Source: a bacterium
Lineage (GTDB): Bacteria; Patescibacteriota; UBA1384; 2-12-FULL-50-11
Direction: 5' to 3'
Assembly (NCBI GenBank): GCA_021463485.1
Contig: JAJTYJ010000002.1
Span: 108,638 to 172,637 of the forward strand
Length of the DNA stretch: 64,000 bases
Shown: positions 1 through 64,000 of the stretch, piece after piece
Layout: every line of letters starts with the position of its first letter
Numbering within the stretch: position 1 is the first letter of the stretch
Notes under the pieces: generated by a model
Seen by the model: the letters and a program-made list of their open reading frames with translations, nothing else
Databases searched by the model: none
What the model was told of the DNA's origin: nothing
Translations under genes and position numbers: made by a program

Positions 1-1209
1 TTCTACGCCCCAACTAAGCGAGACGCTGCCAAACAAGACAGCGTCAACGCCTACTTACTCGCGAAAGCCGGTTATATCAGCCAGGTTGCTGCCGGTGTCT
101 ACGCACTACTGCCGTTAGCGGTTCGATCACTTCAGAAGATCGAGCAAGTTGTACGCGAAGAAATGAACTCGATCGGTGGTAACGAAGTAGTTTTCTCCGC
201 CTTGCAGCCGAAGTCAACTTGGGAGAAATCCGGTCGTTGGGACGACGAGAACTTCCGTCAGATCGTCTACATCGATCAAGACGCTGATATGACGTTTGGT
301 GCAACCCACGAAGAGCCGATGAGTATTGCTGTGAAGGAGAAAGTTCAGTCGTATCGCGATCTACCGGTTATTCTTTATCAATTTCAAACTAAATTCCGCA
401 AAGAATTACGGGCAAAATCCGGGTTACTGCGTGGTCGTGAATTCCGAATGAAGGATCTCTACAGTTTTCATCCCGATAACGAATCGCATCACGAGTTTTA
501 CGAGTCAGCGGCTACAGCTTATTTAAGAGTTTTTAAGCGGCTCGGTCTGGACGCGTATCGAGTTAAGGCCAGCGGCGGTGTCTTTAGTAAAGAATATTCT
601 GACGAGTTTCAGGTTATCTGTCCGACCGGAGAGGATGAGATCCTTGTGAATCATAAGACGAAAACAGGTTTCAATAAGGAAGTCGAGGCCGATATCTCGG
701 TAGCAGAAAAAGATAAGCTCGAACGCGTTAAAGCGATCGAAGTCGGTAATATCTTTCATTTGGGTAGCAAATACTCTGACGCGTTCGATTTAAAGTACCT
801 AAATAAAGACGGAGTTCGGAAATCGATTGTTATGGGTAGCTATGGCATCGGTATCACGAGACTGCTTGGAACAATTTCCGAACTCTTTCACGATCAAAAC
901 GGACTAGTGCTACCAAAACAGGTGGCGCCGTTCCAGGTTTATCTTATCGATTTAACTAACTCGAAAGACGGGGTAGAGCTCTATAATACATTAGCTAAAG
1001 CCGGTTTTGAGGTCTTGTTTGACGATCGTGAGTTACCAGCCGGCGCAAAATTTGTTGAAGCTGATCTGATCGGTATTCCAGTTCGGTTAGTGCTTAGCCC
1101 GAAAACGAAGGCTAAAAACGCGGTTGAGCTTAAAGAGCGCTCAAGCGACACGAGTACAGTTGTTTCCCTGAACGAAGTTAGTAAAGCACTCGAGAAGATC
1201 TTCTCTTGA
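1..1209 (+). CDS. proS: Proline--tRNA ligase, 5'-truncated at window edge
   Basis: Frame 1 is open from nt 1. Class II aaRS motifs are present (…REFRMKDLYSFH…, GYGIGITRL), and the C-terminal anticodon-binding region is typical of bacterial ProRS. Confidence 0.85.
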   Translation, partial: FYAPTKRDAAKQDSVNAYLLAKAGYISQVAAGVYALLPLAVRSLQKIEQVVREEMNSIGGNEVVFSALQPKSTWEKSGRWDDENFRQIVYIDQDADMTFGATHEEPMSIAVKEKVQSYRDLPVILYQFQTKFRKELRAKSGLLRGREFRMKDLYSFHPDNESHHEFYESAATAYLRVFKRLGLDAYRVKASGGVFSKEYSDEFQVICPTGEDEILVNHKTKTGFNKEVEADISVAEKDKLERVKAIEVGNIFHLGSKYSDAFDLKYLNKDGVRKSIVMGSYGIGITRLLGTISELFHDQNGLVLPKQVAPFQVYLIDLTNSKDGVELYNTLAKAGFEVLFDDRELPAGAKFVEADLIGIPVRLVLSPKTKAKNAVELKERSSDTSTVVSLNEVSKALEKIFS

Positions 1210-1296
1210 CACCTATTATTTACGGCTGTTACCCTAGTGTAAATAAGCGTCCGCAAGGACAGGCAGTTTTTCTGCCTAAAGAATTGGAGGTCTGCT

Positions 1297-1449
1297 ATGG
1301 ATGACCAAATGATGGAGGGTATGGAAGAAGAGAAAAAAGAAGAAGGCATGATGCCAGGGGCAGAAGCTGCTGAGGGCGAAGAGAAACCAGAAGAGATGCC
1401 AATGGATGGTGAGAAAAAGCCAGAAGAGGGCGAAGAAGCCGCCATGTAA
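1297..1449 (+). CDS. Small acidic, Met/Glu-rich hypothetical protein (50 aa)
   Basis: ATG at 1297 has GGAGG about 8 nt upstream. The 50-codon ORF reads MDDQMMEGMEEEKKEEGMMPGAEAAEGEEKPEEMPMDGEKKPEEGEEAAM, and a hairpin plus T-run follows immediately. It is below the ORF-track size cutoff. Confidence 0.4.
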   Translation: MDDQMMEGMEEEKKEEGMMPGAEAAEGEEKPEEMPMDGEKKPEEGEEAAM

Positions 1450-1467
1450 ATCCCGTTTGGGATAATA

Positions 1468-1495
1468 AAAAGACCCCGAATGGGGTCTTTTTTGT
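1468..1495 (+). terminator. Rho-independent terminator
   Basis: Hairpin agacccc-gaa-tggggtct is followed by TTTTTTG. Confidence 0.6.
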
Positions 1496-1524
1496 TGGTG
1501 GAGTGCCTGGTACCGTAAATAGAG

Positions 1525-2304
1525 ATGCGGAAAATAATTGTTGGCAATTGGAAGATGTACCCGTCGCTATCCGATGCGGTGGTGTTAGCTGGTAGTTTAA
1601 GGCAGTCGTTAGAGAGTATTCACGGAGTAACGGCTGTTTTAGCGCCGCCTACCGCATGGCTTCTGCCAGTTATTGAGCACTGGAAGCACAAAATGCCGCA
1701 CGTGCACTTTGCCGCCCAAAACGTTTGGTCAGACGATCAAGGCGCGTATACCGGAGAGATATCGGCGTATTTGCTAAAAGATATCGTTTCGTACGCGATT
1801 GTTGGGCACTCAGAGCGTCGGCGATACCTAGGTGAAGATAACGAAACAATTAACGACAAACTACTATCGTGTTTACGCTGGCGGATTAAGCCGATACTTT
1901 GCGTCGGTGAGACAAAAAAAGCAGTCGACACAAACGGTAATTTGGCGCAGGTAGAGTGGGGGAAGATCGTAGAACAATTAGAGCAGGGTCTATCTGGAGT
2001 TAAAAGAGAGTATTTGGAAGACGTAACTATCGCATACGAACCGGTTTGGGCGATCGGTAACGGTAACGAAGCTACAGCTGATTACGCTGTTGCGATGGTC
2101 GAGCGATTACGCTCAGAACTGACGAAGCAATTCGGTACCGCTGCCGATACAGTGCATTTCCTCTACGGCGGTAGCGTCGACGCTACCAACGCTGGCGAAT
2201 ATTTGAGGCATAAAGAAATATCTGGTCTGCTAGTGGGCACTGCCTCGGTTAAGGCGAAAGAGTTTGCATCGATCTGCCGGATCGCGGCCGATCTGGCAAA
2301 GTAA
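1525..2304 (+). CDS. tpiA: Triosephosphate isomerase
   Basis: GNWKMY, HSERR, CVGET and YEPVWAIG signature blocks are present. Length is 259 aa. Confidence 0.9.
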   Translation: MRKIIVGNWKMYPSLSDAVVLAGSLRQSLESIHGVTAVLAPPTAWLLPVIEHWKHKMPHVHFAAQNVWSDDQGAYTGEISAYLLKDIVSYAIVGHSERRRYLGEDNETINDKLLSCLRWRIKPILCVGETKKAVDTNGNLAQVEWGKIVEQLEQGLSGVKREYLEDVTIAYEPVWAIGNGNEATADYAVAMVERLRSELTKQFGTAADTVHFLYGGSVDATNAGEYLRHKEISGLLVGTASVKAKEFASICRIAADLAK

Positions 2305-3269
2305 TGTCCAAACAGCTACACGTTGTGCTTATCGGTAAGTCGCCGCTTTCGCTTTTTATTGCACAAGAACTAGATAAATATCTTGGTCCGCTCGTTCAGT
2401 ATAAGTTAACTTGGTTGACCGAAGACAGCAAAATGGTGACCGATCTTCTATCTTTTGACCCAGTTGGGAAGATGAAGAGTGTTGATTTGAGTAAAAGATT
2501 TACTGATCTGCAGATGAGAGTCACGTCTATTAAGAGCGTTAATCTTCGTCGACAAGAAATTGTAACTGGACGCGCAACTGTTAATTACGATTTTCTAATC
2601 TTAGATCAGTTGCCATATTATACGACCAAGGAATTATCGGTAATTTATCAGCAGTTTACTACTTTAATTGGTGCGGTAGCGGCAGCAAAAAAAGGAGAAA
2701 AACCTATTTCTGCAGCTGTTAGTATTGGTGGGACAGCTGCTCATAGCGCCCAACTTGCACTAGCGCTTCGCTCTTTCCAGCTGCGTCATTACCCAAGCCT
2801 ACTTCGTAACATATCGCTTCATATTTCTACCCAACCAACGGTTGTCTGGCCGTATCTGTCTGAGCACTCAGTTGAAACGAAGAATAAAGCTAAAAATGGG
2901 GGTATGACGATCAGCTCCCCAGTGGCGATGGTCAACTCCAAGCAAATTAAAGGCGCAAAAGTTGATCGAAGTAACCATATCGTGGCAGACTCATTTATGA
3001 GAGTCAGTGGTTACGATAACGTGCTGTGTTTTGATAGCCCCGAGTGGCTACGTTCAAACATTCTTCGAACTTATAAGTCTTTTAGTAAATCGGTTATCGA
3101 ATTTCTTGAGAACTTCTTTGAGAATAAGGGTTTAAAGAAACTTCACATCCCAAAACATAGTTTGCTACTTCGCTCTGAAAAAGGGAACTTTGCGTTGATC
3201 GGCGAAATGAAAAGTAATAACTTCCGCGCTAAGTTAGTCGCTAAGCTTGAAGAGTCGCTACGTAGTTAG
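2304..3269 (+). CDS. Hypothetical protein
   Basis: 321-aa ORF, translationally coupled to tpiA (ATGA overlap). I recognise no family motif. Confidence 0.45.
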   Translation: MSKQLHVVLIGKSPLSLFIAQELDKYLGPLVQYKLTWLTEDSKMVTDLLSFDPVGKMKSVDLSKRFTDLQMRVTSIKSVNLRRQEIVTGRATVNYDFLILDQLPYYTTKELSVIYQQFTTLIGAVAAAKKGEKPISAAVSIGGTAAHSAQLALALRSFQLRHYPSLLRNISLHISTQPTVVWPYLSEHSVETKNKAKNGGMTISSPVAMVNSKQIKGAKVDRSNHIVADSFMRVSGYDNVLCFDSPEWLRSNILRTYKSFSKSVIEFLENFFENKGLKKLHIPKHSLLLRSEKGNFALIGEMKSNNFRAKLVAKLEESLRS

Positions 3270-4231
3270 ACTTTTTCTTGCTGGGGTTTGGGTCGGTGGA
3301 ACCAATGTACGATCGCTAAAACCAAAAACATTACACCGATTCCAAGGGTAACGATACTAATATTGCCTAATGTAGTTTTTAGAATTTCCAAAACTGTGGC
3401 AACTATATCTGTAATTATAGGAGCAATTGCTGCAGCGTCGGAACCGCCAAAGAATTCACCAACTGCCCTAGCAATCCAATCCCAGGCAATTAAGCTGAAT
3501 CCAATCTGGAGCAAGCCAACAATAATAAATGTAACGGCTAGCGGTCTAAACGCTTTGCCGCGTAGTAACAACAGCATTAATGCAACGATTAACGCTGTTA
3601 ATCCCCAAACAATCGTGACGATTTGGTTAACCATTATTACTGCTTTGCGGGTACTTTTTAAGCCTTCGCTTGGGTTAGTGACGGAAATATTTGCCGGTAG
3701 GGTGTTGATCCCTTCTGTGGCACTTTTCTGAAAAATCCGCTCAATTTCGTTGTCTTTTACGTTACCTTCGGGAAGCTTGCAAGTTGGAAACTCTTTTTCA
3801 GGGTCCCAGCTACTGAGGTCTTTTTGCTGACAAACAGGTAGCGCGGCGTACTTAGCTAGAGCTTTTTGGGTAATTTCTTCGACGGCATCTTGTTCAACTG
3901 TTGTTAGGTCGTAAGTAAAATTAAGTTCATCCGATTTACCAGTTACATAGCCAAGCGTTACGGTTAAGTACTGCTCAAGCACTTTATAAAAGGTTTCTGC
4001 GTCGATGACATTAATAATTATTTCGGTCATCTCTTCTTTACTAAGCTTGGTTCCGTCCTGCGTTTCCTTTGGTACCATCGACTGGATTTGTCCGGTGAGC
4101 CTGCCGTATAGATTAGTCTTGCGCGACTGCTCAATTAAGAACTCGGGGTTCTCTAAATTTTTGGCTGTGTAGCCTAACGTTGATAGAAATAAGAGGATGA
4201 TTAGTAAGAAGCTAAGAAAGCTTTTTAGCAT
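3266..4231 (-). CDS. Hypothetical membrane protein
   Basis: The most likely start is the internal ATG (MLKSFLSFLLIILLFL…), which gives an N-terminal signal/TM. There are multiple C-terminal TM helices. The longer ORF-track start would overlap pgk. Confidence 0.45.
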   Translation of the reverse strand: MLKSFLSFLLIILLFLSTLGYTAKNLENPEFLIEQSRKTNLYGRLTGQIQSMVPKETQDGTKLSKEEMTEIIINVIDAETFYKVLEQYLTVTLGYVTGKSDELNFTYDLTTVEQDAVEEITQKALAKYAALPVCQQKDLSSWDPEKEFPTCKLPEGNVKDNEIERIFQKSATEGINTLPANISVTNPSEGLKSTRKAVIMVNQIVTIVWGLTALIVALMLLLLRGKAFRPLAVTFIIVGLLQIGFSLIAWDWIARAVGEFFGGSDAAAIAPIITDIVATVLEILKTTLGNISIVTLGIGVMFLVLAIVHWFHRPKPQQEKV

Positions 4232-4286
4232 AACTGTATTGTAGCACTGTGGGCGTTTCTGCAGATGGTTGATACACTGGTTAAAG

Positions 4287-5399
4287 ATGAAATCGCTCGA
4301 AGAGGCAAATATTTTTGGCAAGACTGTTTTGGTGCGCATCGGTGCCGATGTCCCGCTATCAGATTCAAACCCACCAAAAATTACTGATGACTCTAGGTTA
4401 AGAGTTCTTTTACCGACGCTTCAGTATTTAATCAACCGAAAATGTCGTGTCGTATTATGTGCACACCTGGGGAGGCCGAGCGGTAAGATTGATAAAACTT
4501 ACAGTTTGCGTCCTGTCTATCTTCGACTCTCAGCCTTATTGAAGCGACCAATAGTATTTGCGCCGACAATTTTTTCCGAGAAGACGCGATCAGCTGTCGA
4601 GGGGCTCGGTGACGGCGAACTATTGGGATTAGAGAATCTTCGCTTTGAACCAGGTGAAGAACGAAATTCGCGAACCTTCGCTCGCAAACTGTCTGAGTAC
4701 GGCGAAGTGTTCGTCAATGAGGCGTTTAACGTCGCTCATCACGAGGGCGCATCATTTATCGCTATTACCGAATTTTTACCTAGTTTCGCGGGTCTACAGT
4801 TTGAGAAAGAGATCTCAATAATGCGCCAACTCGTTATGCATCCGGCGCGACCTTTCGTGGTGGTTGTGGGAGGGGTAAAAATTGCCGACAAACTTCCTGT
4901 TTTAAGGTATTTATCTCAACATGCCGATAAGGTTCTGGTTGGTGGCGGAGTCGCAAACACCTTTCTCGCTGCGCTAGGTAAGGACGTTGGTAAATCTGTT
5001 GTTGATTCGGATTATTTTGACCAAGCTCGTGCAATTATCAGACGATCCAGGGGAAAGATTGTGTTACCTACTGACTTCGTAACTCATGAGGGCGTAATTC
5101 TAGATATCGGACACGAAACCACAAAAAATTACTTGAAATACTTAAAGACTGCCCAAACTATTTTCTGGAACGGGTCGCTCGGTAAGGCAGAAGATGATGA
5201 TTACGCTGTTGGATCAGAAGTCTTGGCCCATTTTATCGCCGACTCACCAGCTACAACAATTATTGGTGGCGGTAATACGGTGGAGATTTTCTCGAGATTA
5301 AATCTTCTACATGGTTTAACATTTGTTTCGACTGGCGGCGGCGCTACTCTTGAGCTGTTGGCCGGTCATCGCTTACCAGGAATTGTTGCGCTGGCCTAA
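4287..5399 (+). CDS. pgk: Phosphoglycerate kinase
   Basis: PGK hallmark LENLRFEPGEE and an N-terminal substrate-binding region are present. The true start is taken as the ATG (MKSLEE…), not the upstream TTG. Confidence 0.9.
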   Translation: MKSLEEANIFGKTVLVRIGADVPLSDSNPPKITDDSRLRVLLPTLQYLINRKCRVVLCAHLGRPSGKIDKTYSLRPVYLRLSALLKRPIVFAPTIFSEKTRSAVEGLGDGELLGLENLRFEPGEERNSRTFARKLSEYGEVFVNEAFNVAHHEGASFIAITEFLPSFAGLQFEKEISIMRQLVMHPARPFVVVVGGVKIADKLPVLRYLSQHADKVLVGGGVANTFLAALGKDVGKSVVDSDYFDQARAIIRRSRGKIVLPTDFVTHEGVILDIGHETTKNYLKYLKTAQTIFWNGSLGKAEDDDYAVGSEVLAHFIADSPATTIIGGGNTVEIFSRLNLLHGLTFVSTGGGATLELLAGHRLPGIVALA

Positions 5400-5526
5400 T
5401 ATTAGTTTTTTGGTTTCTTTCCACCGAGAATTTTGCGGATATCCTTATCAATATCCTCTTCAGCTTTATCGATTTCTTCCTCAATGATCACATCGGGATC
5501 AGGCGTTTTAGGCGAGATCTTTTTTT

Positions 5527-5898
5527 CTAAATCGTGCTGCTTGAGGCGAGAATATCAACCATCCAGTGGAAGTTGTCATCGGCGAGTGTTCCTTTCCATG
5601 ACCCTGTATTAATACCTTCAGCGGATGCCGCAAGTAACGAGTTAGCGTTCAACTCCGTACCTGTCACTAGATTGCCAGCAGTCGGAACAAACTGGTATGT
5701 ATTGGCTTTTGCGGTCGAAATTTTGGTTGGGCTTGGCACTTCAGGGTTATAAAGCAAATTCAATGAGGCAGTTGTAGTAACGAGAGCGACCAACATTAAA
5801 ATTGGGATTCGGAACGGATTATTCTTCCAGGTATCTCGGATAAACTCCACAGTTTCTTGATAAACACCATCTAATTTACGAGGCATTTTTGAGTGCAT
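5527..5898 (-). CDS. Hypothetical small membrane protein
   Basis: 123-aa ORF with one TM helix (ILMLVALVTTTASL). Confidence 0.35.
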   Translation of the reverse strand: MHSKMPRKLDGVYQETVEFIRDTWKNNPFRIPILMLVALVTTTASLNLLYNPEVPSPTKISTAKANTYQFVPTAGNLVTGTELNANSLLAASAEGINTGSWKGTLADDNFHWMVDILASSSTI

Positions 5899-6000
5899 GA
5901 GCTAACAGATCCCCTTTCCCCATACTCGTAAATAGCGGTGAAAAAACTGCCCCTCCATGTATCTCTACACTGACTATTTCTCTCGAGAAAGTCAAATAAT

Positions 6001-7491
6001 TTAACCGGTGGTTACCGTCTGTATATTGGCTCGCTGTAAATTGAGCTGAACGTCCTCAGCCTCACCGATAATTCTCTTCTCGGCTGGTAGGTAGCCCGAC
6101 TTTGCCGCAATCACGGAGTGCTTGCCTGGTGGAACTAGGATAATAAATCGTCCGGCTTCGTCTGTTATTGTTGAGTGGATAAAATTCTGTTCGCCCTTGC
6201 TGTCACTTGTTACTTGAATAACTGCTTCACCAAGACCGATATCTACTGCTTGATCCTTTACTAAGCCGAACCGCCTGACTTTCGATGAGCCGAGAATCCG
6301 CATAACCCATAGCAAAGCGTACAGTGTTACTAATAAAATATTTTCCAATGTACGAGCTTGGTAAATCAAAATCAGCGATAAAAGGCTGCCAGCAATTAAA
6401 ACAATAAACTGAAATGTTGTAACTACAGAGACGAATTTAGTAAATTTGGCTACTTTTTTTAGCGAAGCAACCCGAACGTCTTCTCTGACAGCCAAGGCAA
6501 TATCAAAAGTTAGCGGTTCGGTGCGTTTGTCATCAATACTGATAAGTTGACTACGATAGGGGAGATAAAGCGGATTTACAACCTGAACCCAATACTGTCC
6601 CGGTTGGGGAGTTAGAAAGCCGAAACGACCAGTTTTATCAGTCATAATTCTTTTAATTTCCTTGCCTGATTGGAGGCTGAATAACGAAACAAAAACACCT
6701 GGAATCGGCACTTTCGTGACAGCGTCGCGAACCGTTCCCCATTTACGTGGCGGTTTGAAAAACGGAAACAAGCTGTAGAGCAGGTACTGTAAGCCCGGTA
6801 TTCCACCAAGTAGTGCGATCGAGATACTACTCGTAACGGGTGTTAGAATCGCCAATGACGGTACGATTGTTGCCAATCCAACAGCGCCAGGTAGTCCTTG
6901 GGGCACGGCATCAGCAATGTCTTGAATAACTTTATTAATTCGCTGGGGGATCGTCGGAGGCTCACTCGGCGGCTCAGTTGTTCCGCCACCGCCCGGCGGT
7001 GGGTCTTCGTCGTCAGGTGGGGGAGGCGGTGGGTCTTCTCCTCCACCGCCGACTGTTGTGAAGTTGACGGTTGGCTTATCTTTCAACGTTACCGTATCAA
7101 CTACAGCGGTGTAGGTTGAAAGGCCGATGGTGGTGGAACTAACGAAACAGGTGAGCCTACCGCTAGCGTTGGTCGTGCCGGTGTTCTGTTGAGTCGAAGT
7201 CTCGTTAGCAAGATCGCAGTCGATAAAATCGAGCAATCCGCGCGAGGAAGTAATGGTGACGAACTTATTCGGCAGCACTTGGTTAGCGGCGTTACGAGCA
7301 GTTACAACTAAGGTTGAGAGCGCGATGCCATCGGCAGGCACTGAAGTAGGGGCAGCGGTAAATGTTGACAGATCGTCGTCGACGTTTGGCAGCACGTTAG
7401 CGTTAACATCAATATTCGTTTGAGCTTGTACGCCGGAGCTAACAGCTAGCAGCAAGATTGAGGCAAGCGCTGCGCGCAGCACTTGTACCAT
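6001..7491 (-). CDS. Surface-cluster polytopic membrane protein: signal peptide, Ig-like (Big) domain, Pro/Gly-rich linker, two transthyretin/CarboxypepD_reg-like domains separated by TM helices
   Basis: N-terminal signal MVQVLRAALASILLLAVSSGVQA is followed by a PPPPPPDDEDPPPGGGG linker. The blocks GQYWVQVVNPLYLPYRS and GRFIILVPPGKHSVIAAKSGYLPAEKR resemble carboxypeptidase-regulatory/transthyretin folds. There are several hydrophobic helices. Its start overlaps the stop of the upstream gene (TAATG). Confidence 0.5.
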   Translation of the reverse strand: MVQVLRAALASILLLAVSSGVQAQTNIDVNANVLPNVDDDLSTFTAAPTSVPADGIALSTLVVTARNAANQVLPNKFVTITSSRGLLDFIDCDLANETSTQQNTGTTNASGRLTCFVSSTTIGLSTYTAVVDTVTLKDKPTVNFTTVGGGGEDPPPPPPDDEDPPPGGGGTTEPPSEPPTIPQRINKVIQDIADAVPQGLPGAVGLATIVPSLAILTPVTSSISIALLGGIPGLQYLLYSLFPFFKPPRKWGTVRDAVTKVPIPGVFVSLFSLQSGKEIKRIMTDKTGRFGFLTPQPGQYWVQVVNPLYLPYRSQLISIDDKRTEPLTFDIALAVREDVRVASLKKVAKFTKFVSVVTTFQFIVLIAGSLLSLILIYQARTLENILLVTLYALLWVMRILGSSKVRRFGLVKDQAVDIGLGEAVIQVTSDSKGEQNFIHSTITDEAGRFIILVPPGKHSVIAAKSGYLPAEKRIIGEAEDVQLNLQRANIQTVTTG

Positions 7492-8471
7492 TATTGAATA
7501 ATCCGTCGAGGCGGACGCGGCTGAACTTGTTGTGGCGGAATGGTATTGACGTACTCTTTAAGTTTGGCGCGTTTGCGACGTCGAGTAACGATGAGCGTGC
7601 TGATAATAAGAAGCAGCGCGATGATCGCGATAATCAGCCAAAGCGGAATAACTATAAAAGTTCGGTTAGCGACTAACTGCTGCTCTGGAAGCCCATAAGT
7701 TAACGCTAACGATGCGGTAAATTTACCCATTGTTTTCCAGTCGAACTCCCAAGTGTTGTTAAAGCGTCGCTTGCTCTCTGGTAGGACATTGCTGTTTCCC
7801 TCGTTAACTTTAAGCGTTTGAACGACGTTACCGGACCAGTTTCTTATCTTTATCTCGCCGACCGGCTTCGAGTGGATGTTGCCGACGTTATTAATGCGAG
7901 CTGAGAAATTCGCCGGCGGGCTAATCAGAAAGACCGGCGCGTCAAAATCTTCTAGTAATAGTTTTTCGGTAATATCGCCCGGAACTGTTACCAGCAGCAG
8001 TGTGCCGACCAAACCGACAACGCCAATTTGGCTTACGTCTTCGTCAAGTTTTGGCTCTTCGGTAGAAAAGAGGATTGCGCCGTAATGCCCGCCCGGTTCG
8101 GCGTTTGCTGGGGCGGTAATGGTAACCTCAAATTTTTCTTCTTCGTTTGGCTCGATCCGGAGGAACGGCTTTGAGAACGTTGCCCAACTCGAGAGTGCGT
8201 AGGTTGAGTATTTCTCTTCTTCAGTAAAAAAGACCGGTTTACCGCCGTCGTTATCGGTATGAAAATTCATAATCCGCGGATACAGCGTCATCGATCGAGT
8301 AATCGGATTAATCACCCGTACGGTTCTGGTGACTGACTGTCCGGGGCTAACGACAAACTCGTCTTTAACCGGAGTTACTGTAATACCCGCCGCTCCGTTT
8401 TGAGCAAATGTTGAGTTAGAAAACGTTGCTAGAGTTAACAGCAACAAGGTAGCTGCCAGGAATCTATGCAT
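7491..8471 (-). CDS. DUF916/DUF3324-like cell-surface protein with C-terminal membrane anchor (CscA-like topology)
   Basis: Signal peptide MHRFLAATLLLLTLATFSNSTFA, then a beta-rich ectodomain of about 270 aa, then a single C-terminal TM (IPLWLIIAIIALLLIISTLIV) followed by RRRKRAKLK and a Pro-rich tail. The family assignment is based on topology only. Confidence 0.4.
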   Translation of the reverse strand: MHRFLAATLLLLTLATFSNSTFAQNGAAGITVTPVKDEFVVSPGQSVTRTVRVINPITRSMTLYPRIMNFHTDNDGGKPVFFTEEEKYSTYALSSWATFSKPFLRIEPNEEEKFEVTITAPANAEPGGHYGAILFSTEEPKLDEDVSQIGVVGLVGTLLLVTVPGDITEKLLLEDFDAPVFLISPPANFSARINNVGNIHSKPVGEIKIRNWSGNVVQTLKVNEGNSNVLPESKRRFNNTWEFDWKTMGKFTASLALTYGLPEQQLVANRTFIVIPLWLIIAIIALLLIISTLIVTRRRKRAKLKEYVNTIPPQQVQPRPPRRIIQ

Positions 8472-9566
8472 TTAGAAAATCCCAGTACACACGTATGTAA
8501 TATTATCAGTGTAAGAACCAGCGTTTGCCAAACCGGAGACAGCCGCTTTATGCACAATCGTCAGCACTCGACTTGCCATCGGCCCGGATCCTGAAGCTAT
8601 CGGTGTCGCTGTTCGCAGCAGTCCACCTACCTGGTTACCAGACACATTATAGGGGCTTAAGGCAGAAAGAGCTGCACCTGAACCGCCAGATGTCGATCCT
8701 TGTATCCCGTAACCATCTACCCCGACAGAAAGTGTAGCGTCGGCTGATGCGATTAAGTACGTAGGTGACGAGCTTTTGTACAATCCAGGGTTAGTACCGC
8801 TACCTTCGTCGCGAACACTCACTGCCACCCCGCTCGCAGCGTTGGTGCTGATAGTTATTGTTGTGCTCGTGTCAGACGTAGAAATTGCACCAGTCGTCAG
8901 TGATGCAAAGGTTGTGGTTAGTCCAGTGAACGCGCAGGTAATTGACGGATCAACCGTAGCGTTAACTGTCACATCATTGTCAGCTACGATCTCGACAGCA
9001 ATCGAGCCAGAGTCGGCCATCGTACCGCCGATAAGAATCTTGGCGTCAGTAGCGTTTTGGGCAGCGGTTTGGTTGACGATCGTATTAGCTGCACCGCCAG
9101 CGTTGGTACCTGCTTCTAGTTGGATGCATCGTCCTGCCGCAACTGTGTCGGTGCCAGATGTAAATGTTACAACCTGTCCGGTAATGTCAAATCCCCAAGT
9201 AGTGCCTGAGGCTGTTAATGCGATAGTTTTATCGGAAAAACTCGCACATGACCCAGCAGCACTAACAGCGAAGTCCCAGTTAGAGGTGCTTTCTGCTGCA
9301 AGAGCAAATCCCGTAGGAAAGGTAATAGTAAAAGTCTGACCGGCTGTTATCCCAGTTGGTGTAATAAACTCGATTGTATGATCAGCATTCTGACTCTCTT
9401 TTAAGGTTGAGAGGGTGTCTTTGGCGCTGGTAACTTGTGCAGCGTATACGTACGATCTAACCGGAAAAAACGCAAGCAACAACGCCGCGATTAATAGGTA
9501 AGAAAACCTTCGATAATTCCCCTCGTTTCGGTTCATCTGAAATAAGTTTCTTTTTCCCTTGGGCAT
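8472..9566 (-). CDS. Secreted surface protein, paralog A of a 3-member family (conserved N-terminal and C-terminal domains, C-terminus …ITYVCTGIF)
   Basis: Signal peptide. It shares the N-terminal block (DTLSTLKES…H) and a roughly 180-aa C-terminal domain (…VDGYGIQGSTSGGSG…TIVHKAAVSGLA…YVCTGIF) with 9579-10688 and 10730-11818. Confidence 0.55.
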   Translation of the reverse strand: MPKGKRNLFQMNRNEGNYRRFSYLLIAALLLAFFPVRSYVYAAQVTSAKDTLSTLKESQNADHTIEFITPTGITAGQTFTITFPTGFALAAESTSNWDFAVSAAGSCASFSDKTIALTASGTTWGFDITGQVVTFTSGTDTVAAGRCIQLEAGTNAGGAANTIVNQTAAQNATDAKILIGGTMADSGSIAVEIVADNDVTVNATVDPSITCAFTGLTTTFASLTTGAISTSDTSTTITISTNAASGVAVSVRDEGSGTNPGLYKSSSPTYLIASADATLSVGVDGYGIQGSTSGGSGAALSALSPYNVSGNQVGGLLRTATPIASGSGPMASRVLTIVHKAAVSGLANAGSYTDNITYVCTGIF

Positions 9567-9578
9567 TTGTCAAGTTTA

Positions 9579-10688
9579 CTAAAAGATACCAGTACAAACG
9601 TACGTTAATGTATCTGTGTACGCGCCAGCGGCTGCCAAGCCAGAAACGGCTGCTTTATGAACAATTGTGACAACTCTACTGGCTACGGCACCAGTTGCGG
9701 AAGCTAAAGTTATTGGAGTTAATTCAAGGCCGCCAACATCATTACTTGTTTGATTATACCGAGCGGCAATAGCCACCGTTGCTCCTGAACCACCTGAGGT
9801 TGAGCCTTGAATCCCGAACCCATCTACGTCGTTTGTAAGTGTAGCAGTATCAGAGAATGTCGGACTCCCATCCGCTGAGCCAATCAAATACGTTGGTGAA
9901 CTACTCTTATATAATCCTGGATTACTGCCGTTACCAGCGTCACGCACAGATATGTTAAAGCCGTTCGCGGCATTAGTACTAACCGTTATAGTTGTATTTG
10001 TATCCGACGTTGCGACCGGTCCGGTCAGCGAAGCAAAAGTAGTTGTTAAACCGGTGAACGCGCAGGTAATTCTTGGATCAACCGTAGCGTTAACAGTTAC
10101 GTCGTTATCGGCAACAATCTCAACAGCGACGCTACCAGTGTCTGTATAGCCGCCACCTCCAGTTAGGGTAATAACACCGTCGGTACCGTTTTGAGCGGCC
10201 GTTTGGTTGGTAATTTGATCGTTGCCGGTTCCGCCAGTAGTGGCGTGTGTACCGATCTCAATTACTACTACGGATCCAGCTGCAATTGTTGCGTCACCAG
10301 TACAACGAGTAAAGGTGAAGCCGATCGGGTCGACGGTATCAACGGTTGTAATCGCGATTTCAAGTGTTGCACCGGTGCAACCGCCACTTGCTACAAGGTT
10401 TTGTTCCGCGCCGTCGTCGGTAATGTCAAAATCTTCTGGCTCCGTATTGGCAAAGCCTGAGTTACTAAACCCTGCCGGGAAATCTAACGTCAGTGTCTCG
10501 TCAGCCGCCCACCCGTCCGTGATAGTAAAAGTAAATGTATGATTAGCGACGACGCTTTCCTTAATGGTTGAGAGCGTGTCAGAAAATGACGTCACGTCAG
10601 CTGCCTGGGTTCTGGTAACAGGGAAACTGCTAACGAGCAGTATCGCGACAATAATTTTTCTTATGGAATTAAACGAAACCCCTCTCAT
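9579..10688 (-). CDS. Secreted surface protein, paralog B (C-terminus …LTYVCTGIF)
   Basis: Signal peptide MRGVSFNSIRKIIVAILLVSSFPVTRTQA. The N- and C-terminal domains align with paralogs A and C. The middle region is T/G/D-rich and variable. Confidence 0.55.
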   Translation of the reverse strand: MRGVSFNSIRKIIVAILLVSSFPVTRTQAADVTSFSDTLSTIKESVVANHTFTFTITDGWAADETLTLDFPAGFSNSGFANTEPEDFDITDDGAEQNLVASGGCTGATLEIAITTVDTVDPIGFTFTRCTGDATIAAGSVVVIEIGTHATTGGTGNDQITNQTAAQNGTDGVITLTGGGGYTDTGSVAVEIVADNDVTVNATVDPRITCAFTGLTTTFASLTGPVATSDTNTTITVSTNAANGFNISVRDAGNGSNPGLYKSSSPTYLIGSADGSPTFSDTATLTNDVDGFGIQGSTSGGSGATVAIAARYNQTSNDVGGLELTPITLASATGAVASRVVTIVHKAAVSGLAAAGAYTDTLTYVCTGIF

Positions 10689-10729
10689 CTACTTTCTAAC
10701 GTTATAACTAAATTACTCATATGTAAAGG

Positions 10730-11818
10730 CTAAAATATTCCGGTGCAAACGTATGTTACTGTATCGCTGTAGGCGCCTGACGGCGCGAGATTTGAAACAG
10801 CCATTTTATGTGTGACCGTAACGATGCCGTTATTGATCGGACCGGCAGTACTCGCTAACTGTTGGCTTGCTCCAGCGCCAACCTCTAACCCGCCGACGGT
10901 GTTGCCGGTTTGGTTGTAGCGCGTGGCGATAGAGAGAGTGGCGCTACCAGCGTCTCCTTGGGTAGCGGCGCCTTGAATGCCGAAGCCGTCAACGTTATTT
11001 GAGAGCGTAGCGGTGTCGGCAAACGACGAGTTGGCGGAGCCGATCAAATACGTCGGTGCGCTACCTTTATATAGTCCCGGACTAGTCCCGTTGCCGTTGT
11101 CGTAGACGCTAATACTCAGCCCATTTGGCGCGTTCGTACCAGCAGTAACGGTTGTATTAGTTGCAGCCGTAATTATTACGCCGGTAGCGTCGGGGAAAGT
11201 AACTGTTAGCCCGTTGAAGGCGCAGCTGATTCTTGGCAACACGGCAACGCTTACGGTTGCGTCGTTGTCAGCGACGATCTCAAGTGCTAACGTTCCCGAT
11301 CCGCCGAAGGTTCCGCCTAGCGTTACCGTTGGGTCGGTGTCGTTCTGAGCTGCGGTTTGGTTAATGATTTGGTCGTTTCCAGTAGCACTAAAGGTTGCGT
11401 GAGTACCGATTTCGATAACAATAGTTGAGGAGCTAGCGATGCTGGTACTGCCAGTACAGAGGGTAAATGTGAAAGCGCTGTTATTAATGGAGGTGATATC
11501 AATTTCGTTTGCGGAGCACAGCCCGTTTGCGGTTATAGCCTTATCGACGCCGTCGTCGGTAATGTCAAAATCTTCTGGCTCCGTATTGGCAAATCCGGTG
11601 GTATCGAAGCTATTCGGAAAGTCTATAACCAACGTCTCGCCCGCGTCCCAAGAGTCGTTAATCGTAAACGTTAACGTATGATTGGCAGCGGTACTTTCTT
11701 TGATTGTTGATAGCGTATCTGAGAAATTACTAACTGTCGCTGCAAGCGCAAATTGGTTCGTTGGAAATAGGGTAGTAACAACGAGCGAAGCAATACTGAA
11801 CGCTCGCAACCAACGCAT
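10730..11818 (-). CDS. Secreted surface protein, paralog C (C-terminus …VTYVCTGIF)
   Basis: Signal peptide. Its N-terminal block (VSNFSDTLSTIKESTAANHTLTFTINDSWDAGETL…FANTEPEDFDITDDG) is nearly identical to that of paralog B. The start overlaps the stop of the giant gene (TAATG). Confidence 0.55.
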   Translation of the reverse strand: MRWLRAFSIASLVVTTLFPTNQFALAATVSNFSDTLSTIKESTAANHTLTFTINDSWDAGETLVIDFPNSFDTTGFANTEPEDFDITDDGVDKAITANGLCSANEIDITSINNSAFTFTLCTGSTSIASSSTIVIEIGTHATFSATGNDQIINQTAAQNDTDPTVTLGGTFGGSGTLALEIVADNDATVSVAVLPRISCAFNGLTVTFPDATGVIITAATNTTVTAGTNAPNGLSISVYDNGNGTSPGLYKGSAPTYLIGSANSSFADTATLSNNVDGFGIQGAATQGDAGSATLSIATRYNQTGNTVGGLEVGAGASQQLASTAGPINNGIVTVTHKMAVSNLAPSGAYSDTVTYVCTGIF

Positions 11819-14800
11819 TAGAACGTTCCGGTAACGATATATAAGACTTCGGTCTGGTAATTTTTTGCAGCTTGCAAGGCATCAACAGCAACTTTGTGAG
11901 TGATGGTGAACACTTCGTTAGTAACTGGACCGGTCGCGCCAGTGACGGCGTCGGTGTGATCGGCGACGATATCGCCAAATGCTGCAGTAGCAAATGATGC
12001 ATACAGCGTGCCGCTACTGAATTTATTCGAGCCCTGAATTGTCGTGTCGTTACTTGTATAGCCGTAGCCGCAGTTCGAACCGCCCGTGCAGAATCCGCCC
12101 GGCCATGATCCAGGTGAAGCGTACGTACCACCCTGGAACATAGGGATAGTAAATGAACCGTTTGTTAGCAAGCCGGTGGCGTATTGCCTGATGACGTAAC
12201 CGCCGTAGGCGTTGGTACTGGTAGTTAGGTTGAGGGTTTTGCTATCAGTTCGATTATTTCCGTCGTTGAGGTTCGAGAACGTAACAGTGGTCGAACCAAG
12301 CGTTAAGCTGATAGTTGGCAAGACGTCCTGACCGTTGGAACTGTGAACGCTTGAGGTATTACTAGCGTTGTCGATTGCTCGAACGTTCACGTAGTAGCGC
12401 TGGTTTGTGTGTAGACTTAACCCCGCTTGTGTTGTGTCCTCGTTGGTTCCGTTATTTGTCCAAGTAAGTATATCGGTTCCGCCGGCTGTTGTACCGATCG
12501 ATACATCGTAACGCAGCAGTCCTGAGGCACCACAACTGAACGCATCCCAGTTGGCTGTTAATTCCTCGAGCGACCCGTCGTTAAACGCAGCGTCGACGTC
12601 TTCAACTAAGCCGTCGTATATTGTCCCAGCGTACGTGCAGGCAGTTGTATCTACGCCAAAGTCTCGAGCCGACTCAGCGTTACCGCCGTAGCTTACCCAA
12701 GATCCGTATACTCCGCCCTGATCTTTAACTCGTGCTTGCCAGTGGTACTCGCTCACGTCTGTTATTCCGCTAATCGTGACCGTAACGGTAACTGGTGTAC
12801 CGGAGTACGCAACGCCAGTTCCGCAAAGATCCTCGGTGTTACTGAAACCAGTGCCAAGTAAGTCTTTTTCAACGCATAGGTATAAAGTGTCGGAAGAATC
12901 AGTGTCTGAGGCTGTTGCTGTAAATTTAACACTCGTTTCATTGGTCCAACCTCCGGTTGCGATCACGGTATCGTTGGTTTTTTTCTGGGCTAAGTCGCTT
13001 GGCGCGTCCGGATTACTAAAGTTCCAATTTACGTTATTGCCACAATCAAAATTTGTTCCGTCGTTTGCCATGATCGTATTGCCGCTCGAGGCGTTCGATC
13101 GAGAGACGTTAACGTAACTAACCGCAGTTTGAGTGCCCGATACGTTCAAATTCCACGATCCGCTGACGGCGCTGTTGCGGAAGTATAGTCTGGTACCGAC
13201 GGCTTGACCGTTCCAGTTGATATTCGTCAGTGTGTACGTAGAACCGGAATTAAACTCTATGCGAGAGCTGGCAGTAGTGAAAACGGTGTTATTGGTTACT
13301 GTCGCTGAAGCAGCGAAGTCAATACCGGCGACAAATCCGGTTCTTTCGCAATCGGATGCGTTAGTGCCTGAGCTGTTAGTGATTGTAAGATTGTAAAATG
13401 AGCTGGACCCAGTCATTAACCCACTTAATGTTTGAGTACTCGTTCCGTTTAATACAACAGTTCCAGTATTAGCATTCAATACAGCATTATTGGTGTTAAC
13501 CCAGTTTCCGCCGACGTTTAGTGTTCCGGATCCGAGTGTCAGTATTGCTGTTGTTGTCCCAAAAGTTACATTACCAGTAACAGTTACCGTATAGCCGTTG
13601 ATATCTATCTCAGACGCGCGACTGCAACAACCAATTAGGAAGCTTGTGAATGAAGCGTTGCCCTGGAAAATTGTTTTAAAACCAGTGTTTTGCTCCGTTT
13701 GAAGACCAGAATTATATGTGAATGCGGGAATATTTTTATTGTTTGATCCGTATGGCGCATATGCGCCGTTACCAGTTCCCCAAGTTCCGGAAGGATTAAG
13801 GTTTAAGAAATTCGCGTTTGTACCAGAATTGTAGAGTAGTCTTGAGTTTAGATCGAATGTTCCCGTTCCTAGGTTGATTTGGTTTTCAACACCAAATGTT
13901 TGCATCATCCGTGTGGTGTTGCCCGATTGCCCAACTGTTAGGTTGTAAAATCGGTGCTGCCAGACGTTTGTTGATCCGGTAGTTATCGTTTTTGTCCCGG
14001 TACCGTTCATAACTACTGTCGACGTCCCTCGAACGAACGATGCGTCGTCAGCGCCAATAGCTGATGTATCCCAGTTACCAGAGACAGTAATGGTGGCGGC
14101 CCGTGCTTGGAACGTCCAGGTACCTGAAGTTCCTGTGAAGTTGTTATCGACCGTTAGGGAATAGTTTGATCCGTTAACAGTGTCATACACACCATTAGTG
14201 ATCGTAAAGTTGTTATTAACGTCTACGGCGGCAGTTGGGGTTAGAGTTCCGCCAGCGGCATTAAGAACCATATTATAAAGAGATTGTCCGTTGGGGGCAT
14301 AGCTAACGGTACCGGAAGTGTTTGTCCAAGTTAAGGTGGAGGTTCCTTCGGTTACCGTAAAAGTACCCGTGCCGTTAACGAATCTAACATTACCCTTAAT
14401 ATTGATATCCGCGCTTGACAAATTTAAAGAATGACTTCCACCGTTTGAAACTGGGAATAAAGCATTACTTGTTCCATTCTCAAGTGTAACGGTACTCGAA
14501 CCGAAGTTACTGGCGATAGCAGTCGTGTTAGAACTGTGACCGGTTGAAAATGATTTGGCTGTCAAGTTAAAGTTTTGTGTGTTGAAATTCGATCCAGCAC
14601 CGCCACTAGCCGCCCAAACAAGAACCGTCCCAGTTGTTGTTACGTTTCCCGAAAGGTTGAATGTAACCGTACTGGCCGTATCGGCACGTAGTAGGATATT
14701 CCAGGTGCCGTAGTTACCGCTGGCGATGGAGATGGTGCTGGCACTTTGCTTGCGCAAATGAAAGGTAGCATTTGAACCCGACAGAGTTGCTGAACCATCG

Positions 14801-17800
14801 ATAGATAGGTCGCTACCACTGGTTCTAAATAGCTCAAATTCGCAAGTTACAGAACAAGTCATAATCCCAGCATTAACGGTTAAGGTATTATAAACATCAG
14901 TTCGCGCAATTGTCATAGTTGTTGTTTGACTGGTCGAGGCAACACCAAGATTATGAAATTGAGTAAAGCCTCCTCCCGTTGATTTGATTTCACCTGTACC
15001 GGTAAGGTTAACTGTAGAGGCTCCCCGAGAAAAACTACTGGAATTACCCTTGTCCCAGTGTCGACCAACACTTATTGTTGAGCCATTTGCGGTAAAGGTT
15101 ACTGATGCGCTATTGGCTAAGGTAAAATCTCGCCCGACCGTGAGAGAATAGTTGGTTCCACTGGTGGAAAAGGTTCCCAAGCTGACAGTAAAATCGTTCT
15201 CTGTTTCAGTATTTGCTCCCAAAGTCCAGCCACCACCCGAACCGTTAAAAACTAAATGATTAAATTTGCCGGTTGAGCCGGATAGGGTGCCGCTGAGAGT
15301 CCTTCCGGTTGTGGTTGAGTTAAAGGTAGCTGTACTGGTGCCAGCGGTGAAAGTGCCGTCGTTCTGCCAGGAGCCGCTGACGTTGATAGCATTAGAATCG
15401 GCTATCCAAGTACCATCATTCTCGACGTGAACTGTAGTTACATCGGCTCCGCCGCCGGAGGCCGGGCGGAAAGTATTGCCGGTTACTATGTATAGCTCCT
15501 CGTCGGTATATGAGCCGAGCGAATCGACCGTTAAGTCGTCGCCGGCGGAGACATCGAAGAATATATCTTCATCGCTGGAAACGGAGTTGTCGTAAGAGCC
15601 AAGGTCAGTATTGCTCAACGTCTGGTTGTCGGCCGAACCAATCGTTAAATGGCGATGAAACAGAACCACGCCGGTAATATCACCGCTTCCGTCATATTTT
15701 GTGACGGCGACGGCCTCCTCGCTGTCGGTCGTTTCGCCGTTAATGAAAACTGTAATGATATCACCGCTATTGGGTTTATTAACACTAGAAATTTGCCAGG
15801 AACCATCGACGGTGGTGTCAACCTGCGCTTGGAGAGAGCCATTAACTGCAACAGCAATTTCATTAGCGCCGTCGTCGGTGCAGTCAGTAGTTTGATCGTA
15901 TTGGTCACAAGTACCGGAAATATTAATTGGAGGCGATACTGTGTAATCAATTAATAACCAAAGGGCTGTAACCCTAACGGTTCCACTTGAGCTAAGTACA
16001 TCTCGAACGCCAATTTGAGCAGAGTCTAATTGAGTATCAGTCCAAGCCGATGCCATTTCTGGCCTGGTGTAAGCGGTCAATGGATAAAGTTTTGGATCGG
16101 CGGTTCCATTAGTTGTCCAAGTAGTTGAGTCCGGTGAAAGGATAGTTGATTCAATAGCAATGCCCGACGACGATTCTTTCAGCCGGACTTTAAAGTCCTC
16201 CTGTGTGGCAGAACTTGTGCTAAATCTGACACCGACTGAAACTAAATTAACAGTATCGCTTGCCCCAATACTAGAATCAGTAATGTTGTATTCGTCGATA
16301 TCGTCGCTAGTTGTTTCCGATACGTAATTAGTGGCGTCATTGGGGGTTACCTCGTCAACACAAGCATAATTTCCGCCCGTACAGGTGCCGTTAGTTGTCC
16401 AGTTGGCAGCGGAACCGGCTGTGTTTGGCCGGAGATGAATAATTTTCCCGTCGCCTGGCCAAGTATTCTGATTTGTACCGATTCCCTTATTGACCGCAAT
16501 ATCATCCCAGATAAACCCTCCTTGATTGTTACTAACTTCTGAATTGTCACTTGCGTTGATCCCAATTCCCAAACGCGCAACCCCAGTTCCAATACTACGA
16601 GTTGTGGAGCTAGCAAAGGAAGTACCATCAATCCTTCCATCAACAATATGTGAACCCGACGAGCCAGTTGTATCTATCCGTAGTTCAATTCGGTACCAAG
16701 TGCCGGTTGATAGGGCCGATGAAGCCGAGCCAACCTGGCTATCTTCATCAAATAATTTCAGGGTATTGGACGAAGTGATTTTTATTGCTGCCCTTTGCAG
16801 GTTACTCGTATCCAAAAATGACATGATGGTGGCATCAAAAATATCCACAGCTGTAGATATCCGAAAGTAGGCACGACCATAGTAGTCCCCGTTCGTGTTG
16901 CTGGATTCAAAATAGTAGCGAACGTATTCCTGCCCGCCACCATTTTCAGTCTCAAGTGAGTATGCACCGGATCGAACTGTACTACTATTTATGGAGGGCG
17001 AGTTGGTAACGGCCGTTACTTCCACACCGGCAGTGGCCGAGTTGAGCTCTAACCCACTGGAGATTAATCTGCCACCGGTGAGAGAAACGTACTCTACTTG
17101 GAGCCAGATGGCCGTCATTTTAAAGCCGGTCCCGTTGGGATCATCGTTGCGAATACCAATTTGAGCAGAATCTAAATTGGTAGTAGTCCACTGGGTAGTG
17201 CTACTGCCCGGCAAGTCATAAATAGTAAGGGCGTTAAGACGAGCCGTATCGTCGTTGTTAGTCACATACCCGCCAATTAGATCATCAATTCCGGTGGAGG
17301 CACTCTCTTCAGTGGTACCGCTAGCGCTAGCTTTGATGCGAGTCTTGTAATTAACATCTCCATTGCCAATCGAGCAAGCCGGCTCTGGGATTACTGCTCC
17401 GCAGATTCCGAAACGAGCGCCGACAGAAACTAGTTTAATGTAATCCCCGGCAGAAATACCGGCGTTTGAGGACGACTCCAGGTTAACATCGTCAAGCTGG
17501 TTTTGGGTGGTACTGCGGATAAAGTCGGTGCTGTCGTTGGGGGTGACTTCATCGACGTCGTCGTAATCATTAGTATCACTGGGATAACCGCCCCAGGCGG
17601 TATTGTCTCCGTCGGCATCGGGTTGCATATGAACAATATTGCCTTCGCCCGGCCAGTTATCAGTTGAGCGGCCTGACGAATTGTTGACAGCAAGATCATC
17701 GAAAAATAAATCGGCCGTGGTCGAGTTTGCCACTCCCCATGTCCACCTATCCACGCCTGCTGCTAGATTCTCCGAAGACGATGTAGAGATTTGGGTACCG

Positions 17801-18423
17801 TCAAGCAACATCGTTGCAGTTGTCGTTGAAAGCGTAGTTGTATTAATATAGACCTCTAAGCGGTACCAGGTGTTTGTTGAAAGTGCTGAACTGGCGGAAC
17901 CAATGTTAGCATTATCCTCTTCATTTCTAAGCTGGAGAGTTGAGGAACTGCTCATGCGGACGCTGATTTTTCCGCTCGATCCATTACCAATTTGCATAAT
18001 ATAGGTGTCTGCACCAGGCGCGGTCGCAATTCTAATATATTGTCTAAACCAAAATTTGTTGCTTTGGGCGCTGTTAGCCCAAGTCTTGTAGATTGTTCCA
18101 GTTGAAGATGTGGGGTTTGCCCTAAATGCATAATCTCCGCTTCGCTTTGTTGAGCTAGAAACGGACACAGTTCCCGCTGATCCGGTAATCTCTACGTTGG
18201 CAGTAAGTGTGTTTAGTTCGGCGCCGCTCGACCAAAGCCGGGTAGCGCTAGCTGAACCAGCCTCACCGAGGATTGTTCGGGGAAAAACTCCATTAACAAT
18301 TAAACTGATGAGGAGCAAGAAAGTAATAGCTGCTGCACCCAAACGAGGCGCTTTTCTGACGATTTGGAGCCTGCGTAAATCCCGAAACAGGCCATCGAAG
18401 CGCTTTTTAGTTTTCCCCTCCAT
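11818..18423 (-). CDS. Giant (2201 aa) cell-surface protein: N-terminal signal anchor, two LamG/ConA-like jellyroll modules, long T/S/G/N-rich beta-repeat region, C-terminal domain shared with the three paralogs (…VLYIVTGTF)
   Basis: 6.6-kb uninterrupted ORF. There are internal duplicated modules (TWYRLEVYINTTT…FFDDLAVNN…NWPGEGNIVHMQP and TWYRIELRIDTTG…IWDDIAVNKG…TWPGDGKIIHLRP). The C-terminal ~170 aa match the paralog C-terminal domain (…ITHKVAVDALQAAKNYQTEVLYIVTGTF). Confidence 0.6.
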   Translation of the reverse strand: MEGKTKKRFDGLFRDLRRLQIVRKAPRLGAAAITFLLLISLIVNGVFPRTILGEAGSASATRLWSSGAELNTLTANVEITGSAGTVSVSSSTKRSGDYAFRANPTSSTGTIYKTWANSAQSNKFWFRQYIRIATAPGADTYIMQIGNGSSGKISVRMSSSSTLQLRNEEDNANIGSASSALSTNTWYRLEVYINTTTLSTTTATMLLDGTQISTSSSENLAAGVDRWTWGVANSTTADLFFDDLAVNNSSGRSTDNWPGEGNIVHMQPDADGDNTAWGGYPSDTNDYDDVDEVTPNDSTDFIRSTTQNQLDDVNLESSSNAGISAGDYIKLVSVGARFGICGAVIPEPACSIGNGDVNYKTRIKASASGTTEESASTGIDDLIGGYVTNNDDTARLNALTIYDLPGSSTTQWTTTNLDSAQIGIRNDDPNGTGFKMTAIWLQVEYVSLTGGRLISSGLELNSATAGVEVTAVTNSPSINSSTVRSGAYSLETENGGGQEYVRYYFESSNTNGDYYGRAYFRISTAVDIFDATIMSFLDTSNLQRAAIKITSSNTLKLFDEDSQVGSASSALSTGTWYRIELRIDTTGSSGSHIVDGRIDGTSFASSTTRSIGTGVARLGIGINASDNSEVSNNQGGFIWDDIAVNKGIGTNQNTWPGDGKIIHLRPNTAGSAANWTTNGTCTGGNYACVDEVTPNDATNYVSETTSDDIDEYNITDSSIGASDTVNLVSVGVRFSTSSATQEDFKVRLKESSSGIAIESTILSPDSTTWTTNGTADPKLYPLTAYTRPEMASAWTDTQLDSAQIGVRDVLSSSGTVRVTALWLLIDYTVSPPINISGTCDQYDQTTDCTDDGANEIAVAVNGSLQAQVDTTVDGSWQISSVNKPNSGDIITVFINGETTDSEEAVAVTKYDGSGDITGVVLFHRHLTIGSADNQTLSNTDLGSYDNSVSSDEDIFFDVSAGDDLTVDSLGSYTDEELYIVTGNTFRPASGGGADVTTVHVENDGTWIADSNAINVSGSWQNDGTFTAGTSTATFNSTTTGRTLSGTLSGSTGKFNHLVFNGSGGGWTLGANTETENDFTVSLGTFSTSGTNYSLTVGRDFTLANSASVTFTANGSTISVGRHWDKGNSSSFSRGASTVNLTGTGEIKSTGGGFTQFHNLGVASTSQTTTMTIARTDVYNTLTVNAGIMTCSVTCEFELFRTSGSDLSIDGSATLSGSNATFHLRKQSASTISIASGNYGTWNILLRADTASTVTFNLSGNVTTTGTVLVWAASGGAGSNFNTQNFNLTAKSFSTGHSSNTTAIASNFGSSTVTLENGTSNALFPVSNGGSHSLNLSSADINIKGNVRFVNGTGTFTVTEGTSTLTWTNTSGTVSYAPNGQSLYNMVLNAAGGTLTPTAAVDVNNNFTITNGVYDTVNGSNYSLTVDNNFTGTSGTWTFQARAATITVSGNWDTSAIGADDASFVRGTSTVVMNGTGTKTITTGSTNVWQHRFYNLTVGQSGNTTRMMQTFGVENQINLGTGTFDLNSRLLYNSGTNANFLNLNPSGTWGTGNGAYAPYGSNNKNIPAFTYNSGLQTEQNTGFKTIFQGNASFTSFLIGCCSRASEIDINGYTVTVTGNVTFGTTTAILTLGSGTLNVGGNWVNTNNAVLNANTGTVVLNGTSTQTLSGLMTGSSSFYNLTITNSSGTNASDCERTGFVAGIDFAASATVTNNTVFTTASSRIEFNSGSTYTLTNINWNGQAVGTRLYFRNSAVSGSWNLNVSGTQTAVSYVNVSRSNASSGNTIMANDGTNFDCGNNVNWNFSNPDAPSDLAQKKTNDTVIATGGWTNETSVKFTATASDTDSSDTLYLCVEKDLLGTGFSNTEDLCGTGVAYSGTPVTVTVTISGITDVSEYHWQARVKDQGGVYGSWVSYGGNAESARDFGVDTTACTYAGTIYDGLVEDVDAAFNDGSLEELTANWDAFSCGASGLLRYDVSIGTTAGGTDILTWTNNGTNEDTTQAGLSLHTNQRYYVNVRAIDNASNTSSVHSSNGQDVLPTISLTLGSTTVTFSNLNDGNNRTDSKTLNLTTSTNAYGGYVIRQYATGLLTNGSFTIPMFQGGTYASPGSWPGGFCTGGSNCGYGYTSNDTTIQGSNKFSSGTLYASFATAAFGDIVADHTDAVTGATGPVTNEVFTITHKVAVDALQAAKNYQTEVLYIVTGTF

Positions 18424-18517
18424 TAACCCTACTATCCATAATTTAAACTATATTTGCAAGAGTAAGTACGGACGGGGAGGGTTGGAATTATCAGGTTGAA
18501 ACGCTATACTTACGTCA

Positions 18518-19693
18518 ATGCAAATTTCGACAAAAAACATCTCCAAAACTCGTCTTCAAATAACCGCCGAATTTTCGGCAGACGATACTGCTCTACATTT
18601 TGATCGAGCAGTCACCAGACTAGGCCAGAATCTGAAGATTTCTGGGTTCCGCCCCGGAAAAGCCCCAAAAAACGTTATAAAAGATAACCTAGACTCTGAT
18701 TCCCTGCGCGAAGAGGCTTATAGCTTAGCCGTTCGCGATGCCTGGACAGATATCGTCAAAGAGCTAAAAGTTGTGCCAATTCAAGATCCGGAAGTTGAAA
18801 TTATTGAGTTCGATGAGGACAAACCATCGACGCTTCAATTTTCTTTCGATATTAGACCGGAAATTACAGTAAAAGGTTGGGAAAAAATTAAATTAGGCAA
18901 GGCGAAGCTCGAGCCGGTTACTGACGCGGACGTCGAAAAGGTTTTAGAGTCTTTATCTAAGGGGCACGCCCAAACAACTGTCACGCTTGAGAAGGCTGAA
19001 AAGGGCGATCGAATTGATGTTACTTTTGAAGGCTCAGTTGGTGGTGTTCGCAAAGATAAACTAACGGCGGCAAAATTTCCCGTGATGCTCGGCGAGGCCG
19101 GTGTCTTACCAGGATTTGAGAAAGAATTACCAGGCGTAAAAAAGGGCGATCATAAAAAATTTTCAGTGCCGTTTCCTAAAGATCATTACGATGAAGAGTT
19201 GGCAGGTAAGAGCGTTGATTTTTCGTTAACAGTAGATGAAGTTTATAAAATTGCGCTACCAAAACTCGATGACGAATTCGGTAAAAAATTTGGTCACGAT
19301 AGTCTCGAAGAATTGAAACAAGCGATTCGCGCTGAACTAGAAACTGAAAGACTGACCGAATACGAACAGTCGCGCCGTGCAGAGTGGCTGGCCGAGTTTG
19401 ATAAATGCATTAACGTTGAAGTGCCGGAAACCCTACTTCACTCAGAAGTTGAGCGCTCAAAAAGTGCTTGGCAGGCGTTCTTAGAAGAGCGGCATTTATC
19501 CTCGGAAGATTGGTTAAAGCGTCGGAAAGTTACGATGGAACAAATGGAGAAGGATTGGCGAACAGCCGCCGAAGCATCCGTTCGCGTTGGCTTGGGCTTA
19601 TCGCAGCTTGCTAAAGAACAGGGCAAAGAACTTTCAACCAACGACGATTTCCAAGAATATCTAAGCGAGTTGATCGAGAAAACTTTCAAGTAG
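18518..19693 (+). CDS. tig: Trigger factor
   Basis: N-terminal ribosome-binding region with GFRPGKAP motif; PPIase-like middle; length about 391 aa; sits upstream of clpP in the conserved tig-clpP arrangement. Confidence 0.8.
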   Translation: MQISTKNISKTRLQITAEFSADDTALHFDRAVTRLGQNLKISGFRPGKAPKNVIKDNLDSDSLREEAYSLAVRDAWTDIVKELKVVPIQDPEVEIIEFDEDKPSTLQFSFDIRPEITVKGWEKIKLGKAKLEPVTDADVEKVLESLSKGHAQTTVTLEKAEKGDRIDVTFEGSVGGVRKDKLTAAKFPVMLGEAGVLPGFEKELPGVKKGDHKKFSVPFPKDHYDEELAGKSVDFSLTVDEVYKIALPKLDDEFGKKFGHDSLEELKQAIRAELETERLTEYEQSRRAEWLAEFDKCINVEVPETLLHSEVERSKSAWQAFLEERHLSSEDWLKRRKVTMEQMEKDWRTAAEASVRVGLGLSQLAKEQGKELSTNDDFQEYLSELIEKTFK

Positions 19694-19719
19694 TACTAAC
19701 TTTTTGGAAACAAATTTGT

Positions 19720-19870
19720 GGAAACCAAGGGGCTTAATTGCGAAGCAGCCCCTATGGTTTCCACACCTTCCTTACCCTGCACGCTTTGGGAACACGTGGC
19801 CTGAAGCGTGCTTGGGGTGAGGGTGTCGGGAGAGGGGCAGCGCTTCGCAAGTAGCACCCCCTCTCCCGAC
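19720..19870. ncRNA. Candidate structured RNA: three consecutive perfect hairpins in a GC-rich intergenic block (identity unknown; SRP-RNA-like GAAGCAGC motif in hairpin 1)
   Basis: Hairpin 1 is ggaaaccaaggggc…gcccctatggtttcc (19720-19762). Hairpin 2 is gcacgctt…aagcgtgc (19779-19811). Hairpin 3 is gtcgggagagggg…cccctctcccgac (19826-19869). The region is conspicuously GC-rich compared with the flanking intergenic DNA. Confidence 0.3.
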
Positions 19871-19951
19871 AAATAAATATTGAATAATAACAACTTGATT
19901 GTTACTTAGATTATTGACTTTTTGTAAAGCAAACTTTACATTACCCATATA

Positions 19952-20545
19952 ATGAATAAAGAAGTACGTGGTAACTATTTGGTACCGATGGTGGTTGAGA
20001 AATCACAATTTGGTGAAAGAGCATTTGATATTTATTCTCGCCTACTACGCGATCGAATTATCTTTCTGGCCGGACCAATCGACGATAACGTTGCCAATTT
20101 AGTAATGGCCCAGCTACTTTTCCTGGAATCTGAGAACTCAAACCAAGATATCCAAATGTATATCAACAGCCCGGGCGGGTCGGTCTCGGCGGGCTTGGCT
20201 ATTTACGACACAATGAACCACATCAAGCCAGACGTTTCGACGATCTGCATGGGAATGGCTGCCTCAATGGGAGCGTTTTTACTCGCTGGCGGCACGAAGG
20301 GTAAGCGGTTCGCTCTGCCGAACGCGCGAATGATGATCCACCAAGTCATGGGCGGTGCCGAGGGTCAGGCGAGCGACATCGAAATCCAAGCGAAAGAAAT
20401 TCTCTATATCAAGCAGCGCCTTAATAAGATATTGGCTCAAAACACCGGGCAAAAGTTGGAACAAATCGAAAAAGATACCGACCGCAACTTTTGGATGGGG
20501 GGCGAAGAGGCCAAAGATTATGGTCTACTAGATAAAGTACTGTAG
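19952..20545 (+). CDS. clpP: ATP-dependent Clp protease proteolytic subunit
   Basis: The Ser active-site block [11 protein letters not shown] and the His/Asp region are present. Length is 197 aa. Confidence 0.92.
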
Positions 20546-20632
20546 CTGTCTGTAGTTTTCCGAAGTGTGTAAAGCATTTCAAGGATAACCCGCTTGTATT
20601 AATTGTCTAGTTAGTTTTTACTGTATTAAAGT

Positions 20633-20944
20633 ATGACCGTTTTCCTACTAAAACTTGGTCTTTGGAATCTAGGTGTTCTTGTTTTATATTTATTGATCAC
20701 GGGCCTTGGTAAATATGAGAACACATTCGCTGGTGGCTTCGTCATATTTGCGCTTTATCTGTTTTACTTCGTGCCAATAACTATATTCAGTTTGTTTGGC
20801 CATTTTTTTCTAAACCACTCGATAGACCCAGAAGTTAAGCGTTACCTACTGTATAACGTGTACTTTTGGGTGGGAGTATATGTTTTGATGTGGTTGGTAT
20901 CGATTATTACCGGGGTTAATAAATGGTTTGGCGGGTCTGGATAA
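20633..20944 (+). CDS. Hypothetical small membrane protein
   Basis: 103 aa, 3-4 predicted TM helices. Confidence 0.35.
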   Translation: MTVFLLKLGLWNLGVLVLYLLITGLGKYENTFAGGFVIFALYLFYFVPITIFSLFGHFFLNHSIDPEVKRYLLYNVYFWVGVYVLMWLVSIITGVNKWFGGSG

Positions 20945-20986
20945 TGCGCTTAATTGCCATCGAGCGATATATGGTGTACCCTTTCT

Positions 20987-21760
20987 ATGAGAATAATGGC
21001 TAAGAAATGGGTTGTGGTTGCTGTCGCGATTGCTTTTATAACAGGCGTAGCTGCTGGTACCCTTACCAGGGTTGCTGATTATCGCGCATTTGACGAAAGT
21101 GGCTCGGTTGATTTAGAGACGTATGTCGACCGTCTTGGCGAGAAGTTTCTTAGTGAGTATGTAAAAAGACAACTCCAAGAAAGTGTACCAGCTACTTCGT
21201 TGAATAAGTTGAATAACTTTAATCAACCCAAGTTTACTAATTTCTTTATTCCCCATGCGCGTGCCCAACTTGGCTCATCTTTGCCGCGGGTTGGAGAAAC
21301 ACTGCCGGCCTGCTACTTACCAGATGGAAGCGAGATTCTATCCCAGGTGCTAGAAGAGGAAGACGAGCAACTGGAGATGTTTTGTGTAAAATTTAAACTA
21401 AACGGCACGATTAACTCGGAGTTATATGATGCCAAACCGATTTATGATGAGCAATATTTTATAGATAACGGGTTTAATCACTTAATTGGTGCCACTGAAT
21501 TTTGGGTTGGTTCCTGGGATTTTACCGTTACCGTAGAGAGGTTCAACCCTGACGACGACTGCAATAGCACTGTTCGCTACTCCAAAAGTTTCAAGGGGAA
21601 CGGTATATTTATGTTCGGTAACGAAATCATTGAACGACTTGAGGAAAGTATCGACAAGATCAAGAGTTTATTCAACTTAGAGTTACACTGTCAATCAAAT
21701 AAAACATTAGACTCAAGTTCGGGACTTTTAATTAAAAACCGTTGTTCTTATTGCAATTAG
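20987..21760 (+). CDS. Hypothetical secreted/membrane-anchored protein (Cys-rich C-terminus …CSYCN)
   Basis: The ORF-track start is TTG. A likelier start is the ATG for MRIMAKKW… or MAKKW…. There is an N-terminal TM/signal, VVVAVAIAFITGVAAG. Confidence 0.4.
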   Translation: MRIMAKKWVVVAVAIAFITGVAAGTLTRVADYRAFDESGSVDLETYVDRLGEKFLSEYVKRQLQESVPATSLNKLNNFNQPKFTNFFIPHARAQLGSSLPRVGETLPACYLPDGSEILSQVLEEEDEQLEMFCVKFKLNGTINSELYDAKPIYDEQYFIDNGFNHLIGATEFWVGSWDFTVTVERFNPDDDCNSTVRYSKSFKGNGIFMFGNEIIERLEESIDKIKSLFNLELHCQSNKTLDSSSGLLIKNRCSYCN

Positions 21761-21804
21761 TTTATATCGATATCTAGGAACTGTATACCAGTATAGAATT
21801 GCCT

Positions 21805-22233
21805 CTATATTATTTCTATAATATAGGGTTGGCTTTCTATAATAACTAAGGGGTCTATGTCAAAAAAGCGCCCGGGTGCGACAGAAATCAAATCCGGTAC
21901 GTTTGTCGGCTCGCCCTGACCAGCACCACCACCTTCGTCATAAGCAAAATAGAGAAAGCCCTTTGTGGACATCATGTTTACTCCGTATTGGAGTTTGAGC
22001 TGTTGCCCGTCGTGTCGAGTGTCGAGCGTCACCGCTCGAATCTTCCCAGCCGGGATGATTTGGATAATGTCGCCAAGGGTGAAAGGCAGAGCGCCTTCCG
22101 AGAACCTGAGATCGCAGTCGCTGTCATATGTCTCGAGCTTTGCTCCGAGACGGTTGGCGAGCTCGTTGGCGAGTCTCTTGCATTCGTCGTGGGTAGATGA
22201 ATTGGCGAAAACGATTGACCACTGTTTTGTCAT
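21805..22233 (-). CDS. Hypothetical protein (GC-rich islet)
   Basis: 142-aa ORF with GC content higher than the flanks. The N-terminus is weakly flavodoxin-like. I could not confirm it. Confidence 0.3.
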   Translation of the reverse strand: MTKQWSIVFANSSTHDECKRLANELANRLGAKLETYDSDCDLRFSEGALPFTLGDIIQIIPAGKIRAVTLDTRHDGQQLKLQYGVNMMSTKGFLYFAYDEGGGAGQGEPTNVPDLISVAPGRFFDIDPLVIIESQPYIIEII

Positions 22234-22340
22234 AAAGGTGCTCCTTGAGTCGGGAGAATTGTATCGAAGATTCCTCGGTAAGTCGAGAGATTTGACAGAA
22301 GAAAAAAATCAGCAACGATCGCTCTGACGGAGGAATACCG

Positions 22341-22874
22341 ATGCACGTTACAACAGTTTGTTCTCTGGTCTATCTTTTCAGTGGCAACGTCGTCTGTCTG
22401 CCGAAATCGTTATCGGGCCCAACGAAGGGTAGGCGGAGCGGTTACGGCGGCAAGCAAGAGTCGGGCGAGACAATTCGCGAGTGCGCAATCCGAGAAACGA
22501 AAGAAGAGTCGGGTGGGATTCGAGTGTTGGAACTCGAGAAGCGAGGGGTGGTTACCTTCCACTGGGGCAGCAAGCAGGATGTTCCGGGTCTTAGCGTCGA
22601 GCGCTGTACGGACGTGGAAGTCCACGTCTACCGCTCTGATCTTTGGGAAGGAATCCCGATCGCCACAGATGCTTTTAGTGATCCGACTTTCTTTCCGATT
22701 GGCGAGATTCCGTATCACGAAATGATGCCGTGCGAAGAGCTGTGGTTCGCTCAGTTGCTGGCTGGAAATGAGTTCACGGCCGAGATGCACTTTCGCAAAT
22801 GCGACGGCAAGATTTTCTGTCGAGAAGGGCACTTGCACAAACGAGCCCGCCACGACCTACTCGCCAAGCCCTAG
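22341..22874 (+). CDS. NUDIX hydrolase
   Basis: The Nudix box GGKQESGETIRECAIRETKEESGG fits GX5EX7REUXEEXGU. GGAGG lies upstream of the ATG. A terminator follows. Confidence 0.7.
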   Translation: MHVTTVCSLVYLFSGNVVCLPKSLSGPTKGRRSGYGGKQESGETIRECAIRETKEESGGIRVLELEKRGVVTFHWGSKQDVPGLSVERCTDVEVHVYRSDLWEGIPIATDAFSDPTFFPIGEIPYHEMMPCEELWFAQLLAGNEFTAEMHFRKCDGKIFCREGHLHKRARHDLLAKP

Positions 22875-22893
22875 GAGACTAGGGCTTTTTTTG
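22868..22893 (+). terminator. Rho-independent terminator
   Basis: ccctaggagactaggg hairpin followed by a T8 run. Confidence 0.6.
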
Positions 22894-23076
22894 ATGCAGT
22901 TCTCGGCGCAATCGAAGCCAACTAATAACAACCGTAACGAAAAGAAGTGCAACAATTAAAATTGTCGCAAACAGATTTTTACTTACAGTTAAGTTTTTCG
23001 TCAGCTGTATCTCGTTGTCTTTCAGCTCGAATCCGGTACCATCCGTCTCTGTTTCAGTTTGACCGGTCTGGTTCGG

Positions 23077-24615
23077 CTAATCATTCGTCCTACCGGAATT
23101 CTTGGTAGTAGATTGCTTGGTTGTTGAGTTGGTAGTGGAGTTCGAAGTTGTATTGGAGCTTGAACCACTTGTCGACTCGATAGGATCGCTAATTCTCAGT
23201 AACGTTATTTTATCTGGTGCAGAGATTGAGAGTGTCGTAGTGCTGCTCTCAATTTTATATGCGACCGTATTAGCTGGTGAGTAATACTCAACGTTCTTTG
23301 GAGAAGCGAAGGTAATAGTTGCCGCAGTTGTGGCGTCAGCGTCAGTTGTGTTGCTTTTGTCGTATTGGAGAGCCAGCCAGTGGCTGCCGTCGCTTTTTTG
23401 AAGCAGGGTGTGACGCAAGCCATTGCCGTTAATTTGCATCGATAACGCCTTTAAGCCAACGCTACCACCATCTTTCAGTAATGCGATCGTGTTTTTAAGC
23501 CACACATACGCCGGTTTCTCGCGACCATCCTCATTAATTAACCCGAAGTTTTGTTCTTTAAGCGTTGCTGCCGATGGCTCGTCAAGAAAAGCGTAAATGT
23601 ACGTTCGCGGAATTCCGCGCTCAAAAAAATCGAAAAGGATACGAAGAAGATACTTTGCTTGCTGAGTTTCTGAATATTCATGAGTTGAATGTCCGGTTTC
23701 GGTAACGAAAACCGGCTTAGGTGCGTAGCGATTGACGGCGTGTTGAACGGTGTTAGCAAAACAAGTTGAAACAGAGTTAAGGCCGCAATAGGGGTGTGAA
23801 TTCCCGTACGAGATATTAGCGTTAATGGGGTTGAGGTACGTCCGTAAGTTTGTGCCGTTGTACGTCTCATTTTGGTGATACTGTAACCAAACGAACGACG
23901 GTGCCACGGTGATGATATTGGCAGTTGCCGGATCTGAGAGCAGCTTACTTTTAGCGTTTGAAGCCGCACCGAGCACGTCGTCTGGCCAATCGGAGTTTTG
24001 CTGTAGTGAGTACTTGTACCAGTTGGATGGCGACGGCGAGTAGTTACAGACGAAACTGAAGCAGTGATCGGGCTCATTTGGGTTTTCAATATTTGAGAGT
24101 TTCACGGACACACTCACTGGTTGTCCGACCTCGTTACCACAAGGAACGACCCCTGGAACTAGGTGCAATTTAACTTTCGGCAAAAAACAGGTGTTCATCG
24201 GGCTGGTCGAGTCGGTAGGATTAATCGTGGCGCTAAGCGAGAACTGAATTGGTGGGTAATTACTCGGAGGGTTACTCAGCTCGTGTAATTTCTGCAAATA
24301 GCTAACAAACCCAGCACCGCCGTGAGCGAGATTTTGTCGGACGTGGTGAACGCCGAGCTCGCGAATTTTCGGCTTAACTAGACTATTATAGACGTCGGCA
24401 AAGTGGGCGTTAGATTTGTAGTCGTTATAGGTTAAGTGGGTTACAACCCCGATACTCTCAACAAAGCTCTGAGCGGTTTTGGGCTGGTATTGTGTGAAGT
24501 CATTTTCGGCCTGAAATTCAGCGTTATTACTGTATGTTGCTACGTAGAACGCCGCGGAAAGCACAAGAAATCCAAGGAGTAAGAACGCTTGTCGAGGGTT
24601 CTCAAAGAGTTTCAT
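23077..24615 (-). CDS. Secreted TIM-barrel glycoside-hydrolase-like protein with C-terminal Ser/Thr-rich tail
   Basis: N-terminal signal/TM. The motif VFVTETGHS resembles the xTExG nucleophile block of clan GH-A enzymes. The C-terminus STSGSSSNTTSNSTTNSTTK is low-complexity. The GH family is not determinable by eye. Confidence 0.35.
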   Translation of the reverse strand: MKLFENPRQAFLLLGFLVLSAAFYVATYSNNAEFQAENDFTQYQPKTAQSFVESIGVVTHLTYNDYKSNAHFADVYNSLVKPKIRELGVHHVRQNLAHGGAGFVSYLQKLHELSNPPSNYPPIQFSLSATINPTDSTSPMNTCFLPKVKLHLVPGVVPCGNEVGQPVSVSVKLSNIENPNEPDHCFSFVCNYSPSPSNWYKYSLQQNSDWPDDVLGAASNAKSKLLSDPATANIITVAPSFVWLQYHQNETYNGTNLRTYLNPINANISYGNSHPYCGLNSVSTCFANTVQHAVNRYAPKPVFVTETGHSTHEYSETQQAKYLLRILFDFFERGIPRTYIYAFLDEPSAATLKEQNFGLINEDGREKPAYVWLKNTIALLKDGGSVGLKALSMQINGNGLRHTLLQKSDGSHWLALQYDKSNTTDADATTAATITFASPKNVEYYSPANTVAYKIESSTTTLSISAPDKITLLRISDPIESTSGSSSNTTSNSTTNSTTKQSTTKNSGRTND

Positions 24616-24647
24616 AATCTTCTTCTAGCCTACCCGCTGGGCAGCCG

Positions 24648-24676
24648 TTGACGCAAGGAAACCTAATAGGTACAAT
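24648..24676 (+). promoter_or_regulatory. Sigma-70-type promoter for 16S rRNA (TTGACG-N17-TACAAT)
   Basis: Near-consensus -35 TTGACG (24648-24653) and -10 TACAAT (24671-24676) with a 17-nt spacer, about 380 nt upstream of the 16S 5' end. Confidence 0.55.
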
Positions 24677-25056
24677 TACAGACGTACTTTGCTGCTTTAA
24701 CAAGCGGGACCTTTGTTTTACCTACCACGGGAACAAAGGAGCGTAATCGCGAACATTTCGCGGTTACAAGAACAAACCAGCCGATGGACTGGCAAATTTC
24801 CATCCCTTTCTCGGTAAAACGAGAGAGTGCCAAACAATTCCAAAAAAACAAAACAGTATGTCAGCTGAAATGATTTATCATTTCGCTCGTAAGGTTCAGT
24901 AGGCTTTTATGTGAGTTAAATCTCAAAGAGTTTGACGAAGACGGTTTCGGCCGTCGGACACAAATTTCTTACCAAAAGGTAAGAGTTTGATCTGAGCACA
25001 ATTCTTCTGAAGAGTGCGAAGACAAACTCTCATAAAAATCCCTACAGGAATTTTTA

Positions 25057-26505
<1,449 letters not shown>

Positions 26506-26596
26506 AGAGGAATCTAGATGTCGACTCCGATCTATATCGGAGAGATGCTACCAATATAGGTAGCGAAAACGTTCTTGTAACCGCAAAGTGTTTGAA

Positions 26597-26627
26597 AACA
26601 AAAAAGAGGCTAAAGCCTCTTTTTTGT
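26597..26627. terminator. Bidirectional intrinsic terminator between the convergent 16S and tRNA genes
   Basis: A-run, hairpin agaggc-taa-gcctct, T-run. Confidence 0.55.
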
Positions 26628-26637
26628 TGCATATTCG

Positions 26638-26836
26638 TGGGCGATACTGGACTCGAACCAGTGACCTCGTCATTATACGCTGAGCGAACCGTTCAAATTT
26701 TGTCTGTGCGCGTACCTGGACTCGAACCAGGGACCTCGTCATTATCAGTGACGCGCTCTAACCAGCTGAGCTATACGCGCAAGGACAAAATTTGAATGTA
26801 TCAGTGACGCGCTCTAACCAGCTGAGCTAATCGCCC
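26638..26836 (-). tRNA. Split/intron-containing tRNA-Ile(GAU)-like gene: 5' exon 26798-26836, 125-nt insertion 26673-26797 at position 37/38, 3' exon 26638-26672
   Basis: 5' part is GGGCGAT-T-AGCTCAGCTGGTTAGAGC-G-CGTCA-CTGATA. 3' part is A-TGACG-AGGTC-ACTGG-TTCGAGT-CCAGT-ATCGCCC-A. The acceptor pair (GGGCGAT/ATCGCCC) and the T-stem pair (ACTGG/CCAGT) are perfectly complementary to each other and differ from those of the nested gene. The insertion holds the complete tRNA-Ile above, bracketed by the inverted repeat TTCAAATTTTGTC / GACAAAATTTGAA. Confidence 0.5.
26707..26780 (-). tRNA. tRNA-Ile (anticodon GAU), complete 74 nt, nested inside the interruption of a second tRNA-Ile gene
   Basis: Minus-strand cloverleaf: acceptor GCGCGTA/TACGCGC, D-arm TAGCTCAGCTGGTTAGAGC, anticodon stem-loop CGTCA-CTGATAA-TGACG, T-arm CCTGG-TTCGAGT-CCAGG. 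No encoded CCA. Confidence 0.85.
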
Positions 26837-27001
26837 TCGTTTCACTCGGGCGTTGCTTCGCAATCGCCCAATGGGCCGTTACTTTCGTAATCGCCTAAAC
26901 TATTAACCTGCCTGCTGGTGGCAAGTTACCAAACAATTGTACCGAATAATTGTCGTTCTATCCAGGTTCAGTTGGGGTAAATAATATGGCATACTACCGA
27001 T

Positions 27002-27583
27002 ATGGTTGCCGAAGACGCCAAGAAAAAATTTTCACATAAACAGGCGCTACAGTTGGTCGGATTTATTCTGTTGTTTGGTCTTTTTGTTGGTGGAATCTCG
27101 GCAATTATGAATAAGTTTCTTGCGCCACACATCGAACCGTTAACCGATATTATTTCGTACCATCCGTTCCGAGCGTTGGCCGGATACTTTCTATTTGTCA
27201 TGATCGCCTCGGTGTTTGTACCGATTCCAACACTGCCGGTAGATTTGTTGTTTTTTGAATACGTTGACCCGACAAGCGTTATTGTCGCTCGAGTTCTCGG
27301 TGGGGTGGCTGGAGGGAGTATTAGCTATTATTTGGCCTATAACTACGGCCGACCGCTATTAAAGCGATGGCTATCGAGAAAAAATTACGATTTTGTCGAG
27401 GGTGTCTCGAACGCCGTGAGCTGGAAACAATTTTTCATTATCACTATGATTCCGATCATCAACGCAGAACTAATGGCGTTCGTTGGAGGTGTTGGGAAAA
27501 TTGGCTATCGAAAAACTATCGGAACGTTGCTACTTGCGATCGCGTACCGAGTCCTGTTCGTTTACGCTGTCATCCAACGTTAG
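27002..27583 (+). CDS. DedA/TVP38 (VTT-domain) family membrane protein
   Basis: 193 aa, multi-TM, with a conserved PIPTLPVDLL…G VTT-like core. Confidence 0.55.
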   Translation: MVAEDAKKKFSHKQALQLVGFILLFGLFVGGISAIMNKFLAPHIEPLTDIISYHPFRALAGYFLFVMIASVFVPIPTLPVDLLFFEYVDPTSVIVARVLGGVAGGSISYYLAYNYGRPLLKRWLSRKNYDFVEGVSNAVSWKQFFIITMIPIINAELMAFVGGVGKIGYRKTIGTLLLAIAYRVLFVYAVIQR

Positions 27584-28995
27584 CGGCGTTTAATAATAAT
27601 GGCGTTAGGCAGGCTCCGGCCCGGGCCAATTTTGTAACTACTATTAAACATCATCGCACTCGATCCGCCGCCGTCGACGTTGAGCGCGTAATCGACGTCG
27701 AGCGCGTCCATTACTGCGGACAAATCCGGAACTGTGGCGCTGGTTGCAATTACTAAGTAGAGCGTTTGGCCCTTTAGCCCGATCGCGCCTCGATTCGATT
27801 TTGTTGTGCGTTGCTTGTCATCGAGCGAGCCTTCGTCGAGAATATTATTGCCGTTACTAATTAATGCTGGTTTGCAGTTGATACCGGCGACTCCAGCAAA
27901 CCCCGAACCGGCGTAGCTGCTCCAGGATGAAAAATATCTAGCGGTACCGGCGGAGTTAAAAGCGATAAACGGGTCGTTTTCGCCTAAGCCGTTGTTAGCG
28001 TTAATCATTTTACTGAGACGAGTATTGAGCACTTTCCAGAAGAACGAGCCGACTTGGCCGGCGCACGCTGAGTAATCGGCGGGGCAAAAATAGGTACCGT
28101 TCATGCCGGCAAAGCCGCCGTTACCACTGACGTAACTACTTAAGCTTTTGGTCGGGCAGTTATCGGTGCAATCGTTGTCGTTAGCGGTATCGGTGCTAAC
28201 AGCAAACTGACCGCTAGCTAAGTTAAAGGTTGAGAGATGGATACTGAAGCTACCGCGACTGGTTGCGATCGATATTTTCTCATACTTACTGTCGCCGTTA
28301 GTGGTGGAGGTCGTGGTGGTCGTACTGGTTTTTGCTTGCGTCTTTGTAAGTGCCAAATTAAGCGTTGTTGTTTGCTGAGCTGTAATACTAACGCCGGTTT
28401 TTTTAACCGAATTGTAACCGCTCTTTGATGCTGTGAGTGTGTATGTCCCGGCCGTAATCGTAAAAGTATAAGCGCCGTCGGCGGCGCTTGTTGTGGTAGT
28501 CGTTGTTGTGCCGTCTGTAAGTGTTAGCGACACTCCTGAGAGAAGTTGTTCGCCTTCTTTCACTACACCAACAAGTATTCCGGATTGGCGCTGTAACTCA
28601 GCGACTCGATTTATCTCCGTTTGAGTGGCAATTAGTGTTTCAACCACGGCGACTTGATCGCGAATAGTGTTAAAATTTTCAATCGTTTTAGTCGGATCAG
28701 AAATCCGTGATTTAATTTCAACAATTACTTTCTCAAGCGCCGCGGTGTCAGCTCCGATTGCCTTAGCAGCGTCAACTTTTTCCTGAAGTGTCTTGATTGC
28801 GGCGACTAATTGTAATTGTGAGTTATGCTCCAGCTCAACAGCCAACTGCTGATCGAGGCGATCGCTTTGCTGTTTCTGCAGCACGCTCTGAGCTTGCAGC
28901 GAAGCGATAATTATCAGAAACGTTACGATCAGTGACAAGCCGCGCCACTTATGGCTATGAAGCTCGTTCGAAATTGGTTGGAATAACCGATGCAT
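27580..28995 (-). CDS. Membrane-anchored extracellular protein: coiled-coil, CarboxypepD_reg-like beta domain, C-terminal phosphodiester-glycosidase (DUF2233/NAGPA-like) domain
   Basis: N-terminal TM. The segment at ~40-130 is heptad-rich. The run TTTTTTTSAADGAYTFTITAGTYTLTASKSGYNSVKKTGV resembles a CarboxypepD_reg-like fold. Near the C-terminus, ALNVDGGGSSAMMF matches the DGGGSS hallmark of the phosphodiester glycosidase family. Confidence 0.45.
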   Translation of the reverse strand: MHRLFQPISNELHSHKWRGLSLIVTFLIIIASLQAQSVLQKQQSDRLDQQLAVELEHNSQLQLVAAIKTLQEKVDAAKAIGADTAALEKVIVEIKSRISDPTKTIENFNTIRDQVAVVETLIATQTEINRVAELQRQSGILVGVVKEGEQLLSGVSLTLTDGTTTTTTTSAADGAYTFTITAGTYTLTASKSGYNSVKKTGVSITAQQTTTLNLALTKTQAKTSTTTTTSTTNGDSKYEKISIATSRGSFSIHLSTFNLASGQFAVSTDTANDNDCTDNCPTKSLSSYVSGNGGFAGMNGTYFCPADYSACAGQVGSFFWKVLNTRLSKMINANNGLGENDPFIAFNSAGTARYFSSWSSYAGSGFAGVAGINCKPALISNGNNILDEGSLDDKQRTTKSNRGAIGLKGQTLYLVIATSATVPDLSAVMDALDVDYALNVDGGGSSAMMFNSSYKIGPGRSLPNAIIIKRR

Positions 28996-29038
28996 GATCG
29001 TATTGTAACCGAAACGATGCGTTGCTACGGTTGGTCTG

Positions 29039-29974
29039 ATGAATATTCAGGAGAACGTCTCACTTGCTAACTACACAACGTTTAAAGTGGGTGGTCCGGC
29101 AAGGTATTTCTGCAACGTCGAAACGATCGAAGAGTTGCGTATGGCGCGTGATTTTGCCAATTCTAAAAACTGCCCGATCTTTGTTCTTGGCGCCGGGAGT
29201 AACGTGATTGCCTCGACAGCTGGTTTCGATGGGCTTGTTATTCACATCGATTTCAACTCAATTGAAGTAGACGGCAGGGTTATCCGCGCTGGTTCTGGAA
29301 GCCAGATGTACGATTTAGTTGACACGGCAGTTACGGCTGGGTTAGTTGGCCTGGAATGGGCGGGAGGACTGCCCGGAACGTTTGGCGGAGCGATTCGCGG
29401 TAACGCCGGCGCATTTAAGGGTGAAATTAAGGATACTATCCAATTCGTAACAGCGTTCTCTACTGCAACTGGCGAGATAAAGATTTTCGATAACCCCACG
29501 TGCGAGTTTGAGTATCGGGAAAGTTACTTTAAACGTCATCCGGTATGGGTGATTCTTAACGCAGAGTTATTGTTGAGTTCTGGTAACACTGAACAACTAC
29601 GATCGATCGCTGACGAACATATCGAGTTTCGTAAAACCAGACACCCACTCGAATATCCTAACGCTGGGTCGATGTTTAAAAATGTTCCGATCCAGACGAT
29701 CCCAACAGCAACGATGGAATTATTCAAAGACTTTGTAAAAATCGATCCGTTTCCAGTAGTCCCGACGGGCAAGATTATTCAAGACGCGGGGCTGAAAGGC
29801 TACCAAGTTGGGGGAGCGCAAGTTTCAGAAAAACACTGTAATTACATCGTTAACCGCGGTAACGCCAGTGGAGAGGATATACACCAGTTGGTGCTTGAGA
29901 TTAAAAAACAAGTACACGATAAATTTGGGATAAAGCTCGAGACTGAGCCGGAATTTCTCGGGTTTGACACTTGA
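29039..29974 (+). CDS. murB: UDP-N-acetylenolpyruvoylglucosamine reductase
   Basis: FAD-binding PCMH domain (GAGSNV). Catalytic blocks GGAIRGNAGAFKGEI and NAGSMFKN are present. Length is 311 aa. Confidence 0.88.
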   Translation: MNIQENVSLANYTTFKVGGPARYFCNVETIEELRMARDFANSKNCPIFVLGAGSNVIASTAGFDGLVIHIDFNSIEVDGRVIRAGSGSQMYDLVDTAVTAGLVGLEWAGGLPGTFGGAIRGNAGAFKGEIKDTIQFVTAFSTATGEIKIFDNPTCEFEYRESYFKRHPVWVILNAELLLSSGNTEQLRSIADEHIEFRKTRHPLEYPNAGSMFKNVPIQTIPTATMELFKDFVKIDPFPVVPTGKIIQDAGLKGYQVGGAQVSEKHCNYIVNRGNASGEDIHQLVLEIKKQVHDKFGIKLETEPEFLGFDT

Positions 29975-30030
29975 TTCTTAGGTTTATCTGTGATAGTATT
30001 GCTCTCGTTTCGCACATCAAGGAAGAAAGT

Positions 30031-30495
30031 ATGAACACAGCATTTTTGCTTCTCGCGTTGCTTGGCGTTGGCCAACCCCAACCCGTCTCTGCGCCGGTTT
30101 ACCAGAAACGAATTCTGGTGATCCTCGACCTCCAGAAGGTCTACGCCTTTGAAGGCGACAAGCTTGTCTTCGAGTTAAAGTGTTCAACGGGCCGCAAGGG
30201 TCTTGAGACGCCGTTCTCCACAGGCGAGCCATACAAGATCACCGCGAAAATTCCGGTCGGCAAAGCCTTGCCGGAGCTCGGCGGCGCCACGCTGCACTGG
30301 CAGATGAGGGTGCCGATGTACGACCCTAAACAAAAACGGGTCCGTCGGATCGGCTTTCACGCCTATCACGACGTGCCGGACTTTCCGGCATCGAGCGGAT
30401 GCATCAGGCTCAAAAAGCCTGATGCAAAGAAGCTGTTTGATTGGGCAGAGGTCGGCGTACCCGTCTGGGTGCACGAGACAGTGCCCATCTGCTAA
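30031..30495 (+). CDS. L,D-transpeptidase (YkuD domain), secreted, GC-rich
   Basis: Start taken at MNTAFLLLALLG, with AGGAAG upstream. Catalytic signature FHAYHDVPDFPASSGCIRL (H…SxGC[IV]R). GC is clearly above the genome background. Confidence 0.75.
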   Translation: MNTAFLLLALLGVGQPQPVSAPVYQKRILVILDLQKVYAFEGDKLVFELKCSTGRKGLETPFSTGEPYKITAKIPVGKALPELGGATLHWQMRVPMYDPKQKRVRRIGFHAYHDVPDFPASSGCIRLKKPDAKKLFDWAEVGVPVWVHETVPIC

Positions 30496-30522
30496 CGCTT
30501 TCCGTCCTCCGTTCCACCTCCA

Positions 30523-30551
30523 CCCGGGCTTCGGCCCGGGCTTTTTTATTG
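30523..30551 (+). terminator. Rho-independent terminator
   Basis: cccgggcttcggcccggg hairpin plus TTTTTTATT. Confidence 0.65.
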
Positions 30552-30555
30552 CCAA

Positions 30556-31017
30556 TACTTGACGAGAGGGTGTATTATTTTCTCACGGTTCACGACATGA
30601 ACTGTGTTCTTTCGACTGTGTGGGAGTTGAGGGTATGATAGCGACTTTAACTGTTGCAGTGGCGATTCAGTTCGCCGTACCGGCAGCATTGCCGAATCTC
30701 ATCACTTCCGCACCTCGCCGAGTGATCGTAACCAGAAACAGTACGGAGGCTGTTCTACCAAGCGGCTCGAGTGCACTTTCGAGCGACCGGCGTCCACAAA
30801 ACGCCGCCGTTATCGGACCTCGCCGCCAGACCCGTGCTTTGACTACTCCCAGGACGAGACCGTCTCAGGGAAGAGTGATCACCTACGAGGTGCCCGGCAC
30901 TTGACGGTGCCCCCAGAAGTCCAGGAATGGGCACGCTGGGGGCACCCCTTCCAAAGCTTGAACCTCCTTGTGGAGCCGAGCTCCCCCCGAACCATCCGGT
31001 CTCGGGGGATTTTTTAT
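30556..31017 (+). other. GC-rich promoter-to-terminator unit of unknown function (candidate leader RNA, ncRNA, or 94-aa secreted peptide gene 30620-30904)
   Basis: TTGACG at 30559. A strong intrinsic terminator (ccccccgaaccatccggtctcggggg plus T-run) sits at 30983-31017, immediately before the start codon of the next gene. There is an internal perfect 11-bp inverted repeat, ggtgcccccag…ctgggggcacc (30906-30945). The best ORF has an RBS but encodes a low-complexity basic peptide. Confidence 0.3.
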
Positions 31018-31031
31018 AGTAAGATACGGAC

Positions 31032-31544
31032 ATGCTTACCGTTCCCCATGCGCTTACTGGTGTTGCAATCGGCGTACTAGTAAAAGACGCTACAGCTGCA
31101 CCGCTTGTTGCCTTTGGTCTGGGCTGGGCGTCGCATTATGTGCTCGATACAATCCCGCACTGGGAGCGTTTGTACCGACCGCACGACGAAATTAAATTTG
31201 ATACGGATCAATCGGCGCGCGATTGGCCAAAGCACATCTTTGTCCAAGCAGTCTTAGACGTACTGATAGCTACTGGGCTGATTTTGTGGATCTATCAAAG
31301 CAGAGCTGAAGTTGGGAGCGTGATGCTTTGGGGCGCGTTAGGTGCCGTGTTACCGGATTTGCTCGATAACGTGCCGTTTTGGAATAGAACGCTTCGCCGT
31401 TTACCGTTCTTCTCGCAAGAACAGAAATTTCACGACTCAATTCATATTAACGAAGAAACGCAGCGACAAGTGCCAAAAATCTTAGGGCTTCTAACGCAAG
31501 TAACCGTTGTTGCTATTAGTCTGTTTATTATTTTCGCCGCGTAA
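31032..31544 (+). CDS. Membrane-bound metal-dependent hydrolase-like protein (YdjM/DUF457-like), tentative
   Basis: 170 aa with 4 TM helices and a His-rich N-terminal block HYVLDTIPHWERLYRPHDE. Confidence 0.3.
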   Translation: MLTVPHALTGVAIGVLVKDATAAPLVAFGLGWASHYVLDTIPHWERLYRPHDEIKFDTDQSARDWPKHIFVQAVLDVLIATGLILWIYQSRAEVGSVMLWGALGAVLPDLLDNVPFWNRTLRRLPFFSQEQKFHDSIHINEETQRQVPKILGLLTQVTVVAISLFIIFAA

Positions 31545-31569
31545 TCGGTGCTTCTGCTAGACTTACGAT

Positions 31570-31770
31570 ATGGGGATAATTCTCAAAATAATTGTACTGA
31601 TTGTCGGGCTGGCAGCGGGAGTAGCGATGCTGACACATAGTTATCAGTTAACACATCTATTCGGTTATAACTCGCTCGCTGAACGCTACCTTGGTACGGA
31701 TGGAACATACTCGATGTGGAAGATCCTCGGCGCGCTGACGATCATCGGAGCCGTTTTATATGTTTTTTAG
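31570..31770 (+). CDS. Hypothetical small membrane protein
   Basis: 66 aa with two TM helices. The 3' end overlaps the next ORF. Confidence 0.3.
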   Translation: MGIILKIIVLIVGLAAGVAMLTHSYQLTHLFGYNSLAERYLGTDGTYSMWKILGALTIIGAVLYVF

Positions 31771-32122
31771 AAAAGTACTGACTTGGATAGTATTTGTAGC
31801 GTTCTTTACGTTCGTCTTATTGATGTTTGTGACTCCCATTTTCCCAATTTTTAGCTGGGCACTGCCGTTAACAGCTGGGGATGGACAGTACATTATTTTC
31901 TTCGTCCTTGTATTGTTAATCTCGTTGCTCTCGCTTGCTCAAAAAATTGATTTTTGGCACGAAGCAAAGACCCCAAAGATTTGGGACGGTACAGAGGTTC
32001 CAAACAGCGCTAAGCCTATGATGTCCAAAATAATTTCGGCTGCAATTTGGTACAACATTGGTGTATCGGTGCTTTTTATACTAATCGCCATTGTTGGATT
32101 AGGTATCGTAATTACTCGATAA
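31760..32122 (+). CDS. Hypothetical membrane protein
   Basis: 120 aa with 3 TM helices. Confidence 0.3.
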   Translation: MFFRKVLTWIVFVAFFTFVLLMFVTPIFPIFSWALPLTAGDGQYIIFFVLVLLISLLSLAQKIDFWHEAKTPKIWDGTEVPNSAKPMMSKIISAAIWYNIGVSVLFILIAIVGLGIVITR

Positions 32123-32157
32123 TCTCCTTCGGATTAGATATAATACATAAGACTTTT

Positions 32158-32219
32158 GGGCCGTTAGCTCATCGCGAGCATAAGCGAGCGAGAGTAACGG
32201 CCCGAGTGCTAGCTCGGGA
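32158..32219 (+). repeat. Hairpin pair carrying a 15-nt duplicate of the tRNA-Ala 5' end (GGGCCGTTAGCTCAT)
   Basis: GGGCCGTTA…TAACGGCCC forms a 9-bp stem (32158-32204). It is followed by the palindrome cccgagtgctagctcggg. The first 15 nt are identical to nt 1-15 of tRNA-Ala, which lies 116 nt downstream. Confidence 0.4.
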
Positions 32220-32273
32220 GTTAGCTCATATTGAAACTTTATGTTGAGATAGGGCAAGGCACGAACGAAGTAA

Positions 32274-32346
32274 GGGCCGTTAGCTCATTTGGTAGAGCGC
32301 CGCATTTGCACTGCGGAGGTGTGGGGTTCGAATCCCCAACGGTCCA
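32274..32346 (+). tRNA. tRNA-Ala (anticodon UGC)
   Basis: Cloverleaf: acceptor GGGCCGT/ACGGTCC with the G3:U70 Ala identity pair, anticodon loop TTTGCAC, T-arm TGGGG-TTCGAAT-CCCCA. 73 nt, no encoded CCA. Confidence 0.9.
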
Positions 32347-32354
32347 CAACAAAA

Positions 32355-32382
32355 TTAAAGAAAAGCCCCTTGCGGGGCGGAT
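32355..32382 (-). terminator. Rho-independent terminator for the minus-strand dcd-like gene
   Basis: On the minus strand, gccccgcaaggggc is followed by TTTTCTTT. Confidence 0.55.
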
Positions 32383-32383
32383 G

Positions 32384-33388
32384 TTATGACTCCCATGGTC
32401 GGAACTGCTTGGCAAGCGTAATGCCTTGCTGCCCTTGGTAGTGTGACTTACTGCGATTTGCAGAGTTCTCGCCGTAAACTTGGTCTGGTACGTCATCGAG
32501 GCGTTCGAAACGCAGGATACTTATGCGTCGTCCATTCGCCAGCTGTGCGGCACCAGCACCAACGTTGGTGATCTCACAGACTATTGTTGAGCCGTTGAGC
32601 TCGCCATGTCGTCCGTGCCCGAAGCCAGGATCTATGAAGCCGGCATCGTGATAGCGGATTTCGCCATGAGCGGGATTGAACGGCATCATTTCAGCGCAGT
32701 AGCCCGGTGGAATCCGAACGTGTTCACGCGTTCTTGCCAATGCGAATTGCCTTGGTTCGAGATGGATAATGCCGCGGGCATCAAGTCCCTTGTCGTAAAA
32801 GTATTGTCCCGGATACTGAGAACGTCTTTCCCAAAGGGGGAGAGTTCTGCGAGTGTCGTGAGCGACCAAGATCGCCGGTTCTCCGGTCAAATCCAAATGG
32901 AGCATCATTCCCTCGTCGCAGAAAACCGGCTCGCAGTCAGTATTTCCGATTAGAGGCGACTGTCTATGAAGGTGTTCAAGCTCCCAACCCTGGAGAAATC
33001 GTCGCTTGCCACTGACAATCCTCAGTTGAGCCAGCGTCTCCGTTTGGCGGATATTGACCGGGAAAATGCGCGGCGTAATAAGCAAGTACAACTTGCCTCT
33101 ATAGCCGGCTGGAACTGCGTCAAATTCCTTACCGTTCTCGCAGATGAGCTTGCAGTGGATCGCGTTGCGGCCCGTTGAACTTTTCGGATTGGCGAAAGCT
33201 GAAAGCGTCGAAGGCAGGTGGCACTCCATATCTAGTTGCGCTAGGTATGTCTGGCCTGGTGAAAGCGTCAGCGACTTCCCATCGAAGTTGTTGAGATCAA
33301 ACTTCGTTTGTTGGTAATGCTTGATGAAGAACTTTTCGATAGTGACGTTTGCACTGAGGTCTGGTTCTCCGGCGACTAGACGGATCAC
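32384..33388 (-). CDS. dCTP deaminase/dUTPase-superfamily protein, long (334 aa) form, GC-rich
   Basis: The C-terminal block YHDAGFIDPGFGHGRHGELNGSTIVCEITNVGAGAAQLANGRRISILRF matches the Dcd/dUTPase beta-barrel motif (GxIDPGF…E…N…QL). GC is high. Confidence 0.5.
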   Translation of the reverse strand: MIRLVAGEPDLSANVTIEKFFIKHYQQTKFDLNNFDGKSLTLSPGQTYLAQLDMECHLPSTLSAFANPKSSTGRNAIHCKLICENGKEFDAVPAGYRGKLYLLITPRIFPVNIRQTETLAQLRIVSGKRRFLQGWELEHLHRQSPLIGNTDCEPVFCDEGMMLHLDLTGEPAILVAHDTRRTLPLWERRSQYPGQYFYDKGLDARGIIHLEPRQFALARTREHVRIPPGYCAEMMPFNPAHGEIRYHDAGFIDPGFGHGRHGELNGSTIVCEITNVGAGAAQLANGRRISILRFERLDDVPDQVYGENSANRSKSHYQGQQGITLAKQFRPWES

Positions 33389-33574
33389 GTTCGTGATCGG
33401 CAGATCGATTGATGCGGCCTGGATGTATTGGGGGCGACAACCAAAGACGGTCGGCTGCCCTCGGTAAGACTACGAATTTGTTTGTCGACTAAGACTCCCA
33501 TAGTTGCTCCTGATTGTGATGTGCGACTGCACTGCCGACAGTATATCCGTTAGTGGCTGAATATCAATGAGTAT

Positions 33575-33603
33575 AAAAGAAACCGCCCTTACGGGCGGTG
33601 GGT
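33575..33603 (-). terminator. Rho-independent terminator (minus strand)
   Basis: ccgcccgtaagggcgg hairpin followed by TTTCTTTT on the minus strand. Confidence 0.55.
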
Positions 33604-34038
33604 CTGGTCTGGCACGTTTGTGAGATCTTGAATCTCACGGACGTACCAGAGATGGTCGTCGTTGGGAGGCTTGACCTCCGATGCCGCGTAAACGAGGCGG
33701 TAGTCGTTCAGCATTGCTCTGATCTCGGCCTGCTCGCTGAAGCTAATTTCGCGACAGCCCGAACTTAAGATTGAGTAGAGCCTTGTCAGCTGCGCGTCAA
33801 TCAGTTTCAGGAAATTGAAGAGGATGACCACGTCTTGGCCTCTTAACCCCTTGCCTCGCTGTTCGAGCTCGGTGCGCATATTGATGAGCGCGTGGCAGGC
33901 GCCGCACAGGTGTTGCCCGAGTTTGTCAGTTCGAGTCAGTTCACGCACGAGGACGTCGCCGTGATTAGTTGAATCCGCCGCTTGTTGGGGCACTGCGGCG
34001 AACAAGTTCTGAATGAATCGCCAGATGGAAAGGAACAT
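33589..34038 (-). CDS. Hypothetical protein (GC-rich island)
   Basis: 149-aa ORF with high GC. I recognise no family. Confidence 0.35.
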   Translation of the reverse strand: MFLSIWRFIQNLFAAVPQQAADSTNHGDVLVRELTRTDKLGQHLCGACHALINMRTELEQRGKGLRGQDVVILFNFLKLIDAQLTRLYSILSSGCREISFSEQAEIRAMLNDYRLVYAASEVKPPNDDHLWYVREIQDLTNVPDQTHRP

Positions 34039-34170
34039 TTTTCACCTCACGCCGAACCGTTGTGCATAGTTTACCTAATTTTAGTTGGTATGTCACCGGT
34101 TTTACACTAAATACTCTGGATTTTCTTATTAGTTCTCGCTAGAATGCCCTAGCACATTAATAGGAGTGGA

Positions 34171-35007
34171 ATGAACAGTCTCACGCTAACGCATTCAGTA
34201 ACCATCAAGGGTCGAAACTTATTTGGCCTGCCGTCAAGCATTACCTTTCATCCGGGACCGCTCGATAACCCGGGTTGGTATTGGCTAGATCGCGGTCGAC
34301 TTGTACCGATCACTAGCGTCATGGCAACGACGAAAAAACGCCGGATCGTGTTGGAGATGAGCTTCACCAAGCAGCTCCAAGTGTTCGAGCATATCGGATT
34401 TCTGCGCTGGATGGGGTTTAGTAACCTCGTGATTGAAGCCAATGGTTGGCCGCCGTTTTGCGGCGGGGCGCTGTTCTACTACGAACGTCTGCGAGGAGTA
34501 GCGGTTGTAAGATCCGAGAAAGTCTCGCACCGCACGGTTACCGGTCTTTGTGACTGGATTTACCCTCAAAAAAGGCAAGAGCGATGGGGGGTCGAGATCT
34601 GGCCCGGGAATAGCCCGACGCTGCAGATCAACATCGAGTGCGACTTTCCTGGGGAACTCGGCAAGTTCAGTAAAGAGCTCTCACTGCCAAACGACGATTT
34701 ACTAATGGAAATCCTTCAGGCGAACACTGTCGGGTTACCCCACTGGCTCTACTGGCCAGCACGAGCTCTGCTGCCAAGAAAGTCTCGATCAATCGGCTGG
34801 GTTAAACAACTCGGCGTTGAGCAATTCCGAGAACGAATGCTGCTGCATCGAGCGCAAGATCTGCTAGGTGCACTGAGTTTTCTCTGCGACGGCAACCATC
34901 TATTCGCCGGTAGCGTTAAATCTCGGTGCGCTGGTCATGAGGCAGATATCTACGCTGTTCGCGACGCTTCGACGAAGCTCCGTTCGCTTTCCGTTCAGTT
35001 GCGCTAG
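34171..35007 (+). CDS. LpxC-family (UDP-3-O-acyl-GlcNAc deacetylase-like) zinc amidase, GC-rich
   Basis: It aligns block by block with LpxC. The N-terminal stretch TLTHSVTIKGRNLFGLPSSITFHPGPLDNPGWYWLDRGRL corresponds to LpxC TLKRIVQATGVGLHTG…RRTDL. VFEHIGFL…NLVIEANG…PPFCGG covers the EH and DGSA blocks. LLHRAQDLLGAL corresponds to HKMLDAIGDL (the HxxxD zinc site). CAGHEAD carries the second His. GGAGTGG lies upstream of the ATG. Confidence 0.6.
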   Translation: MNSLTLTHSVTIKGRNLFGLPSSITFHPGPLDNPGWYWLDRGRLVPITSVMATTKKRRIVLEMSFTKQLQVFEHIGFLRWMGFSNLVIEANGWPPFCGGALFYYERLRGVAVVRSEKVSHRTVTGLCDWIYPQKRQERWGVEIWPGNSPTLQINIECDFPGELGKFSKELSLPNDDLLMEILQANTVGLPHWLYWPARALLPRKSRSIGWVKQLGVEQFRERMLLHRAQDLLGALSFLCDGNHLFAGSVKSRCAGHEADIYAVRDASTKLRSLSVQLR

Positions 35008-35014
35008 GCACCGC

Positions 35015-35878
35015 CTAGCGCTTTTTTTGACAGTCTGGGCAAAAATGACTTGATCGGCCGGCGATTTTAATCCGTTCGATCGGTGTACCACAGACGGTGC
35101 AAGGCATCCCTTCTCTTTTATAAACGTTGGCGACGGCTAGATAGGTTCCCATTCTGCCGTCCGCTTGTCGGTAGCTCTGGCTGCTGGTACCGCCGTGCTT
35201 TAAGGCTTTATTAAGTACTGTTGGGATATTTTTGAAAATTGTTTGGATTTCGTTCGGTTCTAATTCATTTACTCTAGTTTGAGGATGAATTCTCGATAAA
35301 AATAGCGTTTCGTCGGCGTATATATTTCCGATCCCAGCCACAATTGTTTGATCTAGGAGTAATTGTTTGACGGTAATTGTTTTTTTACGAGCCAGTTTTT
35401 TCGTAAAATACTCAAGTGAAAATTCAGGCCAGTCGTATTCTGGTCCTAGCGTATGAACGTGCGGCTCAATTTGTTCGGCAGAATCCACCACTTTAATCCA
35501 ACCGAACTTGCGAAGATCGTTGAAATAAAGTTTACCGTGATCTAACTCAAAAATTACATGAGTGTGTTTATGTGGTAGAGAAAACGAGTACGCCGGGTCT
35601 GGGTGACCGCCGACTACCATATCTTGTTCGGTTGCGCCATTGGGAACAAATATCAGCTGTCCAGTCATTTTTAAATGTATAAGCAAGAAACTGCGTTCAA
35701 GTTTGATAATTAATATTTTGGCCCGTCGAGCGATTTCGACAACTGCTTGGTTGGTAATAGTTTCGGGATTGCCAAAGAACAGTTTTTTACCCCGAACATC
35801 GACCGAACGAATTCGATGTCCAACCAACATTTTTTCTAATCCGACCCGGATGGTTTCAACCTCTGGTAGTTCTGGCAT
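35015..35878 (-). CDS. fpg: Formamidopyrimidine-DNA glycosylase
   Basis: N-terminal MPELPEVE with catalytic Pro2, an H2TH region, and a C-terminal zinc finger CTVCGTPIERIKIAGRSSHFCPDCQ. The true start is taken at the second Met. Confidence 0.9.
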   Translation of the reverse strand: MPELPEVETIRVGLEKMLVGHRIRSVDVRGKKLFFGNPETITNQAVVEIARRAKILIIKLERSFLLIHLKMTGQLIFVPNGATEQDMVVGGHPDPAYSFSLPHKHTHVIFELDHGKLYFNDLRKFGWIKVVDSAEQIEPHVHTLGPEYDWPEFSLEYFTKKLARKKTITVKQLLLDQTIVAGIGNIYADETLFLSRIHPQTRVNELEPNEIQTIFKNIPTVLNKALKHGGTSSQSYRQADGRMGTYLAVANVYKREGMPCTVCGTPIERIKIAGRSSHFCPDCQKKR

Positions 35879-35960
35879 TTGAGGGGATTGTGGCAAAAAC
35901 GAGGGTAAAAAAATAGGGCGGCTCCGCAGTTGTCTGCGTGCCGCCCGGTGAGCCGAAGCT

Positions 35961-37136
35961 CTAGTTGATGGTGATCTCGACCTTGACGGTGTGGGGCCAG
36001 TGGTCCGCGATCGCCGACCAAACGTCGTAGCCGGCGAACGCCCAGTTGTAGAAACCAGGTTCGAGCGTCATCGTCTCGTTGTTGGCGAAGGTCAGTGTGA
36101 TGTTGGTCTCGTGCCACCCCGGGTTGCCGTTGTCGAACATCAACTGCGCCACGCTTTCGAGCCCGTTGGCTACGAATAGCGATTGGAAGTTCATGTCGTC
36201 GAGACGACAAACACGGTGAGTTGTCGAGCGCCCGTTGGCGTTGACGACGAGGTTGATCCACTGCGTCTCGCGAGTTCGTTCGACGAGGATGCCCGTGTTT
36301 CGATCTTGAGCGATACCACCCTGGAATTCTCCGGCCGGGACTGCCAACTTGAAGCTACCCCAGAAGGGATCTCTGACAAAGGCAACCACTCGGGCTGGTG
36401 AAACCGGCATACCGTTGAACGGTGAGCCGTCCCAGTTGAGTGGATGACCAAAGCCAACTGACTCGTTCTTGTTGAGATCGTGCGTCAGTGTTCCGATCGC
36501 GAACATCTTCACTAGCGGGCCGTCGAACGGCACAACTGCCATTGACTTGCCGGCGATCAGCTCAAAACCCGGTCCGCCACGAGTGGCTGCGTGGGCTTGA
36601 CTGGTCGGACCAGCGTCGATGAAGTGGATGTTGCTCTCCTTGAACTTGTTGACTGCGCGATCCGACACCCCAACGCCGAACCATGCCAACTTTGTCTGGA
36701 ATGACTGGTTCGAAGCGCTGGCTTGACGGCCGACTGCACTGAGCATCTTGTCTACCGGCGTAATGAGGACGTTGTCCCCACCGTAGGAGCCGGAGAGGGC
36801 TCCGATAGTGTGGCCGTCTGGTGTCAGGATCGGAGATCCCGAATCGCCGAAGCCGAATTTGGCGTCTGAGTCCTTGAAGGTCAGATAGTCGTTGGCGCCC
36901 GCAGTGTAGCGGTTGCCGAGCGTGATAGGAACGAAGACGATCCCACTCTCACGTTCGACCATGGCGAACGCGCGGTCACCGGCCTTGAGGGCGTTGATTT
37001 GGGTAGTGGTGAGGGGGACATCGCGAAAGGCGATGTTGGTGTTGGAACCGCTTCCGGTACCAGCACCGTTGCCTCCGCAGCCGACGAGGAGGAGGGCAAT
37101 CAGGATTGCCACGATGGATTGCGTAACTTTCTTCAT
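35961..37136 (-). CDS. Lipoprotein of unknown function carrying a GDSGSP motif (not a canonical chymotrypsin-fold protease)
   Basis: Lipobox MKKVTQSIVAILIALLLVGC. GDSGSPILT occurs only about 70 residues after the signal peptide. No His precedes it. GC is high. Confidence 0.45.
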   Translation of the reverse strand: MKKVTQSIVAILIALLLVGCGGNGAGTGSGSNTNIAFRDVPLTTTQINALKAGDRAFAMVERESGIVFVPITLGNRYTAGANDYLTFKDSDAKFGFGDSGSPILTPDGHTIGALSGSYGGDNVLITPVDKMLSAVGRQASASNQSFQTKLAWFGVGVSDRAVNKFKESNIHFIDAGPTSQAHAATRGGPGFELIAGKSMAVVPFDGPLVKMFAIGTLTHDLNKNESVGFGHPLNWDGSPFNGMPVSPARVVAFVRDPFWGSFKLAVPAGEFQGGIAQDRNTGILVERTRETQWINLVVNANGRSTTHRVCRLDDMNFQSLFVANGLESVAQLMFDNGNPGWHETNITLTFANNETMTLEPGFYNWAFAGYDVWSAIADHWPHTVKVEITIN

Positions 37137-37263
37137 GTTCAGGTTCGATCCTCCCGATGGTTCGGGTAACTCCGTTGAGTCGCGAGGAATAGTACCTGAA
37201 ACTACTTAAAAAGTCAATCAGTTAGGACGATATTTTACGTGTAAAAAAATACCCCCGAAGGGG

Positions 37264-38088
37264 TTAGTTGATCCGAGTCATGAGAACGGTCGCTTTCTGC
37301 GGCCGCTTTTCGTCTGGGTCGGTGGTGTTGTACTCGTAGCGAGCGTCATCCGAGCGTAGCTCTTTGCAATCGGCGCTCAATGTGAACGTGCCAAGGATTT
37401 GGGCAAACGACGGTTTACTACCGTACTTGAGCAGGAATTTGAATTTCCCGTCTTTGCTGGCGTTACCGTGAACTTTGCCTTTGCGCCAATCGCCGTCGTC
37501 GTAGGTGCCAAGTATCCGATAATTGTCGCTGATCGTGAACTCGATCGGGTGATCGGTGCCTGTTAATACGTACTTACCTTTCCAGTCAGCGATAAGCGAC
37601 GGCTGAGCCAAAAATTTATCTTTGGCAGTAGTGCGATCCCCGACACAGTCGAGATTGGCTTGATACTGGTTTGAACCGTGCACGAACACCATCGTGCAGG
37701 CTGGCCAGCCGCTGTCGTCTCGAACAACTTCGCCGGTTGCCTTAATCTCGCCGTCAGCGAACTTTAGAACTGGTTGGAGTGTAGATCCGACCGATCTTCC
37801 ACTAATCGTAAACGGTTTTAAGCCGTCTTTTGTCCAAAGCGCCCCGCGACCGTCTAACCGATACACGATCTTGCCGTTTTCACGTCCAGACTCCTGCGTA
37901 AATCGCAGATCGTCGAACTGCCCGGCGAAGCCGTTAGTGACCCAGTGCCCGTTGATCGGACTAAAGGCGACCAACTGCTTGATCAGCGCGTCGTCAGACG
38001 ACGCCGAACTGGTCTTTGGAGTGGCGCATCCGCAAAGAAGGAGAAGGAGCGCAAAGCGCGCGGTTGTTGCTAATACTGAGAAGTGCAT
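37264..38088 (-). CDS. Hypothetical lipoprotein
   Basis: Signal plus lipobox …LLLLCGCATP. 274 aa, no recognised domain, high GC. Confidence 0.4.
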   Translation of the reverse strand: MHFSVLATTARFALLLLLCGCATPKTSSASSDDALIKQLVAFSPINGHWVTNGFAGQFDDLRFTQESGRENGKIVYRLDGRGALWTKDGLKPFTISGRSVGSTLQPVLKFADGEIKATGEVVRDDSGWPACTMVFVHGSNQYQANLDCVGDRTTAKDKFLAQPSLIADWKGKYVLTGTDHPIEFTISDNYRILGTYDDGDWRKGKVHGNASKDGKFKFLLKYGSKPSFAQILGTFTLSADCKELRSDDARYEYNTTDPDEKRPQKATVLMTRIN

Positions 38089-38168
38089 ACTGTCACCTCG
38101 CCCAATTGGGCGTTGCTCTATTCAAGCATTCTTGAACAAAACGAGCAAATACTTCTATATAGAACGAT

Positions 38169-38604
38169 GGAAATAAAAATTGCTCGAATTCGTGATAGTG
38201 TCGAAGTACCGAAGTACGTTCCCGAGTCTGCGGCTTGTTTCGATCTTCAAGCAGCCGAGTCGGTCACGGTAAAACCAAACGAAGTAGTAAAAGTTCCTTC
38301 GGGGTTAATTGTTCATGTGCCACCAGGTTACTTATTGGCGATCGCGCCACGCTCAAGCGCTCCAAAATACGGTATTAGTATGCCGCACTCGTTTGGAATT
38401 ATCGATCCGACGTACTGCGGCCCAGAAGACGAAATATTAATTCAGATTCAAAATCGAACCGAGAAACCGATCGAAATTGAGCAGGGACAGAGGATCGCGC
38501 AAGGATTCTTTGTGGAGGTTCCAAGGGTAATTTGGAAAGAGGTTACTAAAGATGAGCTAGCGCCAAATTCGCGCGGCGGTTTCGGCTCAACTGGTGCCGT
38601 TTAA
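38169..38604 (+). CDS. dut: dUTP diphosphatase
   Basis: Start taken at MEIKIARI. The dUTPase motif-3 block is GIIDPTYCGPEDEILIQIQN. A terminator hairpin follows. Confidence 0.8.
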
Positions 38605-38889
38605 TTACAGCTACCGTTCCTAACGCAGAGTCTTGACGCAATATGCGCAAATATGGGACAATCACCAGGTACATGTTAGGAAAAACACAAGGAGGCGTCG
38701 GTTTATAAGAGACCACTATTTTGGGGTCACCTTAGAAGCCGCTCGCCAAAGCGGTTTTTTCTTACCTCTGATGAATACTTAACAACTAGGTTTCCAAGCT
38801 GAAGTCGAAGACAATTCGACGACAGCACAACTTCAGATATGGTTCCATAATCATATTTGAAGCAAGTAACAGCAACGCGAAAGCGTTAG

Positions 38890-41838
<2,949 letters not shown>

Positions 41839-41945
41839 TTTTCTGCGCGTAATTTCTACGCAGGAAAGAAGGAACGTCGCCTGAATTGTCTTCGACTTTG
41901 GTTTGGAAACCACAACAATATAACGTTCTCGGATGGAGGTGAGCT

Positions 41946-42188
41946 ATGGCGAAGTATATCGTGAAATGCTCAGCATTAGACAACCAACACAAATCCAAGC
42001 GGGTGAACAGCCCGGAATTCGACGCGAAAAACGATGCCGATGCGATCAAGCTCGCCGGCGGTCATGTTGACGCATTAATCTCCGAACACTCACTCACCGA
42101 TGGTCAGTACAAGGTCTATCGCTGTAAGCGACTGTTCTCATCGGAGAAATGTATTGCCGAGGGTCCGATCACCCCTCAGCGCTACTAG
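41946..42188 (+). CDS. Hypothetical small protein (80 aa) encoded in the 23S-5S spacer
   Basis: Strong SD GGAGGTG lies 5 nt before the ATG. The ORF ends 85 nt before 5S. There is no TM helix. Sequence is MAKYIVKCSALDNQHKSKRVNSPEFDAKNDADAIKLAGGHVD…. Confidence 0.4.
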   Translation: MAKYIVKCSALDNQHKSKRVNSPEFDAKNDADAIKLAGGHVDALISEHSLTDGQYKVYRCKRLFSSEKCIAEGPITPQRY

Positions 42189-42272
42189 ACCTACCTCGGC
42201 GAGCTCGCTCGCCACTCTATCCGAGCACGTTATAGTGAGATCTGTAATTGAAGTTAAGCGTTTGAACTTTTT

Positions 42273-42391
42273 ATCTTGGTGTCTCGAGCGACAGGGGTAC
42301 ACCTCTTCCCATTTCGAACAGAGAAGTTAAGCCTGCCAGCGCCGATGATACTCAGGGCTAACAGCCCTCGGGAAAGTAGGCCGACGCCAAG
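42273..42391 (+). rRNA. rrf: 5S ribosomal RNA
   Basis: The terminal helix pairs tcttggtgtc with gacgccaaga. Internal blocks cccatttcgaacagagaagttaagcc and cgccgatgatact match the 5S consensus. Length is about 119 nt. Confidence 0.85.
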
Positions 42392-42404
42392 ATAAAGAGT
42401 TTAA

Positions 42405-42434
42405 ATAAAAAAAGACCCACATGGGTCTTTTTTG
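42405..42434 (+). terminator. Rho-independent terminator of the 23S-5S transcript
   Basis: agacccacatgggtct hairpin preceded by an A-run and followed by TTTTTTG. Confidence 0.7.
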
Positions 42435-42462
42435 TTTGCGGCAATTTTGAGATATTCAAATT

Positions 42463-42669
42463 ATGAACAAACGCACACGGGTAATTAGCGCTACCGCGTT
42501 TATGGTACTAGGAGGATTTCTGATGATTACTTCCTTTATGGGCGGTACCGACCTTAAAGCTGGTGGCGTCGCAGAAGCGGGTTTTGACGTTAGTAAATTT
42601 TTAATCTGGAGCGGTGTCGGCGCGCTCGTTGTTAGCGCCTTTTTGTTTATCTCTGCTAGCGCAGAGTAG
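42463..42669 (+). CDS. Hypothetical small membrane protein
   Basis: 68 aa with two TM helices. Its 3' end is duplicated downstream as a direct repeat. Confidence 0.35.
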   Translation: MNKRTRVISATAFMVLGGFLMITSFMGGTDLKAGGVAEAGFDVSKFLIWSGVGALVVSAFLFISASAE

Positions 42670-42756
42670 TAGAGAAGTTGGGAATTCCCAACTATTAGTG
42701 CGTCAGCGGAGTAGCACTAAACGAACGTAATGAGTATCTCTGCTAGCGCAGAGTAG

Positions 42757-43407
42757 TTATCGACCAAGCCTGCCAGTTACTAAATAGTTAACGTCTGCGG
42801 CGATATCGCCGCCGTAGTTGTCGACTGCGGTGTAGTACGCACCAAGAAACGTTCGGTTACCGATAATGAGCGGATTGTCTTGGGGTAAGATTTGATCGGC
42901 TGTAGTCGGACGCTCGAGGTGTGCCATCAATGCAAAGGCAGTCGCTGGCCGTTTCGGCCCCGTTGTCTCAGACGGGCCGCTTAAGTAGTAATAGCGATCA
43001 GTTTGGCTTTCGAGAAATTCAACGTCACAAGGATGGGTTCGAAAGTTGATGGGCTGACGCATGTCCTCGGGTATCTTCTCGAGATACGTCGGGGTTAAAC
43101 GTCGGGCTAAATCAGAATTGGTGTGCTGGCACGAACCGGCCTGAGCGCTCGCGCTAAGTTGCCAAACAGCGCTGTACATCCTGGTGCCGGCACTGCCGCC
43201 GTAGACATAATCGAAGTTCGGATACTGTCGGTTGTCGACGTAGTATTGTTGCAGTGCGTTGCTGATCCGGGCGAGATCGGTTTTGCGGGTGTTATCTCGC
43301 GATTTGGCGCCAGCAGCGCCGAAGGTGTATGTTCCAATTCCGGCTAATATGCCTAATATAGCGATGACGACTAAAAGTTCTATCAACGAATATCCAGCGC
43401 GACGCAT
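42757..43407 (-). CDS. Type IV pilin/pseudopilin (prepilin-type N-terminal cleavage/methylation domain)
   Basis: N-terminus MRRAGYSLIELLVVIAILGILAGIG fits the class III signal G|(F/Y)xLIE consensus. Confidence 0.8.
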   Translation of the reverse strand: MRRAGYSLIELLVVIAILGILAGIGTYTFGAAGAKSRDNTRKTDLARISNALQQYYVDNRQYPNFDYVYGGSAGTRMYSAVWQLSASAQAGSCQHTNSDLARRLTPTYLEKIPEDMRQPINFRTHPCDVEFLESQTDRYYYLSGPSETTGPKRPATAFALMAHLERPTTADQILPQDNPLIIGNRTFLGAYYTAVDNYGGDIAADVNYLVTGRLGR

Positions 43408-43448
43408 TATAAGTAAAATACTAAAGTAACTATGAATTCTAGCAAGTA

Positions 43449-44171
43449 ATGATTAAGACGCTTGGCTTAATTTTAAAAAAACAGAGCATCGGTGAAACCG
43501 ATCGTATTATTACGATCCTTAGCCCGAGCTTGGGGAAAAAACGAGTAGTGGCTCGAGCAGTTAGAAAGCCGCTCTCGAAACTATCGGGTCATCTCGATAC
43601 GTTTATGATTTCTCAATTAATACTCACCGACGAGAACGAGCTGCCGAAGGTAACAAGTGCGGTACTAGTCGAGTCGTTTGAGTCGCTTCGCGCCTCGTTG
43701 CCGCTAGTTGAGCAGGCGTACGCAATTTCTAAGATTACCGAGCGCGTCATCCTCGAAGATGTGCCGCAGCAAACGATGTTTCGTATTACTGTTGATGCGT
43801 TATCGCGTATCGACGAAGGTGTGGCGTGGCCAAACGTTTGGCTTCGTTACCTCGGTGAGGTTACGAAGCAGCTGGGTTTACAGTTAGGCGATTTTACGTG
43901 TCGAATCTGTGGCAATAAAATTACTGACACGGCCTATTGGGATCAGCTAGAGCGAGGCTTCACCTGCACGAGTTGCCCGGCAAAGATCGGGCGGCAGCTG
44001 AGTGTCCAGGCTATTAAGTTGCTGTTTCTACTTTCAAAGCAGCAGTACGCGGTTGTTCAGCGAGCAAAACTAAGTCAGCAAGTCGCAAGCGAAGTTGAAG
44101 AAGTGCTTTTAAGAGAAATCACGGAATGGTTTAATCGTCCCTGGACAAGCTACCGAGGACTCGGTAATTAA
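43449..44171 (+). CDS. recO: DNA repair protein RecO
   Basis: N-terminal OB fold (GETDRIITIL) and a C-terminal Cys4 zinc motif, CRICGN…CTSC. Length is 240 aa. Confidence 0.75.
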   Translation: MIKTLGLILKKQSIGETDRIITILSPSLGKKRVVARAVRKPLSKLSGHLDTFMISQLILTDENELPKVTSAVLVESFESLRASLPLVEQAYAISKITERVILEDVPQQTMFRITVDALSRIDEGVAWPNVWLRYLGEVTKQLGLQLGDFTCRICGNKITDTAYWDQLERGFTCTSCPAKIGRQLSVQAIKLLFLLSKQQYAVVQRAKLSQQVASEVEEVLLREITEWFNRPWTSYRGLGN

Positions 44172-44176
44172 AACTA

Positions 44177-45271
44177 ATGCAAGCATGGATTGAAGTAGAT
44201 TTGGGCGCGATCAGCCGTAACGTCGATCGCGTTAAACAAAAGATCGGCAAAACCGTTGGAGTGATTGCCGTGGTAAAAAGCAACGCATACGGACATGGTT
44301 TAGAAAAAGTAGTCGAGACGCTCGATAAGAAAGATGTTGAGATGTTTGCGGTGATATCCATTGAAGAAGCCGATCGCGTCCGTCGAGTTTCGAAAAAGCC
44401 GATCTTAATTTTGGGCTATCTCGATACGAAAGAATTAATCGACGCGATCGAAGAAGGTTACCGAGTTAGTCTATACGACGTTGAACAGATTGCGCTCTAC
44501 CAGCGCGCAGCGGAACGTCTCGGTAAAACAATCTCAGTTCATTTAAAAGTGGAGACTGGTTTAAATCGGCTGGGTTTTAGTGCTGAACAAACCGTCGATT
44601 TTCTTCTTGGCCAGCGGCGGTATCCGAATATCCGGGTTGAGGCGCTTTTTTCGCATTTGGCGGACGCATCGAGCGCCGAGAAGAACGAGCAGCAACTGCG
44701 GGTTATTCAAGATATCTTGATCGATATCGAAGGCAAGGTCCCGCTTCTGCCGATTCATTTTGATAGTAGTTACGCGCTGACAAACTTCCCGCAAGGCTAT
44801 TTAGATGCCGTTCGGATTGGCTTAGCGCTGTACGGTATCGACGAAGTTCTGCCTGGTTTAGAAAGTTCGTTTACGTGTAAGTCGGTGGTGATGCAAATTA
44901 AAGATGTGGCAGCTGGTGAAGGTGTAAGTTACGGCCATCTATATAAGACGAAACGCGACACAAAAATTGCGGTGGTAGCGATCGGGTACGCAGACGGCTT
45001 GTCTCAAGTGATGCGCGATAAACTGACGGTTTTAATTCAGGGCAGCGAGGTACCGGTGATCGGTCAGATCTGCATGAATATGATAATCGCTGATGTTACT
45101 GACATTACGGCAAAACGCGGCGACGAAGTCGTAATTATCGGTTCACAAAAAAACAGCGCCGGTGAAACTAAAACAATTAAAATTACCGATATCGCTAAGC
45201 GCTGTGCGTTACGACATCACGAGATTATTACTCGGTTGGGTACGGCTCTACCGAAGCGCTATTATGGGTAA
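44177..45271 (+). CDS. alr: Alanine racemase
   Basis: PLP-binding motif VVKSNAYGHG near the N-terminus. Length is 364 aa. Confidence 0.9.
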   Translation: MQAWIEVDLGAISRNVDRVKQKIGKTVGVIAVVKSNAYGHGLEKVVETLDKKDVEMFAVISIEEADRVRRVSKKPILILGYLDTKELIDAIEEGYRVSLYDVEQIALYQRAAERLGKTISVHLKVETGLNRLGFSAEQTVDFLLGQRRYPNIRVEALFSHLADASSAEKNEQQLRVIQDILIDIEGKVPLLPIHFDSSYALTNFPQGYLDAVRIGLALYGIDEVLPGLESSFTCKSVVMQIKDVAAGEGVSYGHLYKTKRDTKIAVVAIGYADGLSQVMRDKLTVLIQGSEVPVIGQICMNMIIADVTDITAKRGDEVVIIGSQKNSAGETKTIKITDIAKRCALRHHEIITRLGTALPKRYYG

Positions 45272-45332
45272 TAAATCGCGATATTAAAGCGATATTTTGG
45301 GTGAAATTAGACTTTTTGTTACACTGAATAAA

Positions 45333-46322
45333 ATGGCAGACGATACAAAAACACCAGTAGAAGCAACCAACAACAAAACAGCCTCACCGACAGAAGTTAA
45401 TCAAACAGATAAAACAGACGCAATGTCGGTTGCAGTTAAAACCGATCAAAAGCCAGCTGCTGATCCTGCAACGCTTGAGACGACAACGGCAAACGACGGC
45501 AATATTTCCATTAATAAACCGGCAGAACAAGTTGATGCGCCGACAGTCGAAGAGAGCGTTAAGCCAGATGTATCCGCAGTATCCGCGTCTGAAACTCCTG
45601 CCGGATCTCCGAGCGAACCAGTAGTGATCAAGCCAGAAGACGTACAGACAGCTGCACCAGACACAGATCGTCTGCAGGAACAGATCGAGTCACTGACAGG
45701 CGAGATTCAGGCACTGGAAGCAAAAATAGAACGACTAACTAGCGGCTCAAGCGCAGCGTCTAACGAACAGGCTCAACTAACGCCTACTCCAGATAAGCCA
45801 GCCGAGCCAGAGATCCAGAAAGCAACAGAAATAACAAAACCAGAAGAAAAACCCGCACCAAAGGTCGAACCAGCCACTTTTACACCAACACCGATTCCTT
45901 CGACGCCCACGCCCGCGAGTCCAGTAACGGATATCTATAGCTCGATTGGCAAACCGCGCCCGCCGATGGATCCGGCTGTCCAAGAGCAAGCGCCGCATCC
46001 GTCTGCCGTAGCAGTAATTAGCGAAGTTTTGGTTATTCTAGGCACAATTTTATTCGTAATTCTAGCTAGTACGCCGCTATTTAGAGAAATGATCGGCGAA
46101 GATCTATACCAAGTAATTCGCTCGGTCGGTTGGTTAACAACTGCTGCCACATTACTACTTGGAACGCTAATGGCGATATTTGGTAAAGCCAAGAGTGCGA
46201 TTACTTTGATTGGTTTTGTATTTCTGCTCTTATCCGCGTTTATGTATGTTGGCATGAATTATTCGAGTTTGCTCGGACCGCTCGAGAGCAGCCTCTCAAC
46301 AGTATTCGATTTCTATCGTTGA
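45333..46322 (+). CDS. Hypothetical Pro/Thr/Ala-rich membrane protein with coiled-coil
   Basis: Low-complexity N-terminal region, a heptad segment LQEQIESLTGEIQALEAKIERL, and C-terminal TM helices. Start taken at MADDTK. Confidence 0.4.
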   Translation: MADDTKTPVEATNNKTASPTEVNQTDKTDAMSVAVKTDQKPAADPATLETTTANDGNISINKPAEQVDAPTVEESVKPDVSAVSASETPAGSPSEPVVIKPEDVQTAAPDTDRLQEQIESLTGEIQALEAKIERLTSGSSAASNEQAQLTPTPDKPAEPEIQKATEITKPEEKPAPKVEPATFTPTPIPSTPTPASPVTDIYSSIGKPRPPMDPAVQEQAPHPSAVAVISEVLVILGTILFVILASTPLFREMIGEDLYQVIRSVGWLTTAATLLLGTLMAIFGKAKSAITLIGFVFLLLSAFMYVGMNYSSLLGPLESSLSTVFDFYR

Positions 46323-46368
46323 GTAGGGCTTTGATACAGACTCTTTGAGCTGTATCATGTAACAGAGT

Positions 46369-47679
46369 ATGTCAGACAAATCGGCGGTTAAATCTATGGA
46401 GGAATTTGTTGCTTGGGCGAAACGCCGAGGAGTTATTTGGCAATCCAGTGAGATATACGGAGGATTAGGTTCTAGCTACGATTACGGTCCGGTTGGAGTG
46501 GAAATGAAAAACCGGCTCAAAGCGGCGTGGTGGAAGACGATGGTGCAGGAGCGCGACGATATCGTTGGACTCGACTCAGCTATTATTTTAAATCCAAAAG
46601 TTTGGGAAGCATCAGGACACACCGATAGTTTTACCGATCCGCTCGTTGAAGACCTTGTTACCCACAAGCGCTACCGTCTTGACCAACTTAAAGATCAAAC
46701 GAAAAGTCCTGATGGCAATCCGCTCAGCGAACCGAAAAGTTTCAACTTACTTTTTAAAACGTTTATCGGTCCAGTCGAAGACTCGCAATCGGTTGCGTAT
46801 CTGCGCGGCGAGACGTGCCAAGGAATTTTCGTTAACTTTAAGCAGATTTACGAAGTCTCACGCCAAAAAATTCCGTTCGGTATCGCTCAAATCGGTAAAA
46901 GCTTCCGTAACGAAATAACCCCAGGTAACTTCACCTATCGAACACGCGAGTTTGAGCAAATGGAGATGGAATTTTTTGTTAAGCCGGACGAGGCGGATGA
47001 GTGGTACCAAAAATGGATCGACGCTCGATTGGAGTGGTACGTTAGTTTGGGTGTTAAGAGAGAGAATCTGCGTCTCTATAAACATCCAAAGGCTGATTTA
47101 GCTCATTATTCAAAAGGAACCACCGATATCGAGTACAAATTTCCGTGGGGGTGGGGCGAGCTCGAAGGTATCGCTAATCGCGGCGACTTTGATCTCGCCG
47201 CTCATCAAAAACACTCCGGCAAAGATATGTCGGTATTTGATGAGGAAACAAAAACAAAATTTATTCCATGGGTGATTGAGCCGGCAGGTGGCGTCGATCG
47301 AGCGTTGTTGGCGATCTTACTCGATTCGTGGCAGCACTTTGAGAAAGGTCGCAAAGCCGATGGTGAGGCGGAGACGTTACTATCGATTACTCCTAAGTTG
47401 GCCGCTTACGACGCGGCGGTTTTACCGTTAGTTAAAAAAGAGCCGCTCGTAAAGGTTGCTAAAGAGTTAGTACAGAAACTGCGAAGTCAGGGTAAGAATG
47501 TCTTTTACGACGAATCGGGATCGATCGGCCGTCGTTACCGTCGACAAGACGAGATCGGGACGCCGTTTTGCTACACGGTGGACTTTGAAACGGTTGAAGC
47601 CGGCGACAATAAAAGCACCGTTACCGTCAGACACCGCGACACTATGGAACAAGAGCGAGTAGCACTCGAATCGTTGTAA
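46369..47679 (+). CDS. glyQS: Glycine--tRNA ligase (dimeric alpha2 type)
   Basis: N-terminal FVAWAKRRGVIWQSSEIYGGLGSSYDYGP and class II motifs. Length is 436 aa. An alternative start exists at MEEFV. Confidence 0.9.
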   Translation: MSDKSAVKSMEEFVAWAKRRGVIWQSSEIYGGLGSSYDYGPVGVEMKNRLKAAWWKTMVQERDDIVGLDSAIILNPKVWEASGHTDSFTDPLVEDLVTHKRYRLDQLKDQTKSPDGNPLSEPKSFNLLFKTFIGPVEDSQSVAYLRGETCQGIFVNFKQIYEVSRQKIPFGIAQIGKSFRNEITPGNFTYRTREFEQMEMEFFVKPDEADEWYQKWIDARLEWYVSLGVKRENLRLYKHPKADLAHYSKGTTDIEYKFPWGWGELEGIANRGDFDLAAHQKHSGKDMSVFDEETKTKFIPWVIEPAGGVDRALLAILLDSWQHFEKGRKADGEAETLLSITPKLAAYDAAVLPLVKKEPLVKVAKELVQKLRSQGKNVFYDESGSIGRRYRRQDEIGTPFCYTVDFETVEAGDNKSTVTVRHRDTMEQERVALESL

Positions 47680-47751
47680 TATCTCGGTTGGTTTCCGGCT
47701 AATCCCCAAACGGGGATTATAAAAAAATGCGCGGCAGTGCCGCGCGGGTCG

Positions 47752-47976
47752 TTAGAGCGCCATCCGTTGGAGAAGCGCAGTGGTTTGTTTGGAGCCAACG
47801 GCGAGCGCGACGATGAATTTTCTCTTGTGCGCCGGAATGGCTGCAAGTTCAGCTCGCAGCTCACCGCTAGCTTGCGAGAAGTCAGCGTCGTCGTGGCTCT
47901 GGATGATGTGACGTACTAGCGATTCGATTCTTTCGAGGCCAGCAACGATGCTAGCGCCCGCAGACTTCATTGTCAT
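47752..47976 (-). CDS. Hypothetical small protein (74 aa)
   Basis: GGAGG lies 6 nt upstream of the ATG. A minus-strand terminator hairpin (gcgcggcactgccgcgc plus T-run) follows. No TM helix. GC is high. Confidence 0.4.
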   Translation of the reverse strand: MTMKSAGASIVAGLERIESLVRHIIQSHDDADFSQASGELRAELAAIPAHKRKFIVALAVGSKQTTALLQRMAL

Positions 47977-48083
47977 ACGAGGTCCTCCATACCTGTATAT
48001 TATCCCATATTTTTCGGTCTTTATCGACAGATTTTAATGGGGCTTGACAACGCTCATGGCTAGCCGTAGTGTAATTCCAGTCC

Positions 48084-48130
48084 GTGGAGAAAAGTGGGGG
48101 AAAGTGGGGAAAAGTGGAAAACCCCTGTGG
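48084..48130 (+). promoter_or_regulatory. MraZ operator: four GTGG(G) direct repeats at exact 10-bp spacing (plus a fifth), upstream of mraZ
   Basis: GTGG occurs at 48084, 48094, 48104 and 48114, and again at 48127. This matches the known MraZ binding architecture of spaced GTGGG repeats in the dcw promoter. Confidence 0.55.
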
Positions 48131-48185
48131 AAACTTCACGGCAACATGAATACACAACTTACTTTCATAAACAAACAGAAACAGA

Positions 48186-48617
48186 ATGTTTATCGGCGAA
48201 TATCATCACAATTTGGACCAAAAAGGTCGGATTGCTGTGCCGGTGAAATTCCGCGCGGAACTGGGCTCTTCGGCGATTATTACCAAGGGTCTGGATCCGT
48301 GTCTGTTTGTTTATCCGAAGGAAGAGTGGATTAAGATGACCGATAAATTAGCAAATTTGCCGGTCTCCAGTTCCAGCGCTCGAGCATTTAGTCGTTTAAT
48401 GCTTTCGGGAGCGATGGAGGTGGAGATCGACAAGCAGGGACGAGCGTTACTACCCGGGTATCTTCGGGAATACGCTGGACTGAAAGACGCCGTTGTAATG
48501 ACCGGTGTCTTGAATCGTGTCGAGATCTGGGACAAACAAGGCTGGGCGCGTTACAGCAAGGATGCTGAAGCGAACGCGTCCGATAACGCCGAAAAACTCA
48601 CAGAATGGGAGATCTGA
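48186..48617 (+). CDS. mraZ: Transcriptional regulator MraZ
   Basis: Duplicated DxxxR-containing MraZ domains (…NLDQKGRIAVP… and …IDKQGRALLP…). Length is 143 aa. Confidence 0.9.
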   Translation: MFIGEYHHNLDQKGRIAVPVKFRAELGSSAIITKGLDPCLFVYPKEEWIKMTDKLANLPVSSSSARAFSRLMLSGAMEVEIDKQGRALLPGYLREYAGLKDAVVMTGVLNRVEIWDKQGWARYSKDAEANASDNAEKLTEWEI

Positions 48618-48893
48618 TGTCGAGTTTGTTTCAAAATCAATTTTGTGTGACCAGATGCGGGGGAAATCGTGATTGGGTTGCCCGCCAGGTTAAGTTTATT
48701 AACAAGGTATTGGGGCCCTAAACTTCGGTTTTAGGGAGGGATGTTGGGTTTTTGTCCTACTCTTCTTTTTAAGAGGGGACGCGTTGCCCGGCAGACGAGC
48801 CGTATTACGGTCCCCTGCATCTCGGCCAAAAAATGTACCTAACAACTTATTTCGACCACAAACAAATCGTAAGAGTGTAAACAATCTAAAGCT

Positions 48894-49757
48894 ATGGAAA
48901 ATCTGTCAAAGCACATACCAGTACTTGTCAACGAAGTGATCGCAGCGCTCCAGCCAGTAACCGGCAAAACGTATCTAGACGGAACGTTCGGCGGCGGCGG
49001 GCATACGCGAGCGATTCTCGATGCATCGGCGCCCAACGGGAGGGTGGTGGCGGTGGATCGCGACGAAAATGTAACGGTTTTTGCTGAAGCAGTTGCGAAG
49101 CAATACGGCGATCGGTTTGAGTTTCACGTTTTAAAATACGCCGATTGCGATCAATTGGAACGCGAATTCGATGGTGCAGTGTTGGATCTTGGTATGTCGA
49201 CAGATCAGCTAACTGGCTCGTGGCGGGGGTTTAGCTTTCAGCGCAGCGAACCATTAGACCTTCGGTTTGAAACTACCGGTCAGACTGCCGCTCAGTTTCT
49301 TCAACAAAGCAGCGCTTCAGCGATTGAACAGGTGTTTCGCGAGTACGCTCAAGATCGGTACGCTAAAAAACTTGCGGCTAAGATCGTCAACGAACGACGT
49401 ATCCGACCGATTAGAACCACGACAGATTTCGTTGAATACGTCGGGACTAACAATCCGAAAGTACTAGCACCGTTGTTTCAGGCATTGCGTATCCACATCA
49501 ACGACGAGTTGGTTAACATCAAGCGCGGACTCGAAGTCGTGTCATCGGTATTGCGACCAGGTTCGGTGCTGGCTGTCATTAGTTTCCATTCGCTCGAAGA
49601 TAAGATTGTCAAAGAATTCTTTCGTAGCAACAATTACGAATTGTTAACCAAAAAGCCGGTCGAACCGACTCAGGAAGAGATTAGAAATAACCCAAGCTCG
49701 CGAAGCGCAAAGTTACGCACGGGGCGCAAAAGGCTGACAGACACGAGTATCGAATAA
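48894..49757 (+). CDS. rsmH: 16S rRNA (cytosine1402-N4)-methyltransferase RsmH (MraW)
   Basis: SAM-binding block DGTFGGGGHTRAIL. Second gene of the dcw cluster. Confidence 0.9.
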   Translation: MENLSKHIPVLVNEVIAALQPVTGKTYLDGTFGGGGHTRAILDASAPNGRVVAVDRDENVTVFAEAVAKQYGDRFEFHVLKYADCDQLEREFDGAVLDLGMSTDQLTGSWRGFSFQRSEPLDLRFETTGQTAAQFLQQSSASAIEQVFREYAQDRYAKKLAAKIVNERRIRPIRTTTDFVEYVGTNNPKVLAPLFQALRIHINDELVNIKRGLEVVSSVLRPGSVLAVISFHSLEDKIVKEFFRSNNYELLTKKPVEPTQEEIRNNPSSRSAKLRTGRKRLTDTSIE

Positions 49758-49799
49758 TCGATATTGGTGCCTGGCAATCAGGGAAATCCAAGGAGGGAA

Positions 49800-50129
49800 A
49801 TGCAACATAACCGAATTCAGCGCAGACAAGTCTACAAATCAGGAGGAGTTTTTAGTATTGGCCCAACAGCGGCTCGGTATTTTATTTTAACGCTCCTGGC
49901 AGTTTTTTCGTTATTTTACTTAATCCAATCCGCTCAGGGATCAGACGGCTTAATTGAGCTTCGCAAGCTTGAAGACACGAAGGACTCGCTAACAAAAGAA
50001 ATGACGACGTTGAAGGTTAACGATAGTCGTATTCGTTCGTTGCAGAATCTTCAGCAGTCTGCATCATCGCAAGGGTTGGTGCCGATTTCTGGCGCTACTG
50101 AATCAATTACAGTGACACCGACACCGTGA
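49800..50129 (+). CDS. ftsL: Cell division protein FtsL-like (single TM plus coiled-coil)
   Basis: GGAGGGAA lies upstream of the ATG (MQHNRIQ…). One TM helix and a heptad region. The position is between rsmH and ftsI. Confidence 0.5.
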   Translation: MQHNRIQRRQVYKSGGVFSIGPTAARYFILTLLAVFSLFYLIQSAQGSDGLIELRKLEDTKDSLTKEMTTLKVNDSRIRSLQNLQQSASSQGLVPISGATESITVTPTP

Positions 50130-51829
50130 CGCAGATGGGCGATCGGGTTCTGTATATCCGAACAACGCTTCTACTGTTATTAGCGGCGTTTGCAGGTGGA
50201 TATTTTTTATTCAAATTATTCAATTATCAAGTTCTCGACCACGAGCAGTACGTTGAAGCGGCGGAGCTTCAGTCGACCAGTACCGCAACCGAACAAGCTC
50301 AGCGAGGCGTTATTTTAGCTAAGGATAGAGACGGGAAACTCTATACTCTTGCTGCCAGTGAAGAGCGCTACCAATTATTTATTGCACCTCGCCAAGTTAA
50401 GAATAAACAAAAACTAGCCGAGTTAATTGCAGAAGAAAAAATCGGGCTAAAAAAGGAAGAGATTTTTGAAAAAATTAATAACGACAAAGTGTATATTCCC
50501 GCGCTCGCACGCAATCTCACCCCGGCTCAAGCGGACGCATTACTTAAAAAGAACTACGTCGGCGTGTACGTCCGCCCAGAATTCGTTCGAGTGTACCCGG
50601 AAGGATCGGCGATCGCGCCGCAACTTTTGGGATTCGTTGGTTCAGATGGGCAAGGTAAATACGGCGTTGAAGCAACAAACGATCAGGTGTTGCGTGGCGT
50701 CTCCGGATCGGAAAAAGCTAAAAAGGATTCGCTCGGACGACTGATTGATATTTTAGGCGCAAAGCGCGCTGAGCCCGGTGCCGACATTGTGTTAACGATC
50801 GATTACAATTTACAATTTACAGTTGAAGCCAAACTAAAAGAGGCGACCGAACGATTTCAAGCCGAAGGCGGCTCGATCGTTATTCTCGATCCTAAAACCG
50901 GCGCAATTCTGGCAATGGCCGGCTACCCGACGTTTGATCCAAACATCTTCAACGAGGTTACCGGCGAGGCTCAGCGTAATTTCTTACCAGCCGGCGCTAG
51001 CTTGCCGTACGAACCGGGTAGCGTAATGAAACCAATTACTATGGCGATGGCGATCGAGATGGGTCTAGTACAACCAGACACTACGGAAATCTTTGGCGGA
51101 TCGGTAAAAGTCGGTGGGTTTGAGATTCGTAATGCGGAGGATAAGGTATACGGGAGAGAGACGATGACCCAAGTACTGGAAAACTCCGATAACGTTGCGA
51201 TGGTCTGGCTCTCGCAAAAAATCGGCAAAGAAAAACAGCGTGAATTCTTGGAAAAATTTGGTTACGGCGCCAAAACCGGTGTCGAATTAGTGGGCGAACA
51301 GCCAGGAGTGCTTCGTGATGCAAAAGAATGGAACGACACGCTGAGCGCAACTGCTGCGTACGGCCAGGGCGTCTCGGTAACGCCGTTGCAATTGGCTACG
51401 GCGTACGCAGTTATCGCCAATAACGGAGTGACAGTCTCGCCGCATTTAGTAGCGCAAACGATTCGTGGCACAGCTGTAACGCCGTACAGTGCGAAAGCGG
51501 GCACTCGGGTAATTAGCGAGGAAACGGCTAAAAAAATTAGGGAGATGTTAGTCTCGGTAGTTGAGCTTGGGCACGGCAAGAGAGCGAAAGTCGAGGGTAT
51601 TAGAGTTGGAGGTAAGACCGGTACGGCCCAAGTGGCCGACCCACAAGGCGGTTACGCTGAAGATAGACATATCGGTAACTTCGCTGGACTATTCCCGGCG
51701 GACGACCCAAAGTTCGTTATGGTCGTACGTCTCGACAACCCAAAGACTGTAAAGTTCGCCGAATCTTCAGCCGCTCCGATCTTCGGTGAGCTAGCTAACT
51801 GGATGACGAACTACTACAAACTGCGATAA
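50126..51829 (+). CDS. ftsI: Penicillin-binding protein 2x/FtsI-type transpeptidase
   Basis: N-terminal TM, SxxK (GSVMKP), SxN (NSDN) and KTG (KTGTA) motifs in order. Confidence 0.85.
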   Translation: MTQMGDRVLYIRTTLLLLLAAFAGGYFLFKLFNYQVLDHEQYVEAAELQSTSTATEQAQRGVILAKDRDGKLYTLAASEERYQLFIAPRQVKNKQKLAELIAEEKIGLKKEEIFEKINNDKVYIPALARNLTPAQADALLKKNYVGVYVRPEFVRVYPEGSAIAPQLLGFVGSDGQGKYGVEATNDQVLRGVSGSEKAKKDSLGRLIDILGAKRAEPGADIVLTIDYNLQFTVEAKLKEATERFQAEGGSIVILDPKTGAILAMAGYPTFDPNIFNEVTGEAQRNFLPAGASLPYEPGSVMKPITMAMAIEMGLVQPDTTEIFGGSVKVGGFEIRNAEDKVYGRETMTQVLENSDNVAMVWLSQKIGKEKQREFLEKFGYGAKTGVELVGEQPGVLRDAKEWNDTLSATAAYGQGVSVTPLQLATAYAVIANNGVTVSPHLVAQTIRGTAVTPYSAKAGTRVISEETAKKIREMLVSVVELGHGKRAKVEGIRVGGKTGTAQVADPQGGYAEDRHIGNFAGLFPADDPKFVMVVRLDNPKTVKFAESSAAPIFGELANWMTNYYKLR

Positions 51830-51839
51830 CTGATACACT

Positions 51840-52910
51840 ATGCCCATGAAAGCTTGGAGAGACGAATTTCTGTGGCGCTGCGCTCTGCGTCGAGTGAAGA
51901 ATGCGGATACGACCGTTATTGCTATCGGCGGTGGGATCGCTAAGACCTCGACCAAGTATGCTGTCGGAGCGGTGCTGTCGGATTTTTTCAAAGGTAATGT
52001 ATTTGTTGGCTTTGGAAACTTGAATACGTACCTCGGCGTGCCACTTTCGATTCTGGAATTCAAGATAGATTTTCACCACCAATCAATTAGTTGGCAGTGG
52101 CCGATTATTCTTATACAAGCTTGGGTACGCTCATTTGCGCCCCTGCCAAAGTACGTCGTGTTGGAGTACGGTACCGATCAGCCAGGAGATATAAGAAAAC
52201 TTACCAGCAAGCTGCCGCCACAGATTGCGGTTCTAACAACCGTTGCGCCAGCGCATGTGGTTAATTACGGCTCACTCGATGCGGTAGCTGAAGATGAAGG
52301 GGCGCTTGTCGCAGCCGTACCCAAAGACGGAGTGGTATTTTTGAACAAGCGAGATCCGTATTACTCCCAACATAAAAATCGTATCGTTGCTCAAACAGTC
52401 ATCGAAGCTGACTTACCAAATGAGGAGCTTTCTGTTGGTTTCGCTCGATTGGTTGGAGAATATCTCGATATTCCAGGCGAGAAAATCGAGGACTCACTCA
52501 AGCATATGGAATTGCCGCCACAGCGATTTTCTGAGCGACGGATAGGCGATTGGCTAGTATTAGACGATACGTATAACGCGAACCCTGCTTCAATGGAAGC
52601 GGCGCTTAGTCGATTAAAAAAGATGCCGGGTCGTAAAGTGGCGATACTCGGGACGATGCGCGAGCTCGGCGAGGCCGAGAAAATTCTTCACAAGCATATT
52701 GGGGATTTGGCTCAAACTGTTGCAGACGTTGTGATCGGTGTCGGTGAGCACACCGATCAATACCAACCAGTCGTGCGATTTGAAACCAGTGATCAGGCCG
52801 CTAAAGAGATCTTTTCTTATCTGAAAAAAGGAGATAGTATCTTGGTGAAGGGGTCACGATCAATTCATATGGAAAAGATAATCTCAGCTTTGGAACATGT
52901 CTCTGCTTGA
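51840..52910 (+). CDS. murF: UDP-MurNAc-tripeptide--D-Ala-D-Ala ligase MurF, short form lacking the N-terminal domain
   Basis: C-terminal signature LDDTYNANPASMEAAL. The P-loop region reads IAIGGGIAKTSTK, with Ala in place of the canonical Gly before Lys. 356 aa, versus about 450 for canonical MurF. Confidence 0.65.
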   Translation: MPMKAWRDEFLWRCALRRVKNADTTVIAIGGGIAKTSTKYAVGAVLSDFFKGNVFVGFGNLNTYLGVPLSILEFKIDFHHQSISWQWPIILIQAWVRSFAPLPKYVVLEYGTDQPGDIRKLTSKLPPQIAVLTTVAPAHVVNYGSLDAVAEDEGALVAAVPKDGVVFLNKRDPYYSQHKNRIVAQTVIEADLPNEELSVGFARLVGEYLDIPGEKIEDSLKHMELPPQRFSERRIGDWLVLDDTYNANPASMEAALSRLKKMPGRKVAILGTMRELGEAEKILHKHIGDLAQTVADVVIGVGEHTDQYQPVVRFETSDQAAKEIFSYLKKGDSILVKGSRSIHMEKIISALEHVSA

Positions 52911-53919
52911 AGCCTCGCATTTTGCGTTAGCGAAAACTTTCTGGCTGGCAAGTCTATCGTTTTTGGTCGCGTTTCTTTGGACGCCGTTATTTACTGATTT
53001 CTTATACAAAAACCGTTTAGGTAAAAAAATTAGACAAACAGGTTTTGACGAGAAGAAAGCACCAATTTTCTATGCTCTGCATAAGCACAAGGAAAACACT
53101 CCAACGATGGGAGGGCTGTTAATTTGGATAACGACCGCAGTAGTAACATTATTAATGAACTTATCGCGCGCTCAAACTTGGTTACCGCTCTTTGCTCTAG
53201 TCGCCACCGGTATTGTTGGGGCAATTGACGATATTATGAATATTAACGGCATCGGGCCGAATCGCGGCGGGCTGAGGTTTCGTTGGAAGTTGATTATTTA
53301 CGCGTTAATCGCGATGGTTGGTGCTTGGTGGTTTTATTACAAGCTTGGTTGGAACGTGCTGTCTATCCCCGGAATCGGACCGGTCGAGATCGGAGCCTGG
53401 TATATTCCGTTATTTATTCTGGTAATTGTCTTTACAACCTTTAGCGCCAACGAAGCAGACGGTCTGGACGGGCTGCTTGCTGGAATGATGGCGAGCTCGT
53501 TTGCGGCGTTCGGGATGATCGCGCTTATACAAGGTAAAACAGAATTAGCAGCCTTTTGTGGAACGATTCTCGGATCGTTACTGGCGTTTTTGTGGTTCAA
53601 TATTTATCCGGCCCGGTTCTTTATGGGGGATACCGGTGCGATGGCGCTCGGCATGACGCTTGGAATTTTAGCATTTCTTACTGATACAGTTTTGATCTTG
53701 CCGATTATCGCGCTGATGTTGTACGTCGAAGGTTTCTCAGCCGTTATCCAAATCGCTTCCAAGAAGCTGCGAAACGGTAAAAAAGTATTTTTGTCTGCCC
53801 CGATCCATCACCACTATCAGGCAATCGGTTGGGAAGAGCCGAAAATCACAATGCGTTTTTGGGTTGTCTCGGCGGTAGCGGCGATGCTCGGACTGTTTGT
53901 CTATCTTGTGAGCCGCTAG
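52897..53919 (+). CDS. mraY: Phospho-N-acetylmuramoyl-pentapeptide transferase
   Basis: 10-TM profile, DD/DG motifs (ANEADGLDGL) and HHH (APIHHHYQ). Confidence 0.9.
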   Translation: MSLLEASHFALAKTFWLASLSFLVAFLWTPLFTDFLYKNRLGKKIRQTGFDEKKAPIFYALHKHKENTPTMGGLLIWITTAVVTLLMNLSRAQTWLPLFALVATGIVGAIDDIMNINGIGPNRGGLRFRWKLIIYALIAMVGAWWFYYKLGWNVLSIPGIGPVEIGAWYIPLFILVIVFTTFSANEADGLDGLLAGMMASSFAAFGMIALIQGKTELAAFCGTILGSLLAFLWFNIYPARFFMGDTGAMALGMTLGILAFLTDTVLILPIIALMLYVEGFSAVIQIASKKLRNGKKVFLSAPIHHHYQAIGWEEPKITMRFWVVSAVAAMLGLFVYLVSR

Positions 53920-53951
53920 AAAATCTCCAGGTGTTACGGCATACTTAAGGT

Positions 53952-55343
53952 ATGTCGCGGATTGATTGGGAGAAATTTCGCTCGAAAAAAATTGGCTTAC
54001 TCGGTGCCGGTAAAGAGAACCTGAGTCTTATTCCATTTTTTGTGAAACACGGTGTCGATGTGGTGATTTGCGAGCAAAATAGTGAGCCGTCGAATATCGA
54101 GCGACTTGAGCGGATAGACGGGGTCGGATTGCAGATCGGCGAGGATGCATTAAGCGAGCTATCTCAATTTGATTACGTCTTTAGGACGCCAGGTATGCCA
54201 GTAGTTGAGGTCGAGCGCGCGATCAGTTCGTCGCAACCATCTCCAATTAGATCGTCAGCCGTCGATCTGTTTCTAGAATATTACGGAAAGCAGGTAATCG
54301 GCGTCACCGGAACCAAAGGCAAAGGTACGACCTCCACGATGATTTATTCGATACTCAAAGCCGGTTCAAAAAAGGTACAACTGGCGGGTAATATCGGCAA
54401 TTCAATTTTTGAGAGCATCGATCAGATCGACGACGAGACGTGGGTAGTTATGGAATTATCCAGCTTTCAGCTCGAAGATATCTCACACAGTCCGCACATC
54501 GCTGTTTTACTGCCGGTGACGTCTGAACATTTGCAGCCGCTCTCGGCCCGTAGTCCTAACTACCACCGATCGCTAGATGATTATATCGAAGCTAAAAGAC
54601 AGCTAGTGGCATTTCAGGCTACTGACGATGTTGTTGTGTACGCCGCTGATAGTCCGACTTCAACAAAGATGGCGGAGAGCTCAAAAGCCACACAATACGG
54701 CGTTGGAAGGTCGGCCGAATCTGCAGTTCTTACGGGTGATGAACTTGTGTTTCAGGGCCGGAAAATCTCATTAGCTAAAGCCGGAATTAAAGGGGATCAC
54801 TTACTTCTCGATGCGGCACTTGCAGCAGTGACAGCCGTACAGTGCGGTGTTAAGTCGGAAGATGTTATTCCCGGCCTAAAAACCTTCAAGCCGCTGCCGC
54901 ACCGAATGGAAAATATCGGAGTCTTTAACGGTATAACAGTTATCGACGACAGCTACGCAACCGCACCCGACGCGACAATTGCGGCGCTCTCCGCTTTCGA
55001 TCAGCCGACAATCCTACTAGCAGGGGGATCGTCTAAGGGTATGGATTTTACCGAACTCGCTCAAGCGATTATCCGTCGGAAAGTAAAGGCCGTGCTGTTA
55101 ATTGGTCAAGAAGCGCCGCGGATTGAGAAATCGTTGCAAGAAGTAGACTATCCGGGAATCGTCGAGAAATTGGACACCTTGGAGCAAGCAGTTAATCGAG
55201 CTATTGAGATTGCTGCCTCAGGCGACACTATTTTACTTTCGCCGGCCTGTGCGAGTAAGGATATGTTCATTGATGCCGCCGACCGTGGGACGCAATTCAC
55301 CCTATTAACTAGAAGTCTCCTTAAAGATGTCGCAAAGCGGTAA
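53952..55343 (+). CDS. murD: UDP-N-acetylmuramoylalanine--D-glutamate ligase
   Basis: Mur ligase P-loop GVTGTKGKGTTSTMI, in the MurD position of the dcw cluster. Confidence 0.85.
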   Translation: MSRIDWEKFRSKKIGLLGAGKENLSLIPFFVKHGVDVVICEQNSEPSNIERLERIDGVGLQIGEDALSELSQFDYVFRTPGMPVVEVERAISSSQPSPIRSSAVDLFLEYYGKQVIGVTGTKGKGTTSTMIYSILKAGSKKVQLAGNIGNSIFESIDQIDDETWVVMELSSFQLEDISHSPHIAVLLPVTSEHLQPLSARSPNYHRSLDDYIEAKRQLVAFQATDDVVVYAADSPTSTKMAESSKATQYGVGRSAESAVLTGDELVFQGRKISLAKAGIKGDHLLLDAALAAVTAVQCGVKSEDVIPGLKTFKPLPHRMENIGVFNGITVIDDSYATAPDATIAALSAFDQPTILLAGGSSKGMDFTELAQAIIRRKVKAVLLIGQEAPRIEKSLQEVDYPGIVEKLDTLEQAVNRAIEIAASGDTILLSPACASKDMFIDAADRGTQFTLLTRSLLKDVAKR

Positions 55344-56457
55344 CTACAAACTTCGAAAAAAGATTGATCCGATTATTCCGATCATCGGTTTCGGCCTCTC
55401 AGTTCTCGGGTTAGTAATGGTTCTTTCTGCCTCACAGATAACCGCTGCTGACAAATACGCCGATGCGTATCATTTTTTCGTTCGGCAGTTGATCGCATTC
55501 GGAATTGGTCTGGTCGGGTTCTTTTACTTTTTACGATTACCGCTAGAGCGACTTTACGAACGGCGCACCTCTTTTTTATGGGCAACATTAATACTACTCA
55601 TTCTGGTTTTCTTGCCGGGTATCGGCGGCGAAACGGCTGGCGTATACCGATGGGTTGGGTTCGGTGGTTTTTCATTCCAACCGTCTGAAGTTGCTAAGCT
55701 TTTTCTTGTTATTTATTTTTCGGCTTGGTTTGCCTCGAAAGGCGACGCCGTTAGCAGTGTCCAGAAAGGATTCATCCCCTTTCTGCTACTGCTGGCCATG
55801 ATCGCGTTACTAGTTGGAGCGCTCGGCCGAGATCTTGATACGGCTGTAGTATTACTTGTTAGTGCCGTAGTCATTTTCTTTGTCGCCAAAGCCAAAGTCT
55901 GGCAGGTTGGGGCGATTACATTACTGGCGATTGGGGCGGTGCTGCTGCTAATTTTTGCCACACCGTACCGACTAAACCGATTACAGTCGTATCAGGATCA
56001 ACGACAAAATAACGCCGAGTTTGATTCGCAGAATCGAGGCTATCACAGTCAACAAGCCTTGATCGCGGTAGGAAGCGGCGGCTTGTGGGGTGTGGGTTTC
56101 GGCCAAGGAACTAGTAAATATTCGTATTTACCCGAGGCGCACACCGATTCTATTTTCGCAGTTATCGCTGAGGAGCTCGGCTTTATCCGCGCAGCGGCGC
56201 TATTGCTTGCGTACGTGTTGTTGGCTTGGCGAGGTTTAGTAATCGCTCAAAGGGCCAATAGTCGGTTCGTTTGTTACTTGGCGGTAGGTATTTCTACCTT
56301 GATTATTCTTCAGACCCTGATAAATATAGGAGGGATGCTCGCGCTGTTACCGCTCGCCGGAATTCCGCTTCCGTTTGTAAGTTACGGCGGCACTTCGTTA
56401 ATTGTGAGCTTAGCAATGTTGGGTGTTTTAACTAATGCTTCAAGAGAAACAAAATAA
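55327..56457 (+). CDS. ftsW: Peptidoglycan glycosyltransferase FtsW (SEDS family)
   Basis: 10-TM SEDS profile with conserved …GGTS… C-terminal blocks. Confidence 0.85.
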   Translation: MSQSGNYKLRKKIDPIIPIIGFGLSVLGLVMVLSASQITAADKYADAYHFFVRQLIAFGIGLVGFFYFLRLPLERLYERRTSFLWATLILLILVFLPGIGGETAGVYRWVGFGGFSFQPSEVAKLFLVIYFSAWFASKGDAVSSVQKGFIPFLLLLAMIALLVGALGRDLDTAVVLLVSAVVIFFVAKAKVWQVGAITLLAIGAVLLLIFATPYRLNRLQSYQDQRQNNAEFDSQNRGYHSQQALIAVGSGGLWGVGFGQGTSKYSYLPEAHTDSIFAVIAEELGFIRAAALLLAYVLLAWRGLVIAQRANSRFVCYLAVGISTLIILQTLINIGGMLALLPLAGIPLPFVSYGGTSLIVSLAMLGVLTNASRETK

Positions 56458-57547
56458 TAATGTAATAGCGCTGGTCGGTGGTGGCACAGGTGGTCACGTT
56501 TTTCCGCTTGTTGCTGTCGCTGAGGAGTTGGCTCAACAGAAACGAGAGTTTTTATTCATCGGTTCTGCCGAGAGTCTCGAAGAACGGGTAGTTACTAATT
56601 TGGGATGGAAACTAGAAACGATCCAGGCAGGAAAATGGAGACGATACTCAACGCTTAAATCGTTCTTCTTAAATATCGTTGATGCGTTTAAGGTTGTGAT
56701 CGGTTTTTTTCAGTCAATCAAAGTTATTCGGCGTAATAAAGTTGGGACAGTATTTAGTAAGGGCGGTTACGTTGCCCTTCCGGTTGTCTTCGCTGCGAAA
56801 TTACTGGGTTGTCGAATTATTGTTCACGAATCCGACGCAGTTATGGGAATGACGAATCGTTTAAGTGCCGCAGTTGCCGATCGGGTATTGACTGCGTTTG
56901 GGCTCGAGAGTTACCCAAATAGAAATGATCGTTATCGTCAGGTCGGTATTCCAGTTCGTGCCGTTTTACGACGGGCAGCCACGCTAAAGGCGCCGAAAAA
57001 ATCACGGCCACTACTGCTCGTGTTGCCCGGAAGTCAAGGATCCGCGGCTATAAATTCGTTTATTCGAAGCTCTCTACCTAAATTATTAGAAACACTGGAT
57101 GTGGTGCACTTAACTGGAGAGCGCGAGTATCAAGAATTTATAAAGATTAAAGAGTCCCTAAACTCCTCACAACGTTCGCATTATAAGCCGTATAGTTTTA
57201 TCGATAGAGAATTGCCGTTGTATTTCCAGAGCGCCGACTTGGTTATTGCGAGATCTAGTGCCACGACTATCGCTGAGGCGGCATTATTTGCAAAAGCGAT
57301 GTATCTCGTGCCGCTACCAACTGCAGCGGCTAATCACCAGTACGAAAACGCGCTGAGGTTAGACTCGGCTAACGCGGCAATTGTGAGACAAGAGTATCAA
57401 CTCTCGACGGAAGTTTTTGTTCAAGACATACTCAAATTAATTTCAGACCCAGAGAAACTCCAGGAAATCGGCAATCGACTAAAGGAGTACTTCAAAACGC
57501 AAGCAACAATTTCAGAAATTATTAAGGAGATCGATGGCAAAAACTAA
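56435..57547 (+). CDS. murG: UDP-GlcNAc:undecaprenyl-PP-MurNAc-pentapeptide GlcNAc transferase
   Basis: N-terminal GGTGGHVFP motif and a GT-B fold. Confidence 0.85.
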   Translation: MLQEKQNNNVIALVGGGTGGHVFPLVAVAEELAQQKREFLFIGSAESLEERVVTNLGWKLETIQAGKWRRYSTLKSFFLNIVDAFKVVIGFFQSIKVIRRNKVGTVFSKGGYVALPVVFAAKLLGCRIIVHESDAVMGMTNRLSAAVADRVLTAFGLESYPNRNDRYRQVGIPVRAVLRRAATLKAPKKSRPLLLVLPGSQGSAAINSFIRSSLPKLLETLDVVHLTGEREYQEFIKIKESLNSSQRSHYKPYSFIDRELPLYFQSADLVIARSSATTIAEAALFAKAMYLVPLPTAAANHQYENALRLDSANAAIVRQEYQLSTEVFVQDILKLISDPEKLQEIGNRLKEYFKTQATISEIIKEIDGKN

Positions 57548-58943
57548 AGGCGAGCCGAAGTCGTTGTATTTTATCGGTATTAAAGGTGTGGCGATGACTG
57601 GGTTGGCGGTGATCGCAAAGCAATTAGGGTACGAGGTGACTGGCAGTGACGTTGAAGAAGTCTTTATCACGGACTCGCTTTTAGCCGAACACGGTATCAA
57701 ATATTTCTCAGGCTTTGACGCGAGTCATATCGCTCAAACCAAGCCAGAGATGGTGATCGTTAGTGCGGCGTACGGGTTACAGAACCCAGAAGTAAAAGCC
57801 GCCAAATCTGCTCGAATCTCGACGATCCCACAATCTGAAATGCTGGGTAAAATTATTAGCCGCTACGAGGGCGTTGGAGTGGCGGGCGTTCACGGTAAAA
57901 CAACCACTACCTCGATGCTGGCGTTCGTATTAAAAGAAGCCGGATTCTCACCGAGCTACGCGATCGGCACAAGCGATATTCCTGGTCTTGAGGGTAGCTC
58001 GCATCTTGGCGACGGCAGTCATTTCATCGTTGAGGCCGACGAGTATAAAAAGTCGGATACCGAACTCCAGCCAAAATTCTTAGATTATCCTCTCCAGCAC
58101 GTTATTATTACTAGTATTGAGCTGGATCATCCCGATGTGTTTCAAAGCGCCACCCAAGTCTACGACGCCTTCTACAAACTAACTACCAAATTGCCACGCA
58201 ACGGAACGATCGTTGCTTGCGTCGACTGGCCGCTTGTTCGTCGGTTGGTCGGGCGTTTAGTCGACCGGGGGTGTGAAACCTACGGATTTATGCCAGGAGC
58301 TAGCTATCAGGTAATCGATTACTCTGAGACAGATACTCATTCGGAGTTCTGGCTCAAAACCGAAGATCACAAGATCGGGCCGTTTCATTGTAAGATGCCC
58401 GGCAAACATAACGCCCTCAATACAACTGCGGCGTTCGTTATGGCGGTAAAACTTGGCGTCTCAGAAAAAATCGCAATTAAGGCGCTTGGTAAGTTTTCCG
58501 GACCGAAACGTCGGTTTGAATTGCTTGGAACCTTCAACGGCGCTCAGATTTTCGACGATTACGCGCATCACCCAAGCGCGCTCGAGTACTTATTTGAAGC
58601 GACACGAGCACGGTTTCCTGGAAAACGCTTAGTGGCAGTCTTTCAGCCGCATACCTACAGTCGAACCGGAAAGTTACTGCACGAGTTTGCAAAGAGCTTA
58701 CAATCACCCGATAAACTAATTCTCCTGAATATTTGGGCGTCTGCTCGCGAGAAGAGCGGCTACGTTACGATTAAGGATTTAATCGACGCAGTAAAAAAGA
58801 GTAAGCCAGACGTCGAGTACCGCTCCTCACTAGACGAAGCAGCGACGTTCCTGCGAAGCTTGATAACGCCGGACGATGTTGTACTACTAGTTGGAGCTGG
58901 GGATGTCTACAAAATTTACGACAAACTCACTAGCGACAGCTGA
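57534..58943 (+). CDS. murC: UDP-N-acetylmuramate--L-alanine ligase
   Basis: GVAGVHGKTTTTSM P-loop and the DDYAHHP signature. Confidence 0.9.
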   Translation: MAKTKGEPKSLYFIGIKGVAMTGLAVIAKQLGYEVTGSDVEEVFITDSLLAEHGIKYFSGFDASHIAQTKPEMVIVSAAYGLQNPEVKAAKSARISTIPQSEMLGKIISRYEGVGVAGVHGKTTTTSMLAFVLKEAGFSPSYAIGTSDIPGLEGSSHLGDGSHFIVEADEYKKSDTELQPKFLDYPLQHVIITSIELDHPDVFQSATQVYDAFYKLTTKLPRNGTIVACVDWPLVRRLVGRLVDRGCETYGFMPGASYQVIDYSETDTHSEFWLKTEDHKIGPFHCKMPGKHNALNTTAAFVMAVKLGVSEKIAIKALGKFSGPKRRFELLGTFNGAQIFDDYAHHPSALEYLFEATRARFPGKRLVAVFQPHTYSRTGKLLHEFAKSLQSPDKLILLNIWASAREKSGYVTIKDLIDAVKKSKPDVEYRSSLDEAATFLRSLITPDDVVLLVGAGDVYKIYDKLTSDS

Positions 58944-59886
58944 GCATCGACGGCGATTTTCTGAGATCGTCGGTGATCAACATGTGGCAGTGAACCGCTC
59001 GTTAGCAGAACTTTTACCTATCGGATTTGGGGGAGTGGTTGAATACTTCGTGACAGCTACTACGAGTCAGCAACTCGTCGACGTTGCAAGATTGGCGATC
59101 GAACTAAAAATGCCGTACCAGGTGGTTGCCGGCACTACAGCTTGCTTGCCGAGCGACGTCGGGTTCCCAGGGCTGATTATCAACAATCAAGCCGACTCGA
59201 TGTTTTTTGCGGAGGAGTCGCGACAAGTTGTTGTTGATAGCGGTGTTAGTAACTCGACGTTGGTAATGTCGGCGGCGAACCGCTCGTACGGTGGGATCGA
59301 ATTTCTAACAGCAATTCCAGGCTCAATCGGAGGTGCACTAGCAACTAACGCAGCGTACGATGGTAAGACACTTCGCAACCAGTGCCTAAAGGAAGTCGTG
59401 GTGTTTATTCCTGATATTGACGGCGGCAAAACTATGACCGTACCAATTACCGAACTACCCGATACACCGTATCAACGTATTTTTACCTCTGAAGCAGGTT
59501 TCCAGCCGATCATCCTAACCGCTCGGTTACAACTAGCCCAGCTATCTCAATACGAGATAGTTCAACGTCTCAAACAGCTTCGATCGGTAGTTAATGCTAA
59601 TCGCGGGGTGACATTTTCGAATTTTATTTCTGACATTCCTCCATTTGAACCCAGAGACTTGCGCTTACCTAAGCCGCCGGACGGCGTTAGGTATTCGCTG
59701 AAAAACCCAAATACTCTCACAATTCAACGAAAGAAAGATGTTAGCGGCTCGGCGATAAGGAGTTTTATCGAACAAGTTTCTATAGCGTTCAATAACGGAA
59801 CAAGCGCGCTTGATGTTCGGCTAACCTATCTGGGATACTGGCCTGAGGATGATGAGAAACACAGCACCAACGCCGAAAGTCTTTAA
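58891..59886 (+). CDS. Divergent MurB-like (FAD-binding PCMH-type) paralog at the canonical murB position of the dcw cluster
   Basis: PCMH-like N-terminal half. GGALATNAA replaces the canonical GGxxRGNAG block. A GVTFSNF block parallels the MurB catalytic-Ser region. A canonical murB exists separately at 29039-29974. Confidence 0.45.
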   Translation: MELGMSTKFTTNSLATAEHRRRFSEIVGDQHVAVNRSLAELLPIGFGGVVEYFVTATTSQQLVDVARLAIELKMPYQVVAGTTACLPSDVGFPGLIINNQADSMFFAEESRQVVVDSGVSNSTLVMSAANRSYGGIEFLTAIPGSIGGALATNAAYDGKTLRNQCLKEVVVFIPDIDGGKTMTVPITELPDTPYQRIFTSEAGFQPIILTARLQLAQLSQYEIVQRLKQLRSVVNANRGVTFSNFISDIPPFEPRDLRLPKPPDGVRYSLKNPNTLTIQRKKDVSGSAIRSFIEQVSIAFNNGTSALDVRLTYLGYWPEDDEKHSTNAESL

Positions 59887-60634
59887 CGCAACCTATAAAC
59901 CGCCGAAAGCCTCTCAATCGAACGGCAGCAATCGGTCGATTCGACCGTTATTATTTGTAGGTGTTGTGCTCGTTGGAGGACTACTTATCAGTCGTTTACC
60001 TTTTTTCCAGATTAAACACGTTGACGTACGCAACAGTCCATCTATTGCAGTGACGGAGCTAGCACAGTCATTAATTGGTCAATCAATTTTTTCAAATAAA
60101 ATACAAATGGTAGCTCAGCAGGCACTCGAGGAATATCCAGTACTCGAGTCGTTTAACTGTACCCGCGGGTTACCCGCTACGGTACGGTGTGAAGCAAAGG
60201 CTCGTGAGGCTCGGTTCATCTGGAAATCTGGCGATAAATCGTATTTATTAGATAGATCTGGTTACGTCTTTACTGAACTTACGAATGAAACTCTGCCGAT
60301 ACTGGAAGACCGAGCGAGTAAGCCGGTTTCGATCGGCGAAGAAGTTACGAGCGAGGAGACGGTTGCAGTCTACGATCAGCTGGTAACATTACTACTGAAA
60401 GACGGTTTAACCGTTTCCCAGCTTTTTATTTCAGAGTCGTTTTATCAATTCGGCGCTGTAATTAGTGCTCGTGCTAATAAAACGTTCCCAGGAAATCCGA
60501 TATCTGTATTATTTACCACGAGCTATCCGGTTGAATCCCAGGTGACTATTCTAAGTAAAGTCCTTGATGAACGGTCAGCACAGATAAAAGAGCGAATTGA
60601 TCTAAGGGTTCCGGGCAATGTCTATTTCTACTAG
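59849..60634 (+). CDS. ftsQ: Cell division protein FtsQ/DivIB-like (TM plus POTRA)
   Basis: The N-terminal TM is followed directly by a POTRA-like segment (QIKHVDVRN…). Position is after murB in the cluster. Confidence 0.5.
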   Translation: MMRNTAPTPKVFNATYKPPKASQSNGSNRSIRPLLFVGVVLVGGLLISRLPFFQIKHVDVRNSPSIAVTELAQSLIGQSIFSNKIQMVAQQALEEYPVLESFNCTRGLPATVRCEAKAREARFIWKSGDKSYLLDRSGYVFTELTNETLPILEDRASKPVSIGEEVTSEETVAVYDQLVTLLLKDGLTVSQLFISESFYQFGAVISARANKTFPGNPISVLFTTSYPVESQVTILSKVLDERSAQIKERIDLRVPGNVYFY

Positions 60635-62318
60635 CTCACGCCCGCGTTGGCAGGTGCGGAAACGTGAGAGTAATGATATTGTCGAGCATTTATGTGCCAT
60701 TAGATCAATTCGCCCCGAAGAATTATCGCCCGATTTTGAGAGTCATCTTCACGATCCGTTACTATTACCTGATATGGAAAAAGCTTGTCGGGTCTTCTCT
60801 GAGGCAGTACGAGCAAAAAAACACGTTACAATATTTGGCGATTACGACGCCGACGGAACACCGGCAGCGGCGCTCCTCTCACTCTCATTCGACCGACTCG
60901 GTGTACCGCACACTGTCGTGCTGCCGACGCGTGAGACCGGTTACGGTCTAAGGCTCGAAGATGTTGAACAGGCAGCAAAGCACTCAGACGTACTCATAAC
61001 TGTTGATACCGGCATCACGTCAACAAAAGAAGTTTCAAGAGCAAAAGAGTTAGGTTTGCAAGTAATAATTCTTGACCATCACTTGCCGGGTGATGAGATT
61101 CCACCGGCCGATGCGGTCGTTGACCCGTTCGTACCGACATCGAAATACCCGTTCCCACATATTTGCGGCTGCGCCGTTGCGTATAAATTTATCCAAGCAC
61201 TCTCGAAGGAGTTTCCAGACAAGCTCCCAGAATCGTTTCGTAAGTGGTTACTCGATATCGTTGCCATCTCGACGGTAGCCGACATGATGGTAATGCGAGA
61301 CGAAAATCGAACACTGGTTCATTACGGCCTGATTGTGTTGCAAAAGAATCGGCGAGTTGGGTTAAAGGCATTGTTAGAAGTAGCGGGGATCGAACCCAAA
61401 AACGTCGATGCGTCATCGATAGGGTACGCGATCGGTCCTAGATTTAACGCTGGCGGCAGGCTTAGTGATAACCGGATTGTCTACGACTTACTCAGGACCG
61501 AGGATCCACGCGAAGCGCTTAAGCTTGCTCAAACAATCGAACGCTTTAATAAAGAGCGTCAAGACCTAGTTAACGAACTATATCTTCTAGTTGAGAAGGA
61601 GTTATTCCTTCAAAACGACCCAAGCGATAAATTTTTTGTCGTAAGCGGTAAATCTTGGCCTACTGGACTACTTGGTCTGACCGCTGGTAAAATCTGCCAA
61701 CAACACAACCGTCCAGTGGTTGTACTGAGCTATAGTGACGGAAAGTATTCTGGTAGCGGCCGCTCAGGCGATAATTATTCCTTGATCGATGGCCTAACTT
61801 CACATGCGTCGCTACTTGAACGCTTCGGCGGTCATCGGACTGCAGCGGGGCTTGCGTTAAAAAAGGAGAACTACACGAAGTTTGTTAATGGGATCAAAGA
61901 ACACGCAAACCAACAGCTTCCCGAGCAAGACTTATTGGCGAGTTTTAACGCCGATGCGATCTTGCAGCTTGATGAAGTAACATTAGAAACGGCGCGTCGT
62001 ATTAAACAACTTGAGCCGTTTGGCTTGCAGAACCCACAGCCGTTGTTCATTATCCAGAATGTGCAGATAGAGCCTCTCAAAAAACTCGGTCGTAAACAAA
62101 ACCATATTAAAACGATCGGAAAGATCGGCGAGGTGAGTTTTGATATTATCGGTTTTAACATGATCAACACTCATGAGCTTTTTGGTGACGTATCCGCAAT
62201 CGATTGTCTTGGGTCTTTAGAAGAGAACGTTTGGAATAACCGGCGTTCTTTGCAGGTGCGGTTAGTCGACTATCATCCAGCCGGCAAAGAAGTAATTGAA
62301 TTCCATGGCAAGAAGTAA
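60618..62318 (+). CDS. recJ: Single-stranded-DNA-specific exonuclease RecJ
   Basis: DHH motifs (DYDADGT, ILDHHLP) and DHHA1 GGHRTAAG. Length is 566 aa. Confidence 0.85.
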   Translation: MSISTSSRPRWQVRKRESNDIVEHLCAIRSIRPEELSPDFESHLHDPLLLPDMEKACRVFSEAVRAKKHVTIFGDYDADGTPAAALLSLSFDRLGVPHTVVLPTRETGYGLRLEDVEQAAKHSDVLITVDTGITSTKEVSRAKELGLQVIILDHHLPGDEIPPADAVVDPFVPTSKYPFPHICGCAVAYKFIQALSKEFPDKLPESFRKWLLDIVAISTVADMMVMRDENRTLVHYGLIVLQKNRRVGLKALLEVAGIEPKNVDASSIGYAIGPRFNAGGRLSDNRIVYDLLRTEDPREALKLAQTIERFNKERQDLVNELYLLVEKELFLQNDPSDKFFVVSGKSWPTGLLGLTAGKICQQHNRPVVVLSYSDGKYSGSGRSGDNYSLIDGLTSHASLLERFGGHRTAAGLALKKENYTKFVNGIKEHANQQLPEQDLLASFNADAILQLDEVTLETARRIKQLEPFGLQNPQPLFIIQNVQIEPLKKLGRKQNHIKTIGKIGEVSFDIIGFNMINTHELFGDVSAIDCLGSLEENVWNNRRSLQVRLVDYHPAGKEVIEFHGKK

Positions 62319-63600
62319 AGTCACATACTCTTGCTCTAATTGCGGCGCAAAGTTTACCAACTGGTCGGGCCGATGCAGTACATGTGGTGAGTGGAATACG
62401 ATAACTGAAGAACATGACGCTGTTGTGCTAAATGAGAAGAGCGCCGAATCGGTAGAGTTGTCTCCAATCGCATCACTTGCAACCTCAAAGCAAGAGCGAA
62501 TCCTCTCAAAATTAGCTGAGTTTGATCGTGTTCTCGGCGGTGACGACCCAGGGATCGTACCAGGTTCGGTACTGCTGTTGGCTGGCACGCCGGGGGTTGG
62601 TAAGAGCACGCTGCTACTACAGGTTGCTAGCTCAATTAAAGGAACACTCTATTTTTCGGCCGAAGAATCAACGAATCAAATTTATCTTCGTGCGTCTCGC
62701 TTAGGATTAACGAAGAGTCAGTTATCGATCGCAGCTGAACGCGATATTAATCGGATTATCGCGACGATTAAACAACACCGACCGCCTTTAGTGGTTATCG
62801 ACTCGATTCAAACCGTGTTTGATGATACGGTCGCTGGTACTCCCGGCTCGCTAGTGCAGGTTCGCGAGAACACGTGGCGACTCCAGCAGTTAGCTAAGCA
62901 GCTCGGCACTGCGATCTTGGTAGTCGGTCACGTTACTAAAGAGGGCGTAGTTGCGGGTCCGAAAGTCTTAGAGCACCTCGTCGACGTCGTTCTCTACCTA
63001 GAAGGCGATAAACAAACCGGATTGAGGGTGCTTCGCGCAGAAAAAAATCGATACGGATCGACCGATGAAGTCGGTATCTGGCAGATTACTCAAAGCGGTC
63101 TCGATCCGGTTAAAGACCCTGGGGCGCTATTTGAGCAGTTGATCGGTGAGGAGATTCCAGGTCGCTCGTTAACCATTACCCAAGAAGGTAGTCGCGCTTT
63201 CGTTGTTGAGATTCAAGCCTTACTTACTAAAACAAGCTACGGTTATCCAAAGCGAACAGCGCAAGGAATCGAAGCTAACCGCTTAACGGTGCTATTAGCA
63301 GTACTGGAGAACCGCCTAGAGCTGCCACTCTCACAGTACGATGTTTATTTAAATGTAGTCGGGGGATTTAGCTTGAAAGACCCGGGAATCGATTTGGCTA
63401 TCGCGGCAGCGATTATCTCTGGATTAACTAAAAAAGTTCTCCAGCCTAAGATGGTTTTCTTGGGTGAGATCGGTCTGCTCGGTGAGGTTAGACCGCCGTT
63501 TGATAGTGAACGTCGCATCAAAGAAGCGAAACGTCTTGGCTATACTGTCAACCCAAAACTTCGCTCAGTCCGAGCCATACCAGTACTGATTGAGAAGTAA
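62296..63600 (+). CDS. radA: DNA repair protein RadA/Sms
   Basis: N-terminal C4 zinc finger CSNCGAKFTNWSGRCSTCGEW, Walker A GTPGVGKST, KNRFG-type motif EKNRYGSTDE, and a Lon-like C-terminus. Confidence 0.9.
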   Translation: MNSMARSKVTYSCSNCGAKFTNWSGRCSTCGEWNTITEEHDAVVLNEKSAESVELSPIASLATSKQERILSKLAEFDRVLGGDDPGIVPGSVLLLAGTPGVGKSTLLLQVASSIKGTLYFSAEESTNQIYLRASRLGLTKSQLSIAAERDINRIIATIKQHRPPLVVIDSIQTVFDDTVAGTPGSLVQVRENTWRLQQLAKQLGTAILVVGHVTKEGVVAGPKVLEHLVDVVLYLEGDKQTGLRVLRAEKNRYGSTDEVGIWQITQSGLDPVKDPGALFEQLIGEEIPGRSLTITQEGSRAFVVEIQALLTKTSYGYPKRTAQGIEANRLTVLLAVLENRLELPLSQYDVYLNVVGGFSLKDPGIDLAIAAAIISGLTKKVLQPKMVFLGEIGLLGEVRPPFDSERRIKEAKRLGYTVNPKLRSVRAIPVLIEK

Positions 63601-63603
63601 TCT

Positions 63604-64000
63604 TAAGGCGGAGTGATTACAACGTACGGATTGTTGGTGTTGTTCTCGTTACCTATTTCGTCAACGGTTTTAGCAACGAATCGGTGAGCGATTAGACTCG
63701 TTAGCCCGCTAATAACTACCGATTTATTTGGTTTATTAACTTCAATAGTTCGAAGTAAGGTGTTACTCGCGTCAAGGTATACGTAAATCCTAACTAGTTT
63801 GAAGTCGCTTTGCGGCGGATTTGATGCCCAGAGGAGCGAGACTTTCCCGGAGCCCGGCCCGGGTGAGCCGGTAAAGCCAGAAACGTTGTCTGGTGGCGTC
63901 GTGTCGTTAGTTACAGTAACCGTAACTTGGGTCGAGGCAGTCGCGCCGTTATTACTTGTTACGATCGCGCCGATCGTATGAGAACCGTTTGATAAATTGG
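63604..64000 (-). CDS. C-terminal fragment of a surface/secreted protein (5' end beyond the window)
   Basis: The minus-strand frame is open from the window edge to TAA at 63604-63606. The sequence …VTVTVTNDTTPPDNVSGFTGSPGPGSGKVSLLWASNPPQSDFKLVRIYVYLD… is beta-rich, possibly an FN3/Ig-like fold. It is absent from the ORF track because no Met lies within the window. Confidence 0.4.

Follow-up and report, generated by a model that had tools for sequence, protein, structure and literature searches.

A putative divergent Pam-type pilus locus with a giant candidate tip adhesin in a Berkelbacteria-like CPR bacterium

Introduction

Six consecutive genes of a Berkelbacteria-like CPR bacterium, located within a 64,000-nucleotide stretch of DNA (the window), probably encode a divergent pilus system of the Pam type. 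The CPR, or Patescibacteria, are mostly uncultured episymbionts, and the attachment of these bacteria to their hosts is poorly understood. One structure that may mediate this contact, described only recently, is the Pam pilus. Pam pili of CPR bacteria were seen as filaments by cryo-EM in 2026 (Troman et al., bioRxiv 10.64898/2026.03.03.709456; unreviewed preprint), and the system of Candidatus Mycosynbacter amalyticus consists of the pilins PamA, PamB and PamE, the tip PamT, the chaperones PamC and PamD, and the anchor PamR. It has been reported mainly from Saccharimonadia and Microgenomatia, and its authors could not say how the pilus recognises the host (bioRxiv 10.64898/2026.03.03.709456). 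The present locus would extend the system to Berkelbacteria-type genomes and provides an explicit candidate for a recognition module, namely a 2201-aa tip protein in which ConA/LamG-like lectin domains are fused to a pilin acceptor domain.

The initial annotation regarded these genes as an undescribed complex. Its view of a coherent CPR cell-surface assembly locus, and a good candidate for host attachment, is supported by our analysis. The complex can no longer be called undescribed, since its pilin-type proteins are members of a family, the Pam pili, that is covered by the 2026 cryo-EM work and by NCBIfam models; matches to pilins were the very observation that the annotation had set against its own reading, and the idea of a new complex therefore fails.

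Organization of the locus

Six genes in a row had been annotated on the minus strand, and the ORF list of the window contains them with exactly the same coordinates. In order of transcription they are:

11818..18423, minus strand: candidate giant tip adhesin, 2201 aa (ORF call)
10730..11818, minus strand: pilin 1, 362 aa (ORF call; matches to the N- and C-terminal domain profiles, NTD and CTD)
9579..10688, minus strand: pilin 2, 369 aa (ORF call; NTD and CTD profile matches)
8472..9566, minus strand: pilin 3, 364 aa (ORF call; NTD and CTD profile matches)
7491..8471, minus strand: membrane-anchored chaperone, 326 aa (PamC/PamD type, DUF916/WxLIP family)
6001..7491, minus strand: polytopic membrane protein, 496 aa, proposed pilus base or anchor (Pfam, hydrophobic segments)

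The TAATG overlaps described at 11818 (giant/pilin 1) and 7491 (chaperone/496-aa protein) are both present in the sequence, and the ORFs of pilin 3 and the chaperone (9566/8471) abut at TAAATG with 0 nt between them. The statement that all junctions measure 0-1 nt is correct for only three of the five, as spacers of 41 and 12 nt separate pilin 1 from pilin 2 and pilin 2 from pilin 3, respectively. N-terminal hydrophobic segments of the Sec type are found in all six products. Promoter and terminator scans of the locus speak neither for nor against a single operon. The flanking genes encode PGK/TIM on one side and trigger factor/ClpP on the other.

Three two-domain pilins

The three proteins of about 365 aa are paralogs, as initially proposed, with pairwise identities of 48-59%. 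Each is composed of an NTD beta-sandwich, a conserved linker and a C-terminal Pam-pilin domain (the CTD), and both domain profiles match all three paralogs, also when searched against all ORFs of the window. The AF2 model of pilin 2 (pLDDT 92.4) contains two beta domains, with residues 189-206 devoid of regular secondary structure. Pilin 2 has four Cys, two per domain; two Cys pairs occur in each of the three pilins, and paired cysteines are known from PamA (bioRxiv 10.64898/2026.03.03.709456). None of the three CTDs contains Trp.

The inter-domain linker, DNDVTVNATVDP, is highly conserved in the three paralogs and is the presumed donor strand; its motif is kept in nearly all 58 family members. 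In the solved PamA/PamB filaments the inter-domain linker is the donated strand, and it ranks among the most conserved regions of the pilins (Troman et al., bioRxiv 10.64898/2026.03.03.709456). The predicted donor strands are DNDVTVNATVDPRIT in pilin 2 (10065-10109, minus strand) and DNDVTVNATVDPSIT in pilin 3 (8937-8981, minus strand), from which that of pilin 1, DNDATVSVAVLPRIS (11225-11269, minus strand), is distinct. The pilin 1 variant is also kept in the homologs P0042 and P0049; in CP066697, P0042 is the pilin that directly follows the giant. Pilin 1, which shows translational coupling to the giant through TAATG and possesses its own conserved donor-strand variant, is likely to be the tip adaptor; pilins 2 and 3 are proposed as shaft subunits.

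Relationship to known Pam systems

Two NCBIfam models describe components of the system, NF058581 (CPR_Pam_pilin_C, cut-off 55 bits) and NF058579 (PamT). The four CTDs of the three pilins and the giant align end-to-end to NF058581 with E-values of 3.6e-6 to 5.6e-4; pilin 2 reaches 4.8e-4 at full length, and pilin 3 reaches 3.6e-4 as a whole protein and 1.4e-5 with the CTD alone. These alignments span the whole profile with scores of 20.0-27.1 bits for the window proteins, below the curated cut-off of 55 bits. Among the 58 homologs, 41 match NF058581 (best 8e-37) and nine match NF058579 (best 1.1e-25), and the pilins of Saccharimonadia loci found with the chaperone profile of the window score 153-168 bits on NF058581. 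As their own scores lie below the curated cut-offs, the assignment of the window proteins to the Pam family relies on transitive homology and genomic context. With scores under the present thresholds of NCBIfam and Pfam, the same proteins carry the annotation hypothetical, and the models could be broadened to include them.

The genomic context was surveyed with 531 chaperone relatives in GTDB species genomes, the best 80 loci of which were inspected. An ORF with a CTD is present in 79 of these 80 and lies directly upstream of the chaperone gene on the same strand in 73, while 20 contain an ORF of at least 450 aa that ends in a CTD. Across CPR genomes, the adjacency of pilin and chaperone genes is almost universal. 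The order of all six genes is identical in the complete 768-kb Berkelbacteria genome CP066697.

The locus shares with the published Pam system the two-domain pilins with NTD beta-sandwich, conserved linker, C-terminal truncated-Ig domain and paired cysteines, the presence of several pilin paralogs per operon, the combination of a neighbouring gene for a PapD/FimC-like chaperone, which ends in a TM helix, with the lack of an usher, an acceptor-only tip subunit, and the restriction to CPR bacteria. It differs in its lineage, which is Berkelbacteria-like instead of mainly Saccharimonadia or Microgenomatia, and in sequences that stay under the NCBIfam cut-offs. The tip is a multidomain lectin-like giant of 2201 aa fused to a CTD, whereas PamT is a single domain; one chaperone replaces the two of the preprint (PamC/D); the candidate anchor combines Big_1 with a polytopic TM/CarboxypepD_reg region, in contrast to the RbmA-like PamR; and the locus is not beside the ATP synthase genes emphasised in the preprint.

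The giant protein

The giant carries an N-terminal signal/anchor segment at residues 28-46 (hydrophobic segment scan), followed by two ConA/LamG-like modules at about residues 56-260 and 471-690. It matches Laminin_G_3 with an E-value of 0.003 and the Cip1-like family Polysacc_lyase-like with 28.7 bits, above the GA of 27. The middle of the protein is repetitive and rich in Thr, Asn and Gly, and Ig/fn3-like domains are also present. The C-terminal half of the paralogs reappears as a domain in the last 166 aa of the giant, a relationship that the initial annotation had noticed only in part:

11821..12318, minus strand: CTD of the giant, residues 2036-2201 (CTD profile match)

This domain scores 72.8 bits against the CTD profile, end-to-end over positions 1-162, with an E-value of 6.9e-20 among all window ORFs. 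On NF058581 it covers profile positions 3-148 of 148 (E 3.6e-6; 27.1 bits, below the cut-off of 55). It contains one Trp, located outside any W-x-L. A donor PSSM scan of the giant found no donor-strand motif before the CTD, and the best scores, up to 9.8 bits, sit in the repeat region far from it. Orthologous giants precede the pilins in six of the surveyed loci (L001, L003, L004, L006, L016 and L075).

Like PamT, the giant therefore has an acceptor CTD without a donor linker, but its architecture differs by about 2000 aa of extra domains. The two-domain tip adhesins FimH and PapG similarly combine a lectin module with an acceptor-only pilin domain. A CTD-type domain lacking a donor strand, together with ConA/LamG-like modules, makes the giant probably the distal tip adhesin. 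Since 20 of the best 80 loci encode large proteins of this kind with a CTD at the end, hypotheses on host specificity become testable by comparing tip domains.

The membrane-anchored chaperone

The 326-aa protein has the topology initially ascribed to it, with an N-terminal signal-like segment, a single C-terminal TM helix (about residues 272-300; 7572-7658, minus strand) and a basic tail, RRRKRAKLK. Its AF2 model contains two beta-sandwiches and a helix at 277-308. The two Ig-like beta-sandwich domains are of the WxLIP/PapD-like kind, and the model resembles FimC, CsuC and CfaA, chaperone-usher chaperones being matched over both domains; the Pfam family PapD is not reported for any of the six products. 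The strand VGLVGTLLLVTVPG (within 7971-8036), which is hydrophobic and conserved, is a candidate complementing strand.

The window protein itself scores 23.0 bits on PF06030, below the GA of 27.3, and 27 of 51 chaperone homologs match this family. Alignment of the chaperone family with three WxLIPs by hhalign yields a probability of 97.0% and an E-value of 1e-10 over 227 columns covering both domains. As judged from these profiles, the family is clearly homologous to the Gram-positive WxLIP/CscA proteins. This relationship links a Gram-positive virulence and adhesion cluster to a structurally solved pilus system and suggests a strand-complementation mechanism for WxL clusters.

The candidate anchor

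The 496-aa protein was initially described as a polytopic protein with Big and transthyretin-like domains. Pfam agrees, with one Big_1 and two CarboxypepD_reg (transthyretin-like) domains, all above the cut-offs, and several hydrophobic segments are present. From the N-terminus, the order is signal peptide, N-terminal strand, Big_1, strand, Pro/Gly-rich linker, TM pair, CarboxypepD_reg, TM pair and CarboxypepD_reg:

7378-7422, minus strand: mature N-terminal strand QTNIDVNANVLPNVD (family alignment)
7057-7368, minus strand: Big_1 (Pfam)
7054-7083, minus strand: strand KDKPTVNFTT
6502-6738, minus strand: first CarboxypepD_reg (Pfam)
about 6037-6279, minus strand: second CarboxypepD_reg (Pfam)

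The family alignment reveals a conserved mature N-terminal strand, [IV]-x-V-N-A-x-V, together with TM anchors. In the window protein this strand scores 8.6 bits with the donor PSSM, rank 15 of 36,392 positions and within the upper background range. Homologs keep their place after the chaperone in loci L001-L006 and L009. Proteins from L042, L071 and L072 end in the same kind of TM and CarboxypepD_reg module; they combine a pilin NTD with a strong donor motif and are devoid of a CTD. An RbmA-like domain is not among the Pfam matches. The probable role of the 496-aa protein, and the weakest of our assignments, is that of membrane anchor of the pilus.

A model for assembly

The solved PamA/PamB filaments and the logic of chaperone-usher systems suggest how such a pilus could be built, as a chaperone-assisted, usher-less filament formed by donor-strand exchange. 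The membrane-anchored chaperone would cap the open groove of every newly secreted CTD until the linker strand of the next subunit (D-N-D-V-T-V-N-A-T-V-D-P) displaces it and fills the groove, so that the subunit before it is completely folded. Since the incoming subunit is the one that donates, the fibre would grow from its base, and the giant, which has an acceptor domain and no donor strand, could only occupy the distal end. There its two ConA/LamG-like lectin modules, carried on a long stalk, would be displayed to bind a host surface, with pilin 1 next to the tip as adaptor and pilins 2 and 3 forming the shaft. In the weakest step of the model, the 496-aa protein would provide the last donor strand without an acceptor domain, so that growth stops and the fibre is tied to the membrane.

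Csc/WxL clusters and alternative interpretations

In the Csc clusters of Firmicutes, CscA is a WxLIP (DUF916-DUF3324-TM), CscB a small WxL protein, CscC a large WxL protein and CscD an LPXTG protein (PMC1534035, PMC9772566, PMC10599100; PDB 9i1y). The proposal that the locus mirrors these clusters holds for their logic, i.e. small proteins, a large one sharing their C-terminal domain, and a TM-anchored DUF916-type protein (PMC10599100, PMC9772566), and fails for WxL membership, which is rejected in view of the absence of a W-x-L motif, of a PF13731 match among the families listed and of an LPXTG CscD. For the 58 full-length members of the family (E up to 0.1), the reported matches do not include PF13731, and the same holds for the 25 families listed, out of 38, for the 130 CTD segments (E up to 1). 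No Pfam family of WxL, LPXTG, SLH or choline-binding type is reported for the six proteins, as the initial annotation had noted, and none of them ends in an LPXTG signal that would indicate a CscD partner: the giant and the pilins terminate in TGIF or TGTF, the chaperone in its TM helix and basic tail, and the 496-aa protein in a soluble domain. The CTD and WxL profiles are weakly and collinearly similar. In hhalign the match is not significant (probability 1.5-4.9%, P 0.008-0.03), although it exceeds the reversed control and each of the 30 shuffles, scoring 22.2 where the best shuffle reaches 13.3 (P 0.008).

A non-filamentous Csc/WxL-like complex, in which the DUF916 protein holds the small proteins and the giant by strand insertion without polymerization, would account for the WxLIP/CscA homology of the chaperone, the parallel architecture and this weak CTD similarity, and for WxL clusters AF2 predicts a DUF916 hairpin inserting into WxL. 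We nevertheless consider it unlikely. The small proteins here possess an extra NTD and a linker that is their most conserved part and corresponds to the strand donated in PamA/PamB filaments, whereas WxL proteins are thought to be peptidoglycan-bound and not filamentous; relatives score far above the cut-off for a pilin family seen as cryo-EM filaments; W-x-L motifs, PF13731 matches among the families listed and an LPXTG partner are all missing; and three tandem pilins with a donor-only and an acceptor-only subunit are better suited to an ordered polymer. Much less probable is a loose set of independent surface adhesins or S-layer-like proteins sharing a wall- or membrane-binding CTD: the pilins and the giant have hardly any Pfam matches and the fold matches are generic Ig-like domains, but this reading is difficult to reconcile with the strict adjacency of pilin-domain and chaperone genes in 73 of the best 80 independent CPR loci, the six-gene synteny, the start/stop codon overlaps, and a chaperone fold matching chaperone-usher chaperones across both domains.

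Least probable of all, to the point of being nearly negligible, is a classical pilus of another kind. The FimC-, CsuC- and CfaA-like chaperone model and weak SCPU and DUF4402 matches among the 130 CTD segments recall chaperone-usher pili, and the archaic and alternate systems (Csu, CFA/I, Ecp) likewise complete an incomplete Ig-like pilin domain with a strand from a neighbour (Troman et al.). Yet the six products include no usher-like outer-membrane protein, and an outer membrane is absent; a TM helix anchors the chaperone, in contrast to periplasmic PapD; a linker between two domains, not an N-terminal extension, acts as the presumed donor strand; and no product belongs to a PapD or fimbrial family in Pfam. 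Sortase-dependent Gram-positive pili, whose hallmarks are an LPXTG sorting signal, a pilin motif and a locus that encodes a pilus-specific sortase, are rejected: the subunits have no LPXTG sorting signal and the six products include no sortase-like protein. Type IV pili are contradicted by the ordinary signal peptides of the pilins, which have no prepilin leaders. TasA/TapA and other Gram-positive or archaeal donor-strand fibres differ in subunit fold and accessory proteins and have no DUF916-type chaperone, the likeness being generic only.

The Pam-type reading also invites a broader proposal, which we regard as possible but rather doubtful: an ancient assembly system of monoderms, working without an usher, may have given rise both to the Pam pili of the CPR and to the Csc/WxL clusters of Firmicutes as its two branches. 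In this system a shared membrane-anchored DUF916-DUF3324 chaperone would strand-complement the C-terminal domain of small subunits and giant adhesins, and the Pam CTD and the WxL domain would be homologous. The sequence profiles show homology for the chaperones but no more than suggest it for the subunit domains. If the proposal is true, WxL proteins may be held, or even polymerized, by donor-strand complementation and not by peptidoglycan binding alone, and the giant CTD proteins, present in roughly one in four of the CPR loci surveyed, would serve episymbionts as host-specific tip adhesins. The CTD motifs VsTNAxnGYxvtV and AGsYxxtLTYxaT would then correspond to WxL motifs 1 and 2.

Gene order and chromosomal setting

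The locus consists of six minus-strand open reading frames (ORFs), whose coordinates agree exactly with those of the initial annotation.

Genes of the locus, in transcription order
18423..11818, minus strand, giant protein, 2201 aa
11818..10730, minus strand, pilin 1 (~365-aa class; 362 aa)
10688..9579, minus strand, pilin 2 (~365-aa class; 369 aa)
9566..8472, minus strand, pilin 3 (~365-aa class; 364 aa)
8471..7491, minus strand, chaperone, 326 aa
7491..6001, minus strand, putative anchor, 496 aa

The anatomy had been read correctly overall. The three mid-sized proteins are indeed paralogs (48-59% identity), and hydropathy confirms signal-like N-terminal segments. By the same measure, the 326-aa protein has a single C-terminal transmembrane (TM) segment followed by a basic tail, and the polytopic 496-aa protein has several hydrophobic stretches; Pfam recognizes Big_1 and two CarboxypepD_reg domains in the latter. 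Junctions of 0-1 nt had been claimed throughout; they are found at three places (TAATG at 11818 and 7491, TAAATG at 8471/8472), the other two being spacers of 41 and 12 nt. Pfam annotation of the flanks places a class II aminoacyl-tRNA synthetase, TIM and PGK on one side and trigger factor and ClpP on the other; with housekeeping genes on both sides, the locus is therefore chromosomal. Scans for sigma-70 promoters and intrinsic terminators did not exceed shuffle expectation and do not inform the operon boundaries either way. A 123-aa ORF (5527-5898, minus strand) with one hydrophobic segment and no match in family searches follows the 496-aa gene in the same orientation, at a distance of about 100 nt. 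The syntenic locus of CP066697, a complete 768-kb Berkelbacteria genome, lacks this ORF and carries two beta-lactamase-like genes and a second giant instead.

A probable divergent Pam-type pilus operon

The 364-aa paralog gives a weak, full-length match to the NCBIfam entry NF058581 ("CPR_Pam_pilin_C, Pam pilus system pilin subunit"), which led to a 2026 preprint reporting cryo-EM structures of two filaments from Ca. Mycosynbacter amalyticus, a CPR bacterium (Troman et al., bioRxiv 10.64898/2026.03.03.709456). The Pam operon also has genes for chaperones that resemble PapD/FimC and bear a TM helix at the C-terminus (PamC/D), for a tip protein reduced to the C-terminal pilin domain (CTD; PamT) and for a TM-anchored terminator (PamR) (Troman et al., bioRxiv 10.64898/2026.03.03.709456). 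The complex, initially annotated as undescribed, thus belongs to a system already known from this preprint and from NF058581. When scanned alone, the C-terminal ~155 residues of each paralog and the last ~160 residues of the giant align with nearly the whole NF058581 profile (E 3.6e-6 to 5.6e-4), all scoring below its 55-bit cut-off. All homologs retrieved with the 369-aa paralog belong to Patescibacteria, the closest to Berkelbacteria, followed by Woykebacteria and others; 41 of the 58 aligned match NF058581 (best 8e-37) and nine match NF058579 (PamT). Transitive homology, as judged from sequence comparison, establishes membership in the Pam system, and the locus is most probably a divergent operon for a Pam-type pilus. 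Three other kinds of pilus (type IV, sortase and classical chaperone-usher) were considered for it and rejected.

An AF2 model of the 369-aa pilin, built from the homolog alignment (pLDDT 92.4), comprises two beta domains joined by residues 189-206, which are devoid of regular secondary structure. This linker, the presumed donor strand (DNDVTVNATVDP), reads D-N-D-V-T-V-N-A-T-V-D-P-[SR]-I-T and is highly conserved across the family, in agreement with the preprint, which names the strand-donating linker as one of the best-conserved regions (Troman et al., bioRxiv 10.64898/2026.03.03.709456). Similarly, the four cysteines of each window pilin, two per domain, resemble the paired cysteines of PamA. 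Fold searches of the PDB returned generic Ig/pilin folds and were uninformative, the set being without Pam structures; PDB chains searched with single pilin and chaperone sequences and a chaperone profile gave chance matches alone, PamA/PamB being evidently absent from the set.

Conservation of the locus in CPR bacteria

One genome per GTDB species was scanned with the chaperone alignment, yielding 531 relatives. The best 80 of these are almost throughout from Patescibacteria (Berkelbacteria, Saccharibacteria, Falkowbacteria, Uhrbacteria, Shapirobacteria, Nomurabacteria and others), and all ORFs of their loci were translated and searched with profiles built in this analysis. A pilin-CTD ORF is present in 79 of these 80 loci; in 73 it immediately precedes the chaperone in the same orientation, which shows that the association of pilin and chaperone genes is conserved. 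CP066697 has the same order of giant, three pilins, chaperone and Big_1 protein. Furthermore, the pilins of two Saccharimonadia loci recovered in the survey reach 153-168 bits on NF058581, so the chaperone family of the window is also that of bona fide Pam loci.

In six loci of Falkowbacteria/Parcubacteria type (L043, L044, L050, L058, L070 and L077), the pilins are followed by three chaperone paralogs in tandem and then, except in L070 (a short contig), by a ~550-650-aa protein with a pilin-NTD-like (N-terminal pilin) domain, in which neither a CTD nor a clear donor motif was found. These triple-chaperone loci are a further architectural variant of the Pam-type system. Additionally, seven contigs with typical CPR pilin-chaperone loci (L018, L019, L031, L041, L042, L050 and L074) have MAG titles naming Nanoarchaeia, Gammaproteobacteria, Magnetospirillaceae or Vicinamibacterales, which would more probably reflect errors of binning or labelling than a true presence of the system beyond CPR.

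The giant as a proposed lectin-like tip protein

The last 166 residues of the giant match the pilin-CTD profile end-to-end (72.8 bits; E 6.9e-20 against all window ORFs). A position-specific matrix (PSSM) of the donor strand detected no motif before this CTD, for whose partner the linker variant DNDATVSVAVLP was considered; the top scores in the giant (maximum 9.8 bits) fall in its repetitive middle. Two repeats in the N-terminal third of the giant bear ConA/LamG-like signatures, matching Laminin_G_3 (E 0.003) and a Cip1-like Polysacc_lyase-like family (28.7 bits, above the GA of 27). The giant would thus be placed at the fibre tip, following, enlarged to 2201 aa, the logic of FimH/PapG-type adhesins, in which a lectin part is joined to an acceptor-only pilin domain. 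In contrast, PamT of M. amalyticus lacks an adhesin part of this kind, and host recognition is left unexplained (Troman et al., bioRxiv 10.64898/2026.03.03.709456). In 20 of the best 80 loci, an ORF of 450 aa or more terminates in a CTD, and a dozen of these ORFs are giants of 2000 aa or longer. Beyond the published description, giant lectin-like putative tip proteins fused to a pilin acceptor domain recur across CPR loci.

The putative anchor

Homologs of the 496-aa protein follow the chaperone in Berkelbacteria-type loci and share a signal peptide, a mature N-terminal strand (Q-x-x-[IV]-x-A-[TN]-V...), Big_1, a strand D-K-P-x-V-x-F-T, a Pro/Gly-rich linker and a TM anchor, to which the window and L006 versions add two TM pairs, each followed by CarboxypepD_reg. 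The strand QTNIDVNANVLP at the mature N-terminus of the window protein is similar to V-T-V-N-A-T-V-D-P, the donor strand of the pilins, but its 8.6 bits on the ungapped donor PSSM (rank 15 of 36,392 positions) are no more than suggestive; a 15-column donor-strand HMM did not detect the protein, and some homologs score higher on the second strand, after Big_1. L042, L071 and L072, from other CPR lineages, lend independent support: there the chaperone gene is followed by one for a ~1200-aa protein that has a pilin NTD and a strong donor motif (26.5-28.7 bits vs a background maximum of 18) but no CTD, and whose C-terminal module is homologous to the TM and CarboxypepD_reg region of the window protein. 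This is a membrane-anchored, donor-only subunit, and the 496-aa protein is therefore proposed, with modest confidence, to end and anchor the fibre, as proposed for PamR. A 471-aa protein encoded elsewhere in the window (27580-28995, minus strand) combines CarboxypepD_reg, a fold family also found in the 496-aa protein, with a phosphodiester glycosidase (NAGPA) domain; phmmer with the 496-aa protein did not match it at E up to 0.01.

Proposed assembly

The demonstrated domain architectures and chaperone fold can be set into a scheme of fibre assembly. Subunits would be exported by Sec, and the TM-anchored chaperone would cap the CTD groove, its conserved, unusually hydrophobic strand VGLVGTLLLVTVPG (around VGTLLLVTV) being a candidate for the complementing strand. 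The linker strand of the next subunit would displace the chaperone, so that the fibre would grow from the base. Pilin 1, whose gene shows translational coupling to that of the giant and whose donor strand is a variant of its own, DNDATVSVAVLPRIS, conserved in P0042 (the orthologous first pilin of CP066697) and in the homolog P0049, may act as adaptor, with pilins 2 and 3 forming the shaft and the 496-aa protein the base.

Relation to WxL clusters

WxL clusters of Firmicutes encode small WxL proteins, a large adhesin-like protein with a terminal WxL domain and a WxLIP (DUF916-DUF3324-TM), and AF2 predicts insertion of a DUF916 hairpin into WxL. Clusters from pXO1, a Virgibacillus plasmid and a Listeria plasmid served as comparators. 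The CPR chaperone profile aligns with the three WxLIPs over 227 columns and both domains (probability 97.0%, E 1e-10; 43% with one WxLIP sequence alone), which establishes the homology and bears out the DUF916 link suggested for the 326-aa protein. Pam-type chaperones are thus, at the level of profile comparison, demonstrably homologous to WxLIP/CscA, beyond the published description. The preprint makes no mention of WxL or DUF916, and a literature search of a limited collection found no paper tying WxL clusters to donor-strand mechanisms or Pam pili.

For the subunits, hhalign of the pilin CTD against 20-24 WxL domains scored 17.7-22.2 (P 0.008-0.05, probability 1-5%). Neither the 30 column shuffles, with maxima of 14.0 and 13.3, nor the reversed controls, at 13.4 and 13.8, reached these scores. 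When relaxed, the alignment is collinear and pairs VsTNAxnGYxvtV with vtDATGtGxGWxVtV (WxL motif 1) and AGsYxxtLTYiaT with AtxYxSxiTYtivtGP (WxL motif 2). Among 58 full-length and 130 CTD-only family members, Pfam searches did not report WxL; the weak matches were most often to SCPU and DUF4402. On these figures, CTD-WxL homology is a tentative, moderately likely hypothesis, and membership of the window subunits in the WxL family itself is not supported. No Pfam WxL (PF13731), DUF3324, LPXTG, SLH or choline-binding family was reported in the searches with the six proteins and their relatives; for the six proteins, the initial annotation had noted the absence of the corresponding motifs for all of these but DUF3324.

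All three comparator plasmids are typed conjugative or mobilizable, and their WxL and DUF916 clusters (L083:27943-29704, pXO1; L084:6965-10523, Virgibacillus; L085:6719-10079, Listeria) lie near conjugation genes (CpaF/VirB11, VirD4-like, TrbL, PrgI-family), the Listeria cluster adjoining a thioester-domain adhesin. This suggests a role of plasmid WxL clusters in mating-pair adhesion.

Other features of the window

RNA genes
25052-26503, plus strand, 16S rRNA
26706-26780, minus strand, tRNA-Ile(GAT), just after the 16S gene on the opposite strand
32274-32347, plus strand, tRNA-Ala(TGC), ~6 kb beyond tRNA-Ile(GAT)
38898-41835, plus strand, 23S rRNA
42275-42392, plus strand, 5S rRNA

The 16S and 23S genes are unlinked, with ~12.4 kb containing protein-coding ORFs between them; model coverage revealed no obvious rRNA insertions. 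Four sizeable ORFs gave no Pfam match at E up to 0.001: 2304-3269 (plus strand, 321 aa), 3266-4339 (minus, 357 aa), 20954-21760 (plus, 268 aa) and 23077-24615 (minus, 512 aa). With its listed TTG start (4269), the PGK ORF would share ~70 nt with the 3266-4339 ORF; translation of PGK therefore probably begins downstream of that codon.

Follow-up and report, generated by a model that had tools for sequence, protein, structure and literature searches.

What does a protein domain do when it forms the extreme C-terminus of neighbouring secreted proteins of very different size? On the minus strand of the window (the whole 64-kb stretch of DNA analysed here, from a Berkelbacteria-like CPR/Patescibacteria bacterium), three paralogs of 362-369 aa and a 2201-aa giant share a C-terminal domain (CTD) of ~160-170 aa, which an earlier note on this DNA took for a novel module, possibly lineage-specific and possibly either a WxL analogue for cell-wall attachment or a complex-docking domain. 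Our analyses suggest that the region from 5.5 to 18.4 kb (minus strand; Table 1) is probably a Pam-type pilus operon.

Table 1 Features of the operon region, with positions in the window and the basis of each assignment.
Feature	Position	Strand	Basis or remark
Small ORF, 123 aa, one TM segment	5527..5898	-	Operon downstream end; membership uncertain
Secreted membrane protein, 496 aa	6001..7491	-	Pfam and hydrophobic segments; candidate terminator/anchor
Membrane-anchored chaperone candidate, 326 aa	7491..8471	-	Pfam WxLIP_PGBD E=8.7e-5
Pilin paralog p364, 364 aa	8472..9566	-	Direct NF058581 match; CTD HMM E=1e-55
p364 acceptor domain equivalent	8475-8954	-	
p364 linker equivalent	8943-9005	-	
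Pilin paralog p369, 369 aa	9579..10688	-	AF2 model pLDDT 91.5
p369 acceptor domain, residues 203-369	9582..10082	-	Alignment A4
p369 linker SVAVEIVADNDVTVNATVDPR, proposed donor strand	10071..10133	-	Linker HMM
Pilin paralog p362, 362 aa	10730..11818	-	NTD HMM E=3e-60, CTD HMM E=5e-49
p362 acceptor domain equivalent	10733-11242	-	
p362 linker equivalent	11231-11293	-	
Giant secreted protein, 2201 aa	11818..18423	-	ORF; proposed tip adhesin
Giant CTD, residues 2034-2201, ending ...YQTEVLYIVTGTF	11821..12324	-	CTD HMM E=7e-20
FN3-like domain of giant	12346..12663	-	AF2 strands ~20-125 of fragment; Foldseek vs PDB

A shared C-terminal domain across CPR lineages

The four proteins, each hydrophobic or signal-peptide-like at its N-terminus, carry the only CTD copies in the window, and their last 200 aa are 55-72% identical between paralogs and 27-33% identical between the giant and the paralogs. 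An HMM of the CTD alone, trained on 54 family members other than the giant, matched giant residues ~2034-2201 (E=9e-19 to 7e-20), confirming that one domain is common to all four secreted proteins, as the earlier note had claimed. The motifs that it had assigned to all four held up less evenly: SPTYLI(G/A)SA and VDG(F/Y)G occur in the three paralogs but not in the giant (which keeps IQG only), TYLI is not conserved across the wider family, and the giant's CTD holds one Trp, although the domain had been described as free of it. Across the family, conservation falls on TNAxxG(Y/F)xx(T/S)V, a GYG-like Gly, KAA(I/V)S, AG.Y.DT.TY and a C-terminal aromatic residue.

A profile of the four C-termini, the search proposed in the earlier note, reached well beyond the window, matching 493 protein clusters at 50% identity (264 at E<=1e-10); named relatives belong to the Berkelbacteria, Woykebacteria, Saccharibacteria and Minisyncoccia, so that the domain is not specific to one lineage. 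That four adjoining genes merely acquired a common tail through recent duplication or recombination would fit the adjacency of the three paralogs, which are 47-60% identical over their full length, N-terminal domain (NTD) included, and are therefore whole-gene paralogs rather than mere carriers of one CTD. The spread of the 493 clusters across CPR lineages and the retention of the giant-plus-pilins arrangement in other genomes refute local duplication without wider meaning, and we give it practically no weight. Covalent assembly into sortase-type pili, or display as wall-anchored adhesins, with Ig-like domains joined or anchored by a transpeptidase, is also very improbable. All four proteins end ...TG(I/T)F-COOH (TYVCTGIF in the paralogs, LYIVTGTF in the giant), with no LPXTG, C-terminal TM segment or charged tail; among the 150 best representatives of the four-CTD profile search, every CTD stops within 0-3 residues of the C-terminus; and no sortase family match was found among the operon proteins scanned against Pfam.

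Relationship to Pam pilins

The domain proved not to be novel, being already represented by NCBIfam NF058581 ('CPR_Pam_pilin_C') and by a 2026 cryo-EM preprint (Troman et al., bioRxiv 10.64898/2026.03.03.709456). According to that work, Pam pilins consist of a signal peptide, an NTD of nine strands, a linker serving as donor strand and a truncated CTD of Ig-like fold, which accepts the donor strand from the next pilin (as seen by cryo-EM), and carry paired cysteines; the chaperones are membrane-anchored and PapD/FimC-like, the tip subunit lacks a linker, the terminator is TM-anchored, and the system is restricted to CPR. The PamA and PamB cryo-EM structures (PDB 25PZ, 25QA) are donor-strand-exchanged filaments.

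Direct matches to NF058581 in the window came from p364 (residues 227-364 to positions 13-148 of 148; E=3.6e-4, 20.6 bits) and the giant CTD (positions 3-148 of 148; E=2e-5, 24.7 bits), both under the curated cut-off of 55 bits. As all four proteins of the window fall short of that cut-off, their Pam membership is assigned via transitive homology. For the giant CTD, 28 of 47 homologues also matched the model, as did 39 of the 54 aligned full-length homologues of p369 (best E=8e-37), and the cut-off was exceeded by four of ten p369 homologues tested; P0110, P0112, P0114 and P0116 scored 69.5, 72.6, 126.6 and 60.7 bits, respectively, all above 55. Nine p369 homologues also matched the PamT model, and every named one of the 209 p369 homologues is from Patescibacteria. 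By these profile matches, the CTD is the strand-accepting Pam pilin C-terminal domain of ultrasmall CPR bacteria.

Pilin architecture and the candidate tip protein

The paralogs have the layout expected of Pam pilins. In p362, a signal peptide and an N-terminal beta-sandwich are followed by the linker, or proposed donor strand (TLALEIVADNDATVSVAVLPR, residues 176-196; linker HMM E=1.4e-7), and the C-terminal acceptor domain, and the AF2 model of p369 comprises two beta domains (NTD strands 33-188, CTD 207-367) joined by a linker (189-206), which the monomer model leaves unstructured. The linker HMM (consensus TLAVAIVADDQVTVTATVDPS) matched every two-domain pilin tested (E=1e-11 to 3e-7) and had no match in giants or CTD-only proteins; by analogy with the PamA/PamB cryo-EM structures, this segment would act as the donor strand. 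Foldseek matches for the pilin CTD included chaperone-usher pilins (CfaE, CfaB, CS17, CsuA/B and PapG), and a co-varying Cys pair (ITC...YVC) joins its first and last strands (both cysteines in 93 representatives, neither in 45 and one only in 10).

The giant runs from an N-terminal hydrophobic segment (residues 28-46) through a long T/S/G/N-rich extracellular region to an FN3-like domain and the CTD. An AF2 model of its C-terminal fragment (pLDDT 92.6, pTM 0.84) places the CTD at fragment residues ~137-298, with the FN3-like domain directly upstream (~10 residues between), for which Foldseek against the PDB returned mostly fibronectin type III domains. Neither the pilin NTD HMM nor the linker HMM matched the giant, including the region ahead of its CTD. 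Because an acceptor CTD lacking both pilin NTD and linker could take up a strand but would have none to donate, we propose, by analogy, that the giant is the tip adhesin, at the distal end of the pilus. Related CTD-terminated giants of 3280 aa (L069; E=4e-17) and 4642 aa (L072; E=3e-18) head syntenic operons in two other loci.

A WxLIP-like candidate chaperone and the conserved operon

The gene following the pilins encodes a 326-aa protein in which a signal peptide precedes a pair of Ig-like domains and, towards the C-terminus, a TM helix (residues 272-290) with an RRRKR stop-transfer signal. Pfam WxLIP_PGBD is matched by 38 of 50 of its homologues, its best PDB sequence match is EfmWxLIP1 (9i25 and 9i1y), and an hhalign comparison of its family with 66 Firmicute WxLIP proteins aligned 231 columns over both domains (Prob 99.0, E=3.6e-18); at the profile level it is clearly a full-length homologue of WxLIP (DUF916-DUF3324-TM). 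We propose it as the PamC/PamD equivalent; no NCBIfam model for PamC/PamD matched it, and a link between Pam chaperones and WxLIP is not mentioned by Troman et al.

Downstream, the 496-aa protein combines a Big_1/invasin Ig domain, a Pro/Gly-rich spacer, three internal hydrophobic segments and two CarboxypepD_reg domains, and is a candidate fibre terminator or anchor, by analogy with PamR. Its mature N-terminus (AQTNIDVNANVLP) looks like a pilin linker, a similarity that was not significant with the linker HMM. For the 123-aa ORF, no family match was found and the same position in L072 holds no counterpart. Two other loci, L069 from a complete Berkelbacteria genome and L072, share the gene order giant, pilins, chaperone, Big_1 protein, and a CTD-only, PamT-like gene stands in for the giant in L070 and L071. 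In all four loci a counterpart of the 326-aa gene follows the pilins, and the position of the 496-aa gene is occupied by a Big_1 or Big_7 protein with TM (L069, L070, L072) or by a 261-aa TM protein (L071).

The WxLIP homologue raises the possibility of surface display without polymerisation, in which the CTD would be a non-covalent anchor (to peptidoglycan and/or a permanent WxLIP-like strand) tethering a complex of all four proteins to the cell surface, in the way suggested for the WxL clusters of Firmicutes. In those clusters, large and small proteins with a common C-terminal domain are likewise encoded beside a WxLIP gene, and an AF2 prediction has a WxLIP strand completing the WxL sandwich (PMC10599100); peptidoglycan synthesis genes are also encoded in the genome. 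Direct CTD-WxL resemblance is only suggestive at the profile level. The comparison proposed in the earlier note gave E=0.056 to 0.39, not significant, yet the extended alignment (E=0.056) is co-linear, with the second WxL motif (...TLTWxL) falling on ...TLTYV..., its Trp against the Tyr, and the first (GWxLxV) on G(Y/F)xI(T/S)V; in a shuffle control, the score of the alignment was reached by 1 of 150 column shuffles and its summed posteriors by none of 150. No family member (0 of 54) matched Pfam WxL (PF13731) at E<=1, and no Trp-x-Leu motifs occur in the CTD, which excludes it as a Pfam WxL member. What survives of the WxL-analogue idea is thus the neighbouring WxLIP homologue, the cluster layout and the co-linear motifs with Tyr opposite Trp, but not membership of the WxL family. 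Display without polymerisation is further at odds with the cryo-EM structures, in which homologous Pam pilins form donor-strand-exchanged filaments (Troman et al.), and with the ~20-residue linker, strongly conserved in exactly the two-domain proteins and absent from the giant and CTD-only proteins, a pattern that polymerisation accounts for and simple anchoring does not. We consider such display unlikely, though less so than either alternative above, and favour a Pam-type pilus.

Proposed assembly

With the PamA/PamB structures as a guide, each subunit of this pilus would be exported by Sec and its CTD, an incomplete Ig-like beta-sandwich with an open groove, would be capped by the membrane-anchored, WxLIP-like chaperone until the groove is filled by a beta-strand of another protein. 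The ~20-residue linker strand between the pilin domains (...EIVADNDVTVNATVDP...) would displace the chaperone strand and enter the CTD of the preceding subunit, giving a non-covalent fibre by donor-strand exchange; the 'complex-docking module' of the earlier note comes close to this likely mechanism. The giant, with its very large receptor-binding part and pilin domain, would sit at the distal tip in the manner of FimH/PapG, the three paralogs would make up the shaft, perhaps in consecutive segments, and the Big_1/TM protein may end and anchor the fibre. By analogy, the likely role of the pilus is in reaching and binding host cells.

Comparison with known systems

The window system resembles chaperone-usher pili (Pap, Fim, CFA/I, Csu) in its pilin fold, Ig-like but incomplete and predicted to be filled by a donor strand, in its two-domain Ig-like chaperone candidate, in its proposed tip adhesin, composed of a receptor-binding part and a pilin domain unable to donate a strand, and in the conserved last strand of the CTD, which closes with an aromatic residue. 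Unlike them, it has no usher or outer membrane, its chaperone candidate is membrane-anchored, its putative donor strand is an internal linker rather than an N-terminal extension, its pilins carry an extra NTD, and sequence homology is undetectable.

Firmicute WxL clusters, such as the Csc clusters of Lactiplantibacillus plantarum, comprise small and large WxL proteins (PF13731) and WxLIP (DUF916/PF06030 + DUF3324 + TM; Hassan & Williamson, PMC9772566, PMC10599100; structures PDB 9i25, 9i1y). Common to both systems are a WxLIP-type partner (homologous over both Ig-like domains, with the same C-terminal TM helix) whose strand is predicted to complete the domain sandwich, one large multidomain protein with smaller ones sharing a ~170-200-aa extreme C-terminal domain, and the co-linear motifs P-x-I...FG, G-aromatic-x-aliphatic-x-V and Y-x-x-x-L-T-(W/Y)-x-(L/V). 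The window CTD differs in having no Pfam WxL match, no Trp at either motif and no significant profile similarity; an internal linker strand and an additional NTD set Pam pilins apart from small WxL proteins, which are in essence a WxL domain preceded by a Pro-rich spacer, and the peptidoglycan binding reported for WxL domains is not known for Pam domains.

The Pam pilus of Candidatus Mycosynbacter amalyticus (PamA/PamB/PamE/PamT, PamC/PamD, PamR; NF058581, NF058579) has a homologous CTD. Judged by family models and descriptions, the two-domain pilins of ~38 kDa resemble PamA/PamB (signal peptide, beta-sandwich NTD, linker strand, truncated Ig-like CTD), and the chaperone candidate resembles PamC/PamD as described in having a C-terminal TM helix after a pair of Ig-like domains; paired cysteines and a CPR-only distribution are also shared, and the proposed tip subunit likewise has no linker strand. 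An ATP synthase operon adjoins one related locus (L070), as in Troman et al., but not the window copy. The window proteins are divergent, under the NCBIfam cut-offs, and come from a Berkelbacteria-like host, the emphasis of the preprint being on Saccharimonadia and Microgenomatia. The operon has one chaperone gene rather than two, the anchor candidate is a multi-TM Big_1/CarboxypepD_reg protein rather than an RbmA-like PamR, and in place of the small single-domain PamT the window encodes a tip candidate of 2201 aa that, like its still larger relatives (3280 and 4642 aa), carries an acceptor domain.

A shared C-terminal domain on four proteins of one gene row

Genes on the minus strand from 5.5 to 18.4 kb form a tightly packed row (see table) in which adjacent ORFs, from that of the 2201-aa protein (the giant) to that of the 496-aa protein, abut, overlap by 1 base or lie at most 41 bases apart. 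The trigger factor gene lies upstream and is transcribed divergently, scans for promoters and terminators returned no more sites than in shuffled sequence, and the 123-aa ORF at the other end has no family match and no equivalent at the same position in L072, one of four related loci considered here (L069–L072). The block, hitherto one of 'hypothetical proteins', can be annotated as a Pam-type pilus operon, after the pilus of Candidatus Mycosynbacter amalyticus.

Table. Coordinates and strands of the operon genes and of other features in the window
Feature	Position	Strand	Remark
Giant, 2201 aa	11818-18423	-	ORF call
Paralog p362, 362 aa	10730-11818	-	ORF call
Paralog p369, 369 aa	9579-10688	-	ORF call
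Paralog p364, 364 aa	8472-9566	-	ORF call
326-aa protein	7491-8471	-	ORF call; chaperone candidate
496-aa protein	6001-7491	-	ORF call; anchor candidate
123-aa ORF	5527-5898	-	ORF call; one transmembrane segment; downstream end of the operon
16S rRNA	25052-26503		
tRNA gene	26707-26780	-	between 16S and 23S
CarboxypepD_reg protein (second)	27580-28995	-	fused to NAGPA phosphodiester glycosidase domain
tRNA gene	32274-32346	+	between 16S and 23S
23S rRNA	38898-41835		
5S rRNA	42275-42392		after 23S
Alanine racemase	44177-45271		
dcw-like peptidoglycan synthesis block	50126-59886	+	PBP transpeptidase, several Mur ligases

That the giant and three paralogs (p362, p369 and p364) share a C-terminal domain, as the earlier note had described, was confirmed. 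The paralogs are 47–60% identical over their full length and 55–72% over the last 200 residues, and the giant shares with them only its last ~168 residues (27–33% identity). A profile of this C-terminal domain (CTD), built from 54 homologues with the giant left out, matched giant residues ~2034–2201 at E=9e-19 to 7e-20; the corresponding profile for the paralog N-terminal domain (NTD) found no match in the giant. The window holds exactly four copies of the CTD, all on proteins with a hydrophobic, signal-like N-terminal segment. Of the motifs first listed for the domain, the tails stood (TYVCTGIF in all three paralogs and LYIVTGTF in the giant), but SPTYLI and VDG(F/Y)G, attributed to all four proteins, are confined to the paralogs, with the positions conserved across the family lying elsewhere, and the reported lack of Trp holds for the paralog domains but not for that of the giant, which contains one.

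Membership in the Pam pilin family

The domain had been described as novel and possibly specific to this lineage, and proved to be neither. Searched against 1.84 billion representatives, a profile of the four C-termini found 493 clusters at E<=1e-3 (264 at E<=1e-10), and matches to NF058581 (CPR_Pam_pilin_C), together with homologues above its curated cut-off of 55 bits, place the domain in the recently described Pam pilus family. Below that cut-off, NF058581 had end-to-end matches in p364 (residues 227–364 to profile positions 13–148 of 148; E=3.6e-4, 20.6 bits) and at the C-terminus of the giant, searched as its last 300 residues (E=2e-5, 24.7 bits); p369 and p362 had no direct match. Among 54 aligned full-length homologues of p369, 39 matched NF058581 (best, 8e-37) and 9 matched the PamT model, and the cut-off was exceeded by 4 of 10 tested homologues, which are 33–36% identical to p369 over 74–99% of its length (95–99% for three of the four). 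Judged from these alignments, Pam pilin membership of the window proteins, which themselves score below the NF058581 threshold, is transitive but solid. Every named source among 209 p369 homologues is a member of the Patescibacteria (Berkelbacteria, Woykebacteria, Saccharibacteria or Minisyncoccia), as is every source name among 163 homologues of the chaperone candidate, most matches in both sets carrying no name; as judged by the named homologues, the Pam pilus system is restricted to CPR/Patescibacteria. The domain ended 0–3 residues from the protein C-terminus in all of the 150 best matches, on proteins spanning ~200 aa to nearly 3000 aa (34 of <260 aa, 51 of 260–420 aa, 49 of 420–1000 aa and 16 of >=1000 aa).

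In the CPR bacterium Candidatus Mycosynbacter amalyticus, two filaments solved by cryo-EM revealed donor-strand exchange, the linker strand of one subunit filling the CTD of its neighbour; the pam operon also carries genes for two chaperones of the PapD/FimC type that have a C-terminal membrane helix, for a tip pilin of one domain that lacks a linker (PamT) and for a terminator anchored in the membrane (PamR) (Troman et al., bioRxiv 10.64898/2026.03.03.709456). Modelled by AF2 (pLDDT 91.5), p369 has two all-beta domains, one of ~10 strands at residues 33–188 and the CTD at 207–367, connected by a linker (189–206) that lacks structure in the monomer. Cysteines in the first (ITC) and last (YVC) strands of the CTD are both present in 93 representatives, both absent from 45 and present singly in 10, a co-occurrence that fits the paired cysteines of the preprint. 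Searching PDB sequences with p369 and a profile (A1) returned nothing relevant, PamA/PamB (25PZ/25QA) apparently not being among the entries searched.

A conserved linker strand and a candidate tip adhesin

In the two-domain pilins, no short segment is better conserved than a 21-residue linker (family consensus, TLAVAIVADDQVTVTATVDPS; in p369, SVAVEIVADNDVTVNATVDPR). Across the window and the four related loci, a linker HMM matched every two-domain pilin (E=1e-11 to 3e-7) and never a giant or a CTD-only protein, a distribution that, with this conservation, lends indirect support to the proposed assembly of filaments by linker-strand insertion. Chaperone-usher pili take their donor strand from an N-terminal extension, whereas here the conserved strand is internal, between two domains, and no usher-like protein was found among the operon genes. 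A sortase-type LPXTG signal, transmembrane segment and charged tail are likewise absent, the proteins ending in ...TG(I/T)F-COOH and the domain being C-terminal in 150/150 representatives. Accepting a donor strand in a fibre is the most likely job of the domain.

The giant matched neither the linker HMM nor the NTD HMM, and an FN3 domain directly precedes its CTD (E=7e-20). In the AF2 model of its last 300 residues (pLDDT 92.6, pTM 0.84), this FN3-like domain is followed, after ~10 residues, by the acceptor domain; Foldseek matches to the model were dominated by the FN3 domain and are uninformative on the acceptor domain. Self-BLAST of the giant revealed no internal repeats at E<1e-3, and its comparison with Pfam gave nothing significant. 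Because a subunit that accepts but does not donate a strand would fit only at the distal end of a fibre, we infer that the giant would be a tip adhesin comparable to FimH and PapG; the proposed placing of such giants, with their acceptor domain, at the tip goes beyond what the preprint describes.

Related loci vary around the same plan. L069 (CP066697.1, a complete Berkelbacteria genome) encodes, in this order, a giant (3280 aa), three pilins, a chaperone candidate and a Big_1 protein, and L072, with flanks matching those of the window (PGK, TIM and class II tRNA synthetase), has the same order with a giant of 4642 aa and only one pilin; the domain closes each of the two giants. The assignment of the window to a Berkelbacteria-like lineage rests on this synteny with L069 and L072 and on named homologues. 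L070 (Woykebacteria) and L071 have a CTD-only protein (228 aa or 257 aa) in place of the giant. The chaperone-candidate gene follows the pilins in 4/4 related loci with sequence. Two chaperone-family genes flank the pilins of L071 (8840-9865 and 12136-13230); one of the two is divergent (E=3.6e-22), the other typical (E=1e-94), and the arrangement recalls the PamC/PamD chaperone pair, whereas the window has one only. The pam loci adjoin the ATP synthase operon (10.64898/2026.03.03.709456) and the Pam-like operon of L070 (12784-18695) abuts the F-type ATP synthase operon; the neighbours of the window copy are, by contrast, trigger factor and the glycolysis genes PGK and TIM.

The 496-aa protein comprises a Big_1/invasin Ig domain, a PPPPPPDDEDPPPGGGG spacer, three internal hydrophobic segments and two CarboxypepD_reg domains. 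Its position is held in all related loci by a secreted, membrane-embedded Ig protein, the counterparts in L069 and L072 (326 and 319 aa) having Pfam matches only to Big_1/Invasin_D3. The mature N-terminus, AQTNIDVNANVLP (AQNTTVNATVV in L072), resembles the second half of the linker. Because the linker HMM was not significant against the anchor N-termini (E=6-7), there is only a hint that the protein is a PamR-like terminator or anchor; PamR is an RbmA-like FnIII pair, whereas the window candidate has a Big_1 fold.

Elsewhere in the window, the second CarboxypepD_reg protein could be a further protein of the surface or envelope. Given the dcw-like block and alanine racemase, the organism makes a cell wall. 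The rRNA genes are unlinked, with a 12.4-kb gap between 16S and 23S that holds protein-coding ORFs and the two tRNA genes.

The chaperone candidate and WxL-interacting proteins

The earlier note had proposed a cell-wall-binding or complex-docking module analogous to the WxL domain. In Firmicutes, WxL clusters encode a small and a large protein with a common C-terminal WxL domain and one WxL-interacting protein (WxLIP) with a C-terminal membrane helix (Hassan & Williamson, PMC10599100). The 326-aa chaperone candidate of the window has two Ig-like domains (by WxLIP homology), a transmembrane segment at residues 272–290 and a weak match to Pfam WxLIP_PGBD (DUF916; E=8.7e-5); PF06030 matched 38 of 50 of its homologues, several of which are named 'DUF916 domain-containing protein' by NCBI, and no NCBIfam model recognises the family. 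For comparison, the WxLIP motif NQIDKxxxYFDLK was used to collect 68 Firmicute loci; these yielded 66 WxLIP sequences and 59 candidate small WxL proteins, and of the candidates all ten scanned against Pfam were clear WxL members (PF13731 at 1e-35 to 1e-70). Profile alignment (hhalign) of the CPR chaperone family (A2) with Firmicute WxLIP extended over 231 columns and both Ig-like domains (Prob 99.0, E=3.6e-18), and the best PDB sequence match of the 326-aa protein was EfmWxLIP1 (9i25, 9i1y). At the locus of P0114, a p369 homologue above the NF058581 cut-off, the pilin is followed by a gene for a 344-aa protein with the same faint fn3_5 Pfam match. The sequence-based case that the chaperone candidate is homologous to WxLIP is strong, and it supports the docking idea by tying the domain to a WxLIP-like partner. 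That the chaperone candidate of a Pam operon is homologous to WxLIP goes beyond the preprint (10.64898/2026.03.03.709456), which makes no mention of WxL or DUF916, and a literature search found no paper naming both 'WxL' and 'Patescibacteria'. The solved PDB entries 9i25 (chains A and C) and 9i1y are named 'EfmWxLIP1' and 'WxL domain surface protein', 9i25 being a WxL-WxLIP complex; no paper describing either was found in the literature search.

A possible likeness of the pilin domain to the WxL domain

The domain does not itself belong to the WxL domains: Pfam PF13731 matched 0/54 members of the pilin family at E<=1, where it did match ten Firmicute small WxL proteins used as a control, and the domain lacks Trp-x-Leu motifs. 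In the representatives checked, the residue at the C-terminal aromatic position (Tyr of TYV) was Y, F, V, I, L or T, never Trp, and the first-motif position in the window proteins is F, V, L or Y. A more distant likeness is suggested by hhalign of the Pam CTD with the WxL domain (E=0.056, probability ~1%), which aligned TvSTNA--xxGYxiTV with VQVTDxRGTnaGWxLxV, the first WxL motif. Extended, the alignment is co-linear over 136 columns, pairing DPsITf..FGtL with GPLsIDy..FG and AGsYtdtlTyV with a..YtttlTWtL, the second WxL motif; in 150 column shuffles its score was reached once and its summed posterior probability never. A broader Pam profile had its best local match at the C-terminal motif (E=0.15). 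Because global hhalign collapsed to 3 columns, a four-sequence profile (A4 versus A5) aligned on an unrelated segment (E=0.39) and HMM-versus-sequence searches gave per-sequence P of only ~3e-4 to 5e-3, homology is not claimed, and the profile likeness between the two domains is only suggestive.

The proposal that Tyr replaces Trp in a WxL analogue therefore survives in part. It fits the alignment at the second motif, and TYLI as the equivalent of the first motif was rejected, this segment not being conserved beyond the three paralogs and the alignment placing G(F/Y)xI(S/T)V there. Overall, the earlier interpretation is partly supported.

Small WxL proteins (for example, L003:6477-7274 and L022:5050-5850) consist of a signal peptide, a conserved short strand, a spacer and the WxL domain. 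The strand follows the loose pattern Y-x-SNG-x-I-x-F-x-PN in 22 of 43, and the spacer between strand and WxL domain is ~37 residues long and 30% Pro. The strand looks like a putative donor strand of the N-terminal-extension kind.

Implications and comparison with known systems

These results extend the Pam system to a Berkelbacteria-like lineage whose proteins are missed by current NCBIfam cut-offs. They also suggest that episymbionts have a general way to place variable adhesins of very large size at the end of a fibre that is cheap and needs no machinery; the acceptor domain occurs on proteins of ~200 to nearly 3000 aa, which are therefore candidate host-range determinants.

The mechanism of WxL clusters has been unclear since their description in lactobacilli and enterococci, and the kinship between WxLIP and the chaperone candidate of the Pam operon offers a concrete, testable structural hypothesis for them. 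It is possible, although we would lean slightly against it, that Pam pili and Firmicute WxL clusters are two branches of one ancient monoderm system of chaperone-assisted donor-strand complementation. If so, the WxL domain would correspond to the Pam acceptor domain, but with Trp; WxLIP would act as a membrane-anchored chaperone for pili and not as a binder of peptidoglycan and host; the products of WxL loci would be strand-exchanged fibres or adhesins tethered by the chaperone, with the conserved Y-x-SNG-x-I-x-F strand and Pro-rich spacer of small WxL proteins as the donor strand; and, in the Berkelbacteria-like clade, the tip pilin would have been fused to giant adhesins.

Like a WxL gene cluster, the operon described here combines a WxLIP-like neighbour with a common domain on four proteins, one of 2201 aa, and the WxLIP strand predicted to complete the WxL sandwich (PMC10599100) would work on the principle by which a chaperone complements the Pam domain. 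Among known systems, that of the window is a divergent addition to the Pam pilus family.

Follow-up and report, generated by a model that had tools for sequence, protein, structure and literature searches.

Three tandem genes of a Berkelbacteria-like bacterium probably encode anciently duplicated pilins of a Pam-type pilus

The locus studied here, within a window of 64,000 nucleotides (the whole stretch of DNA that was analysed), raises the question of what three adjacent and similar genes encode and whether their uneven divergence reflects an active mechanism of variation. The genes, designated A, B and C, are intact open reading frames on the minus strand: A at 8472..9566 (364 amino acids, or 354 with the ATG start at 9536), B at 9579..10688 (369 amino acids) and C at 10730..11818 (362 amino acids). 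The tandem triplication described in an earlier note is thereby confirmed, coordinates included. The 364 amino acid form of A is absent from the protein collection, and the L004 ortholog of A is called as 354 amino acids. The closest named relatives of the encoding bacterium are Candidatus Berkelbacteria MAGs.

The three proteins are homologous to one another over their full length (tblastn E values 1e-67 to 1e-113), with amino acid identities of 59% for A-B, 47% for A-C and 60% for B-C. All three copies have signal peptides, and all have positional orthologs in other genomes. The orthologs of C are 97% (L002_g1), 95% (L004_g1), 74% (L005_g1) and 68% (L001_g1) identical. The ortholog of A is 98% identical in L004; in L002 it is 69% identical by BLASTP and 72% by global alignment, and dS is saturated. 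The synonymous sites between the paralogs are saturated as well (pS 0.77-0.81), and the duplicates are therefore old. A, B and C appear to be old, functionally constrained copies of one pilus subunit. A total of 209 homologs of B were found, and a search with the family profile gave 4818 representative clusters (50% identity).

Paralog B was chosen for the structure model. The AF2 model (pLDDT 94) is all-beta with two domains and shows a helix at residues 5-20 (the signal), about ten strands within 35-188, an extended and unpaired stretch at 189-206 and a beta domain at 207-367. The linker of B (residues 186-206, ...AVEIVADNDVTVNATVDPR; 10071..10133, minus strand), a presumed donor strand, has high pLDDT and almost no DSSP strand in the monomer model. 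No other stretch of the protein is as conserved: the linker has the lowest column entropy (0.65-0.73 bits) and 90% identity between A and B. The C-terminal Ig-like domain (residues 207-369, ending in YVCTGIF; 9582..10070, minus strand) would be the acceptor of the linker of a neighbouring subunit. Four cysteines, residues 104, 129, 209 and 365 in B, are conserved in each paralog. C is built in the same order, with a signal peptide, an N-terminal domain of the type found in B, the linker EIVADNDATVSVAVLP and the C-terminal domain.

The description of the three proteins as having conserved ends and a hypervariable middle holds in part. The common C-terminal domain is borne out, with 55-72% identity. 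The first 70 or so amino acids are not near-identical: B and C have 68% identity over residues 30-100, and A has just 41-46% there. The whole N-terminal domain of A has diverged, being of a different, Saccharimonadia-like type, so that the N-terminal similarity is limited to B and C, while the C-terminal domain of A is B-like. The divergent core of about 120 amino acids does not hold either, as the central region contains the conserved blocks IEIGT.AT and NQTAAQN and the linker EIVADNDVTVNATVDP, and the richness in T, G, A and S characterises the entire protein and not its middle. Divergence is not uniform along the proteins, but the excess variability is confined to about 30 residues. This segment, residues 101-131 of B (10296..10388, minus strand), lies between the two cysteines of the N-terminal domain, Cys104 and Cys129, and has two predicted strands (110-117 and 123-128) in the AF2 model. 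It has 19-38% identity and carries indels, compared with 51-65% identity in the rest of the mature protein (Fisher test, p 0.0007-0.02). The hairpin bracketed by cysteines is the real core of the variable middle. All three paralogs keep the bracketing cysteines, and so do the other homologs that were looked at by eye. Among 62 close homologs the column entropy of the segment is about 1.1-1.4 bits versus 0.6-1.3 in the C-terminal domain, and across all 103 homologs the C-terminal domain equals the middle in variability.

The domain structure points to the Pam pilus, a filament built by donor-strand exchange and reported in the CPR bacterium Candidatus Mycosynbacter amalyticus (Troman et al. 2026, bioRxiv 10.64898/2026.03.03.709456). 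It became known only in 2026, on the basis of a single cultivated Saccharibacterium. In the pilins PamA and PamB, an N-terminal domain of nine strands is joined by a linker strand to a truncated Ig-like C-terminal domain; the linker and the groove of the C-terminal domain are most conserved, the cysteines are paired, and it is the linker that is donated (Troman et al. 2026, bioRxiv 10.64898/2026.03.03.709456). The model of B, compared with this published description, fits it in having a signal helix, an N-terminal sandwich, an unpaired linker and a C-terminal beta domain, and the conservation agrees in the linker and in the four cysteines kept in each paralog. The NCBIfam model NF058581 ("Pam pilus system pilin subunit", CPR_Pam_pilin_C) has a curated cutoff of 55 bits. 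A reaches 20.6 bits (E 3.6e-4), under this cutoff, and B and C have no match at E<=1. The model matches 70 of 103 family members (best 8e-37), the matched region being the C-terminal domain, and four of ten sampled matches of the family profile are above the cutoff. Eight distant homologs (P0109, P0110, P0111, P0113, P0114, P0116, P0117 and P0119) align to B over 92-100% of its length with E values of 1e-20 to 1e-27 and score 59-127 bits on NF058581, among them P0114 with 126.6, P0119 with 88 and P0113 with 80.3 bits. The placement of A, B and C among the Pam pilins is transitive, through homologs that score above the model cutoff.

The neighbouring genes on the minus strand are consistent with this placement. 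Upstream of C lies a gene for a giant secreted protein of 2201 amino acids (11818..18423), the candidate tip adhesin, of which only the last 170 or so residues (about 11821-12327) form a Pam-type C-terminal domain. This C-terminus was matched by A and C in tblastn at 27-30% identity, aligns with the pilin profile in hhalign (last 220 amino acids, probability 97.6%, E 4.4e-12) and matches positions 3-148 of NF058581 (E 1.2e-5, 25.4 bits). The hhalign alignment begins at 'TVDPsIT', just past the linker. The donor linker is absent from the giant protein, where 'SSVHSSNGQDVLPTISL' precedes the domain instead of 'EIVADNDVTVNATVDP'. Its length ranges from 2201 to >3677 amino acids among related loci, and in the distant locus L007 the giant protein likewise aligns from just after the linker on. 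The PamT model NF058579 has no match among the proteins of the window.

Downstream of A, a protein of 326 amino acids (7491..8471) starts with a signal peptide, followed by two beta-sandwich domains; its C-terminal transmembrane helix spans residues 277-308, and its tail is basic and rich in proline. By Pfam, AF2 and Foldseek it is a membrane-anchored protein with a chaperone fold, of the DUF916/WxLIP family. The Pfam family PF06030 (DUF916) matches it with E 8.7e-5 and 23 bits, slightly under the gathering score of 27.3, and matches 60 of 95 members of its family (best 1.9e-9). The AF2 model (pLDDT 91.4) has the WxLIP structures 9i1y and 9i25 as top Foldseek matches (E 3e-12), followed by the chaperones CfaA, CsuC, Caf1M, FimC and DraB, the range over WxLIP and the chaperone-usher chaperones being 3e-12 to 1e-7. 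PamC and PamD resemble PapD/FimC and carry a transmembrane helix at the C-terminus (Troman et al. 2026, bioRxiv 10.64898/2026.03.03.709456). The same combination is found here, in one gene rather than the two of M. amalyticus.

The next gene (6001..7491) encodes a protein of 496 amino acids, a candidate basal anchor or terminator by its Pfam domains and its mature N-terminus, which is kept in orthologs. After its signal peptide come a linker-like strand (24-37) and a Big_1 Ig domain, then a Pro-rich spacer and hydrophobic stretches, and finally two CarboxypepD_reg domains. The hydrophobic stretches, read by eye, are putative membrane spans. PamR, the published terminator, is anchored in the membrane and has a strand at its N-terminus (Troman et al. 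2026, bioRxiv 10.64898/2026.03.03.709456). The donor-like strand at the mature N-terminus (QTNIDVNANVLPNV; 7381..7422, minus strand) resembles by eye the pilin linker DNDVTVNATVDPRI and, also by eye, co-varies with it across loci; the linker HMM gives E 2.7, which is not significant alone. Locus L007 has DSVNVTATVDP as its pilin linker and, at the start of the product of the gene that follows the chaperone, QDVSVTATVVD; in L008 the sequence is QTNVQVTGQV and in L009 QSVDVEGNVA.

The gene order giant protein, three to four pilins, chaperone and anchor is kept in L001, L002, L004 and L005, and the protein with the chaperone fold comes after the pilins in every related locus. The distant loci retain the giant protein (where the contig reaches it), a pilin, a chaperone and a protein that starts with a donor-like strand, with a single pilin in L007 and interleaved pilin-chaperone pairs in L008 and L009. 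A, B and C seem to sit in a complete pilus operon, with candidate tip and anchor genes.

A different reading of the same operon is display without polymerisation. A, B, C and the giant protein would each be held singly on the cell surface, the DUF916/WxLIP-like protein permanently completing each C-terminal domain with its own strand, and the paralogs would be alternative ligand-binding modules. The family of the partner protein, its best structural matches (WxLIP of E. faecium, including a complex of WxLIP with long WxL) and the set of one large and several small proteins with a common C-terminal domain next to a WxLIP, which mirrors WxL clusters, all favour it, and in those clusters a WxLIP strand is predicted to complete the WxL sandwich (PMC10599100). 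Display of this kind is considered unlikely. Less likely still, and in our judgement very improbable, is the earlier note's proposal that the middle is under diversifying (antigenic or ligand) selection or is diversified by cassettes, the copies forming a repertoire of variation. The excess divergence and indels of the hairpin would fit it, as would the identity of C to its L005 ortholog, which is 47-62% over codons 61-140 but reaches 82-93% in the C-terminal domain, and the strong differences in A and in the giant protein between otherwise close strains. In A versus L005, however, the fastest part is the C-terminal domain, and the family-wide entropy of the middle is raised only modestly. Between the paralogs dN is below dS in every sliding window. 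For each of the three genes, comparison with orthologs in related strains gives dN/dS within 0.02-0.16, the variable segment included (0.09-0.12 for C), and A, B and C are under purifying selection. The saturation of the synonymous sites between the paralogs also argues against ongoing exchange. In the 64-kb window tblastn matched A, B, C and the C-terminus of the giant protein only, and the repeats of >=60 nt are just two paralog stretches with 74-77% identity. The best DNA similarity between the paralogs is 74-79% over 62-178 nt, and there are therefore no recent conversion tracts between them. No silent or partial copies, template-like repeats, inverted repeats or invertible elements, as would mark programmed variation (silent-cassette conversion, DGR, invertible switches), were found in the window. 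With the low dN/dS, this means that neither diversifying selection nor programmed cassette switching is supported.

Recombination does take part, but between strains and not as a cassette mechanism among the paralogs, so that the note's interpretation is supported in part. Compared with L002, dS in gene B is 0.10 over codons 1-205 and leaps to 1.24 over codons 206-369, at the boundary of the linker and the C-terminal domain, and compared with L004 it goes from saturated (codons 1-150) to 0.45 (codons 151-369). The trees of the two domains of B disagree, the N-terminal domain being sister to L002 (100% bootstrap) and the C-terminal domain to L004 (99%). The pattern is best described as allelic, domain-level mosaicism within a population. 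Chimeric metagenome contigs joining co-occurring strains could produce such mosaics as assembly artefacts. The window and all compared loci derive from metagenome assemblies, and the flanking housekeeping genes also carry mosaic blocks (dS 0.145 for TIM, saturated for PGK). The mosaic alleles, however, recur on independent contigs and samples: P0003 is found on 6 contigs from at least two runs, L002 and L003 share the gene layout, and Logan assemblies also contain the B and C proteins of the window. More distant genomes show incongruent domain trees too, and an artefact is held to be quite unlikely.

The reading of A, B and C as anciently duplicated pilins of a Pam-type pilus in a Berkelbacteria-like host is considered probable, together with the following mechanism. 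Each pilin would be exported by Sec, lose its signal peptide and fold into two parts, a beta-sandwich at the N-terminus that is exposed on the surface and a C-terminal Ig-like domain that is incomplete. The linker (EIVADNDVTVNATVDP) would enter the adjacent subunit's C-terminal domain and so polymerise the filament. The membrane-anchored PapD/WxLIP-like protein of 326 amino acids would cap the subunits and catalyse the strand exchange, the 2201 amino acid protein, with an acceptor domain but no linker, would sit at the tip as an adhesin, and the linker-like strand of the 496 amino acid membrane protein would plug the last subunit and tether the filament. The linker and the C-terminal domain, which form a single clade within this lineage, are probably conserved because they must be mutually compatible and compatible with one chaperone. 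The N-terminal domains are best explained as having diverged into old types, A-type and B/C-type, with the disulfide-bracketed hairpin tolerating substitutions and indels, and homologous recombination between strains would re-assort the pilin modules. The pattern of conserved ends and variable middle then reflects domain structure and old subfunctionalisation and not an active mechanism of variation.

Pam pili are thought to mediate the first contact of ultrasmall CPR parasites with their hosts. The locus extends the Pam pilin architecture to a Berkelbacteria-like lineage, where the curated models leave such proteins 'hypothetical', and the superfamily is large (the 4818 clusters). The logic of the operon can be read from sequence as an acceptor-only giant tip, donor-plus-acceptor shaft subunits, a membrane-anchored chaperone and a donor-only membrane protein. 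Through the membership of its chaperone in DUF916/WxLIP, the locus can also be connected, in a way open to testing, with the WxL clusters of lactobacilli and enterococci, which are poorly understood. A more speculative idea, entertained as a possibility against which the balance still tips, is that the CPR Pam pilus and the WxL/Csc clusters of Firmicutes are branches of one ancient system of donor-strand complementation in bacteria without an outer membrane. The Pam chaperone may then be a DUF916/WxLIP protein and the Pam C-terminal domain a remote WxL-like acceptor. If so, either the WxL clusters would build filaments that have gone unrecognised, or the Pam chaperones would also serve as stable surface anchors; the linker would in addition be a recombination joint that re-assorts N-terminal domains with assembly domains in populations.

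Three known systems can be compared with this locus. The chaperone-usher pili of Gram-negative bacteria (Fim, Pap, CFA/I, Csu, Caf1) have the chaperone fold in common with it, as well as Ig-like subunits, a donor strand (here a presumed one) of alternating hydrophobic residues, multiple paralogous subunits per operon and a tip adhesin (here a candidate) in which an acceptor-only pilin domain is fused to a binding region. They differ in that this locus has no usher, no outer membrane is present, the chaperone is membrane-anchored and the presumed donor strand is the internal linker of a two-domain subunit, not an N-terminal extension; sequence similarity to them is undetectable.

The WxL/Csc clusters of Firmicutes comprise small and large WxL proteins and a WxLIP of the structure DUF916-DUF3324-TM (Hassan et al. 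2023, PMC10599100; PDB 9i1y, 9i25). The partner protein here belongs to the same Pfam family, PF06030, has WxLIP as its best structural match and likewise consists of two Ig-like domains and a C-terminal transmembrane helix; one large and several small secreted proteins with a common C-terminal domain, completed (here presumably) by a foreign strand, are a further likeness. Unlike WxL proteins, the pilins possess an additional N-terminal domain and a conserved linker, the presumed donor. Neither a WxL motif nor a match to Pfam WxL (PF13731, dual Trp-x-Leu) was found in the pilins, and WxL proteins are described as bound to peptidoglycan, not as filaments.

The Pam pili of Candidatus Mycosynbacter amalyticus, with the pilins PamA, PamB and PamE, the chaperones PamC and PamD, the tip PamT and the anchor PamR (bioRxiv 10.64898/2026.03.03.709456; family models NCBIfam NF058581 and NF058579), are the third system. 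The preprint covers mainly Saccharimonadia and Microgenomatia and leaves the link of the chaperone to DUF916/WxLIP, recognisable here, unmentioned (bioRxiv 10.64898/2026.03.03.709456). A, B and C score under the curated cutoff, a single chaperone gene takes the place of two, the tip candidate has 2201 amino acids with the C-terminal domain fused on whereas PamT is single-domain, and the anchor candidate has Big_1 and CarboxypepD_reg domains with several hydrophobic stretches whereas PamR is RbmA-like. The two systems have in common a CPR host and two-domain pilins of about 37-39 kDa that are secreted by Sec (here by prediction), in which a conserved linker joins an N-terminal beta-sandwich to an Ig-like C-terminal domain and the cysteines are paired. 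[quoted passage not shown]

The ORFs C (10730-11818, 362 amino acids), B (9579-10688, 369 amino acids) and A (8472-9566, 364 amino acids) are intact, lie head to tail on the minus strand and are homologous along their full length (tblastn E 1e-67 to 1e-113). The amino acid identity is 59% for A-B, 47% for A-C and 60% for B-C. The tandem triplication described in the earlier note is real and biologically meaningful: the three genes are a set of pilus subunits. The start of A is ambiguous, with one ATG at 9566 (364 amino acids) and another at 9536 (354 amino acids). The protein collection lacks the 364-aa form; in the related metagenome locus L004 the ortholog of A is called from the equivalent of the second ATG, giving 354 amino acids. 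The shorter start would leave an intergenic gap of 42 nt, much as C and B are separated by 41 nt.

Pfam searches with A, B and C gave nothing meaningful. The 103 full-length homologs of B gave sporadic Big_8 matches only and no WxL match, and sequence searches of the PDB with B, the family profile and the giant protein encoded upstream of C returned no relevant match. A is a weak match to the NCBIfam model NF058581, 'Pam pilus system pilin subunit'. This model is matched by 70 of the 103 homologs (best 8e-37), and distant homologs that align end to end with B exceed its curated cutoff (59-127 bits); the family membership of the paralogs is thus transitive. A search with the family profile gave 4818 representative clusters (735 with E<=1e-30), mostly proteins of 330-420 amino acids matched end to end, and four of ten sampled exceed the NF058581 cutoff. 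With the three-paralog alignment as query, three loci were found in the genome collection. With this locus the Pam pilus family gains a divergent new member, and the nearest named relatives of the lineage are Berkelbacteria MAGs. One protein of 3077 amino acids (P0263) is matched by the pilin profile in ten separate stretches, best over profile positions 36-198, the N-terminal-domain part; in giant surface proteins this domain may serve as a repeat module as well.

Pam pilins have paired cysteines; their N-terminal domain is a nine-strand sandwich, the linker strand is donated into the truncated Ig-like C-terminal domain of the neighbour, and the linker and the groove of the C-terminal domain are the most conserved parts (Troman et al. 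2026). Segments set by the predicted structure of B were compared between the paralogs. Pairwise identity is 31-36% in the signal peptide, 41-68% in residues 30-100 of the N-terminal domain, 19-38% with indels between the two cysteines of this domain (residues 101-131), 45-62% in residues 132-185, 57-90% in the linker (186-206) and 55-72% in the C-terminal domain (207-369). Significant excess divergence relative to the rest of the mature protein is found only in the Cys-Cys stretch of about 30 residues (Fisher p 0.0007-0.02). Column entropy among 62 close homologs is 1.1-1.4 bits in residues 71-140 vs 0.6-1.3 in the C-terminal domain, and over the full set of 103 homologs the C-terminal domain matches the middle in variability. 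The pattern of conserved ends and a variable middle was therefore confirmed in part only: there is a small variable segment but no hypervariable core, since the central 120 amino acids, described as hypervariable, contain blocks that are conserved as well as EIVADNDVTVNATVDP, the best conserved stretch of the whole protein. Likewise, the near-identical first 70 amino acids apply to B and C only (68%), the whole N-terminal domain of A having diverged.

Diversifying selection and cassette shuffling had been suggested as causes of the variation. Synonymous sites are saturated between the paralogs (pS 0.77-0.81); the copies are therefore old, and a dN/dS between paralogs cannot exceed 1 and is uninformative. 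Orthologs assigned in the related loci L001, L002, L004 and L005 were used instead. In descending order, identity to the orthologs is 97% (L002), 95% (L004), 74% (L005) and 68% (L001) for C and 94%, 91%, 88% and 76% for B; the A ortholog of L004 is 98% identical, those of L002 and L005 only 69-73%. Ortholog dN/dS (Nei-Gojobori) is 0.02-0.16 for all three pilins and for the chaperone-like, anchor and giant genes, that is, purifying selection, and no sliding window in the ortholog comparisons has dN above dS. Diversifying selection is thus not supported, and the reading of the middle as hypervariable under such selection is largely wrong. Programmed cassette switching likewise lacks support, because the 64-kb window contains no extra pilin copies, template-like repeats or inverted repeats, and the best DNA stretches between the paralogs have 74-79% identity over 62-178 nt. 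Beyond A, B and C, the only sequence in the window resembling the pilins is the last ~170 residues of the giant ORF (27-30% identity, tblastn).

Recombination is nevertheless present, as population-level mosaicism of domains between strains and not as programmed shuffling. In the comparison with L002, dS in gene B is 0.097 over codons 1-205 but 1.24 over codons 206-369; gene C has a dS of 0.12 and gene A is saturated. In the comparison with L004, codons 1-150 of gene B are saturated and the codons beyond have a dS of 0.45. The block boundaries are sharp in DNA identity plots, near window positions ~10,000 and ~10,250. Neighbour-joining trees of the two domains of B conflict, the N-terminal domain being sister to L002 (100% bootstrap) and the C-terminal domain sister to L004 (99%). 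A single clade (100%) unites the A-type N-terminal domains, and the C-terminal domains of the same proteins are divided between a B-like and a 'third-gene' group. All C-terminal domains of the lineage fall in one clade (100%), with Woykebacteria apart; the types of N-terminal domain differ from each other at least as much as from Woykebacteria domains. Mosaic alleles recur across independent contigs and samples, which argues against a one-off assembly chimera. The mosaicism is not specific to the pilins, because the housekeeping flanks (window 1-5400, L002 15068-20463) also form a mosaic when compared with L002: TIM has 99.6% identity and a dS of 0.145, and dS is saturated for PGK and the adjoining 321-aa ORF. 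Recombination with divergent lineages seems to be genome-wide.

The 326-aa ORF downstream of A (7491-8471, minus strand) has a weak match to PF06030 (DUF916/WxLIP), a model matched by 60 of the 95 members of the ORF's own family; several members are annotated as DUF916. The predicted structure (pLDDT 91.4) combines two beta-sandwiches with a transmembrane helix (277-308). Among known structures it comes closest to E. faecium WxLIP (9i1y and 9i25; Foldseek E 3e-12), with the chaperone-usher chaperones CfaA, CsuC, Caf1M, FimC and DraB next. The Pam-type 'chaperone' is thus a member of the DUF916/WxLIP family known from Firmicute WxL clusters. WxL and DUF916 go unmentioned in the Pam preprint (Troman et al. 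2026), and the evolutionary link seems to be unreported so far. Because the chaperone is a DUF916/WxLIP protein, and because a strand supplied by WxLIP itself is predicted to complete the WxL sandwich in Firmicutes (PMC10599100), it is plausible that the Pam and WxL systems share an origin. For the acceptor domain this is unproven, as the pilins have no Pfam WxL match.

Directly upstream of C lies the giant ORF (11818-18423, minus strand, 2201 amino acids), whose C-terminus aligns with the pilin profile from 'TVDPsIT' on and is without the donor linker part (probability 97.6%, E 4e-12). Pfam gave no significant domain in it, the best being a DUF642 match below threshold (20.6 bits, cutoff 27). 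Its length varies from 2201 to >3677 amino acids in related strains (L002 502-8871, L005 1-8909, L001 1-8846). Compared with L002, the N-terminal ~1400 alignment columns have 68% identity and saturated dS, and the C-terminal part has 92% identity and a dS of 0.32.

The anchor candidate (6001-7491, minus strand, 496 amino acids) starts, right behind the signal peptide, with QTNIDVNANVLPNV, similar to the pilin linker DNDVTVNATVDPRI; this donor-like strand is encoded at 7381-7422 on the minus strand. It is followed by Big_1, a Pro-rich spacer, hydrophobic stretches (membrane spans by eye) and two CarboxypepD_reg domains (Pfam). A linker HMM searched against all ORFs of the window did not match the strand significantly (E 2.7), and the donor-strand idea therefore draws on position, conservation and co-variation only. 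No homologs of the first 170 amino acids were found at E<=1e-3. In the window and in the distant loci L007, L008 and L009, a protein encoded downstream of the chaperone gene(s) opens with Q..[IV]xVx[AG]xV just past the signal peptide; at each locus this strand follows the local pilin linker, mimicking it and co-varying with it. DSVNVTATVDP is the pilin linker of L007, where the gene behind the chaperone (12132-12983) begins QDVSVTATVVD; the counterparts in L008 (8157-9116) and L009 (10458-12269) begin QTNVQVTGQV and QSVDVEGNVA, respectively. The gene lies directly next to the chaperone gene in the window, L007 and L008, and behind the second pilin-chaperone pair in L009. The L007 protein has a Big_6 domain and a dockerin in place of the membrane anchor, and the three genes that follow look by eye like cohesin-type modules (L007 12132-17261 for all four genes); a close inspection of the C-terminus of one of the three, encoded at 12971-14083, found a hydrophobic, transmembrane-like end. 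These sequence features hint at a cohesin-dockerin tether at the pilus base in L007.

The order giant, three or four pilins, chaperone, anchor is conserved in L001, L002, L004 and L005. There are four pilin paralogs in L005 (10001-13414), and L004 has an extra 474-aa DUF3466/CBM96 gene (3803-5227) between the A ortholog and the chaperone. L007, L008 and L009 retain pilin, chaperone and the protein with the donor-like strand, with one pilin in L007 and interleaved pilin-chaperone pairs in L008 and L009. The L007 pilin scores above the Pam cutoff and is followed by a gene that matches the chaperone profile (E 9e-88); the giant protein upstream likewise ends in a C-terminal domain without linker. 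Scans of the operon for promoters and terminators gave sites fewer than, or not above, those in shuffled sequence. Elsewhere in the window the rRNA genes are unlinked (25052-26503, 38898-41835 and 42275-42392): 16S and 23S are separated by ~12 kb containing ORFs and a tRNA, and 5S comes after 23S. The match to the 16S model, which has 1533 positions, spans 1452 nt.

In the assembly that we infer as most likely for this locus, subunits would be exported by Sec and capped by the membrane-anchored chaperone, and polymerisation would proceed by insertion of the linker of each subunit into the C-terminal domain of its neighbour, in an order with the giant acceptor-only protein at the filament tip and a donor-only membrane protein that terminates and tethers the filament. 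Mutual fit and a single chaperone would constrain the linker and the C-terminal domain, and the N-terminal domains, being exposed, would have split into old types, with the disulfide-bracketed hairpin as the most permissive part; such constraint and exposure would explain the pattern of conservation.

The Pam operon codes for chaperones that have a PapD/FimC fold and carry a transmembrane helix at the C-terminus, for the acceptor-only tip subunit PamT, and for PamR, a terminator that is anchored in the membrane and bears an N-terminal strand (Troman et al. 2026). The present locus differs from the type Pam system in that A, B and C score below the curated cutoff, the tip candidate is a fused giant protein, the anchor candidate is different and there is a single chaperone.

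Follow-up and report, generated by a model that had tools for sequence, protein, structure and literature searches.

What kind of element occupies the 258-nt spacer between the stop codon of the trigger factor gene tig (19691-19693) and the start of clpP (19952)? In the window, which is the whole stretch of 64,000 nucleotides that was analysed, this spacer is AT-rich and contains three adjacent, very stable GC-rich hairpins (H1, H2 and H3) at 19718-19871. The first-pass annotation, made by reading the sequence, had described a GC-rich block between tig and clpP and had named 4.5S/SRP RNA, another small RNA or a processing/terminator array for tig as candidates. The block was confirmed, and Pfam names both of the flanking genes. 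The features of the locus are listed below, where R1 is the covariance model of a repeat family introduced further on.

18518 to 19693, plus strand: coding sequence of tig (trigger factor), from the ORF list and the Pfam domains Trigger_N, FKBP_C and Trigger_C, with the stop codon TAG at 19691-19693.
19697 to 19717, plus strand: degenerate left duplicate TAACTTTTTGGAAACAAATTT of the clpP promoter region TTGACTTTTTGTAAAGCAAACTTT, from the sequence and an alignment with three relatives.
19711 to 19797, plus strand: forward module, H1 with its pyrimidine-rich tail ACCTTCCTTACCCTGCACGCT (19765-19785), from a match to R1 (78.9 bits, E = 8e-21) and the fold.
19718 to 19764, plus strand: hairpin H1, about 16 bp with one bulge and a 14-nt loop, from the sequence, the fold and the family covariation.
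About 19770 to 19822, no strand: hairpin H2, from folds, the alignment of copies and the position of both tails within the R1 matches.
19793 to 19877, minus strand: reverse and weaker module, H3 with its tail ACCCTCACCCCAAGCACGCT (minus strand), from a match to R1 (46.8 bits, E = 3e-11) and the 14-bp stem.
19872 to 19913, plus strand: AT-rich spacer unique to the window lineage and belonging to an insertion of about 216 nt, from an alignment with the contigs L001, L015 and L017.
19914 to 19942, plus strand: clpP promoter-like site TTGACT-17-TACATT, from a promoter scan and a four-genome alignment.
19952 to 20545, plus strand: coding sequence of clpP, from Pfam CLP_protease (2.7e-86).

H1 begins 24 nt past the tig stop codon. 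Its arms, GTGGAAACCAAGGGGC and GCCCCT(A)TGGTTTCCAC, form an outer stem (GTGGAAACC/GGTTTCCAC), an internal loop (AA/TAT) and an inner stem (GGGGC/GCCCC), and its 14-nt loop, TTAATTGCGAAGCA, contains the string TTGCGAAGC that is invariant across the repeat family. H2 has a perfect 8-bp core (GCACGCTT/AAGCGTGC), and CCTTACCC/GGGTGAGG together with G-U pairs lengthen its stem to about 22 bp. The H2 loop is located at about 19787-19803, and both its length and its sequence vary from copy to copy. H3 (19824-19871) has a 14-bp stem without mismatch (TGTCGGGAGAGGGG/CCCCTCTCCCGACA). The stem lengths of 14, 8 and 13 bp given at first were essentially right, with slight undercounts, for example for H1 (about 16 bp) and H3 (14 bp). 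When 19700-19890 was folded, the plus strand reached -100 kcal/mol, compared with -58 ± 4.5 kcal/mol for shuffled sequences (z = -9.3, 0 of 200 shuffles as good), and the minus strand reached -91.5 kcal/mol (z = -8.5). The GC content rises up to 0.62 within the block and is 0.31-0.32 just downstream, consistent with the AT-rich flank that had been noted.

The same spacer was compared with that of the nearest genomes reached, L001 (Patescibacteria bacterium BroJett034), L015/L016 and L017, whose Tig proteins are 81-83% identical to that of the window. All of them have a 40-nt spacer between tig and clpP, with the same clpP promoter and no element. In the four-genome alignment, the block ATTGAC(T/A)TTTTGTAAAGCAAACTTTACATTAC has a single variable position and was left intact by the insertion, and the window has about 216 extra bases (19694-19909) between the tig stop codon and this promoter block. 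By this alignment, the GC-rich block was inserted in one lineage, downstream of the tig stop codon and ahead of a clpP promoter that is still intact. The inserted block is bracketed by an odd, imperfect direct duplication of about 24 nt of the promoter stretch, in which TAACTTTTTGGAAACAAATTT matches TTGACTTTTTGTAAAGCAAACTTT (intact copy at 19914-19937) at about 19 of 24 positions with one gap. No short target-site duplication common to the flanks of the window copy and of the copies in L007, L009 and L012 was found.

Further copies were searched for with the degenerate pattern GGGGCNNNNTTGCGAAGCNGCCCC, taken from the inner stem and loop of H1. The pattern was found at 64 metagenome loci, about 54 of which are clearly homologous and share the same architecture; the remainder, about 10 of the 64, are chance matches in high-GC coding DNA. 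From 5' to 3', the family module has a variable outer stem, a small internal loop, the inner GGGGC/GCCCC stem, the loop TTGCGAAGC and a pyrimidine-rich tail ending in (T)GCACGCT. The outer stem is copy-specific yet always paired (GTGGAAACC, GTTAAAACC, GCAGAGGAC, GTGAGGGTG, GCGAGAACC and GTGGGGACC, each with its complement). The 5' arm of H1 is purine-rich across the family, and its 5' foot reads G-Y-N-R-R-R (GTGG, GTTA, GCAG, GCGA and others). The loop and the tail are invariant across genomes, and the copies span 43 to 71% GC. On Berkelbacteria-type contigs, single modules occur in a fixed order of small hairpin, H1, tail, small hairpin and a conserved A-run/U-run hairpin, and the base of this terminator-like last hairpin covaries (AAAAACCGC/GCGGTTTTT versus AAAAAGTAAC/GTTACTTTTT). 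The window copy is without the 3' small hairpin and the A-run/U-run terminator hairpin.

The covariance model R1 (85 positions, 18 pairs) was built from 44 copies and gave 102 matches in 565 kb of locus sequence. In the R1-fitted alignment, 93.7% of the cells are paired, compared with 41-56% in slid controls; changes on both sides occur in 15 of the 18 pairs, and 342 compensatory cells were counted versus 109 ± 13 in shuffles, these counts being from an alignment fitted to the structure and from copies that are related. In a MAFFT alignment made prior to any fitting, double changes were already observed at 10 pairs. The H1 pairs consist of 1083 Watson-Crick, 13 G-U and 38 A-C pairs on the forward strand. 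The first-pass annotation had proposed a covariation analysis and had taken a lack of conservation of the hairpins in relatives as refuting its proposal. Covariation across the family members is strong (compensatory changes in 15 of 18 pairs), and the hairpins are not kept at the locus itself but belong to a large family with covarying stems elsewhere.

The neighbouring proteins that could be named cluster with proteins from metagenome-assembled genomes of Candidatus Berkelbacteria or 'Patescibacteria group bacterium'. Full-length members matched no Rfam family at the gathering score or at E ≤ 1, no match to the module was found in phage, plasmid and viral collections, and literature searches, together with one 2026 terminator paper, gave nothing relevant on the module. 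As far as could be checked, the family was not previously described. Judging from the sequences collected here, it is a repeat family widespread in the intergenic DNA of Patescibacteria (Berkelbacteria and relatives).

R1 matches the window block on both strands, so the apparent triple hairpin is an inverted, tail-to-tail pair of one module. The forward copy was part of the R1 seed alignment and the reverse copy was not. The loop of H3 bears TTGCGAAGC on the minus strand, as expected because H3 is an inverted and diverged copy of the H1 module, and H2 arises from pairing between the two tails because the facing modules have complementary tails. We are highly confident that the window block is a member of the repeat family and an inverted pair. 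The same compact inverted pair exists in L007, L009 and L010. Convergent module pairs are also common in the metagenome loci (L024, L029, L042, L059, L063, L066, L076 and L079), in which 200-350 nt of additional hairpins separate the modules. Inverted modules are located at both ends of the element in the window, L007, L009, L024, L042, L059 and L079, and several pairs have one end that is far weaker.

In close relatives, at least three other loci carry the block. Its H1-plus-tail part of 68-69 nt is 98.5-100% identical at two of them. In L007/L008 it is located between the genes for a 2-hydroxyacid dehydrogenase and a tRNA, and in L009-L011 it is flanked by a class-Ib tRNA synthetase gene and by a 209-aa gene that precedes groES/EL. 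The copy in L012-L014, upstream of a release-factor gene, is truncated to H3 and half of H2. Among the copies, the H2 loop ranges from about 9 to about 70 nt, and the H3 stem is wholly different (GTCGGGAGAGGGG, GAAGGGGGTAGGGG and GAGGGTAGGGGG) with its pairing still perfect. Between L009 and L010, which represent an orthologous locus, the entire H3 half has been swapped with the breakpoint in the H2 loop. L007 and L008 are identical over 750 nt that include the element, so its identity in these two is uninformative.

Some contigs and database entries are also affected by the copies. Logan contigs with identical Tig or ClpP end or begin inside H1 (L005 and L006), and in contig L004 tig is joined via H1 to another downstream gene. 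When the spurious minus-strand ORFs over the element were searched against a protein database, four clusters of small 'hypothetical proteins' were found, which are ORFs over other copies; an 881-aa concatenate of the other five reading frames gave no match in the protein-database search. Exact scans of viral and metagenome collections with the H3 loop (18- and 19-mers) gave no match, and these collections are evidently without the window species.

The genomic positions of the copies were then considered by crude ORF calls. The upstream gene is co-directional with the copy in 28 cases and opposite in 20, tandem gene contexts comprise 6 sense and 6 antisense copies, and these counts contradict an apparent rule by which every copy would lie after a stop codon in its own direction. 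The copies occupy convergent (13), divergent (11) and tandem spacers. In the longer loci, R1 found an additional copy about every 10 kb, and the 64-kb window has just one copy. Different sub-family members were found after the same genes, namely after RNase J that is 96% identical (L034/L057) and after a CvpA-family protein that is 84% identical (L020/L051), so a site persists while one member replaces another. Eight ORFs that separate or adjoin copies were scanned, and they encode housekeeping proteins or proteins of no known function, with no transposase, RAYT or reverse transcriptase among them; no related autonomous IS with the same ends was seen in the 565 kb of loci by eye and by a limited Pfam scan. 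For full-length copies from the window lineage, the forward strand gives the better fold by 0.6-9 kcal/mol; it has 5-11 G-U pairs and the reverse strand 1-5, mostly in H2. In terms of G-U versus A-C, there is no signal for the forward strand in H1, and H2 of the window lineage favours the forward strand.

The tail also shows a relation to the stem it follows. Its first 5-8 bases mirror the end of the 3' arm of H1, that is, they are the parallel complement of the purine-rich 5' arm. Examples are TTCTCG-C-GCTCTT (L020), CCCTCA-C-ACTCCC (L072) and ACCCTCCACA/ACCTCCCA (L059), and in the window CCA-C-ACC (forward module) and CCCTCTCCCC/CCCTCACCCC (reverse module). Past the mirror bases, a short spacer is followed by a C-run that matches the inner GGGG stem. 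In 40 distinct copies, the longest mirror run has a mean of 4.35, compared with 3.83 for the direct orientation (longer in 18 copies, equal in 15 and shorter in 7). When the tails were permuted among copies, the mirror score was 3.49 ± 0.14 and the observed value was reached in 0 of 5000 permutations, and the parallel-complement score was 3.67 versus 3.12 ± 0.10 (again 0 of 5000); for these statistics, the copies are not independent, and runs of G and C are blind to orientation. Stem and tail change jointly by sub-family, as GAGGG/CTCCC versus GAGAA/CTCTT and as CC versus AA (window type versus AT-rich type). An intramolecular triplex of the pyrimidine motif, either in single-stranded RNA or DNA or as H-DNA in a duplex, requires such a mirror repeat of a homopurine/homopyrimidine helix, and we know of no mutational process that creates mirror repeats. 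Most of the predicted triplets would be of the C+*G-C type, whose stability at neutral pH is low, there is only a very short turn at the mirror plane, and the tail has an alternative partner in the downstream purine arm (H2). The mirror repeat could form a triplex, which we regard as a lead and not a result.

The confinement of the copies to intergenic DNA, their genome-specific sub-families, covarying stems and inverted doublets, the turnover at fixed sites and the differences in presence and absence all argue for a REP/BIME/REPIN- or MITE-like element. That the window block is an insertion of an interspersed palindromic repeat with the role outlined here has, as a whole statement made partly by analogy, about an even chance of being correct. 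The role itself, a REP-like barrier or insulator rather than a dedicated trans-acting RNA, is suggested at slightly lower confidence. By analogy with REP/BIME/REPIN elements, the window copy would have no tig- or clpP-specific role, and the element may spread and persist at intergenic sites via recombination, conversion between copies or an enzyme acting in trans. Transcription of tig probably continues into the element and places it at the 3' end of the message, because no terminator lies between the two. In this RNA, the three hairpins would form a barrier to 3'-5' exonucleases and may hinder read-through into clpP, whose own promoter is untouched.

The module resembles the REP/BIME/REPIN elements of Proteobacteria in many respects. 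Both are short GC-rich imperfect palindromes, intergenic, non-coding and present in many copies, with genome-specific sub-families whose stems covary between genomes. Both form inverted pairs that make a larger hairpin, occur at the 3' ends of genes and between convergent genes, and vary in presence among relatives. Repeated extragenic palindromes, often as inverted doublets, are thus present, and the inverted modules provide the terminal inverted repeats that characterize MITEs. In contrast, REP/BIME/REPIN elements have no sequence similarity to the patescibacterial module. REPs are defined by a 5' GTAG and a plain stem, whereas the hairpin of the module closes on a 14-nt loop, which contains an invariant 9-mer, and is followed by a conserved 3' tail; GTAG was not seen at the 5' foot of the palindrome and is present only inside the H3 loop. 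REPs are also without a tail that mirrors the stem, which the module has. No RAYT (Y1 transposase) was found among the eight ORFs scanned, and the density in the window is 1 in 64 kb.

A likeness to the Correia/NEMIS elements of Neisseria and to the pneumococcal BOX and RUP elements was also seen. These are modular elements of 100-400 nt in which inverted ends enclose a variable middle; they insert near promoters and terminators, and they form stable RNA hairpins when co-transcribed; BOX elements have modules in variable number as well. In contrast, Correia elements have 26-bp terminal inverted repeats and a TA duplication, and for the module no target duplication or cognate IS was found. Compared with Correia, BOX and RUP elements, the 'ends' of the module are structured units of 70-85 nt, and lone modules also occur, with a terminator-like hairpin.

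Several observations weigh against the REP-like repeat. No transposase, RAYT or reverse transcriptase adjoins the examined copies (eight ORFs), there is no clear target-site duplication, the window having only the odd imperfect promoter duplication of about 24 nt, and one copy in 64 kb is a low density in this genome. Many members elsewhere end in the conserved, covarying A-run/stem/U-run terminator hairpin, like a small-RNA gene. A passive barrier is further questioned by the loop and tail, which are invariant in copies of 43-71% GC, and by the mirror covariation, both of which point to a specific function or partner.

The best surviving alternative places the function at the DNA level and takes the RNA structure as incidental. 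The module would either be mobilized in trans as a non-autonomous, MITE/REPIN-like element, or serve as a site that binds a protein or adopts a non-B-DNA form (cruciform or H-DNA). We consider this possible, though distinctly less probable than the REP-like repeat. Such an element would be in line with the difference in presence and absence between relatives, the identical 69-nt blocks at separate loci, the unbiased gene orientation, and the truncated copies and module swapping. The stems are nearly without G-U and have more A-C than G-U on the forward strand, the inverted pairs resemble long terminal inverted repeats, and H-DNA classically requires a homopurine/homopyrimidine mirror repeat such as this one. 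In contrast, no transposase near the examined copies and no target-site duplication were found, unpaired members with terminator-like 3' hairpins are common, and the forward strand is the one that folds better in full-length copies from the window lineage.

The mirror repeat also leads to a bolder and rather unlikely proposal, in which H1-plus-tail is a new bacterial fold. The 3' pyrimidine tail would lie in the major groove of its own purine-rich stem as an intramolecular triplex and switch with H2, with three-way covariation across Patescibacteria and with a conserved factor at the TTGCGAAGC loop and GCACGCT, and the window copy would be a fused pair. H-DNA, purine-loop-pyrimidine-turn-pyrimidine triplexes and the MALAT1/PAN ENE share the arrangement of a purine arm, a Watson-Crick pyrimidine arm and a mirroring pyrimidine tract. 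This order and symmetry, seen in the module as a sequence pattern with covariation, are those that a third strand parallel to the purine strand would need. The MALAT1/PAN ENE differs in that an A-rich tail is clamped by U-rich loops, which is another geometry than that of the module. A pseudoknot between the H1 loop and the GCACGCT tail was looked for as well, and just 3-bp complementarities, between invariant bases, were found.

That the module is, or derives from, a structured small-RNA gene is less likely still. Its 5' domain (H1 plus tail, possibly a hairpin-triplex) would bind a conserved factor, and the window copy would consist of two such genes, degenerate or fused. Strong covariation together with invariant loop and junction nucleotides is the usual signature of a functional RNA, and the fixed hairpin order with a covarying terminator hairpin in the Berkelbacteria type, the retention of members after the same genes in different genomes and the covariation of the tail–stem mirror repeat are consistent with it. 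However, tens of copies per genome are implied without orientation preference, and only scattered promoter-like hexamers were seen upstream of H1 or of the small hairpin preceding it (by eye, in few copies). The window copy has no terminator hairpin and is located directly behind tig, close relatives have no element at the locus, and G-U pairs are rare in H1.

In functional terms, the less specific candidates of the first-pass annotation, a small RNA of another kind or an array for processing or termination of tig, may still apply. An intrinsic terminator was rejected. None of the three hairpins has a U-tract after it (H3 runs into AAATAAATATT), the terminator scan was empty across 19694-19951, and genuine terminators of this genome look like AAAAAGACCC...GGGTCTTTTTT. 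An integron attC site was rejected as well: the RYYYAAC...GTTRRRY cores are resembled only by the AT-rich sub-family (GTTAAAAC/GTTTTAAC) and not by other stems, copies lie next to housekeeping genes and show no preferred orientation. Group II introns, retrons, IS200/IS605 ends and the twister, pistol, hatchet and HDV ribozymes were likewise rejected, with no model match and no defining features, judged partly by their consensus sequences. Peptide coding from the ATG before H1 in the AT-rich sub-family was rejected, since the frames are not conserved and the stems covary. A 'kissing loop' between H1 and H3 (TTGCGAAGC versus GCTTCGCAA) is more simply explained by H3 being an inverted copy of the H1 module, and the complementarity is gone in L010/L011.

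The block is almost certainly not an SRP RNA. The Rfam scan that the first-pass annotation had suggested (SRP_bact, 6S, tmRNA, RNaseP) gave no such match. Rfam 15 at the gathering score found only rRNAs and tRNAs in the whole 64-kb window, with no SRP, 6S, tmRNA or RNase P, and at E ≤ 10 only miRNA-type hairpin noise and no SRP match was obtained on 19600-20000. The likeness to bacterial SRP (4.5S) RNA (Rfam RF00169; RF01854 was also tested) consists of a GC-rich hairpin and the 9-nt string GAAGCAGCC in common with SRP domain IV, a string which we take to occur in the L11-binding hairpin of 23S rRNA as well. The domain IV-like string quoted at first, GCGAAGCAGCC, does exist at 19740-19750, but it is located in the loop of H1 and not in a domain-IV helix. 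An essential single-copy RNA does not fit, because the block is absent from this spacer in three relatives and is multi-copy. That the block is the SRP (4.5S) or another housekeeping RNA of this genome, for which the shared GAAGCAGCC is the sole support, can be dismissed as extremely improbable: no covariance model matched at any threshold, the string is in a loop and not in helix 8, the same spacer in three relatives has no block, and the block occurs in many copies. The first-pass annotation thus recognized a real, non-random structure and guessed the wrong family.

Interspersed palindromic repeats are a known kind of element; the architecture, the breadth in CPR genomes and the possible triplex are new. 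The insertion parts tig from the clpP promoter in one lineage only, and it is not a conserved regulatory RNA of the tig-clpP unit. CPR/Patescibacteria have small and compact genomes, in which an abundant intergenic element, with about one further copy per 10 kb on Berkelbacteria-type contigs, is unexpected. A covariance model of the family would improve annotation and explain spurious small ORFs called across copies (P0001-P0004), and it would flag assembly breaks and probable mis-joins (L004-L006). The family also offers a route to transcript ends and repeat spread in organisms that are hard to culture. If H1-plus-tail were indeed a new fold, the family would be among the most abundant structured motifs of CPR genomes and not merely selfish palindromes, and if the triplex is real, it would represent a rare natural long intramolecular triple helix under selection in bacteria.

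The inserted block of three hairpins (H1, H2 and H3) between tig and clpP is enclosed by two directly repeated, imperfectly matching copies of about 24 nt from the clpP promoter region:

window 19697-19717, upstream copy, TAACTTTTTGGAAACAAATTT
window 19914-19937, downstream copy, TTGACTTTTTGTAAAGCAAACTTT

This length exceeds that of an ordinary target-site duplication.

Within the block, the 3' arm of each family hairpin is mirrored by the covarying pyrimidine tail that follows it (window 19765-19785 and 19805-19823), and the same holds generally for the family hairpins of the metagenome loci L018-L081. Judged from its sequence, this covarying mirror repeat of tail and 3' arm is a putative signature of triplex or H-DNA. 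The 3' arm of H2 and the 5' arm of H3 together carry four G-tracts at window 19814-19837 (GGGG TGA GGG TGTC GGG AGA GGGG), which form a predicted G-quadruplex motif, and C-tracts are correspondingly abundant on the opposite strand. The motif also lies at 8257-8281 of L004, a Logan contig carrying tig, and is stronger in other copies (GGGGTGGGGGTGAAGGGGGTAGGGG).

Berkelbacteria-type members have a terminator-like 3' hairpin about 130-180 nt after H1 (L018, L020, L025, L029, L034, L035, L041, L049, L057, L058, L075 and L080). It has a covarying A-run/U-run stem and a conserved interior, CUCGCUG ... CAUGGCUCG. The conserved interior and the covarying stem exceed the needs of a plain terminator.

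On L004 (8124-8345), the order is tig and H1, an H2/H3 variant, TATAAAAATT, the 3' half of an H1 in reverse orientation, and then the 209-aa gene, which lies upstream of groES/EL in L009-L011. Either the contig was mis-joined through the shared 69-nt block, or it comes from a strain whose element at the 209-aa locus has the opposite orientation to that in L009. The arrangement of H3, TATAAAAATT and a degenerate half-H1 is also found in the close-relative loci L012-L014. A LOOT RNA (Rfam RF03000, 68.7 bits) was located at 12066-12185 of L024, a contig that also has a convergent pair of the repeat. Public gene calls of 49-81-aa "hypothetical proteins" (P0001-P0004) are simply ORFs crossing repeat copies, at the following positions in close-relative loci:

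L007, 10001-10174
L009, 10001-10246
L012, 4552-4719
L013, 6296-6445

Over the window as a whole, the string TTGCGAAGC occurs 6 times, compared with 0.97 expected. A small hairpin, GGGCG-TTGCTTCGCAAT-CGCCC (window 26848-26869), contains the H1 loop string ATTGCGAAGCA as its reverse complement and was not called by R1, the covariance model of the family module. It adjoins the tRNA cluster. A single tRNA-Ile(GAT) gene, the only tRNA that ARAGORN called there, has both of its halves partly duplicated around it (window 26637-26834):

26706-26780, minus strand, tRNA-Ile(GAT)
26637-26676, partial duplicate resembling 26706-26745
26799-26834, partial duplicate resembling 26743-26778

Integration or rearrangement may have left these partial duplicates behind. 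The rRNA genes of the window are unlinked:

25052-26503, 16S rRNA
38898-41835, 23S rRNA

About 12.4 kb separates the two genes, with the opposite-strand tRNA-Ile, a second tRNA (32274-32346) and sequence of protein-coding length between them; the 5S gene comes after the 23S gene.

Divergent from tig lies a long ORF, which has no Pfam match on record:

11818-18423, minus strand, 2201-aa ORF

Direct repeats at about 1.13-1.16 kb spacing are present within and just 3' of this ORF, over 8.7-17.2 kb, and the corresponding ORF of L015 is longer than 3677 aa. The window ORF may encode a surface protein of giant size and repetitive sequence.
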